Assembly (NCBI GenBank): GCA_049999805.1
Contig: JBNGIO010002906.1
Location: 1 to 32,010, forward strand
Direction of reading: 5' to 3'
From: Folioceros fuciformis
Taxonomy: Eukaryota
Length of the DNA: 32,010 bases
Below are positions 1 through 32,010 of this stretch, piece by piece (the stretch's first letter is position 1; each line of letters opens with the position of its first letter). Below the pieces are notes generated by a model. That model ran no database searches and was not told where the DNA came from. It was given only the letters and a program-made list of their open reading frames with translations. The position numbers and the translations under genes were made by a program.

Positions 1-81
1 ATCCCCCCACCTTTCCTCTACAACACTCCCTCACAAATCCAAAAAAAAGAAAACCTATCCTTTCCCAAGGGTCTATTCAGC

Positions 82-1012
82 ATGTGGAGTCCACAGCATC
101 ACCGGCTCGGCGATATTAATGTGCGTAGAATGAAGGAGGCTGTAGAGGGAAACCTGTATAGAGAACCCCTCAAGTTTCAGCCCCAGCCCAAGCTGTTTTG
201 TGAGTCTTGCATTTACGGCAAGCACCACAAGTCTCCGCACATAGACAAAAATCACACTAGAGCCAAAGCTTTGCTGGAGTTAGTACATTCTGACCTGTGT
301 GGCCCCATGTCCAAGCTGTCCTTTGGTGGGGCCAAGTATTTTCTTTCATTTATAGATGACTGGAGCAGGTTTACAGTAGTCTACTGCTTGGCAAAGAAGT
401 CTCAAACCCTAGAGTCGTTCAAGGACTACCTTGCAACTGCACAGCGTCAGACCTTGCATCTACTCAAAACACTTCGGATAGATGGCGGGGGTGAGTACGG
501 GTCAAATGCTTTCAAACAGCTTTGCAAAGAACTTGGCATACTTAGACAACTTACTGTCTCCTACACCTCACAACATAATCCAATAGATGAACACAACAAT
601 GGCGTTGTTCAAGAGCAGGCCAAGGACTCACTTGCTCAGGCTGGCCTCTCCTTGGGGTATTTGGTTGAGGCTGTTACAGCTGCAGTTTACATCAAAAACC
701 AAACACCTACAAGTGCAGTCCCGGGAGTACACCATTTGAGAGGTGGACAGGGCATAAGCCAAGAATTTCACACTTGAGAGTTTTTGGCAGCCCTGCCTAT
801 GCCTTCATCCCAAAAGGAGAAAGATGCAGCCAAATGCAACTAAGTGTATTTTTGTGGGGTACACGGAGGGCATCAAAGGATATAAGCTTTTTAATCCTGA
901 AAAACACCAGCTGATATATGCTCGGAGTGTGGTTTTCGATGAAGATGTAGTCCTCAACAGGACCTCCATCCCTGCACACCATGTTTCAGAATCCGAACCC
1001 GTTAGCACTTAG
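82..1012 (+). pseudogene. copia A integrase (GAG-pre-integrase, rve core, SH3-like), frameshifted near 720-820
   Basis: ORFs 82-777 and 824-1012 carry copia integrase motifs. Confidence 0.9.
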
Positions 1013-1612
1013 TCAGAAGCTACCACCTCCGAAGAAGTTAGTGAGGAGGACTTTGGGAGCACACCTGGTGACTCTCCTCTTCACAGCCCTCGTGAGCGTC
1101 CTGATGGTGAAGCTTCGGTGCCTGCTAGTGCTGATCATTCTGATTCAGAGTCATCTAATTCTGTTGCTCAAGAGCCTCTAGCTGGAGATGTCAGCCATTT
1201 TTCGTCCAACTCTTTGTCTGAACCTGACAATGCATCAGAGGCTGAGAACATAGTGACGCTCTCCAATGATGACGAAGACCTTGCACCTGTGGCTGCCCCA
1301 CCAACCAGGACTAGTCGTCCTTCCCGAGTACATCGTTCTCGGGCCAACTGGACTGTGCCTCCGTACAGTCCTCCCAGCAACTCTCTGCGGCCTTCCCGTC
1401 GGGGAGCACAAACGAAATCATAGGTCCCTGATCCAACCTTGCAGTTCGGCACTGTCAACGTTGAGGGGGAGACACTTGCAGAGGGAGCTTGAGTTAGTGA
1501 AGGTACGACATCTGAAGGAGCAGATACTGAAAGAAGCAGACAACGAAATGTTGCTCAAGCTCTAATCGCTGAGGCCCTGTCTACTGCTAATCAAGTTGGA
1601 GACCCAAGTACC

Positions 1613-3208
1613 ATGACTAAAGCCTTAAATGGCCCTCACGGTGCCGATTGGAAGGCCGCCATCAAATCTGAATATGACAGCCTGATCCAGAATGGCACCT
1701 GGAAGCTTGAACCATTGCCACCAGGGAGAAAGGCGGTTACCTGTAAGTGGGTCTTTAAGACCAAGCTCAACCCTGATGGTTCTACTACAAGGTACAAGGC
1801 CAGGTTAATGGCTCGTGGATTCACGCAGCGACCAGGTCTAGATTACCATGATACCTTTTTGGTAGTTGTTAGGTTCACCTCAGTCCGTGTCCTCCTTGCC
1901 TTCGTAGCACAGAACGACCTCACAATCCATCATATGGACGTGAAGACAGCTTTCCTGCACGGAGAATTAGAGGAGGATGTGTATATGCAACAACATGAGG
2001 GTCATGTAGATACGAAACACCCTAGTCATGTCTGCAAGCTCATAAAAACAATATACGGCCTTAAGCAAGCTCCAAGGGCATGGTTCCAGAAGTTCAGCAC
2101 ATTTCTCAAGTCATTAGGGTTCAAAGAAAGCGATGCAGACTCGAATGTTTACCTTTGCACTGATGGGGATATGTTTGTCATCATAGCCCTCTATGTTGAT
2201 GATGCTATGCTAATAAGTAACAGCCCTGGAACTCTTCTACCAAAGGTCAAGGGTCTGTTGAGTAAACATTTTGAAATAACAGACCTTGGTGTCATCCGGT
2301 TCTTCTTGGGAGTGCAAGTGTTGCTTGTTCTAGAGAAAGGGTCAGTACTGCTGCACCAAGCACACTATGTAGACCTGATGCTCAGGACATTCAACATCGA
2401 GGACGCAAAGCCGGTCAGCACACCGATGGCCACTGGGACACGACTGTCCAAGTTGGACTGTCCAAAAACTGAGGAAGAAAGGGCCACCATGCTGGCAGTC
2501 CCCTACAGGAGGTTCGTGGGATTTGCCCTGTATATGTCAACAAAAACGAGGTTTGACTTGAGCCAGCCTTGAGGCATTCTTGCCCAGTTTGTTGAGGACC
2601 CTGGCAGCATTCATTGGATAGCAGGAAAGCGGGTAATGAGATACCTCAAAGGGACTAGAAATTATGGACTTCAATATCGCAAGGACCCAACAGCCACTAC
2701 ATTGTTTCTGCAAGGCTACACTGATGCCGACTTGGGAGGAGACCCAGACACAAGAAGGTCAGTCTCTGCTTACTGTTTTACCCTTGCTGGAGCTGCAATT
2801 TCTTGGCAATCGAAGAAGCAGACCTTCGTCAGCACCTCCACAACGGAAGCAGAATATGGAGCAGCTGCAGAGAGCTGCAAGGAGGCTGTGGCCAATTGAA
2901 GACTTCTGGCAGATATATCCCAAGAGCAAGTTGACCCCACGCCAATGTTCTATGACAACCAGTCGGCACTCCTGCTAGCCAGTAATCCTGTTTACCACAC
3001 ACGTACAAAGCACATAGATTTGCACTTACATTATGTTAGACAGTCCGTCACATGTAGAGAGGTTGTACCCACCTACGTGCCAACCGATGCAAATTATGCC
3101 GATTTGCTCACAAAACCCTTAAGCCGAGAGAGGCATGAATCACATGTTCAGGGTTTAGGTATGGTCGACATGACACCATTTCCATCACATGCTCTGAAGC
3201 CAAGCTAG
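1613..3208 (+). pseudogene. copia A reverse transcriptase and RNase H, interrupted by in-frame stops at 2570 and 2897
   Basis: ORFs 1613-2572, 2636-2899 and 2945-3208 are in one frame with RVT_2 and Ty1/copia RNase H motifs. Confidence 0.95.
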
Positions 3209-3659
3209 GTCAATTCGTGTCATATTCAGATTCTGACCAATCCATATAGGTGCTAGGTCTAGAGTAGGGTTTCCACTACGAGCATTCACAACCAAAGTTG
3301 CTGTCAGATGTCATGTAGACACATTCCTATAGGTACCCTATCATCTGGAAGACTTGCAGCTCTGTGATTGCAAATTACCAGCATTATGAATCAATCCACA
3401 GAAGCAGTAGCTGCCAACATTCCAGACAATGGGGTGCGGAGAAGGACTTACAGTAATGATGGACAGCGACTCCAGACTCGTCCGTGAACAAGCTAACCTT
3501 CAGCATTAGTTCAGGAGTCTCCTGGTTTTGGTACTGAACTGGATGGCCAACGCAAGTTGGTTTCCAGCCACCACAAAAACAAGATAGCAACATCGCGAGG
3601 AGGCCTGTCATAGGCAGTAAGCAAAAGCTGATGCGAGATTAGGTTAGGAACGTGCGCCT

Positions 3660-3668
3660 AAGAGGGAG
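3660..3668 (+). other. Polypurine tract of copia A
   Basis: AAGAGGGAG is immediately followed by TG, downstream of RNase H. Confidence 0.75.
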
Positions 3669-3753
3669 TGTCGAGGGCCTAGGTTTAGCGGCCCCTTAGG
3701 CATTAATATAGTCGCAAGTTTAGCCTGACCTATCAACCACCACCCAACCGACA
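3669..3753 (+). repeat. Putative short (85 bp) 3' LTR of copia A
   Basis: Starts TGTCG right after the PPT and ends CGACA (5-bp inverted termini). The 3' end is inferred because the 5' LTR is not in the window. Confidence 0.5.
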
Positions 3754-3887
3754 TCGGGCATGTCGGTTGAGTCAAGGGACACGTCCCGTCACCTGGACGT
3801 GCCTGCCGAACCTTGTACACCGCTCGCGTGAGCGTAATTCAATTGTCTATTCTGCTAGCATGCGCGCTCTCTAGATTTCTCTATTCC

Positions 3888-6430
3888 CTACGCGCCATAC
3901 TCTGTTACAGGGTCAGGTTTGAGGTGCTGGTTAGGGTTAAGTACAGCGTCCTCCTCATCAGCCGAATTTGTATTGTCATCTAAAGGAAGGTCTTCTACTG
4001 GTTCACCCGTGTCAACTGTAGGGTTAGGACCAATGATAGGGGGAACCTTGACAGTGCCATCTACTTCCTCATCTATAGGGAAGGTGACAGTGTCAAGATT
4101 GTCCTCTCCAGCTACTCCCTCTGAAGAGTTGGGAGGTGTGAGGTTGGTAGTCATTGCGTGCAAAGGTTCTATAAAAGTGACACTGCGTGCAAGGACCATT
4201 GATCGGGTGTCAAGATTATAGAGTTTATACGCTTTCACATGTTTGTTGTATCCCACGAAAAAGGAGACTTTGAGCTCGGTCTTCTAACTTGCGTTTTTCT
4301 ACAGGGATATAGGCCTTCGAAGGCCTTTGATCCAAATACTCGGAGATGGAGCAAGCTTAGTTTCCTATGCCAGATTACCTCATACAGGGTCTGTCCAGTG
4401 ACAGAGCTGGTGAGTATCCTGTTGAGTATATACGTACATGGCTATAACTACAGCTTCTGCCCAATACTCTTGAGGTAAGTTAGCATAGAGTAGCATGCTC
4501 CTAGTCATCCCTAGCAGTGTCTGGTTTTTTCTTTCGACAACGCCATTCTGTTGCTGGGTATATGGGACAATAAGCTGCCTCTGTATGCCTTGTTCTTGGA
4601 GATAGTCGTCAAAAGCATTATTGACGAACTCTGTCCCATTGTCGTTGCGCAAGACTTTAAGGAGACATCTAGATTGTCTTTGCGTAATTGGAAGCCACTC
4701 CTTGAAGTGCATAAGGGTATCACTTTTTAGTTGCATAGGTATAGTCCAAGAATACCGATTGAAGTCGTCTGTAAGGGTTAAGTAGTACAGGGTTCCACCC
4801 AAAGACGGCTCATGGATCTTGCTTGAGATATCAGCATGTACAAGAGCAAGGACAATCTTTGCTCTGTGTGCAGCTTTGGGGAATGGTAACTCCTTCTATT
4901 TGGCGAGGATGTACGATTCACAGATCCGAAGGTCCCTAAAACAAGCAGGTAGGGGTTCTTTGTGACAGCCTATCCGTGCCATGTCAATGAGTTTATGTTG
5001 TTAGCATGACCTAGACGTGCGTGCCACAGGGATGCTAACCTAGTTGTCTTCATGTTGACAGAAAAGGAGGAGTGACTTACAGGATGAGGAGAACACCTTA
5101 GTTCTAGCCTGTATAAGTCATGGTCGAGGACGCCTCTAAATGCACATGCACCAGAGGAATTCTTCCTGTAAAAGCAGCAGGCATCATCAGCGACACATAT
5201 CTCATACATCCGAAGCTGCATGATCTTGCTCATTGACAGAAGATTCTTGGCCATCTCAGGTACAAATAGAACTTTGGCGACCTTCAGAACTGTGTTGTCA
5301 TCGAGAATGAAGGTACATTCCCCATGCCCTTCAACTTGGAGGCTAGTGTCACTCCTTTCATCACCAAGCAAGACTTTATCCTTCATTTGACACACTGTCA
5401 AACTGGAGAATAAATCTTTGTTGTTGCAGATATGTGCAGTGGCTCCTAAGTCTAGGAACCAGTCATCTCTGCCATACGATGAAGTCCTCATACAGACTGT
5501 GAGTATCTTCACTGTAGCCTTAGAGTTTTCTCCTTTCTCCTTGACAACAACGTTCGCTGACGGTCTTGTGGGTTGTGATCGCTATGGTTCACCACCTTTC
5601 TTCTTGCGGCACTCACATGCCCAATGTCCAGCGGCACCACACCAATTACAGTTGCCTGTCCGCTTGGGCGCTACTGGAGGGAATGGTGCACCATCAGCTC
5701 GACCACCAAGTGCCCTACCCTTCGATTTCTTAAAACGAGAGGTAAGCACTTTGTCAACTTTACTTCTAGATCCACTAGTTGCAAACAGGCGCCCTTGCTC
5801 TTCCTGGAACAGAGCACCAATAACTTCTTCAAGCTTAATGGTGACAGGAGTACCAGCAAAGGATGCCTGATGAGCGGTCCGGATGGGTCCGTTCTATGTG
5901 GAGATAAAGTTTTGGTAGGAGGAAGGGAGGCTGCTCAATAGTTGAGCAACAACCTCTATCTCGTCCATCTTGCAGCCAAGGGCAACTATCTGAGCTCGCA
6001 GGTGGCGGAACTTGGTGACATGAGATGCCACTTTGTCTCCCTCCCTCATACGCAGCCCATAGAATTCCTACTTGGCTGCACACAGAGTAAGAATATTCTG
6101 TACCGCATATGTGGCTACAAGTTGATCCCAGATCTCGGAAGCACTGGTGAGATACTCGACATCAGGTACGAGGTCATCATCTAGGCCTCCAATGAGTAGG
6201 GCAAGTGCTATTGAGTTCAGTTGGTCCCATTTTTGGTTGTCACTAACTGACGGGGCAGGCAATGAGTTGGGGCAGGTTTCTTAAATGTAGCATCGACCAC
6301 GCTCCAAACGCCTCGCGCTACAAGAGTGGACTTCATTTGAACTTTCCAAACTTGGTATCGTGTTCCATTAAATCGGTCCTTGTCCTTGAGCTCATAAGTG
6401 AAGGATGGTCCTGCAAGCCAGGAGCCATGT
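3888..6430 (-). pseudogene. copia B gag-protease-integrase polyprotein, multiple frameshifts and stops
   Basis: ORF fragments 6068-6262, 4970-5512, 4380-4802 and 3888-4256, plus manual translation of 6262-6400 and 5609-5650. The start position is approximate. Confidence 0.88.
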
Positions 6431-7055
6431 GCAAGGTGGTGTTCTGCCCGAACTGTAAGTTGAGATGACCAAGTTGTTTTGTAAGTTGATCTAGAGACGC
6501 TAGGTTCATGCGTAAAGTGACCTTCCTTGAGTTATGACTCGTGGAAAAAGAGACACTAAACACAATGTTGTAGCATTCGTGAGTTTTCTTGCAGGACTTC
6601 TAATACTTGGTTCACAGGGAGGGAGGTGTTGGGTTTATGCCAGGATGCACAGGGGAACCTGGAGCTATCCGTCTGTCCTGACACAGACTCAACACTAATC
6701 CCTCCTAGCAAAGCAAGGATTAGAGGCCAAGGGTTCGGCAATCTCAATCGATCAAAGGGACATATGAAGGTAATCTAGACGCTTCACAATGTGTGCCAGT
6801 CATTAAGTTATAAAATAAACTCTTGATGAAAAGAAGAACCTAACTAAACCGCCGTGTGTCCAGGTCATGTGAAGAGGTGCGACCGGTGGGTTCTGAATTC
6901 TGAGGTCCTGAGATGCAAAGAGTGGCCAACACCCCAACTTGATGACTACTCGAGTGACATGGAAGACGCTAGACGACGCTTCATCAAGCTTGGTGACGTT
7001 TCAACTCTCACTGTCCAGGCGCTTAGCACTCCTGGTGTCTGGAGGAAAAAAAAGG

Positions 7056-7670
7056 TTAGAAGATGCAATCTCCAGCGGGGGGAAAGATCTGGTGTTTTCT
7101 CTCCTCCCATTGGCGCCCAAGCTCAATCTCCTTCATGAGATCAATGATTTCATTGATCTGGTATTTAATCGAACTTGATGTCGTTGTGATTGCTCGTCCT
7201 AATAGGTGATCCAGGTGATCGACTCTGTTCTTGATCGCTTTCTGATTCAACAGCACTACAGATAAGGATTTCTCAACCTTAGTGACGCTTACAAGTTATC
7301 TGGCCACAACGTCCTGATTTCTCTTGTCGCTAGGTGCAGGGTAATCGCATGGTGGTTCAGAGTGGCAGGGGACTTGATAATTCATTGGCCAACTGTGGGG
7401 CAGATCAAAGTCCTGCCTACTTCTAGCCAATCTCTCTCTGCGCAGGCTGTCCACCATATGATTTCTGGCAAGCCGTCCTTGATGTAGGTTGAGTCCTCGT
7501 ATAGAGTGTCAGTCAATGGAGTCCTTCAGCCAGTTGTAGGTGAAATCCTGCTCATGCAGGTCTAGAATTGCTTCTAGGGGAGCGAGATGTGCTTGCGGAG
7601 GAAGGGTTCCTCCACGGCAATTGCGGCTACCATTTCTGTACCACCTACGCGGGCTTTCGCAACTTGGCAT
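7056..7670 (-). pseudogene. Degenerate ~205-codon ORF of unknown function between the PBS and gag of copia B
   Basis: ATG at 7670, about 30 nt after the PBS. One frame runs to the stop at 7056 with only two internal stops (TGA 7509-7511, TAA 7296-7298), both explicable as C-to-T changes. Confidence 0.45.
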
Positions 7671-7700
7671 GATTCATGGAAGACAGAATCCAGAGCAAAC

Positions 7701-7711
7701 CTCTAATACCA
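7701..7711 (-). other. tRNA-Met(i) primer binding site, one mismatch
   Basis: The minus strand reads TGGTATTAGAG versus canonical TGGTATCAGAG, directly after the LTR-terminal CA. Confidence 0.8.
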
Positions 7712-7858
7712 TGTTTATTTTGCAAGGAGTGGAAAAGACAAATTGCATTGTAAAAATGAAATTAATTATGAGTTCACATTTTGGCTCACTATATATGTGA
7801 CTCTAGGTGACGATTCATGTTTCAAACCCTAACTAGCCTTATCCTTTCATATTTAACA
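7712..7858 (-). repeat. 5' LTR of copia B (147 bp)
   Basis: Minus strand TGTTAAATAT...AAATAAACA with TGTT/AACA termini. It abuts the PBS on one side and an interrupted transposase codon on the other, and contains a TATATA-like element. Confidence 0.8.
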
Positions 7859-8340
7859 GTGTGGCCCACAAGCAAAAAACCAACCTTGATTTTTTCAAAC
7901 GTTCCCATATCCACGAACACATTCAGCTATGCAAAGAGCAGTTGGTACTAATTCTCTCTGCATGTGTTGTCTAGTTGTAAATATAGAACCTTTGGCAATA
8001 CGCCAGCATACATATGAATGGCATCCTGGATGATTGATATAGTCAAGTTTGCATTCTTCCACAAGTTTGCTAGATGCAGGTATGCCTTTGCATTGTACAC
8101 ACAGTTGTGCACCATACACCCCACTACATGCACTGCCACTTGACTTTCCTCATATAGGTTCTTGGGCCATCATAAGAAGTGCGGAATTTCTGTCTTCTTG
8201 TGATCCATCCCATCAATTGCTAGCATCATATACTTCCGCGGGTACACATAGCTTTTGCTTCAATGCTTGGACATCTTTGCACGCTCTACGCATAACCAAT
8301 CTCAACGGGCGTCTAGAGCAGTTTGGTACTTCTCTACATG
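7859..8340 (-). pseudogene. Sola-like / DUF7869-type DDE transposase remnant, truncated by the copia B insertion
   Basis: Single-frame translation through stops: ..YPRKYMMLAIDGMDHKKTEIPHF..VHVVGCMVH..NANLTISII..LPKVLYLQLDNTCREN*YQLLFA*LNVFVDMGTFEKIKVGFLLVGH. The IDGMD, LQLDNxxRENK and FLxVGHT motifs match my memory of this family. The upstream extent is uncertain. Confidence 0.65.
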
Positions 8341-9459
8341 CACGACCCCGCATATCAAGTGAATTGAGCATGACTAATCTGCGAGATTCATTTCGTCAAG
8401 CACCAAACTCACGGCAACGACACTTGAGCAAGACCTCGCGACCTTTAAACCCTTCTTTCGGGGATTCTTGGATGGGCCATGTGTGACCACAAAACCTAGG
8501 TATACTTTCCACGAAATGGGTTGAGCAAAAGACCATACCACAAGCACGAAAGCCCACACATAGGGAGGGCGCTGGCCAGCCGGCGCCCACCCTCTATGTG
8601 GGTTGTCATTCACCTTCATATAGCCAGTTGCATAAAGGTCCCCGCTTCCATGATCAAACGCCGGCCGAACGCGGCCCACCCCTAGCCCATTAGCAATTCC
8701 AACATAGGCATATAAGGAGAAAGCAACCCAACTATGCCCTTATCATCCACAAACACTACAGCGATAGTGTAAACGTATGCATGCTAACCATAGTCTACGA
8801 TGTCCATTAGTATGAGGAAATGACCTTTGTTTCAGTCAACAAATGGCAGTGCATACCTTGTTCTACTTTAGTTGATGTATTCTTTATCGTTGCCTTTGAT
8901 CCAGCTGTGGAGTGAAATCTTGTGTCTAAAGACACCGTGTGTTCCACATTCACCCTCTATGTCGTTGTAGTCATATGATTCGCTCCCAAGGGAATGATTT
9001 GTGCCAAGGAACGCTAACTTCTATTAATACTGACCCTTACCTAAGTCATGACTCGCCCCTACTACCTACCATCTCAACTACTACTACCCCCAGTTAGCCC
9101 CGCTACCATGGATCCTACTCTACGACTCCAGTTCCCACTCCACAATCGCGATCGCTGTTTCCGTGACCGGTAGTTGTTTCCACGACTGTGGTGGGACCCA
9201 CCCAAAACCCTAACTAATATTTTTCCAGTAAGAGCCAGGCCTTGGGTTTCCACCATGGGTTTCTATCCCAAGGGCTTCCAGATTCACAGATCTAGCCTTA
9301 TTGGATGCTCTAGACACATGCAAATGCCAATCCTTGGAAAACAAGACCCCGCAAATTTAGCTACACTCCTTCACACACACATGCAAGACTCTCCACACAT
9401 GCAAAACACACAAGAGCTCTGGTTCACACTCATTTCCTACATGCCTGATTCGAAATGTC

Positions 9460-9672
9460 TCCAATCTTCTAGCAATGTTCACAAATCTCCAACAATCCCT
9501 TAGCAATCCTTTACAATCTCCCCCAATCTTCAAAAATCTCCAACAATCTTCAACAATCTCCCATATGCCTAGAAATCTCTTATAAATCTTCCATGAATCA
9601 TCTCCAATCTCTAGCAATCTTGCAGCAATCTCCAGCAATCTTCCACAATCTTCCTCAATCTCTCAGTAATCC
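9460..9672 (+). repeat. Degenerate ~10-bp tandem repeat with a CAATCT core
   Basis: Roughly 20 imperfect units such as caatcttcaa, caatctccag and caatcttcca. Confidence 0.8.
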
Positions 9673-9679
9673 TCTTCAG

Positions 9680-11578
9680 TTAGTTCTTCTCTTCACTCTC
9701 AATCTCTGGGAGAACATAGACAAAATATTCACCAGGTGGGAAGGCGGGGAATTGCTAGAGCAAAAGAAGCATACCACAGTGGGCATTAGCAAAAAAGGGA
9801 AGGGAAAGAGGAGGCCCTTGGATGACTCGAAGCTAGTTGACTTAGGATATGTGAAGCCAAAGGATATGCTAGCCAAGCCTTGGAAGTCTTTCCAAGGCAT
9901 ACCTCCAGAACAATGTAGAAAACAGATATTGATTACGACAACGGAAAAGGTGTTGGCAGGCATTATTGACTTGATGGGTATGGCTGATGACATAATGTTG
10001 CATAAGAAATTTCACTTCATTCAAGTTGCGATAGCGAAGCATCTAGGGTGCAAGTTGTTTGAGGAAGTACGGGCAGAGTATCCAAAGCACTCCATGGACA
10101 ACATGTTGGCAAGGTTTCAGACCCAATTCGCTGGAAAGGTGAGCAATTTCATTCATGCTTAATGATAGATTTGGTGGGCAGAGGGTGCATTGGGTTGAGG
10201 GCGTCGACTGGCCGGTGCCCTCAACCAGGTGCACCCTCTACCCAGGTTGTGTGTGGCAGGGCAGTGGGGTAAGGGTGCCTATTGGCCGGCAACTTGAGCC
10301 TATCCTTTCGAATTTCTAATCGGGCACTAGCGTAAGGGCTTTGCATTCATGCTGTCGTTTGTTGATAATGTGCAACAACTTAAAGATGTGGATAACTCGT
10401 CACGCCTGCCGGAAGCTTTCCAACAATTCATTTTTGAAGTTAACAACTGGAAGGGTCTGGAGGAAGAGCAGCGGGTTCTCGCAGACAAGGATTTACAGGA
10501 AGGAATGTTCAACTTCGCAATCCCTGGAGCAAATACTCAAGTACAAAATGAGGTGGTGAGTAGGAGTGTTATGGAGATGAAAGGATTTCTCTGACCAAGG
10601 AAATACTCCCTCCTCGTTATGGATGTCCCAAGAGGCTATGACATGGGCCCTATGGACAAGCGTTTAGATGAGCCCATGATAAGCACAATGTTGGAAAGTT
10701 TTGTTGAGAAGACAACTTGTGATGAATATCGGTTGGTTGTTATGCATGGAGTGGAGGGTGCGCATGCAATTAGGCATGCCCTTCGGAAATGGGGTCGGGC
10801 TGAAGGCATGATCTCCTTTGTTTGGGACACGGCGAACATGTCCAATGACAAGGGCGGATAAGAGACTGAGGAGTACATCACAATGGCTTGGGGTGCAAAA
10901 GAGGGCAGTGGAAAAGATAGTGTTCATGCTTCCTAGAGTATCCCGTCCACCATTCAACAGAGGAGATTTGTCATACCCCATGACTCGGTTGTGAAGAAGT
11001 AGATCTACTTGACGCACAATAAATGTGTGGTATGCCTGCATCATTGACCACTGGGTCTTATGATGAAACTTGTGCTTGCATTCTCCGAGGGAGGAGATTG
11101 GATCGTGGATGCTTGCTTTGGTAGTGGGACAATAACACTGGCAAGGCTGCTGTCGGGCAGGAATTGCATCGCAGTTGAGGTGGACTTGTGTTGCTCGGCT
11201 TACATACCTCAACGAATCAATGGCCACAAGGTTCTTCTTGATGCGGAAGAGAAACTAATGTTTGATGTGCATCGCAGGGGCCCGTTGCAATTTTGGACAA
11301 GAGAAATTTGCATCAACGATACGAATAGCTTGAAAGCGCAAGTTGTGCCTTTCAACCGACAAAGCACTCAACACCCTATCAGTTCGTCTGAGGAAGGAGG
11401 TCAAATGACGTAGGAGGTGGTTTGGCCAACACTGCAAGCTCGCGATAAGGCCAAGGAAGATGGTGATTTTGTGGATAAGGAGTTGGAAGAGATTGACAAC
11501 TTCGACGCAAACGACCAACAAAGGCTTGCAAGAGTTACTGCAATGTATGACTCCGTGTCTGCGAATGAGGGTCATTAG
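9680..11578 (+). pseudogene. Beta-class N4-cytosine/N6-adenine DNA methyltransferase-like gene; predicted exons ~9680-10138 and 10331-11578, with six internal stops and no frameshift
   Basis: One frame runs 10331-11578: YSLLVMDVPRG (motif IV position, 10622-10633), ..FVWD..EEYITMAW.., then H*PLGLMMKLVLAFSEGGDWIVDACFGSGT..LARLLSGRNCIAVEVD (motif X/I/II, 11042-11185). Predicted phase-0 intron 10139-10330 (AAG|GTGAGC ... CTAAT ... TAG|). The 5' end is uncertain. Confidence 0.75.
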
Positions 11579-11867
11579 AGTTTATTAGTTTAAGTGTTTT
11601 TGTGCTGATCGAGCCCAGCGTAGATGCAACTATTGAACAATTAAGGAGTAAGGGGTGCCGGTCAGCCGATGCACTCACCATCAGTCGGTGTTATGCATGA
11701 TTAATTAGTGGAAAACTGAGAAAGATTGGTGTGCCCAAGGTGGTGACCCTTTGCACATAATACTATGTAGCTCATTTTGGGAGGGTTAAGATCTAGGACA
11801 TCAAACTTCAGGGCATGTACAAGTGTCCTTCATTATTCAGCCCCTTGCTGCTTTGTGGTGCTCTCTG

Positions 11868-12066
11868 TTGGCGTGCAGGTGTGCACCATGACCACGCTCG
11901 TGCACACTTGTGTGCGCCATGACGGCATTGGCGCTCACAAGTGCCTCAATTAAATAGCTAGCAGGCATTTTAAGCACATAATGGTAAAAAAAAATCCAAA
12001 AAATTAGCAAAAAAACCCAAAAAATCCCGTTTTTTAGGCAATGGCGCACGCAAGTGTGTGCCATGG
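11868..12066. repeat. Cluster of related palindromic motifs (ATGGCGCACACAAGTGTG-like) in both orientations, probably TE subterminal repeats
   Basis: 11898-11920 and 12041-12064 are near reverse complements. Partial copies lie at about 11868-11889 and 11928-11943, and A-tracts lie between the last two copies. Confidence 0.55.
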
Positions 12067-12262
12067 CTTCAAGGGTTTGTAGGTTTTTTTCCCTATTTTT
12101 ACTACTTTTTTGGATTTTATTATGTACCGTACACTAGTTGCACGTAATAGTACTATTTGCTCCTCCTTGCTCAGTTTTTGCCCAGCACACTTAGAGGTAA
12201 TCCTGTATGCATAATAATAATCTAGCTCCCCATCTTCTTCTGAGAATTCTTTCCATTACTCT

Positions 12263-12574
12263 CTAATACTCATGTTTGGATAGTCTCCCTTGTTTGCCCA
12301 AACTCACATTGTCAAAGTGTACATGTCGAGGTGTATTATAAGGTTGCACTTTCAATCCAGTAGGAGTCATTGTCTTCAATCTGACCTTCACCCAATCCTT
12401 CTGAGCTTGCTCCTCTTCTGTCTTAAGTGCATCAATGTCAGTAGCTAGATGCTTGCAGATCATCCTATGGAGAGTCCACTGGCGGCAAGAGTACTTGGTG
12501 GCATGGATCCATTCCCTACCACAATGTATACATTCAACTCCCCTTGTTGCCATCTTAGTGGAGAGTTCCATCAA
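12263..12574 (-). pseudogene. BED zinc-finger-like fragment, possible hAT transposase N-terminus
   Basis: VECIHCGREW..ATK..R..LH...CKH pattern. No transposase core was recognised downstream. Confidence 0.4.
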
Positions 12575-13069
12575 CAGACAACAGTGCCTACAGTCTAGTA
12601 GCTAGATGCCTAGCATGATGACTACGAACTAGGCCAATAGTAGGGCAGTAGCGAGATTGTACAATCCCAAGGGGGGATGGTGAGGCGTCATGGTTTTTAA
12701 TCAAAGAAACTAGACCGCAACTACAACTGAAGCCTTATAGGATTGTAAGCGTAGCAAGCACGAGGAACAGATGTGGCAAGACTTGTCATATTTGCATTCA
12801 AACCCAACTTCACAAGGAACCCGTTTGAGGGTTTAAAGCTTAATTCATGCTTTGCCTATTTCCGATATTCCCCTTTATGCTGATTATTTCAAAGAAGAGG
12901 GTGTACATGAATTAATAGTACAATAAACTTAGGTTGCATACTTAACTATAGTTTCATAATCAATTACAATAGATATTTCAACTCTTGTATATATCATAGT
13001 TTTTCGTTTAATGAAAATAACCACTTTTCTTTTCTCTCGCCGGTTGCTCGTGTGCTTGTGGTCGTTCCC

Positions 13070-13715
13070 CCGCTCACCTTCCCTCGTGTTACATCGTCCA
13101 TGCTTAGAGGCTTTGACGAAAGGAGGAAGGTTTTGACCTACAAGAAGCTTCTCCACATTGATGCCAAAAGCAACGAACATTCTCTGGTGTCTAGCAAAGG
13201 CTTGTCAGCCATAATGTTTTTTATCAACCTCTGTCTCTAGGGAACCGCTTGGGTTTGTTTTAAGTGCTAGTTTAACAAGCTTTTCTAAGGATATCCTGCT
13301 AGATCGGCTGCCTTTAGAACCCATTGTGCATGTAGAATCTTCATTTTACTCATAGGATCCACCAAACCTAGACTACCCAACTGCTTGTATTGGATAATAT
13401 GTTGCCATGCCACCTTATGAGAAAAGGAGACCAGCTCCCTGGACTGACTCCACAAGAAGTTAGTCATAATCTGTTGCAACCTCCTTAAGTCCACCTTATC
13501 AGGAGCCCACAGGAAGAGATAATACCACAGAGAAGCAATCAAAATGTGGTTTATCACCACAATCCTGCCTGCAAGATTAAGGTCCAGTAGTCGTAAGTCG
13601 TTGACTTTCCGGATAAATTGGAGGTAAAGATATTTTCCAATCTCTTCATTCTCATCCTCTTCTTGAAATGGCACACCCAAATACTTGTGAGGGGTAGGCT
13701 CCATAAGTTTCCGAA
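13070..13715 (-). mobile_element. Non-LTR (LINE, L1/Tx1-like) ORF2 fragment, C-terminal to the RT core
   Basis: KYLGVPF..LNLAGRIVVINHIL..LWYY..NFLWS..KVAWQHII..KQLGSLGLVD..LHAQWVLK in ORF 13285-13758. Boundaries are approximate. Confidence 0.85.
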
Positions 13716-13734
13716 CAAGTGAAAGCGTGGGCAC

Positions 13735-15055
13735 TACGTGATTTAACGTCATGAGCACCTTAATGAGATGCTTGCATGTGTGACCTTATGCAACCTAAGA
13801 GCACATACAACATGGCCAATTGCTATTGAGACAGCAGTTGGCCATGTCTAATATAGTATATTAGACACCACATATGTTGTGCTTGCACTAACCTTGCTGC
13901 CCCCAAGAACATACACATTTTGTCCATTGGTGTTGGTAAAGCCACAAAGTTCTTTGGGATCTTAGTGGCCTTGGCCACATCATGTTCTATTACATGTTCC
14001 AATTTACTATTTTGCACAGACCCTTGTTTCTTACACTGTTGTTGGTGTAAAAAATGAACGTCCACCTCATCCACCAAGACATGTCGAAGCCAATCAACCC
14101 ACCTACCTCGAAGAAGTTGCTTGGTGAAGGAAGCTCTTACTTTAAGATGCAAATGGCAAGCTCTGATAGAACTATTGCAATCTTGGCTTGCATGTGGCAC
14201 TGATCAAAGTGCTTTCAACCACATGTGCATGACGTTCCCCCACTATTACTTGATGTACTTGGAAAACGGTGGAAACAAGGGCTCATATTCCGCATAAAGG
14301 GCTGCTAATTTCACCTTGGCTGCCTCCTTGGATATGAATGGTGATCCTCTAAGATACATGTTGTCACCTAGTTTTTGCATGATGTTTGCTCTCGTTTCTA
14401 TGTTCTTCACTTTTTGCAACAAGTTTCTCAGCCATGCACGCAAGACATTCCACATATATGGAAAACCCAACGTGCTGTCACTAAACATATATTTGATAGC
14501 ATTAATCTCTGCTTCAAAATCATCAAATAGGAAAGCATTTGATTACTAAGCTGGGTCCACTGTGGGTGCATAGTTGCGGAGCACTTTGAGCCATTTTGCC
14601 ATAATCAGGCCGTAAACTTCTTTTAAGAGTACCCAAGATACTAGAATGCCGTTCATAAAATTGTTAAACACCAACAAACTTACCTACTGAAAATGCCACT
14701 TGTTTAGTCCAAAAGTGGCAGAATGACATAATTATGGCCCCACTTGACCATCATCCAAAGCATGAATGGTGTTTGCACTCCGAGGACAAAGGTGGCTGGA
14801 GCATGGCTGGAGCAAAGTTAGGCATACAAAGGTTTTCAGGATAGAAAATCAAGTTCTTGTTGACATCCATCCAAAGTCAAACACTCTCCGTATCATTGGT
14901 GTGGAGTTGGTAAGAATGAGAGGCAACATGAGCCTGCATATTTTGAACATCTTTTGAAGTGAGAAAAATATCTCAGGTGAATTTATATCTTGTGTTCCTA
15001 TGACATTTTCCATGAACTTCCTCCTCATAGTCCACCATAATCTGGTGTTTTGGCA
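13735..15055 (-). pseudogene. Mutator-like (MULE) transposase with C-terminal SWIM zinc finger, heavily degenerate
   Basis: Minus-strand fragments in order: DIFLTSKDVQNM..YQLHTND..LWMD..IFY; TFGLNK..LLVFN..ILVSWVL; DDFEAEINAI..F..MWNVLRAWLRNL; HASQDCNSSI..H..LK..RGRWVDWL; C-x-C..GHTCKHLIKV (SWIM). A possible further N-terminal piece lies at about 15720-15840. Confidence 0.75.
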
Positions 15056-16188
15056 CTTGGCATAGTAGATTGTGCTGCAGCTAGCATCTCTTCTCAATGG
15101 AGAGAGCAGGGGCTAGCCTTCTAGGGTGAGCTTCAAGTCCTGTCATGAGCTCTCCATGGCAAAATTCATTAGCAACATCAGTATGATAACTATGTTGAAG
15201 TCTCAATTCCACAATGTCAGGCCTTAGCAGCAACCGAGTAACTACAAATTGAAACTAGCCCCCCTCTTTTTACTAATCTTAGGATGCCTACTACCTGGTC
15301 CAGTTTTTGGCCTTACATCCAGAGCAATAAAAGACCGTGCTGATGTAGCTTCTCCTTGACGGTTTGCTAGCCTGTATTAGCAGTCATAGGTAGCATGTCG
15401 CTGCCTTGAGTAGGTTTAGCATTGTACTTCCTCTGCTCCTTCGCAACCTAATGATGCATCCTACAAAATGAGGTAGGGAAGGAAGAATTTGCTTGCTCAC
15501 CAGCAAAAAAATTAGGAACCTGGTCACCTGGAATATAAGCATGCTTCACTTCTGATAGGGAAAGCTTTCCTTGATGAACACCAATCAGCTAGATCAAATC
15601 TTCCTTGAAAATCGTGCCTGGCTTAGGATTTTGCAAGACAACATAGCATTTTGCACTTGAAATGTGTTAGTAGAATCCGCCATTGTGAATCCACTTGCAC
15701 AATGTTGCGAACATGGATTGGGCAAGACACCTTTAGACATAGCCGTGCAACCAAGACTTCACATGATCAGACATTTGAACGATCACGCTACCATCCTTAA
15801 GTCTACCAGTCGTGCAAAGTGGAATCACGTCGGCTTTAATAGCTTGTAATGGAGCTTATTCCTCATAATGATAGGACTTTGCCGCACATTCATCACGCTC
15901 AAAGTAAGTGCCTGTGTTGCTGAGCACGGTGCCGGATAATGAAATAGGCGGTGTTGCTCGTCGCGAACAGAGAGCGCTTCATTAGGAAGGGAGAGAAGCT
16001 TGATCGGTGTGTTCCAACGGCAGTCAAATCGCACATGTGGTATGGGCTCGTTAAACTTCGGCGACATGGTATGTCTGTATCAGCATTCCATAACTGCGAC
16101 CATACAAATAGGTAACGTTGAAGTTGAAGTAGACACATTTTTCCCCAATGTATAAACGATTTGACAACACCATTGTTCAATTGTGGAT

Positions 16189-16280
16189 ATAGTTTTACTC
16201 AATCCAAAGGAACATTGATAATATGAAGTTTTAACAATAGTTTTACTCAGTCCAAAGGAACATTGATAATATGTAGTTTT
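16189..16280. repeat. Tandem duplication, 48-bp period, 2 copies
   Basis: ATAGTTTTACTCARTCCAAAGGAACATTGATAATATGWAGTTTT starts at 16189 and again at 16237. Confidence 0.9.
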
Positions 16281-16400
16281 GTTAAAAAGACACAGCTTCA
16301 TGCCAGTTTTTCTGTTTACCAAAGGACAGTCTCTTAACACTAAAGAAGGGGGTCTCCACTCCCACCCTAAGACTATTTCCCGATTGTGGCCACAGCCCGC

Positions 16401-16481
16401 ATATCAACCGACCCCAGGCCGAACATGAACCGGCCCCACATCGCACATGAACCGGCCCCGGCCAGTACATGAACCGGGCCC
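16401..16481. repeat. Tandem repeat, 22-bp period, 4 copies of an ACATGAACCGGCCCC core
   Basis: Cores at 16401 (degenerate), 16423, 16445 and 16467. Confidence 0.85.
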
Positions 16482-16612
16482 AGCCCGCAGCTCAAACGGC
16501 TCCGCAATGGCGGTGACCAATCCGTATTTCGTGCTGCACGGGACCAAAGGCTTGCATTGTACGAGGTCGGTGTTGTTCTGTGCATTTGGATCGAGCGCTA
16601 AATTACCACTCA

Positions 16613-18268
16613 TCATTCCCACTCAACAGTTGCAGGGGGCTTGGAGGTGATGTCATAAACAATGCGGTTGATGCCTCTCACTTTGTTGCAGATTTCTGAA
16701 GAGACCTGCGCCAAAAATTTGGATTCAAAATGGAACCAATTGGCGGTCATCCCATCCTCGCTGGTGATCGCCCTCAGCGCCACGGCGTTGGAGAGCGTCC
16801 TCCGGTCTCCTTGCACTCCCACCGTCTTCACAGGCAGGAACACGGCAAATGCCTGCCATATTTGATCATACAGCCCGGCCTCCTTTATGCAGTTGATGAA
16901 AATCTCATCAGCATCGCGAAGCATCTCCAGCGCACCTCCAGCAGTCACGTCTCCCAAGATGCGCACCGCCAGGCCCGGTCCCGGAAACGGGTGGCGTTTG
17001 AGGAAGTTCTCCGGAACATTCAGCAGCGCTCCCAGCTTTCGAACCTCATCCTTGAACAACAACTTCAGGGGCTCCACCAGCTTCAGCTTCATATCTTTGG
17101 GCAGACCCCCCACATTGTGATGACTCTTGATGGTATGGGAGTGCATCTTCCCGCTGCCCGGCGGCGGGCACGACTCTATCACATCCGGGTAAAGAGTCCC
17201 CTGTACCAGATACCTCGGCTTCCTCCCAACTTTCAATTCCAAAGCCGACGAGAATTCGTCGAACACCGCAATGAACTCGGCGCCGATGATCTTCCGCTTC
17301 CTCTCCGGATCCGTCACTCCCGCCAGCTTGCTCAAAAACTGGTGGCTTGCGTCCACGCAGGTAACCGGGAGATGGAGGTCGGCCTGGAACGTTCCCATCA
17401 CCCGCTCCTGCTCCTTGTACCTCAGCAGCCCGTTGTCCACAAACACACAGTGCAGCCGATCTCCCAGAGCCCTGTGCGTGAGCGTGGCCGCCACGGTGGA
17501 ATCCACACCCCCCGACAAGGCGCAGATTGCGTGATCCTCCGGACCCACGCTTTCCCTGATCAACGATATCTGCTCCTGCAACACATCCTCCAGCTTCCAG
17601 TCCGCCTCCACTCCACAGACCTCCAGTAGCAGGTACCGCAGCGTCTCCAACCCCCGCTCACTATGGCTCACCTCGGGGTGGTACTGCAGCCCGAAGATAT
17701 CTCGCTCCGCATGCTCGATCGCCGCAACCCCGCCCTGCAAACTCCTGGCCACAACCCTAAAACCTGCGGGCAGCTTCACAGCCTCGTCCCCATGGCTCAT
17801 CCACACCTCTTGCCGTCCCCCGCTCTCCACCCTCCCGTACAGCCTCGACCCCTGCTCCGGCACGATGGTCATCGGCCCGTACTCCTGGCTCTTCCCCTGG
17901 CGCACCTCGCCTCCCAGCTCCCTCACGATCAGCTGCAGCCCGTAGCAAATCCCGAGCACAGCCACCCCCTGCTCCGCCGTGTACTCAAAAAACCCCTCCG
18001 GCACCGTCGGCGCCCCATCCTCGTGCACCGAATGAGGCCCCCCCGACAGCACGATCACCCCCGGCGCGTATGACTTGATCACATCCAACGAATTGCCCGC
18101 CGCGATGCAGAACGAGCAGATCGCCAGCTCCCGGATCCGCCTGGTGATGAGATGAGTGTACTGGGACCCGAAGTCTATCACCACGACCGTGTTCCCCCCG
18201 TGCTTCCGCGCTTCTTCCTGTGGCTGCGGGTTGACGGCCGGCAGCGATTCCAGCCCGTTCGCCGCCAT
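16613..18268 (-). CDS. GMPS: GMP synthase (glutamine-hydrolysing), single-exon CDS, 551 aa from the first ATG
   Basis: IDFGSQYT, LSGGP, LGICYG (catalytic Cys), WMSHGD, QYHPEV, ALSGGVDS PP-loop, IKSHHNVGG, RHPFPGPGL and C-terminal YDITSKPPATVEWE. The ORF track starts at GTG 18313; the first ATG is at 18268. Confidence 0.97.
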   Translation of the reverse strand: MAANGLESLPAVNPQPQEEARKHGGNTVVVIDFGSQYTHLITRRIRELAICSFCIAAGNSLDVIKSYAPGVIVLSGGPHSVHEDGAPTVPEGFFEYTAEQGVAVLGICYGLQLIVRELGGEVRQGKSQEYGPMTIVPEQGSRLYGRVESGGRQEVWMSHGDEAVKLPAGFRVVARSLQGGVAAIEHAERDIFGLQYHPEVSHSERGLETLRYLLLEVCGVEADWKLEDVLQEQISLIRESVGPEDHAICALSGGVDSTVAATLTHRALGDRLHCVFVDNGLLRYKEQERVMGTFQADLHLPVTCVDASHQFLSKLAGVTDPERKRKIIGAEFIAVFDEFSSALELKVGRKPRYLVQGTLYPDVIESCPPPGSGKMHSHTIKSHHNVGGLPKDMKLKLVEPLKLLFKDEVRKLGALLNVPENFLKRHPFPGPGLAVRILGDVTAGGALEMLRDADEIFINCIKEAGLYDQIWQAFAVFLPVKTVGVQGDRRTLSNAVALRAITSEDGMTANWFHFESKFLAQVSSEICNKVRGINRIVYDITSKPPATVEWE

Positions 18269-18847
18269 AACTGGAGCTCCACAGCGAGCTCCGAGTCCGG
18301 CTTTCTTCCCCACCTTTTACACGACTCGAGTCCACTTACGGCCCGACGACGGATTTCGAAGACGGGGACCATACCGGGAGCCCTCAACCCTAATCGTGGT
18401 TGACATGCCGGGGGTTAGCCTAACCTCCGAGGCAGGTTATGGGGATTGCCTTAGAAGCAGGCAGTGAAGTTGGCAGTGTGGTGCTTGCCTTGGCTGCCCA
18501 GGCAGTGGGGTGCAGTGCGGTGCGGAGAGCCAGGAGCAGCGCTGCTGGCTCCAAAGGGCTGCTGATCAGAGCGAGCGGAGCGTGGGGCGGAGTGGCGCGG
18601 ATCCGGCGGAAGGGAGCTCGGCGCTGTCAGGGACGCGATCGGACCATGCCGATGTGGAGGGATGGAATCTGAGAAATCGCGGGATCGCGTGGGCGTGATC
18701 TCGGCGCTGCGGGCCCGCTGCTGCGGGCCTTTGGGATCTGTAGGCCTGCTGGCGCACTGGAGTGTTGTGCCAGGGGGGTGATCCGTGTGCGGAGTGGTCT
18801 GGTGAGGGGATCGAGGGAGAGGGAGCGGGAGCTCTGCGGCGGGCGCC
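18269..18847. promoter_or_regulatory. GC/CpG-rich divergent promoter and 5' UTR region shared by GMPS and AP-1 gamma
   Basis: Head-to-head ATGs about 580 bp apart, with a telo-box-like AACCCTAAT at 18386-18394. Confidence 0.55.
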
Positions 18848-21484
18848 ATGGGGAGCAGGTTGCGGGACATGATCCGCTCCGTTCGGGCATGTAAGACTGC
18901 CGCGCAGGAGCGGGCAGTGATCGCCAAGGAATGTGCGGTGCTCAGGAATGCGTTCAAGGAGAATGATCAAGACTACAGACATCGGAATGTTGCCAAGCTC
19001 ATGTTCATCCATATGCTAGGTTATCCCACGCACTTTGGTCAAATGGAGTGCCTGAAGCTCATTGCCACGTCCGGGTTTCCGGAGAAGCGGATAGGATATC
19101 TGGGGCTCATGCTGCTTCTTGATGAGAGGCAGGAGGTGCTGATGTTGGTCACCAATTCGTTGAAGAATGATCTGAGCCACGCCAACCAGTTCATCGTGGG
19201 GCTTGCGTTGTGTGCGCTGGGGAATATTTGTACCGCTGAAATGGCACGTGACCTTGCTCCCGAGGTAGAGAGGCTGTTGCACAGCAGCAACCCTTACATC
19301 CGGAAGAAGGCAGCTCTGTGCTCGGTGCGGGTAATCAGGAAGGTACCTGACCTGGTGGAGTACTTCACCCCAGGGGCTACGGGGCTTCTGTCGGAGAAGC
19401 ATCATGGAGTGCTGCTAGCGGGTGTGAAGCTTGCCACCGAGCTTTGCCTGGCGAGCCCCACAGCTTTGGAGCACTTCAGGAAGCAGACGGCGTCGGTTAT
19501 TCGGGTTCTCAAGAACTATTTAGTCAGTGGTTACGCGCCGGAGTTCGATGTGGGTGGGATTACGGATCCGTTTCTACAGGTTAGGATTCTGAGATTGCTT
19601 CGCCTTCTTGGAGAAGGTGACCCGGAGTGCAGCGATATCATGAGTGACATCCTGGCCCAGGTTGCCACAAATACGGAGTCCAATAAAAATGCAGGAAATG
19701 CTGTTCTGTACGAGTGTGTGCAGACGATCATGGGTATAGAAGCCATCGGAGGGTTGCGTGTGCTTGCCATCAACATATTGGGGAAGTTCCTGTCCAACCG
19801 GGACAACAACATCCGGTATGTGGCCCTCAACACTCTGGTCAATGTTGTGTCCGTGGATACCCAGGCTGTCCAGCGGCATCGTGCCACCATAGTGGAATGT
19901 GTGAAGGACTCGGATGTTTCGATCCGAAGAAGAGCGCTGGATCTGGTCTATGCTCTTGTGAACGAGAACAATATCATCACGCTCTCTAAGGAGCTCTTGG
20001 AGTACCTGAAGGTGAGCGACACCGAGTTCAAGGGTGATCTCACTGCCAAAATATGCTCCCTTGTCCAGAAGTATGCTCCTGATAAAGTGTGGTATATTGA
20101 CCACATGATAAAAGTGATGGTGGAGGCAGGTGCCTATGTGAAGGATGAAGTGGTTAGAGCTCTGGTGGTACTTATCACCAATGCACCTGATCTTCACAGA
20201 TATTCGGTCAGATCTTTATATCAAGCCTTCCACAGCTGGAGAGGACAGGAAAGTCTGGCACAAGTGACTGTCTGGTGCATCGGGGAGTATGGGGAAATGC
20301 TTGTCAATCATCACGCTGAACTGCGAGAAGACCATACAACAGTGACGGAATCTGATGCTGTGGATGTTCTGGAGTCAGTCTTGAAGGATGCTCGAGTCAG
20401 TTCTGCAACGTATGCCTATGCATTGACAGCACTACTCAAGCTCGCCTCCAGACTTCCATCTTGTGCAGGGCGCATTAAAGGGTTGATTGGACAGTACAAG
20501 GGAAGTTTAATTCTGGAATTGCAGCAGCGGTCCATAGAGTTTGGGGCAATTTTGAGCAAGCATGAGAAGATAAAGGGTGCCCTTCTCGAGAGGATGCCTG
20601 TGCTAGACGAAGCAGCTTATTCTATCAAACAGGGCGACTCAGGCGACTATGGTAGCCCAGATGGGATACCAAACTTATTGGGAGAAGTGACTACGAATGG
20701 GCCTAGCAAGGCAGTGCCTGTGGTTCCTCTCATGGATCTTGTTGACTTGAATGGTGAGGATGAGACACCACAGCCACAAGGGCGATCAGCTGCAGACAGT
20801 TTGTTGTTGGATCTTCTGGGGGCTGGGCCGGCAAGCACTCTGAATGCCATGTCTTCTCCAGTGCATGCTTCAGTGGGTGGTGCAGACTTGCTTCTAGACA
20901 TCCTGTCTCTGGACACGCCTGCTGTTGCGACTGTAACCTCTGCAAATCATCACTCCAACAACAACTCATCATCTTTGCTTCAGAATGTTGGCACAGTACC
21001 TGCTAAGACGACTTCCATTGAGGATGTATTGGGTAGTAGTCAGCACAGCTTAACAGCTGGCATGGCTGATCTCTTGGGTGGCGATGATATGTTTGGGCCC
21101 CCGGTTTCAGCTGTTGCCCTCTCTTTTCCTTCAATTGTAGCTTTCAAGAGCCCTTCCTTGCAAGTTACTTTTGATTTCACAAAAGAGTCTTCAAGCCCGC
21201 GAAGTACAACAGTCCGGGCGACGTACACAAATTCTAGTTCGATATCTTACAGTGACTTCATATTTCAGGCTGCTGTTCCGAAGTTTATGCAGTTGCAACT
21301 TGAGCCTGCCAGTGGAAGTGTACTCCCAGCCTCCGGTGAGGGGAGTTTAGTGCAGGTGATCAAAGTGACAAATTCTTTGCATGGCCAAAAACCTTTGGCT
21401 ATGAAGCTTAAAATATGTTACAAGCGCAATGGCCAAGATGTCGTGGAACAGGGACAGGTCAGCAATTTTCCTGCTGGGTTGTAG
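18848..21484 (+). CDS. AP1G: AP-1 complex subunit gamma (gamma-adaptin), single-exon CDS, 878 aa
   Basis: RLRDMIRSVRACKTAAQER, RHRNVAKLMFIHMLGYPTHFGQMECLKL, ITDPFLQVRILRLLRLLG, ELQQRSIEF, a low-complexity hinge and the ear domain FIFQAAVPKFMQLQL..GQVSNFP. Confidence 0.97.
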   Translation: MGSRLRDMIRSVRACKTAAQERAVIAKECAVLRNAFKENDQDYRHRNVAKLMFIHMLGYPTHFGQMECLKLIATSGFPEKRIGYLGLMLLLDERQEVLMLVTNSLKNDLSHANQFIVGLALCALGNICTAEMARDLAPEVERLLHSSNPYIRKKAALCSVRVIRKVPDLVEYFTPGATGLLSEKHHGVLLAGVKLATELCLASPTALEHFRKQTASVIRVLKNYLVSGYAPEFDVGGITDPFLQVRILRLLRLLGEGDPECSDIMSDILAQVATNTESNKNAGNAVLYECVQTIMGIEAIGGLRVLAINILGKFLSNRDNNIRYVALNTLVNVVSVDTQAVQRHRATIVECVKDSDVSIRRRALDLVYALVNENNIITLSKELLEYLKVSDTEFKGDLTAKICSLVQKYAPDKVWYIDHMIKVMVEAGAYVKDEVVRALVVLITNAPDLHRYSVRSLYQAFHSWRGQESLAQVTVWCIGEYGEMLVNHHAELREDHTTVTESDAVDVLESVLKDARVSSATYAYALTALLKLASRLPSCAGRIKGLIGQYKGSLILELQQRSIEFGAILSKHEKIKGALLERMPVLDEAAYSIKQGDSGDYGSPDGIPNLLGEVTTNGPSKAVPVVPLMDLVDLNGEDETPQPQGRSAADSLLLDLLGAGPASTLNAMSSPVHASVGGADLLLDILSLDTPAVATVTSANHHSNNNSSSLLQNVGTVPAKTTSIEDVLGSSQHSLTAGMADLLGGDDMFGPPVSAVALSFPSIVAFKSPSLQVTFDFTKESSSPRSTTVRATYTNSSSISYSDFIFQAAVPKFMQLQLEPASGSVLPASGEGSLVQVIKVTNSLHGQKPLAMKLKICYKRNGQDVVEQGQVSNFPAGL

Positions 21485-23098
21485 CGGTCGCAGGGTGGAT
21501 TATGGATTAGCACACAAATCATAGGAGTTCCGACTCTCGTAATATGGACAGCCTCCTTCAACGTCGTGCTGCTTCTTGAGTTGACACTTCTTGTGAACCA
21601 CATTGCAGCACACAAAATGCTAAGTGGTACATCCGTCGGGATGTGTAGGATGTGAGTGGTCCAGATGGTATCGGTTCACTAAGCATAAGGATGGGGGGCA
21701 TGATGGATGAATATAGTTTGGGGAGAGGTCGTCTGAACAGGAAGGATGCCTGAGGAGGAATGGTACATCGACCTTTACAACCTTGTACGTGATTTGAAGT
21801 GTGAAAGTTTTATTCTACAAGAGGCTGTGTGAAGAGTTCGAAGAATACTCGGTTTTTTACTGCGAATCTTTTGCTTCTTAGTACAGTAGCTGCTGCGCGG
21901 AGGGTTAGGTTCATCTGAGGATGGACCTTTGTCATGGATGGCAAGTTGGACCAAGCACGTAGATACACAGTGGCTGTTTTGCTGCTGTTGGTTTGCTGGG
22001 ATAGCAGACTGGTTAGCTCGTTGGAATTGGGTTAGGCAGCTGTAGATAGGCGTAAGTGGAAGGTGAGAAAAATCTGCACACCCATTTGTGGTGAATTGAG
22101 TTAGAGGTGGTCACCCTCACATGGTGTCTCTGTTTTGCTCCAGCCGAGCAAGGTACGCGGGGTATCGAAAGAGACGAGTAACTTGCATTTTAAGGGTTTC
22201 GAGCGCCAGCGCTTTCATCATTTTGTGATATTAGGGTTTAGGGTCAAGCTGAGGTTGAAGTCAAAGGCCGCTTCTTCAGGGAATTACACATCGTAGAGGG
22301 ATTGTTTAAGTTGCTGAAGAGAAAAAACCCCAAAGCCTGGAACCTTGCCCTGCTTGAACTGTTAGCTCCAGCCACGGGCAGAGTCGCTGTGAACCTTCGT
22401 TCCTCCCTCGTTCTTGTTGGGAATCATAGAGTGTGCTATGAAATACCCTTGATATTGTGTTTGCCGAATTTCAAGGTTGCAATTAGGGGTCATAGGTTGC
22501 TTGTCACCGGTTTTTTTTTTGTTAGCATCATCATTTAGTTTTGTGAGAAGTATTCCAACAGCACAGTTATTAGACCACACCTGCCATCTTTATGTGTATG
22601 GACACCTAACTTCTGTATATACATGTGCATACTAGTCTGATCGGGAAAAGCAGCGATGTGACTAGTTAGTTGAGTGAACAATTCCGAGGCACGAGTCTGT
22701 CCGTCCGGTGGTACTTGGTAAGCACGAGATTTCATGAATGATGAATAAAATGCACTCACCGGTGTATATTCCTGCAAAAGGCAAGACGAATTTACCTAAT
22801 CAAACTAGTGGGGAGCGGGAGAAAGTTGGAAGTTGCAACCATAGGAGGCTGACTCTGTAGAGCTCTCCTAGTCGTTGAAGGAAACGTGTTTCCATGTTTT
22901 GCTAGCATCTCATGCATACACTTTTGGATTAGCCCATAGTGGGGCCCTGGTTTTGCAACGCTGCTGACGTGGCTGATCCTGAACATCCAAACCCCACCCA
23001 ACCCGTATGAGGTGTAAAAGGACCAGGCTGTGAGACCAGCTCCTGCCGCAGTAAGGTTGTATCTTCCAGAATCCAACATTCTTGTCTTGTTTCTTCAT

Positions 23099-23120
23099 GA
23101 GGAGGAGGAGGAGGAGGAGA
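23099..23120. repeat. (GGA)n microsatellite
   Basis: About 7 GGA/GAG units just downstream of the RING gene stop. Confidence 0.85.
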
Positions 23121-23199
23121 TAGAGGCAATCGATGGATAATGCGAAAATTTTGAAGTAAGTACAGCTCTATTATGTGAAAAATTTGAAGTAAATAATTG

Positions 23200-24441
23200 C
23201 TACGTTGTAGTAGGGAAGGAGCTGGTTGTTGCATCCTCCAAGTCCGCAACATGATGCGACGCCTGGGCCTCTGCCGTGGAGTCCCCCGATTGCAGAGCCA
23301 ATGCTTGAGGGCGAGATAAGCTCCTGAGGAGGGAGGGATCCCGCTTCATGGAATTCCGAAGCCTCTCTGTGAAGGAGTGCCTGCGGTCATACGAGATTGA
23401 AAGGGGAGCCGACCCATGTCCCACCCTCGTCTGCTCTCTTTCCAAGCTGAAGGCCGGCTTCGCAGGCCTAGGCGGCGTGACGGACTCCTGCCCCGCAACA
23501 TCGGGGCCAGCCCACCGGATGTCCTCCGACCCCGGCCTCCGCTTCCTGCTGCTTCCCAGCATGTGCCCCTCCGCTTCCTGCTCGGACTCCAGCTCCCCCG
23601 ACTGCTCCGGCGCAACCTCCACGGCCACGTGCTCCTCAACGGAGCATCCTTCTCTCGCTGATTGCGAGATCTCCCCCCCAACGGCATGCTGGCACCCCAC
23701 CGTGCCCGATTCGGAGGCCGCGGTCTCATGCCCGGCCTGTGATTCCACACCGGGAGGCGAAGGAGGCGCCAGCGCTGCGTCCTGAGAAAGCACTGTGAGC
23801 GAAACGGCCAGCCCAGGGTTGTTCCCATTGGAATCTCCTCCTTGAGAGCCGTCTACCTGGTATCTTCCGCTCAGCAGCGACAGCATCCGTCTCAGAGATG
23901 ATTGCTTCTTCACCTGGATGTTGGACCTGCAGATGGGGCAGGATGTGTGAGAGAGGAGCCAGGTGTCCACGCACTCTTGGTGGAACACGTGATTGCATCC
24001 GGGCAGCAGCCGCACTCCCTCCCCTTCCTGGTACTCGTTCAAGCACACAGAGCAGTCCCCGATGTGGCCCTTGAGACCTACTGAGTCCGGCAAGCCCCCC
24101 TTCTTGTAGCTGAAGAAAGGAAGAGTCTGAATGAAGGCTGCGTCCAGCCCTTGCCCCACCCGTAAGAGAGGCTCCACCGGATTCACGGGCAACGCTGTCT
24201 CCGCCGCCTGGCTCCTCGACGTCCTGTGAGCTCCCAGCTGGAGGTTTGCGTTTTGCTGGTTCCGAATGTCCAAGCATAGCTGCCTGGTTCTGACGAGGAA
24301 GATCACGATGAACACGGTCATGACGAAGATGAAGAGGAAGCCCAGGACCGCATACTGAGGGAATCCTTTGGTATTTTGAGGAAATAATGCTTCCCCGCTT
24401 GCACACGTACTCGGGACAGTGCTACAACCGGGGGAAGTCAT
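23200..24441 (-). CDS. ATL-family RING-H2 E3 ubiquitin ligase, single exon, 413 aa from the first ATG
   Basis: N-terminal transmembrane segment (AVLGFLFIFVMTVFIVIFLV), GLD motif (GLDAAFIQTLPFFSY) and RING-H2 CSVCLNEY..LLPGCNHVFHQECVDTWL..HTSCPICR. The ORF track starts at TTG 24483; the first ATG is at 24441. Confidence 0.92.
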   Translation of the reverse strand: MTSPGCSTVPSTCASGEALFPQNTKGFPQYAVLGFLFIFVMTVFIVIFLVRTRQLCLDIRNQQNANLQLGAHRTSRSQAAETALPVNPVEPLLRVGQGLDAAFIQTLPFFSYKKGGLPDSVGLKGHIGDCSVCLNEYQEGEGVRLLPGCNHVFHQECVDTWLLSHTSCPICRSNIQVKKQSSLRRMLSLLSGRYQVDGSQGGDSNGNNPGLAVSLTVLSQDAALAPPSPPGVESQAGHETAASESGTVGCQHAVGGEISQSAREGCSVEEHVAVEVAPEQSGELESEQEAEGHMLGSSRKRRPGSEDIRWAGPDVAGQESVTPPRPAKPAFSLEREQTRVGHGSAPLSISYDRRHSFTERLRNSMKRDPSLLRSLSRPQALALQSGDSTAEAQASHHVADLEDATTSSFPTTT

Positions 24442-25977
24442 GCTGCCAGCCAGCACCTCTATTGTTCCATTCGATGTCTTCAAGGCCCTAAGGTTTTGTG
24501 AACCAACCTTCTGTCGCTACGATGACCTCATCTCTCACTCGCGTGGGTCACAAGACTCTGCGCAATCGTTCTCCTGGCTGAAGTCTTGTCTTGTAGAGCT
24601 AGGCCAATTTCTGTTTCTCGACGAGGCTAGGCAGCTCCAGTCCTCTCCACTTTTGAGCCTGCACCCTGGATCTTCGAGGTTCCAACCAATTATCACATAA
24701 GCCTCACAACAACATTAATTACTGTGTGCCTGCTGCCGGACACAGAGTTCGACAAAGCACAGCCACTGACAACAACCCGATCCAACCAGAAGGGACCTAA
24801 GCCTAAGCAAGCTATCCAGGGAGAAATTAGTTCCAGACACTGCTTCATCGCAAGTTCCTACATCCATGAGAGTAAAATTGAATCGAAGGTTACAGAAGCA
24901 GGGGATGTAGCATAAAGGTTCTCGAGTCTTGAGCTAAAGAGAAGCATTGGCCAGGGAAGAATGCTGGACACGCCACAGCTGTGACATAACGGCTACATAG
25001 CGAAGCCCGAATTAGTACCAGCTGTTGAAGACGAGGTGGTGAAAGACGACAGTTGAGTAACTGAGTGCTGGAGTGCTGAAGAATAACCCGAGTCGGAAGC
25101 AGGGCATGACCCTCGGCATGCAGATATCGGTCCTGAGACCGCCCAGAGGAGGGCATGAGCAGTGTGACCGCTGGGGAAGGAGGAGCTGAAGACTTGTCAA
25201 AAGGATTTCGGGCTATGCAGGAAGGAAAGAGGAGGGGAAAGAGAGGCGAAATAGGCACCGAAGTCGGCACAGAATTCGGGGGCAGCGAGAGTGTGATGTT
25301 ATGGAGCTCAATGATGGCAGCAAGCTGGCACGGAAACTTGGGGTTGGGGAGAACCTTCTTTCGCAGCACCTGTGTCATTAAATAAAAAGTTGGCTGTCCG
25401 GGGACCTAGGCTTCAGCTGCCGGCCTGATCAGACCCCGAGGCGGTCAATGCTTGACTCCTCGGCACCTGTCCTCCGTGACCGTGCCCTACGCGCACGCTT
25501 CCAAGTCAAGAAGGGTAGCTTACCGCCAACCGCTCCTTCCGGGATTCTTCACCGGCCACCACAGGTTGCCGACTCTGACTGTTTCTCGAACGCCGAGCGG
25601 CAGACGCTTTGGCAGCCTGCTTTCACTGCCGCGTCCTGCCTTTCCTCAACCGAGAGGATCTAGTTGAGCCGGATAAGCTGAATTTGTTCGCAACTCAGCT
25701 CCAGGATCCCGTCTTTTGGTTGTGCACGCTGGTGGAAAGCGTTTTGTTTGATTTCCATGGGAGCTTTCTATTTTTGTTTGCTGTGCTGTGGGTAGAAGGA
25801 GCCTGGGGTTATACTTGCGACAGGCGCAGGCGCAAGTGCAAGTGCAAGTCCCAGCGCAGGCAGGCTTTCGGGATCCAGCGGCTGAAAAGACCTGCACCGG
25901 TCCTGATGCATGTGCTGGAGCATCGGATTGAACTGTTTGCAGTCGAGTTTGGATCTTGAAAAGCAGTGGTGGAAGAG

Positions 25978-27078
25978 ATGGCGCTCTTGCTAGTAAACTG
26001 CAGTCAGTGTAGAACTCCCTTGCAGCTTCCGCCAGGTACGTCTGTGATTCGGTGTGCACTCTGCCAGGCCGTAACCTCAGTGACAGCGCCGCGAGAAGGT
26101 GTGTCACATCCCGGGTATCCGGCTCCTCCGGTTCCTTACCAGCAGGCAGCTTCCAGCGGGGCGCATCTCTACGGTCAGCCAACTCCTACTCAGTACGCTC
26201 CGGCGCCTCCGCAAGCCCATGGCTCCAAGAGAGCCGTCATCGTCGGCATCTCGTATCGCTACACACGTCATGAGCTCAAGGGATGCATCAACGATGCCAT
26301 GTGCATGCGGTACATGCTCATCAACAGGTTCAAGTTTCCGGAGTCCTCTATTCTCGTCTTAACGGAGGACGAGGTTGACCCGCTGAGGAAGCCTATCAGG
26401 CATAATATTCTCATGGCGCTACACTGGCTCGTGCTTGGAAACAAGGCTGGAGATTCTTTGCTTTTCCACTTCTCAGGTCACGGCTCGCAGACGCCCAACT
26501 ACCGAGGGGAAGAGGCCGATGGTTATGACGAGACAATCTGTCCACAAGACTTTGATACGGCAGGGATGATTGTGGACGATGAGATAAACGATAGAATTGT
26601 CAGACCCTTGGTTCCGGGAGCGAGACTGCATGCCATAATTGATGCCTGTCATAGTGGGACGGTGCTGGACTTGCCATTTCTCTGCAGGTTTAATCGAATG
26701 GGACAATTTCAGTGGGAGGATCATCGGCCTCGTTCAGGCAAATGGACAGGCACCAGCGGTGGGCAGGCCTACTCTTTCAGTGGCTGTGACGACAACCAGA
26801 CTTCTGCTGATACTTCAGCTCTTTCCAAGATCACCTCTACAGGAGCCATGACCTTTTGTTTCATACAAGCTGTAGAACAAGGAGCGGCAACTTACGGAGC
26901 TGTGCTCAATGCCATGCGCTATGCAATCCGGGAGGCGGATTCAAAGCTGAGCTCTGGTGGGCCTGTCAGCTCCCTGTTTGAAATGCTTCTCACTGGTGGC
27001 AGTTACAACCGGATGACTCAAGAGCCCCAACTCACTGCCTCTCATATGTTCGACATCAACTCTCACTTCTATCTGTGA
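25978..27078 (+). CDS. Type I metacaspase (MC1-like) with LSD1-type zinc finger and Pro-rich prodomain, single-exon CDS, 366 aa
   Basis: CSQCRTPLQLPPG..IRCALC, ELKGCINDA, HFSGHG (catalytic His), DGYDETICP, DACHSG (catalytic Cys), SGCDDNQTSADT and QEPQL. Confidence 0.96.
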   Translation: MALLLVNCSQCRTPLQLPPGTSVIRCALCQAVTSVTAPREGVSHPGYPAPPVPYQQAASSGAHLYGQPTPTQYAPAPPQAHGSKRAVIVGISYRYTRHELKGCINDAMCMRYMLINRFKFPESSILVLTEDEVDPLRKPIRHNILMALHWLVLGNKAGDSLLFHFSGHGSQTPNYRGEEADGYDETICPQDFDTAGMIVDDEINDRIVRPLVPGARLHAIIDACHSGTVLDLPFLCRFNRMGQFQWEDHRPRSGKWTGTSGGQAYSFSGCDDNQTSADTSALSKITSTGAMTFCFIQAVEQGAATYGAVLNAMRYAIREADSKLSSGGPVSSLFEMLLTGGSYNRMTQEPQLTASHMFDINSHFYL

Positions 27079-27591
27079 ATAGTCCAGTTATCCGTCTACG
27101 TACTACTTCGACTTTGGGAGAGGCTTGTTGTTCTGTTTTATCCTTTCCTTTGGTGATGAGCATACGTCGGCCTTCATTCAGCGACATAATATTGACATCA
27201 ATGTGTCTCGGATCACACCAGGTTTTGCATTTGCTGAAATGCCAGCAGAGCGAGCTTTAAAGTTATGAGAATGACGTCCAAGTACAGTGAGCGCTACATG
27301 ACGGTTTGTACGAATGCCGATGGGCGAGAATGTTCCAGGACATAAATTGTATGATTTGATTGTGAGTTCTTCCTATGAAACATGCATTTCCCCTCGGCCG
27401 CGACCCAACAAGGCGTCCTAAACCAGATAGAGTCAACTAGTCAGGACAAACTGGTCTGGGAACATGCAGCACTATAATAAAGACAGCGGCAAGTATAAGT
27501 TGGCTCTTGTGCCCAAGAACTTCTCGATTTAAGAGCACAAAATGTACACCCGAGGAATGAAGTTGGTGATCGTTGTTTTCCGAGTCGCTCG

Positions 27592-30172
27592 TCATACTAC
27601 CGGAAGTCTCGCCCAGTCCGGAAGAGGACATTCGTAGCTCCATTTCTCACATGAATATTTGACGCAATGCAACCAGATCCCAACGACGTCCTCTTCGTAT
27701 CTGCACAAGCAATACCAGACTAAGATTTACGCTTCCACAGAGTCAGCTCTCTTTATCAATCTCGCTAGAGAGATTTACCCGGCAGGTTCCCAATTCGGAC
27801 AATGTGTGCAAAGGGGATCTGCTGTAAACTCAGTTACTGAGCTTCTTAGGAAAGGATGTAAACTTCCAGCATCCTGTTTCGCTTCTCCTCCTGCTTTACT
27901 ACATTCAATCATCAGATCCGCGTCCGTTTTCCCTTGTATCTGACCTGGTTCCGTTTTTTAACAGACGTTATCAACAATGTGAACTCCACGGACTGTCCTC
28001 TGGGGTTTACCCCTGCTGCTGGAAGAGACCCAACCTGGAGGAGAAGTAGTTTCGGTTGAAATGCTTGAGCGACGTTCAACAGGGCTGTCAGCACCTCTAG
28101 CTGCTACTTGATCAGCTGTTGTTTCTTCTTTTGACCTCCTTGCAACGTTCTTGTGGAGATAGAGGCCATCATTAGCAATGGGATGGCCCAAGTATTGGAG
28201 ATGAACACGGATCTATAGGGCAACTCAACCTGTTAGAGACCTATGGATAACAAAACTCTTTACCACAACGTAGGCACCAACCACAAAGAACATGATACTT
28301 GGACTCTTACCTGATGGGTTCTGCCTGTAAGAGGCATGCATTTGACAATGCTATATTTCCCATCGGTCCTAAGCCTTGAAAACCGGGTGCAGGAATCCTT
28401 GCCTTGTCTGCCAGCCTCCTCAGGTGCGTGCTGAAGACGTTTGAAATGTGCAGTGAGCGCAAAGATGCCAAGGCAGTCAAGCAGCTGGGTAAGAATGCCT
28501 TGTACTTTCCATAATAAGTGCAATAGCCAAGACCAGGGCATCTTGTACCTCCACAGTGCTGAGACCCTCGCGCGCGTCATACAAAACTGGAGCGTTCACT
28601 TCCTCCTGCGTCAATGAAATTGGTTAACAGCATTATGTAGTCGTGCCAAGTAAAAAGCAGTGGAAGAAGGGCTGCGCAAATAGGTACCTCACTTTCTGGA
28701 AACACACCCAGTACTTTGGCGACATATTCTTTCTGAACTCTTCCTGCCTCGATCTGTCAAGGAGATCAGAGTTTGCAAAAGCAGGAAAATCAGACAAAGT
28801 GTTCAGGGTATCCACGGAAGCACAAACAACTTGGTTCATGCTGTGTCACAACAATGAAGAAACGACCTCTTCCCGAAACAGATCCGCTGTGTGTGCATTC
28901 CTTGCAAGGATCAACAGACCAGATACAAGACGGTCAAGCCGATGTATGGCTGTAATCAATCAAGGCCATAAACAAAAGGCAATATGTAAACTGTACTAGA
29001 CGGCAGACTTTCTACATCATAGAACGCATTACAAAAAGCCTGCAAAGGCTAGGAGAGGGGATACGGTAAAGGGGCCCGGTTTTATGCTCGGCTTGTAGAA
29101 TTCCTATCACTGTGTTTTTCCGATACTGACCGCATGCGTGGACCTGATACATTAGACCTCAAAAAATACCCATAGCGTTAAACATAGTCTCTGCAAGAAA
29201 TTGCACCACGTGAGGAAAGGCTGTCCATAACCACCAAGTTAGCACTGATACTTACAGGGACAGAAGCAGGTTTGCATACAACCAGCACATCTGGCCCTTC
29301 CTGCAGTACTGTCACAGGCTCTGCCATCACAGGTGGTTCATGCCTAGAACCCGGGTTGTTGAGATACACCGACCAATATGCAAGCTATGCATCAGAGAAG
29401 GAATGCACATGACTAACAATGAGATACTAAACCCCAGGAAATACCTGTGCACAAAATGACTCACTGATTGGGAGTCGCGTACAACATAGCTGATTGTGAT
29501 CCTCTGCCCACCAACACGAATCCGACCACGTTCGACAGCTTTCACCTTGAAAGTGGCAGAGATCTCAGCTCCATCACGCAACTACTAACCCAGCATAGCG
29601 CATTTCAACAAATAAGTACCCAAGAACCAGGATGCAGCTAGAAAGATAGCTCACATAGTATTGAGCAGGGCGCTGTCTAAATTCATGTGAAAATAGATCA
29701 ACAATGTTCTTTCCTGCCCACCTCCTTTTTACCTGATACAAGACAAAGTGAACCAGTGCTAATCAACCGACATGTTGGCCTCGGCTGCAGGTACTTCGAG
29801 CATACACGAGGGCCAGAACTTTTCTATTCATAACGAAAATACTTTAAAAATGCTGCAAACCAGTAGGAGAAAAAACAAACGTGAGCAAGGAACTCGAAGA
29901 AATATGGCCGCACCAATCGCCTACCTGTGTAAATCATAATCCCCAGAAATCGGTCAGCACTTCATAGTTGCGATACATCGAGTTCATAAGCAACATCAAG
30001 TATCGAACTCAAACAAGCAACATCATCAAGTATCGAACACAAAGAAGCAACATCCCGTACCCTCTCTGATTATGTAATCTTCAGCGGTAGCTGGTCTGTC
30101 AGCGGTTTCCCACCGAACATTTGTATCATCCAAAACGTTACTGCCCACCCGGGAACTTGCAACCGGCAGCAT
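27592..30172 (-). CDS. RluA-family RNA pseudouridine synthase (plant 'pseudouridine synthase 7'-like), 13 exons, ~426 aa
   Basis: Manually spliced GT-AG exons with consistent phases: 30172-30061, 29924-29881, 29732-29655, 29545-29445, 29343-29256, 29143-29065, 28949-28867, 28753-28688, 28605-28549, 28430-28311, 28212-28035, 27944-27779, 27700-27592. Motifs: VRPYFFEF, KRRWAGK, HRHEPPV, VCKPASVPVH, IHRLDRLVSG (catalytic Asp), TGRTHQIRVHL, GHPIAND, DPLCTHC, IWLH. Confidence 0.9.
29988..30054. repeat. Short imperfect tandem repeat (~27-30 bp, ~2.3 copies) in intron 1 of the pseudouridine synthase
   Basis: AAGCAACATC(ATC)AAGTATCGAACWCAAAS is repeated. Confidence 0.7.
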
Positions 30173-30531
30173 GGCACACCTGGGCAAGCAAGCGACGAAT
30201 GTCAGGCTCACGCTCTCAAATTCAAATAGTTTGCTTGCTCTTTATATGTAAGTGATATCCGAACGTGAGGGTGCCCTAACTATTACTGGGATTACAGTAT
30301 GTGGTCGACGTCGTTGGTCAGTCACACAGACGAGTTCCAGAGGGATTGGGGAGGTCGATTGCTTGTGAAATATGTGTGATATTCGAGCTTGAGGCCTCCC
30401 ACACTACCGAGAGCCGGGTATGGTAGATGCGCCTCCTGTTGCCACAGGAGTTTCGAAGGTCTTTTCACCCAAGAGCTGGACTCAACATTCAGAGTTAAGG
30501 GCAAGAACATTCGACTCGCGAGGTCATGGTC

Positions 30532-31334
30532 ATGATCATCTGTGTAGCTGTGGTGGGGCAGCAGGTGAGTCCACTTCGGCTGGTCTCCGTGAAATGGAGC
30601 CGTAGGCTGAAGGACCTTAGCTGCGTGATGCGTGGAATGGAATGAAAATGTTGTACCTGTGTGGCGCCGCAGAACAATCCTCTCTACTTGCAAAGCTTCA
30701 CGGAAGACAACGGTGACGAGGATCTAAAGTTTCACCACTTGGTACACTGTTCGCTGGATGTGTTCGAGGAGAAAGGTGCGTAGGTATAAGGGGAACCCGC
30801 AGATTTTCAGTATTTTGCAATGCGAAGAGAGAATGTTCAGCTAATTCTTTCCTGTGACCTGCCTGCAGTGAACACCAAAAAAGCAGGTGCAACATCAAGC
30901 GAGACATTTCTTGGTCTTCTTTACCCTTCAGAGGGCTATAAAATGTAAGAGCCGCTTGTCTGTGCTGTGGAGTAGTCGAGCGTCACTCGTATTTGATTCA
31001 GTGTTTGCTACTTGCAGCTTTGGATACTTGAGTAACACGAAGATCAAATTTGTTCTTATCACCAGTGATCAAGAGCACAGGGATGCCGACGTGAGAGGTG
31101 TAGGTTTCTCGACTGTAGCCTGCCTTTGGAAGTGGAACGGGACTCGAGGCCCCTCCAATGATGCTAGAAATGATGTGTATTTGCTGTTTGCAGTTTTTCC
31201 GTAGATTCCATTCGGCCTATGTGGATGCAGCGTCAAATCCTTTCCATGTGCCAGGGAAGAGGATCACATCGCCTGCCTTTGCGGAGAGAATTAGTGCTAT
31301 TGTGAAATCTTTTGGTGCCACTTCAGCAGCCTGA
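30532..31334 (+). CDS. TRAPPC2L: Trafficking protein particle complex subunit 2-like (sedlin family, Tca17/TRAPPC2L), 5 exons, ~144 aa
   Basis: Exons 30532-30564, 30673-30775, 30869-30944, 31018-31099 and 31194-31334 (GT-AG, phases consistent): MIICVAVVGQQNNPLYLQSF..LKFHHLVHCSLDVFEEK..FLGLLYP..YKIFGYLSNTKIKFVL..FFRRFHSAYVDAASNPF. An alternative in-frame ATG lies at 30526. Confidence 0.92.
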
Positions 31335-32010
31335 CTTGGGTGTCACAACACCATGATGCAGCCATTGGCCACGGCTGTCTGCAATTGGATGCGACAAAAC
31401 GGATACAAGATGAATGAGCTTGTCTTAGTTCTGTGAGTAGGATTCGATGCTGGTGCACCTGCTTCGTGGCACACTGATGCACTCACGGTGTACGCTGCTC
31501 CTCAACCATGCTCCCGGACATTTCAGACTTGCTCAGTGCAATCCATTTACTAGAAAAGTAGATCTGGAGACGGGATTATCGGGCTGGCTATTAATTGTAG
31601 GCACGGCTATCGCTATTGAATGCCAACTTCCCTGTCCTCGCCACCTCCACTATTCTCACATTCCAGGGGAGGGTGATGACCCCTTAGACCTCGGCAAATG
31701 ATTTTTACTTGGGGGCTTAAAGCCCCTTTTTTTAACTCCTTTAGATAATTTATACTTGAAAAAAAAAGTGTCCAATAGACCCTTTTAATCTAAACTTGGA
31801 GGCCTAAAGCCATTTTACCTTAAAACACAAGGAAGTTTTTTTCAAAAAAACCAAAAAATAACAAATTACTCCTAAAACATAAACGCGGAATATTTTAAAG
31901 TGAGAGGGAAAATAGCTTGAAGCTTACAACCTTTGTCCTACTAAGCCATCGAGTATAATTGTTGTTTCTAGGTCGTATTTTGTTTTTTGCATATCCAAGG
32001 TCCTTTTGGT

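Follow-up and report, generated by a model that had tools for sequence, protein, structure and literature searches.

Relics of a DUF7869 transposase gene and a putative N6/N4 DNA methyltransferase gene, head to head in Folioceros fuciformis: possible remains of one DNA transposon family

That a transposon may encode an enzyme for modifying DNA has become a recent theme: TET/JBP enzymes are known from fungal elements, DNMT and Dam from retrotransposons and ParB-methylases from algal DNA transposons. DNMT is reportedly a C5 methyltransferase carried by eukaryotic retrotransposons. A Dam-type (D12 class) enzyme, DAM, is described in eukaryotic LTR retrotransposons, and the same source gives DAM-LTR elements as absent from Streptophyta (10.64898/2026.05.21.726589). 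In Ectocarpus, the 21.5 kb element Sola1-1_Ec32 is described as carrying a gene for a ParB-like and DNA-methylase protein on the strand opposite to its transposase (PMC12477816, Dinatale 2025), and its authors propose that this accessory protein binds and marks its own element (PMC12477816). For the red alga Bostrychia, N6-adenine methylase and ParB-like domains are described in Plavaka PAG2/PAG3, and the repeat arrays that adjoin the ParB gene of Plavaka are put forward as sites of binding; in red algae, Plavaka as well as Mutator elements are said to have accessory genes with ParB domains and methylases (Petroll et al., 10.1101/2025.02.11.637652). Fusions of ParB with an N6_N4 methylase are also described from phages and prophages (PMC12704722, PMC4738411). 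In our literature searches, the ParB-methylase type did not come up for streptophytes or land plants, and no paper mentioned DUF7869.

Here, we analysed a stretch of 32,010 nucleotides of Folioceros fuciformis (contig JBNGIO010002906.1, hereafter the window), in which relics of a DUF7869 transposase gene and of a methylase gene face each other. The features of this locus are as follows.

6217-7858, minus strand: copia-type LTR element, 5' region, with gag at 6217-6531 (Pfam DUF4219, Retrotran_gag_2, Pol_BBD and rve)
7858-8157, minus strand: relic of DUF7869, a DDE-type transposase catalytic core (Pfam, E 2.7e-23; found again in a six-frame scan)
7860-8602, minus strand: multi-copy transposase-bearing repeat, extent at the DNA level (contig matches and depth bins)
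8550-8610, no strand: imperfect GC-rich hairpin S1 (folding: dG -20, z -4.5, none of 200 shuffles as good)
8906-9440, no strand: unrelated high-copy repeat between the two gene relics (contig depth)
9453-9675, no strand: tandem array of 10/20/21-nt units resembling CAATCTCCAA (repeat search and TRF)
9701-10138, plus strand: methylase relic, exon with a helical middle domain (tblastn)
10139-10330, plus strand: probable intron of 192 nt, phase 0, AAG/GTGAGC ... CACTAG/C (sequence inspection)
10331-11578, plus strand: methylase domain relic with six exonic in-frame stops (Pfam, HMMER, tblastn and alignment)
11579-12120, no strand: multi-copy tail 3' of the methylase, with look-alike S4 (depth bins and a contig match)

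The reverse strand of 7700-8739, translated with X at stops (P0002), matched DUF7869 over residues 195-294 (window positions 7858-8157) with 83 bits against a Pfam cut-off of 26, covering profile positions 3-103 of 192 only. A tblastn search with the transposase of L071, a metagenome locus described below, covered P0002 residues 152-294, a segment with four in-frame stops, two of them inside the Pfam match, and no frameshift. The catalytic core, which when complete has two Asp and an acidic residue further on, is incomplete here: it breaks off at profile position 103, directly after LLVGHT, with an abrupt end at 7858-7860, and the rest of the transposase was not found on the minus strand of 1-6500. 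From the translation, IDGMD and LDNTCREN would be the Asp-containing stretches of the relic. The Atlas lead on the transposase was a DDE_3/IS630-like fold only (TM ~0.5). Word-based homologue searches gave no match for the relic, and for the L071 transposase a single mis-framed protein, which was discarded as uninformative.

On the plus strand, methylase homology runs in one frame over 9701-10147 and 10373-11380 (tblastn). With an E cut-off of 1e-3, an exhaustive HMMER search recovered 62 relatives, led by one at E 5.4e-30, and identity to the closest relative reaches just 30%; a word-based homologue search gave no match. When 9680-11578 was read as a single frame (P0001), N6_N4_Mtase (PF01555) scored 26.3 bits, below the 26.7 cut-off, in the motif I region only. 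Thirteen stops interrupt or end this frame, six in the probable intron, six exonic and one terminal, without any frameshift. Its GT..AG borders make 10139-10330 a probable intron; it contains hairpin S2 and the non-palindromic look-alike S3, and its depth bin is the lowest in the methylase gene. Motif I (DACFGSGT, 11108-11131) lies ~160 codons after the equivalent of motif IV (DVPRGY, 10622-10639), the beta permutation, and on its sequence the relic is classed as a predicted bacterial-type, beta-class N6/N4 DNA methyltransferase. Homology begins at about residue 128 of the relative P0007 and residue 263 of P0006; the ParB-like N-terminal domain is missing from the window copy, with no match to the ParB part upstream of 9701.

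The canonical catalytic motif IV is (D/N/S)PP(Y/F/W), for example DPPY. The DVPR(GY) of the window copy, which was placed on the DPPY of CcrM and M.MboIIA via low-scoring HMMER domains, does not match this pattern and has Arg at the canonical aromatic position; in addition, the conserved YQKP reads HH-stop-P. Because motif IV is non-canonical (DVPRGY instead of DPPY), enzymatic activity is uncertain even for intact copies, and the Arg-motif subfamily of "methylases" may never have methylated DNA. An earlier note on this DNA had proposed a minus-strand transposase remnant at 7859-8340 and beyond and a plus-strand MTase remnant at ~9680-11578, head to head and decayed mainly by in-frame stops. 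Both remnants are real (the methylase homology starting at 9701), the orientation was correct and the mode of decay is borne out by stops in both genes and frameshifts in neither; the gap between them, 1.34 kb by the coordinates of that note, is ~1.1 kb when taken between the homology limits at 8602 and 9701.

Relatives of the methylase were found in Chara (4), Riccia (4), Ginkgo (2) and Adiantum (2), with full-length members in all four. Each of these genomes has several diverged paralogues, some of them rearranged (P0010, P0019), and sequence comparison indicates a family that is streptophyte-wide and multi-copy in several streptophytes. The Pfam cut-off for N6_N4_Mtase was passed by 14 of the 20 relatives scanned (8/10 and 6/10 in two batches), and the PDB relatives of the family are CcrM, DpnA, M.MboIIA and M.RsrI. 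Motif IV reads DLPR(GL) in the three closest relatives and DFPY, DIPY, DIPH or DAPY in more distant members. An AF2 model of one N-terminal domain of the family (pLDDT 69.6) gave seven PDB matches at E<=0.001 in a fold search, ParB or Noc, and the top ten matches were all ParB, Noc or PadC; the model thus supports a predicted ParB-like N-terminal domain in full-length members. This likeness was detectable by fold alone: Pfam returned just one weak DUF6551 match (E 0.019) among ten members, PHROGs returned only methylases for eight members, as did the PDB profile search, and a first AF2 model, of an N-terminally cut P0007, had no fold match at E<=0.001. Viral contigs of IMG/VR yielded four loci with generic motif-I matches, none spanning the methylase domain.

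Outside the source genome, two metagenome loci combine a gene of this methylase family with a DUF7869 transposase. L071 carries the C-terminus of a family methylase at 2-289 on the plus strand, followed on the minus strand by a DUF7869 gene (Pfam E 8.6e-24 for 627-902). L068, also from a metagenome, is a diverged paralogue with a full-length methylase gene and a colinear transposase segment at its end (TRIQEFLPIILRQ vs TRIHEILPIIMRQ). Both are diverged copies, from an unrelated eukaryote, with the methylase family and DUF7869 transposases in physical linkage. In both, the genes lie tail to tail (convergent), opposite to the head-to-head layout of the window. Beyond this pair, neither of two tblastn runs detected DUF7869 in any of the 80 loci, with flanks of 1-5 kb (P0002 at E<=10, L071 ORFs at E<=0.01); in ~30 of the 80, matches extend over most of the methylase domain, and one of these, L010, adjoins an ordinary dehydrogenase gene.

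Both relics are multi-copy in the source genome. Depth, counted as contigs at least 80% alike and not to be read as a copy count, was ~85-111 for the transposase part (7908-8509) and ~73-102 across most of 9714-11218 for the methylase part, against ~10-14 for single-copy contigs (~10-12 for exact ones), which places each relic at roughly 5-9 copies. The methylase is thus not the single-copy host gene that the earlier note had considered as an alternative. Since the depth of contigs does not translate directly into copies, the similarity of the two copy numbers is weak evidence. Between the relics, depth was only ~30 at 8510-8810, and then rose over the spacer repeat to summed values of 2425 in the bin 8811-9111 and 483 in the bin 9112-9412; at 8906, 17 contigs among the matches listed had unlike left flanks. 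The tandem array at 9453-9675 directly adjoins the start of the methylase homology. Among the matches listed, no contig bridged transposase and methylase, and one contig followed the transposase relic to 8602 and continued for 2272 nt without match to the window. A sequencing run presumed to be RNA gave no match to either gene, a result uninformative on expression.

Four copies of a 22-bp palindrome had been proposed at this locus. Folding against shuffled sequences retained two of them as hairpins, at 8550-8610 (S1) and at 10170-10250 (S2; z -5.9, with 0/200 shuffles folding as well), and rejected S3 (10255-10315) and S4 (11635-11695), which are not palindromic and were equalled by 153/200 and 22/200 shuffles, respectively. 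The 22-mers of S1 and S2 are alike at 16/22 positions by manual count and share a flank, CACCCTCTA. A search with a degenerate palindrome pattern was discarded as circular, the pattern being derived from the sites themselves. Rfam matches in 8400-12400 were sub-threshold, miRNA-like and restricted to S2.

On the left, the gag, protease and integrase of a copia-type element lie on the minus strand at ~3900-6530, and the plus strand of this flank ends in ...TTTAACA at 7858. Another genomic copy of the transposase repeat extends 587 nt beyond 7860, in keeping with the proposal that a copia element cut the left end; no LTR pair of that element was found in searches of the window. On the right, depth falls from 71 to 54 and then to 18-29 past ~12120, and an exact single-copy contig begins at 11817; the right edge of the repeat is thus likely to lie at ~11820-12120, ~240-540 nt past the methylase stop. 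No pair of terminal inverted repeats (TIRs) or target-site duplications was found, the left end being lost at 7858-7860 and the right edge bracketed only by depth. An inverted repeat at 7866-7885/13042-13061 was rejected as a TIR pair, the left one of its arms falling within the coding part of the transposase. The surroundings are a patchwork of repeats: besides a high-copy repeat and a tandem array, 14 kb hold two copia-type elements and a LINE-like ORF.

The locus resembles Sola1-1_Ec32, as described, in pairing a DDE transposase with a possible accessory gene on the opposite strand; the Ectocarpus element is intact, encodes a 1104-aa protein and belongs to a brown alga, whereas the window holds decayed, 5'-truncated relics without a ParB part, and the two are likened by description (PMC12477816). 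With Plavaka PAG2/PAG3 the common ground would be a DDE transposon carrying N6-adenine methylase and ParB-like domains, but there, in the published description, the two domains sit in separate proteins of another transposon superfamily, ParB joined with a 2OG oxygenase and the methylase with a SET domain (10.1101/2025.02.11.637652). The phage and prophage fusions, as described, share the two-domain architecture and the beta-class order, motif IV before I, while the present family is eukaryotic, has a probable intron and a further helical domain in the middle, and diverges in motif IV, which reads D-x-P-[YHR]-G (PMC12704722, PMC4738411). DNMT and DAM retrotransposons, as far as described, are also mobile elements encoding their own DNA-modifying enzyme, but with C5 or D12-class enzymes, unlike the predicted beta-class N6/N4 methylase here. 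As the ParB-methylase type has already been reported as a passenger of algal transposons, we regard the locus as a decayed, land-plant-lineage example of an arrangement known from algae.

We put at about even the chance that the locus holds the dead remains of a DDE transposon family with two genes on opposite strands, a DUF7869 transposase and a ParB-like/beta-class methyltransferase, and it is plausible that both remnants come from one copy of one element. Autonomous copies would encode the transposase and, divergently transcribed, an accessory ParB-like/N6-adenine or N4-cytosine methyltransferase, of which the window copy would be an internally deleted, non-autonomous derivative: the middle of the element would have been lost with the 5' parts of both genes, leaving their 3' parts beside the termini. 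The lack of 5' parts in both relics and the end of the repeat ~240-540 nt past the methylase stop fit such a derivative. The high-copy repeat would have entered the middle later, a copia-type element would have cut the left side, and point mutations would have decayed the copy. Against a single element stand the lack of a bridging contig among the matches listed, the spacer with its unrelated repeat and tandem array, the lack of TIRs, the convergent order in L071 and L068, the ~30 methylase loci without DUF7869 and the depth of ~30 at 8510-8810. Several of these points would suit two independent fragments, a truncated DUF7869 relic and a separately mobile or dispersed ParB-methylase copy juxtaposed by nested insertions and deletions, as would the patchwork of repeats within 14 kb and the truncation of both genes at their facing ends. 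This reading is possible but doubtful, as the two families are linked elsewhere (L071, L068 and, by its description, the element of PMC12477816), their depths are similar in the source genome, and the chance adjacency of two rare families, the only Pfam families in 7 kb, would be a coincidence.

A six-frame Pfam scan of 6500-13501 detected no family beyond DUF7869 and N6_N4_Mtase, hence no further transposase, integrase or capsid. This weighs against the methylase being cargo of some other carrier (another DNA-transposon superfamily, a giant element or an integrated virus) beside or within which the DUF7869 relic inserted. For such a carrier speak the ParB plus N6_N4 methylase architecture, described as typical of phages (PMC12704722), the genes described in red-algal Plavaka and Mutator elements (10.1101/2025.02.11.637652) and the ~30 family loci without DUF7869 in their short flanks; the linkage in L071 and L068 is specifically to DUF7869, and IMG/VR gave only the generic motif-I matches, so that we hold this origin unlikely. 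The probable spliceosomal intron and the annotated relatives in plant gene sets could also suggest a pseudogene of a domesticated host gene, not mobile DNA. We find this very hard to credit for a sequence that is multi-copy at at least 80% identity in the source genome, lies in a repeat patchwork and is just 30% identical to its closest relative, in a family with several diverged, partly rearranged paralogues per genome in Chara, Riccia, Ginkgo and Adiantum.

The window locus itself is dead today and adds no function. In intact copies of the proposed two-gene element, the ParB-like domain would bind repeats inside the element and so target the methylase to the DNA of that same element, which it would mark with 6mA or 4mC; the mark might in turn alter how the transposase binds, or work against 5mC silencing by the host. 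As the earlier note suggested, such elements might also be a route by which amino-methylases reached plants and became domesticated there. It is a long shot that, in full, streptophytes including land plants host an undescribed DUF7869 (possibly Sola1) transposon lineage with a self-targeting epigenetic module, whose ParB-like domain would recognise the GC-rich hairpins or the tandem array as parS-like sites while its Arg-motif amino-methylase would set or recognise a mark other than 5mC on element DNA. Marks of 6mA and 4mC in plants are disputed. The family in Chara, Riccia, Ginkgo and Adiantum, together with the multi-copy relics described here and the independent linkage to DUF7869, offers a handle for finding intact copies, in which the possible writing of 6mA or 4mC by such elements in plants could be examined.

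The window is eukaryotic. Six-frame translations of 6500-13501, in which X stands for a stop, matched exactly two Pfam families: DUF7869 (minus strand) and N6_N4_Mtase (plus strand). Both gene remnants recognized by the earlier note proved to be real. The transposase translation (P0002) scores 83 bits against a DUF7869 cut-off of 26, over profile positions 3-103 of 192, and keeps a single reading frame with four in-frame stops in the 143 codons alignable to an intact relative. The methylase translation (P0001; 9680-11578, plus) is likewise in a single frame throughout. Alone it falls just below the N6_N4_Mtase cut-off (26.3 vs 26.7 bits, on motif I only) and a word-based search found no homologues for it, but searching 1.84 billion representatives exhaustively with HMMER returned 62 proteins at E<=1e-3, 15 of them at E<=1e-10. 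The top relative, P0003, matches query residues 232-559 (E 5.4e-30, 30% identity). When the relatives were aligned to the window by tblastn, homology covered 9701-10147 and 10373-11380 in one frame. Of 13 stops, six are exonic and six lie within 10139-10330, which, given also its GTGAGC and CACTAG borders, we read as a putative intron. One exonic stop hits the most conserved motif (HH-stop-P in the window vs YQKP in the relatives).

Features of the two-gene locus
7858-8157, minus: DUF7869 match (P0002 residues 195-294, Pfam E 2.7e-23)
8906-9440: high-copy repeat of ~535 nt by contig depth, unrelated to both genes
9453-9675: tandem array of 10/20/21-nt units, immediately 5' of the truncated methylase
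10139-10330, plus: putative intron, AAG/GTGAGC start, CACTAG/C end, 192 nt, phase 0

The named streptophyte relatives of the methylase come from four species, Chara braunii (P0011, P0015, P0021, P0036), Riccia sorocarpa (P0016, P0023, P0046, P0048), Ginkgo biloba (P0006, P0010) and Adiantum nelumboides (P0019, P0039); others are found in an amoebozoan transcriptome (P0049) and in many Logan, JGI and ENA contigs. Genomes carry several diverged paralogues, and P0010 and P0019 are visibly rearranged, a pattern that fits mobile DNA. In full-length members (~670-790 aa), an N-domain bearing a GGxH...A motif is followed by a helical middle domain and then by the methylase. The N-domain was not called as ParB by Pfam, PHROGs or PDB profiles, and a model of an N-terminally cut member (P0007) gave no fold matches. 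A second AlphaFold model was built from an 18-row alignment for L016:1100-1900, a metagenomic member with the whole N-domain (mean pLDDT 69.6, residues 1-52 disordered). It had seven PDB matches at E<=0.001, and the ten top-ranked folds were all ParB, Noc or PadC, with KorB and sulfiredoxin ranked next. The family thus joins a ParB-like domain to a beta-class amino-methylase. For the methylase part, sequence relatives in the PDB are CcrM, DpnA, M.MboIIA, M.RsrI and an N4-cytosine enzyme, and HMMER aligns the D-x-P-x-G of the family to the DPPY of CcrM and M.MboIIA, with low domain scores. The fourth motif position is aromatic or His in distant members (DFPY, DIPY, DAPY, DIPH) and Arg both in the DVPRGY of the window and in the DLPRGL of the three relatives closest to it, making the methylase activity of this subfamily uncertain.

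Both genes are truncated. Alignment of P0002 to the transposase of the metagenome locus L071 by tblastn begins only at residue 152, and the latter has ~400 further codons upstream, so the window copy lacks its 5' part. Methylase homology starts at 9701, corresponding to ~residue 128 of P0007 and ~residue 263 of P0006, and tblastn at permissive settings, queried with nine N-terminal parts, gave no ParB-like part upstream (best E 0.04, the 9704 start itself), indicating that this part is missing from the window copy. At its other end the transposase breaks off mid-domain at 7858-7860, where the adjoining sequence ends ...TTTAACA; another genomic copy (record 1, a contig of the source organism) continues for 587 nt past this point. 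The proposal that a copia element cut this end agrees with that longer copy and with the copia-type gag, protease and integrase (~3900-6530, minus, the same strand as the transposase relic), but no LTR pair was detected for this element and the rest of the transposase is absent from 1-6500. The window holds two copia-type elements in opposite orientation (1-2572, plus; 3888-6531, minus); the minus-strand one has gag, protease and integrase without a reverse transcriptase and is therefore itself truncated near 3900.

Depth was taken from two DNA runs of one sample, with contigs placed on the window at >=80% likeness; exact single-copy contigs (records 3, 6 and 7) have a depth of ~10-12.

Summed contig depth in run X1
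7908-8509: ~85-111, transposase relic
8510-8810: 30
8811-9111: 2425, high-copy repeat
9112-9412: 483, high-copy repeat
9413-9713: 209, tandem array
9714-10014: 73, methylase exon 1
10015-10315: 26, putative intron
10316-10616: 45, methylase
10617-11218: 84-102, methylase
11219-11820: 71-73, tail
11821-12121: 54, tail
12122-13024: 18-29

Both relics exceed the single-copy level and are members of repeats of roughly 5-9 copies, contig depth being only an approximate guide to copy number. The methylase is therefore no single-copy host gene. The methylase-bearing repeat ends ~240-540 nt past the stop codon, and an exact contig begins at 11817. The differences of another run, X3, from 5500-14500 are almost all C>T (491) or G>A (364), against <=76 for any other type. 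Such a pattern resembles DNA converted by bisulfite or enzymes, and methylation data thus probably exist for this organism.

Between the relics, the 8906-9440 repeat (summed depth 2425 and 483 vs ~12 for single copy) begins with TGTGGAGTG, carries a 21-nt inverted repeat (8906-8926 / 9124-9144) and has unlike left flanks at 8906 in 17 contigs; 38 nt of it (8960-8997) match abundant contigs of a putative RNA run. It may be a solo LTR, a MITE or a SINE. The 9453-9675 array has CAATCTCCAA-like units and length variants in other copies (joints skipping 69-220 nt). By analogy, it could represent element-internal repeats like those beside ParB genes in red-algal Plavaka. The 22-bp palindrome reported at four sites was retained at two: S1 (8550-8610; dG -20, z -4.5) and S2 (10170-10250; dG -28.3, z -5.9) are strong imperfect hairpins, with 0/200 shuffles as good for either, alike at 16/22 core positions (counted by hand) and sharing the CACCCTCTA flank, whereas S3 and S4 were not palindromic when folded against shuffles. 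S1 and S2 fall in the lowest-depth bins, which rules out a high-copy MITE; they may be sites for ParB or for the transposase, or else small insertions.

Beyond the locus, ORFs at 13285-14203 (minus) resemble, from translation reading only, the C-terminal end of a reverse transcriptase of non-LTR (LINE) type. Their depth of ~150-170 marks them as multi-copy, and contigs of the putative RNA run cover them in part. The segment 16613-27078 is GC-rich (0.53-0.64) with long uninterrupted ORFs, and intron-free genes of such length are unusual in land plants.

Genes read by eye in the GC-rich segment
16613-18316, minus: putative GMP synthase
18806-21484, plus: AP-1 gamma adaptin-like, nearest Atlas cluster streptophyte
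23200-24516, minus: putative RING-H2 membrane protein
25960-27078, plus: putative type I metacaspase with LSD1-like zinc finger

A metagenome contig scan with the family alignment A2 returned 80 loci. L071 (2253 nt) carries a methylase C-terminus at 2-289 (plus) and then a DUF7869 gene on the minus strand, from ~2184 down to ~445 (Pfam E 8.6e-24 for 627-902). L068 belongs to the data set that also holds L071. Its family gene is full-length (206-2717), with 74-87% identity to L071 at the methylase C-terminus, and the locus closes with a colinear stretch that encodes TRIQEFLPIILRQ, which matches TRIHEILPIIMRQ just past the L071 DUF7869 core. Two diverged paralogues of one eukaryote thus have the same layout, the methylase followed by a reversed transposase. 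This layout is tail to tail, whereas the window pair is head to head. In the other loci, two tblastn runs (P0002 at E<=10, L071 ORFs at E<=0.01) found no further DUF7869. About 30 of the 80 loci match over most of the methylase domain, mostly at 45-49% identity to Ginkgo P0006; their flanks span only 1-5 kb, and one of these DUF7869-free loci adjoins an ordinary short-chain dehydrogenase gene. L058 and L063 each have two methylase-like ORFs (on opposite strands in L058) and several other ORFs, and possibly represent a different type of element with methylase genes.

The most economical account, to which we give about even chances, is that the locus preserves a dead derivative of a two-gene DDE transposon that had lost its interior. 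The parent would have carried divergently transcribed transposase and ParB-methylase genes; loss of the interior would take out the 5' part of each gene and leave each 3' part close to an end, as in the window. A repeat would later have entered the middle of the copy, and insertion of a copia-type element would have taken away the left end. The main rival, which we consider possible though rather unlikely, is that two independent fragments came together by chance in a patchwork of repeats. None of the contigs listed bridges the two relics, and record 4 tracks the transposase relic to 8602 and then runs for 2272 nt without a window match among the matches listed.

Accessory genes of a similar kind are described for algal transposons. 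Sola1-1_Ec32 of Ectocarpus (21.5 kb) encodes, opposite the transposase strand, a protein of 1104 aa that joins a ParB-like domain to a DNA methylase of predicted 4mC or 6mA product (Dinatale et al. 2025, PMC12477816). In the red alga Bostrychia, Plavaka accessory genes encode an N6-adenine methylase and a ParB-like domain, and inverted-repeat arrays beside the ParB gene are candidate binding sites (Petroll preprint, 10.1101/2025.02.11.637652). "Physcomitrella Sola1" appears in a review table (PMC9033089). The literature searched, including under Sola1 and Physcomitr-, yielded no description of a ParB-methylase and transposon pair in streptophytes and no mention of DUF7869, and the name Sola for the window transposase is a literature-guided guess. 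The evidence is stronger for the general proposal, in which DUF7869-type transposons carry this methylase family as a passenger, than for the window locus itself.

Follow-up and report, generated by a model that had tools for sequence, protein, structure and literature searches.

A probable dead copy of a eukaryotic beta-class DNA amino-methyltransferase family gene in Folioceros fuciformis

Beta-class N6-adenine (N6A) methyltransferases such as CcrM (6pbd), M.BceJIV (8urk), MboIIA (1g60), RsrI (1eg2), and M1.HpyAVI (5hek) have a permuted motif order and a common fold, start motif IV with D, place a QKP before the SAM loop, and carry FxGSG in the loop itself. Phages and prophages contain ParB-fold–N6_N4 fusions, in which a nucleic-acid-related N-terminal domain is followed by the methyltransferase (bioRxiv 10.1101/2025.10.10.680097). 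Among eukaryotes, the bacterial N6_N4_Mtase fold is found in bdelloid rotifer N4CMT (8s9m/8s9n; PMC8885841) and Marchantia MpDN4MT1 (bioRxiv 10.1101/2021.02.12.428880). Both are 4mC writers, with a C-terminal chromodomain in N4CMT and a motif IV that reads TSPPY in MpDN4MT1. A preprint on red algae counts PF01555 methylases among the accessory genes that Plavaka, Zisupton, and Mutator transposons carry; it names N6_N4_Mtase as a Plavaka accessory gene in Bostrychia and describes PAG2 of this transposon as a PF01555 methylase with a SET domain and PAG3 as a ParB-like domain with a 2OG oxygenase (bioRxiv 10.1101/2025.02.11.637652). Together with the 66 N6_N4_Mtase genes given for the red alga Asparagopsis in another report (PMC12115072), this makes eukaryotic examples less rare than an earlier, sequence-only reading of the present locus had stated.

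Here we analyze a stretch of 32,010 nucleotides from Folioceros fuciformis (assembly GCA_049999805.1, contig JBNGIO010002906.1, positions 1 to 32,010, forward strand), which we refer to as the window. With a probability of about 80%, positions 9590–11578 (+) represent a dead copy of a beta-class amino-methyltransferase family gene. The gene would originate from a eukaryotic family whose DNA amino-methyltransferases are of the phage type and belong to the circularly permuted beta class. In a working member of this family, S-adenosylmethionine would be bound by the F-G-S-G-T loop, a base would be flipped from duplex DNA into the D-x-P-x pocket, and the exocyclic amine of the flipped base, more likely N6 of adenine, would be methylated.

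The family has the permuted order, the fold, the initial D of motif IV, the QKP, and the FxGSG loop in common with the N6A enzymes named above, and matches them structurally with Foldseek E-values of 6.9e-14 to 6.5e-10. However, identity to these enzymes is only 14–19%, the family reads D-x-P-Y-G with a single Pro and the clade of the window D-[LV]-P-R-G, and, unlike them, the family is eukaryotic, has two extra N-terminal domains and a probable intron, and lacks a restriction partner. The arrangement of an N-terminal domain followed by a methyltransferase is that of the phage ParB fusions, and the Ginkgo member matches the phage families phrog_67 (E 1.5e-27) and phrog_498 (E 2.4e-20), but Pfam, a PDB profile search, and phage tblastn gave no ParB match for the eukaryotic N-terminal domain, and the window copy lacks this domain entirely. 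With PAG2, the locus shares the character of a eukaryotic PF01555 gene of Archaeplastida with a tandem repeat array beside it, and probably also a multi-copy, mostly degenerate state and an association with DNA transposons. It differs from PAG2 in its overall architecture, in its streptophyte host, in the absence of a SET domain from the window and the relatives scanned, and in that the window yielded no match to a Plavaka/CACTA transposase. Structurally, N4CMT is matched clearly (Foldseek E 1.8e-10, Z 14.6), whereas the family departs from N4CMT and MpDN4MT1 in starting motif IV with D and in having different, N-terminally placed extra domains.

Layout and decay of the window copy

The features of the gene are given below, with P0001 denoting the read-through translation of the window and A1 the alignment of relatives that was used for the motif columns.

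9473–9671 (no strand): array of CAATCTCCAA-like 10-bp tandem repeats, located at the 5' boundary of the homology and ahead of it
9590–10138 (+): upstream exon encoding the helical middle domain; family profile positions 95–263 align
10139–10330 (+): putative phase-0 GT..AG intron of 192 nt, based on splice-site sequence, profile insertion, and the ends of relatives' ORFs
10175–10244 (no strand): palindrome in the putative intron, with 28-nt arms that are 86% complementary and a 14-nt loop
10331–11578 (+): decayed methyltransferase exon of 415 codons with six in-frame stops and a terminal stop at 11576–11578
10622–10633 (+): motif IV D-V-P-R (D98 V99 P100 R101 of P0001), the D-x-P-[YHR]-G column of A1
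11039–11047 (+): decayed Y-Q-K of the conserved (N)xYQKP, CAT CAT TGA, i.e., H-H-stop
11108–11131 (+): motif I SAM-binding loop D-A-C-F-G-S-G-T, from the Pfam PF01555 match and the alignment

Translation of 10331–11578 on the + strand yields 415 codons and a final stop, all in one frame, with in-frame stops at X88, X177, X202, X224, X239, and X361 (nt 10592, 10859, 10934, 11000, 11045, and 11411). The sequence-only reading had described a single + frame of about 415 codons with six stops and no frameshift. Its stop positions match exactly on translation, its peptides LLVMDVPRG, FVWD..EEYITMAW, HH*PLGLMMKLVLAFSEGGDWIVDACFGSGT, and LARLLSGRNCIAVEVD were all found, and in the alignment with the profile of full-length relatives a single domain in a single frame covers 9590–11272 (E 1.1e-70), whereas no other frame of the window scored better than E 0.49 against the family profile. 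The exon had been read correctly, but the homologous gene begins before the coordinates given there, at about 9590.

The middle-domain exon sits in an ORF that runs without a stop through 9473–10159 and has homologues of its own, namely P0007 (E 4.2e-17), P0010, P0019, P0025, P0039, and P0049; a Pfam scan of the middle domain matched no family. The adjoining segment 10139–10330 is an insertion relative to the family profile. It is bounded by the donor AAG/GTGAGC at 10138/10139 and, after a pyrimidine-rich tract, by the acceptor cactag/CG at 10330/10331, its length keeps the frame, and six stops lie inside it. The ORFs of relatives break at the same junction, with P0007 and P0025 ending and P0003 and P0013 beginning there. 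These features make it likely that 10139–10330 is a spliceosomal intron that joins the middle-domain and methyltransferase exons. Of 200 shuffles, none folds as well as the 176 nt from 10160 to 10335, which include the palindrome and reach -36.5 kcal/mol (z -3.74) when folded as DNA.

The gene in the window thus appears as two exons in one frame, encoding the middle and methyltransferase domains, and seems to be truncated at its 5' end. The N-terminal domain of the family is absent upstream of the 10-bp repeat array, and a profile search in six frames found no match to it anywhere in the window. Because of the six stops, the H-H-stop in place of YQK, and the loss of the N-terminal domain, the window copy is evidently unable to make an enzyme and does nothing itself. 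These features, and a terminal branch of 1.67 against a median of 0.72 in the family tree, bear out the earlier description of the locus as a decayed enzyme copy. In a probable RNA run (X4), no contig fell on 9204–12941, a result that says nothing on expression either way.

The eukaryotic family and its motif IV

Pfam, phmmer, the family profile, and Foldseek all agree with the original assignment as an amino-methyltransferase gene. In the window translation, PF01555 was matched with 27.3 bits against a cutoff of 26.7 (E 4.2e-6), i.e., barely over the gathering threshold, and the match at residues 239–285 of P0001 covers only the motif I part (profile positions 166–212 of 221); relatives reach up to 65.7 bits (E 7.6e-18). 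Using phmmer against 1.84 billion representative proteins, we found 61 relatives at E ≤ 1e-3, which span both the catalytic and the SAM-binding halves; for 15 of them the E-value is 1e-10 or lower. With these 61 matches and a best E-value of 5.6e-30, the homology of the window is far beyond chance. PHROG DNA-methyltransferase families also match. In a word-index homologue search, a single methyltransferase sequence gave 0 matches, and the A1 profile had P0050 among the matches listed.

The AlphaFold model of the read-through has a mean pLDDT of 69.5, with means of 10-residue blocks mostly above 90 over residues 61–160 and 241–290. Foldseek ranks 1–32 are all DNA amino-methyltransferases, aligned over about 250 columns, with CcrM as the best match (6.9e-14), followed by M.BceJIV, MboIIA, and RsrI and further including bdelloid N4CMT, TTHA0409, M1.HpyAVI, and PvuII; RNA enzymes, e.g., METTL3, appear only from rank 41 on. 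The methyltransferase domain of the Ginkgo relative reaches Z-scores of 14.5–17.9 with enzymes of the class, among them 17.9 with M.BceJIV, 17.6 with CcrM, and 16.8 with MboIIA. The region before motif I aligns with the catalytic subdomain, and the D-i-P-y-G column of the family falls on the DPPY of CcrM. The motif order in the window is permuted as in the CcrM alignment, with D-V-P-R (10622–10633) lying before F-G-S-G-T (within 11108–11131). The SAM loop FxGxG is kept as C-F-G-S-G-T, and the G264 column is nearly invariant. Of the class motif IV (D/S)-P-P-(Y/F/W), the window retains D and the second P but has V for the first P and R for the aromatic residue.

Intact relatives of 670–790 aa are found in Chara, Riccia, Adiantum, and Ginkgo. 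Their N-terminal domain bears a GGxH..AR / DHN signature, a helical domain follows in the middle, and the methyltransferase forms the C-terminal part. The named members come from Chara braunii (3), Riccia sorocarpa (3), Adiantum nelumboides (1), and Ginkgo biloba (1), and there is one amoebozoan transcript. PF01555 was detected in 9 of the 13 long or partial forms scanned, and the Chara protein P0015, with 1825 aa, contains two tandem full units. With P0012 alone as query, no confirmed locus was obtained in metagenome contigs. We found no published description of a three-domain streptophyte methyltransferase family, and supplements may list such genes. The label "prokaryote-type" holds for the fold, which is of the prokaryote/phage type, but not for the gene, which belongs to a eukaryotic multi-domain family with a probable spliceosomal intron.

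A ParB-like N-terminal domain, for which the leads are language-model scores of 0.93 (ParB_N clusters) and 0.91, next to a score of 0.95 for DUF3723, and a KorB match on the middle domain, received no backing from Pfam, PDB profile search, or phage tblastn. ParB_N was matched by 0 of 13 members at E ≤ 5 in Pfam, which gave one DUF6551 match (E 0.019); the PDB profile search returned only methyltransferases at E ≤ 0.01, with chance matches such as antibody chains among the weaker rows; and in the phage tblastn with P0012 only residues 534–789 matched. The AlphaFold model of the 670-aa Ginkgo protein is poor (mean pLDDT 52, below 50 at the N-terminus), and its list of structural matches (VIA) is filled by the methyltransferase domain. 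Structural matches of the middle domain are weak and helical (DAXX Z 5.6, KorB Z 4.8) and lie within the noise of helical bundles.

The motif D-[LV]-P-R-G is present in all six members of the window's clade that cover it (P0003, P0004, P0005, P0013, P0024, and the window), P0016 having been left out of the count since it is without the motif IV part. Outside this clade, 12 of the 14 members covering motif IV have Tyr (D-x-P-Y). The Arg clade is supported at 100/98 and the window is nested inside it at 95/92. DVPR in place of DPPY is hence a conserved trait of a clade and not a result of decay. To our knowledge, all characterized enzymes of the class have an aromatic residue where this clade has Arg, and with this replacement the methyltransferase activity of the Arg clade is putative.

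The exchange of the base-stacking aromatic residue for Arg in every clade member covering the motif could mean that the whole clade, intact members included, consists of inactive pseudo-enzymes that bind only DNA or SAM, in which case even the ancestor of the window copy was no methyltransferase. Inactive paralogues such as METTL14 occur in the related MT-A70 group (PMC4738411). We regard this explanation as doubtful. The D and P of motif IV are conserved in intact members of the clade, and all four other members that cover YQKP and the GSG loop retain them, although the mutual identity of intact members is only 34–55%; this is the pattern expected of a working SAM-dependent enzyme. The conserved Arg-for-aromatic swap offers a clear test of the role of the base-stacking residue in motif IV.

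Copies and transposon context

In the DNA run X1, 714 contig pieces fell on 6000–22000 at a likeness of at least 80%, only 103 of them at 99% or more, and at 10375 and 10393 three X1 contigs have bases other than those of the window. Summed contig depth was 50–84 over 9738–11873 vs. 7–16 over the neighboring genes (17214–22000), a depth that does not equal copy number. Several diverged copies of the gene are probably present in the genome. An exact look-up of the products of three neighboring genes gave no match. On the other strand, the methyltransferase gene is adjoined by one further feature:

7858–8157 (-): decayed DUF7869 relic (PF25273, E 9.5e-23, 81.2 bits vs. a cutoff of 26)

The relic region, 7321–8613 (-), has 20 stops in 431 codons and lies 1.4 kb upstream of the methyltransferase gene. 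DUF7869, for which we found no published function, may have served the same element as its transposase, the link to the methyltransferase gene being one of adjacency only. Copia fragments occupy 1–6400. Pfam gave no match in six frames of 11500–16400, and a LINE tail at 13288–14542 (-) is a tentative reading from a motif. Terminal inverted repeats around the gene unit were not found within the window.

With retrotransposon debris around the gene and the DUF7869 relic next to it, cargo of a DNA transposon is the most likely identity of the gene, and we lean toward this reading. A less probable explanation is that the copy is a pseudogene of a non-mobile host family, i.e., of a duplicated cellular chromatin- or DNA-modifying enzyme, which decayed in a repeat-rich region. 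This would fit with the long chromosomal contigs of Chara, Riccia, Adiantum, and Ginkgo, on which members are annotated like any other gene, with the likely spliceosomal intron, and with the failure to find terminal repeats. It fits poorly with the patchy set of named taxa, which includes a possible amoebozoan member, with the several probable diverged copies in this genome, with the two tandem units of P0015 and the many fragmentary ORFs in assemblies, and with the transposase-like relic that adjoins the window's copy.

Target base and meaning for the family

In the window, as in every aligned member, motif IV opens with D, and the initial S that marks 4mC writers is absent from all of them. 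N4C enzymes of this class are not known to start motif IV with a residue other than S. The family profile matches N6A enzymes with E-values of 2.5e-16 to 1.2e-11 and the N4C enzymes N4CMT and PvuII with 3.8e-8 and 1.1e-4, respectively, so that the best N6A match is at least 8 orders of magnitude stronger than that to N4CMT. Fold comparison leaves the two classes unseparated, with Z-scores of the Ginkgo relative of 15.3 for PvuII and 14.6 for N4CMT vs. 15.4–17.9 for N6A enzymes. Judged by the motif and the profile scores alone, working members probably methylate N6 of adenine rather than N4 of cytosine.

That the family is instead kin to the 4mC writers MpDN4MT1 and N4CMT, with working members depositing N4-methylcytosine, is improbable. 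The Pfam domain and the permuted fold are the same, PvuII, like N4CMT, is matched by Foldseek (8.8e-10), and the family is present in the liverwort Riccia and other plants with swimming sperm; yet the TSPPY reported for MpDN4MT1 is opposed by D in every aligned member, and the profile scores point to adenine. An origin of the locus from bacterial or phage DNA, by assembly contamination or very recent transfer, is highly improbable, since the methyltransferase domain does match phage families such as phrog_67, but with an identity to phage enzymes of 24–29% in this domain only, the closest relatives with a named organism are all eukaryotic and have two eukaryote-only domains in common with the window, and the copy, flanked by copia fragments on one side and expressed plant genes on the other, has decayed in place.

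A wider reading, which we put forward as speculative, is that the family represents undescribed eukaryotic three-domain DNA amino-methyltransferases, apart from MT-A70 and the known 4mC writers, that spread as mobile-element cargo. Such proteins would combine possible ParB-like, helical DNA-binding, and beta-class domains and would occur in stoneworts, liverworts, ferns, Ginkgo, and possibly amoebae. In one of their clades, the SAM site would be under selection and Arg in place of the aromatic residue might represent a new catalytic variant or a new target.

The window copy is a marker only, leading to a family whose members in Chara, Riccia, Adiantum, and Ginkgo appear to be intact. Dedicated writers of DNA 6mA or 4mC in land plants and their algal relatives are still disputed, and a 2015 survey reports few N6A-methyltransferases in land plants (PMC4738411). 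If the wider reading is true, the enzymes could mark the DNA of the element itself or the host genome with 6mA. Should the family prove to be cargo of transposons, the red-algal pattern of transposon-borne DNA-modifying enzymes would extend to the green lineage.

The decayed gene and its extent

The sequence-only reading had described 10331-11578 (+) as the single-frame remnant of an amino-methyltransferase. Translation confirmed one frame of 415 codons, all six reported stops (nt 10592, 10859, 10934, 11000, 11045, and 11411) and every peptide quoted. The read-through with X at each stop (P0001) narrowly passed the Pfam N6_N4_Mtase cutoff (27.3 against 26.7 bits; E = 4.2e-6), in the SAM-binding part only, and on its own gave only weak matches to PDB sequences. 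A full HMMER scan with a longer read-through (P0002, 9593-11575) against 1.84 billion representative proteins returned 61 proteins at E ≤ 1e-3, 15 of them at E ≤ 1e-10. The best, a protein of 446 aa (E = 5.6e-30), aligned to 10373-11356, i.e., to both enzyme halves, and PF01555 was detected in seven of 10 scanned relatives (best E = 7.6e-18).

In a 22-sequence family alignment including the window copy (A1), MDVPRG occupies the D-x-P-[YHR]-G column and DACFGSGT that of D-x-x-x-G-S-G-T. Against PDB sequences, the A1 profile matched CcrM (2.5e-16), M1.HpyAVI (1e-15), M.BceJIV (2e-14), MboIIA (1e-13), and RsrI (1e-11); family D-i-P-y-G lies on the DPPY of CcrM, aligning the part upstream of the SAM-binding loop (motif I) with the catalytic subdomain. 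The AlphaFold model of the read-through, with A1 as input alignment, had a mean pLDDT of 69.5, with 10-residue block means mostly above 90 over 61-160 and 241-290. Foldseek ranked CcrM first (6.9e-14), then M.BceJIV, MboIIA, RsrI, bdelloid N4CMT, TTHA0409, M1.HpyAVI, and PvuII; ranks 1-32 were all DNA amino-methyltransferases (about 250 columns), and RNA enzymes appeared only from rank 41. The Pfam, structural, and alignment results therefore showed none of the three outcomes that the sequence-only reading had named as contrary; its finding is genuine and its interpretation supported.

The methyltransferase part stands at 10331-11578, but homology begins further upstream, at 9590. When the 606-position profile A2, built from 13 long or partial forms, was run against the six-frame translation of the window, it gave a single match, in one frame (9590-11272; profile positions 95-546; E = 1.1e-70). 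The features concerned are:

9473-9671: 10-bp tandem repeat array (CAATCTCCAA-like), situated right at the 5' end of the gene remnant
9473-10159 (+): stop-free upstream ORF with its own homologues (P0007 at 4.2e-17)
10139-10330 (+): putative phase-0 intron, 192 nt; donor AAG/GTGAGC, acceptor pyrimidine-rich tract and cactag/CG

In relatives of 670-790 aa, the upstream-ORF domain is flanked by an N-terminal domain on one side and by the methyltransferase on the other. Profile positions 1-94, i.e., the N-terminal domain, had no counterpart in the six-frame search of the window, and this domain is missing from the window copy. Because the spacer 10139-10330 has splice-like ends, is handled as an insertion by the A2 profile, and lies where relatives' ORFs end or begin, we infer a phase-0 intron; it holds six further stops. 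Within it lies a 70-nt palindrome with 28-nt arms (10175-10244; fold z -3.74, matched by none of 200 shuffles), which may be a small foldback insertion. Upstream of the 10-bp array, a very high-copy short repeat at 8670-9203 reached summed contig depths of 1466 and 899 in the DNA runs X1 and X2, with many loose contig ends at 8931-8997; the probable RNA run X4 also contains it, at depth 38.

Genomic surroundings and possible mobility

1-2572 (+): Ty1/copia integrase and RVT_2
4970-5512 (-): Ty1/copia Pol_BBD and gag-pre-integrase
about 5790-6370 (-): Ty1/copia Retrotran_gag_2 and DUF4219
7858-8157 (-): decayed Pfam DUF7869 match (E = 9.5e-23), about 1.4 kb upstream of the gene
16613-18313 (-): GMP synthase, single uninterrupted ORF, 566 aa
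18848-21484 (+): AP-1 gamma adaptin, single uninterrupted ORF, 878 aa
23200-24483 (-): RING-H2 finger, single ORF
25966-27078 (+): type I metacaspase with LSD1 zinc finger, single ORF

Two DNA runs from one sample carry the locus, and contig pieces were counted at 80% likeness or more. X1 gave 714 pieces on 6000-22000, only 103 of them at least 99% alike, and three of its contigs depart from the window sequence at 10375 and 10393. Summed contig depth was 50-84 over 9738-11873 against 7-16 over 17214-22000; since such depth does not equal copy number, the result is taken to show no more than the presence of several diverged copies. The span 1-6400 is filled with Ty1/copia fragments of either orientation. 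The DUF7869 match lies in a wider relic (7321-8613, -; 20 stops in 431 codons) whose pattern D..D-N-x-x-x-E-N / G-H-T may resemble that of DDE transposases; the name DUF7869 was not found in the literature searched. Searches around the unit found no terminal inverted repeats. In red algae, Plavaka, Zisupton, and Mutator transposons are described as carrying PF01555 methylases as accessory genes (bioRxiv 10.1101/2025.02.11.637652), and 66 PF01555 genes are reported for Asparagopsis (PMC12115072). Tandem repeat arrays are also reported beside ParB-like accessory genes of red-algal Plavaka; the array at 9473-9671 is similar, a likeness that may or may not be significant. Weighing the diverged copies, the DUF7869 relic, the copia fragments, and the red-algal precedent together with the lack of terminal repeats, we put transposon cargo at roughly 55%, and consider it rather unlikely that the gene belongs to a host family.

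The window comes from a streptophyte. Its adaptin shares 65-67% of residues with proteins of bryophytes and Selaginella; against zygnematophyte proteins the identity is 71%, for part of the sequence. This gene and that of GMP synthase seem to lack introns, since both are single ORFs over which X4 contigs run colinear with no differences (16254-18330, 18487-20560, and 20531-22000). Absence of introns is unusual for a streptophyte adaptin. Run X3, from the same sample as X1 and X2, differs from 6000-22000 by C>T at 606 places and G>A at 412, every other kind numbering 9-71. This pattern suggests a library converted by bisulfite or enzyme treatment; its raw reads, if available, could show how cytosines are methylated here.

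Streptophyte relatives and their domains

Among relatives whose source names an organism, members come from Chara braunii (P0011, P0015, P0021), the liverwort Riccia sorocarpa (P0017, P0022, P0042), the fern Adiantum nelumboides (P0019), and Ginkgo biloba (P0006); P0049 is a single transcript assigned to the amoebozoan Clastostelium, whose transcriptome may contain foreign sequence. The annotated P0015 (1825 aa) comprises two complete tandem three-domain units with a long Ala/Pro/Glu-rich linker between them, and could be two neighbouring copies joined by gene prediction. The main texts searched on PF01555/N6_N4_Mtase, ParB, and Plavaka contained no description of a streptophyte three-domain family, though such genes may appear in supplements. 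In its available sections, a 2015 survey of eukaryotic adenine methylases shows no such streptophyte clade and few N6A-MTases in land plants (PMC4738411), and the rotifer paper describes N4CMT as having no eukaryotic homologues (PMC8885841). This amino-methyltransferase family is apparently undescribed.

A ParB-like N-terminal domain, suspected from a GGxH..AR signature, gained no support from the tests run. Pfam ParB_N matched none of 13 members and DUF6551 matched once (E = 0.019), the PDB profile search found no ParB-like domain, and phage tblastn matched the methyltransferase part only. For the Ginkgo protein, AlphaFold modelled the N-terminal region with pLDDT below 50. The sole pointers were language-model look-alike scores (0.95 for DUF3723, 0.93 for ParB_N clusters, and 0.91 for DUF6551) and a structural match of KorB to the middle domain (Z 4.8). 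ParB-fold-N6_N4 fusions are described as characteristic of phages (bioRxiv 10.1101/2025.10.10.680097), and phage families strongly match the family's methyltransferase domain (phrog_67 at 1.5e-27).

Arginine in motif IV and base specificity

All six clade members covering the catalytic motif IV (the window, P0003, P0004, P0005, P0013, and P0024) read D-[LV]-P-R-G; P0016, which begins downstream of it, was left out of this count. Outside the clade, the 14 members covered have Tyr (12), His (one, Ginkgo), or Ser (one). Judged from these alignments, arginine is a clade trait. In a maximum-likelihood phylogeny built from A1 without P0020 and P0024, both too short (20 of 22 rows), the clade received 100/98 support. 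The window nests inside this clade with 95/92; its terminal branch measures 1.67, the median being 0.72. Intact clade members are 34-55% identical to one another and have retained YQKP and the GSG loop, which suggests that the clade is under selection for a SAM-dependent function. The window reads HH-stop at the site of their YQK; the locus is a decayed copy, as the sequence-only reading had proposed, and it is dead and truncated.

Motif IV begins with D, not S, and the family profile matched N6-adenine enzymes at E = 2.5e-16 to 1.2e-11 against 3.8e-8 for the N4-cytosine enzyme N4CMT and 1.1e-4 for PvuII; fold scores do not discriminate between N6-adenine and N4-cytosine enzymes. MpDN4MT1 is reported to have TSPPY (bioRxiv 10.1101/2021.02.12.428880). 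The family's target would more likely be adenine than cytosine. The value of the dead window copy is as a pointer to the streptophyte three-domain family and to a clade with arginine in place of the aromatic residue of motif IV.
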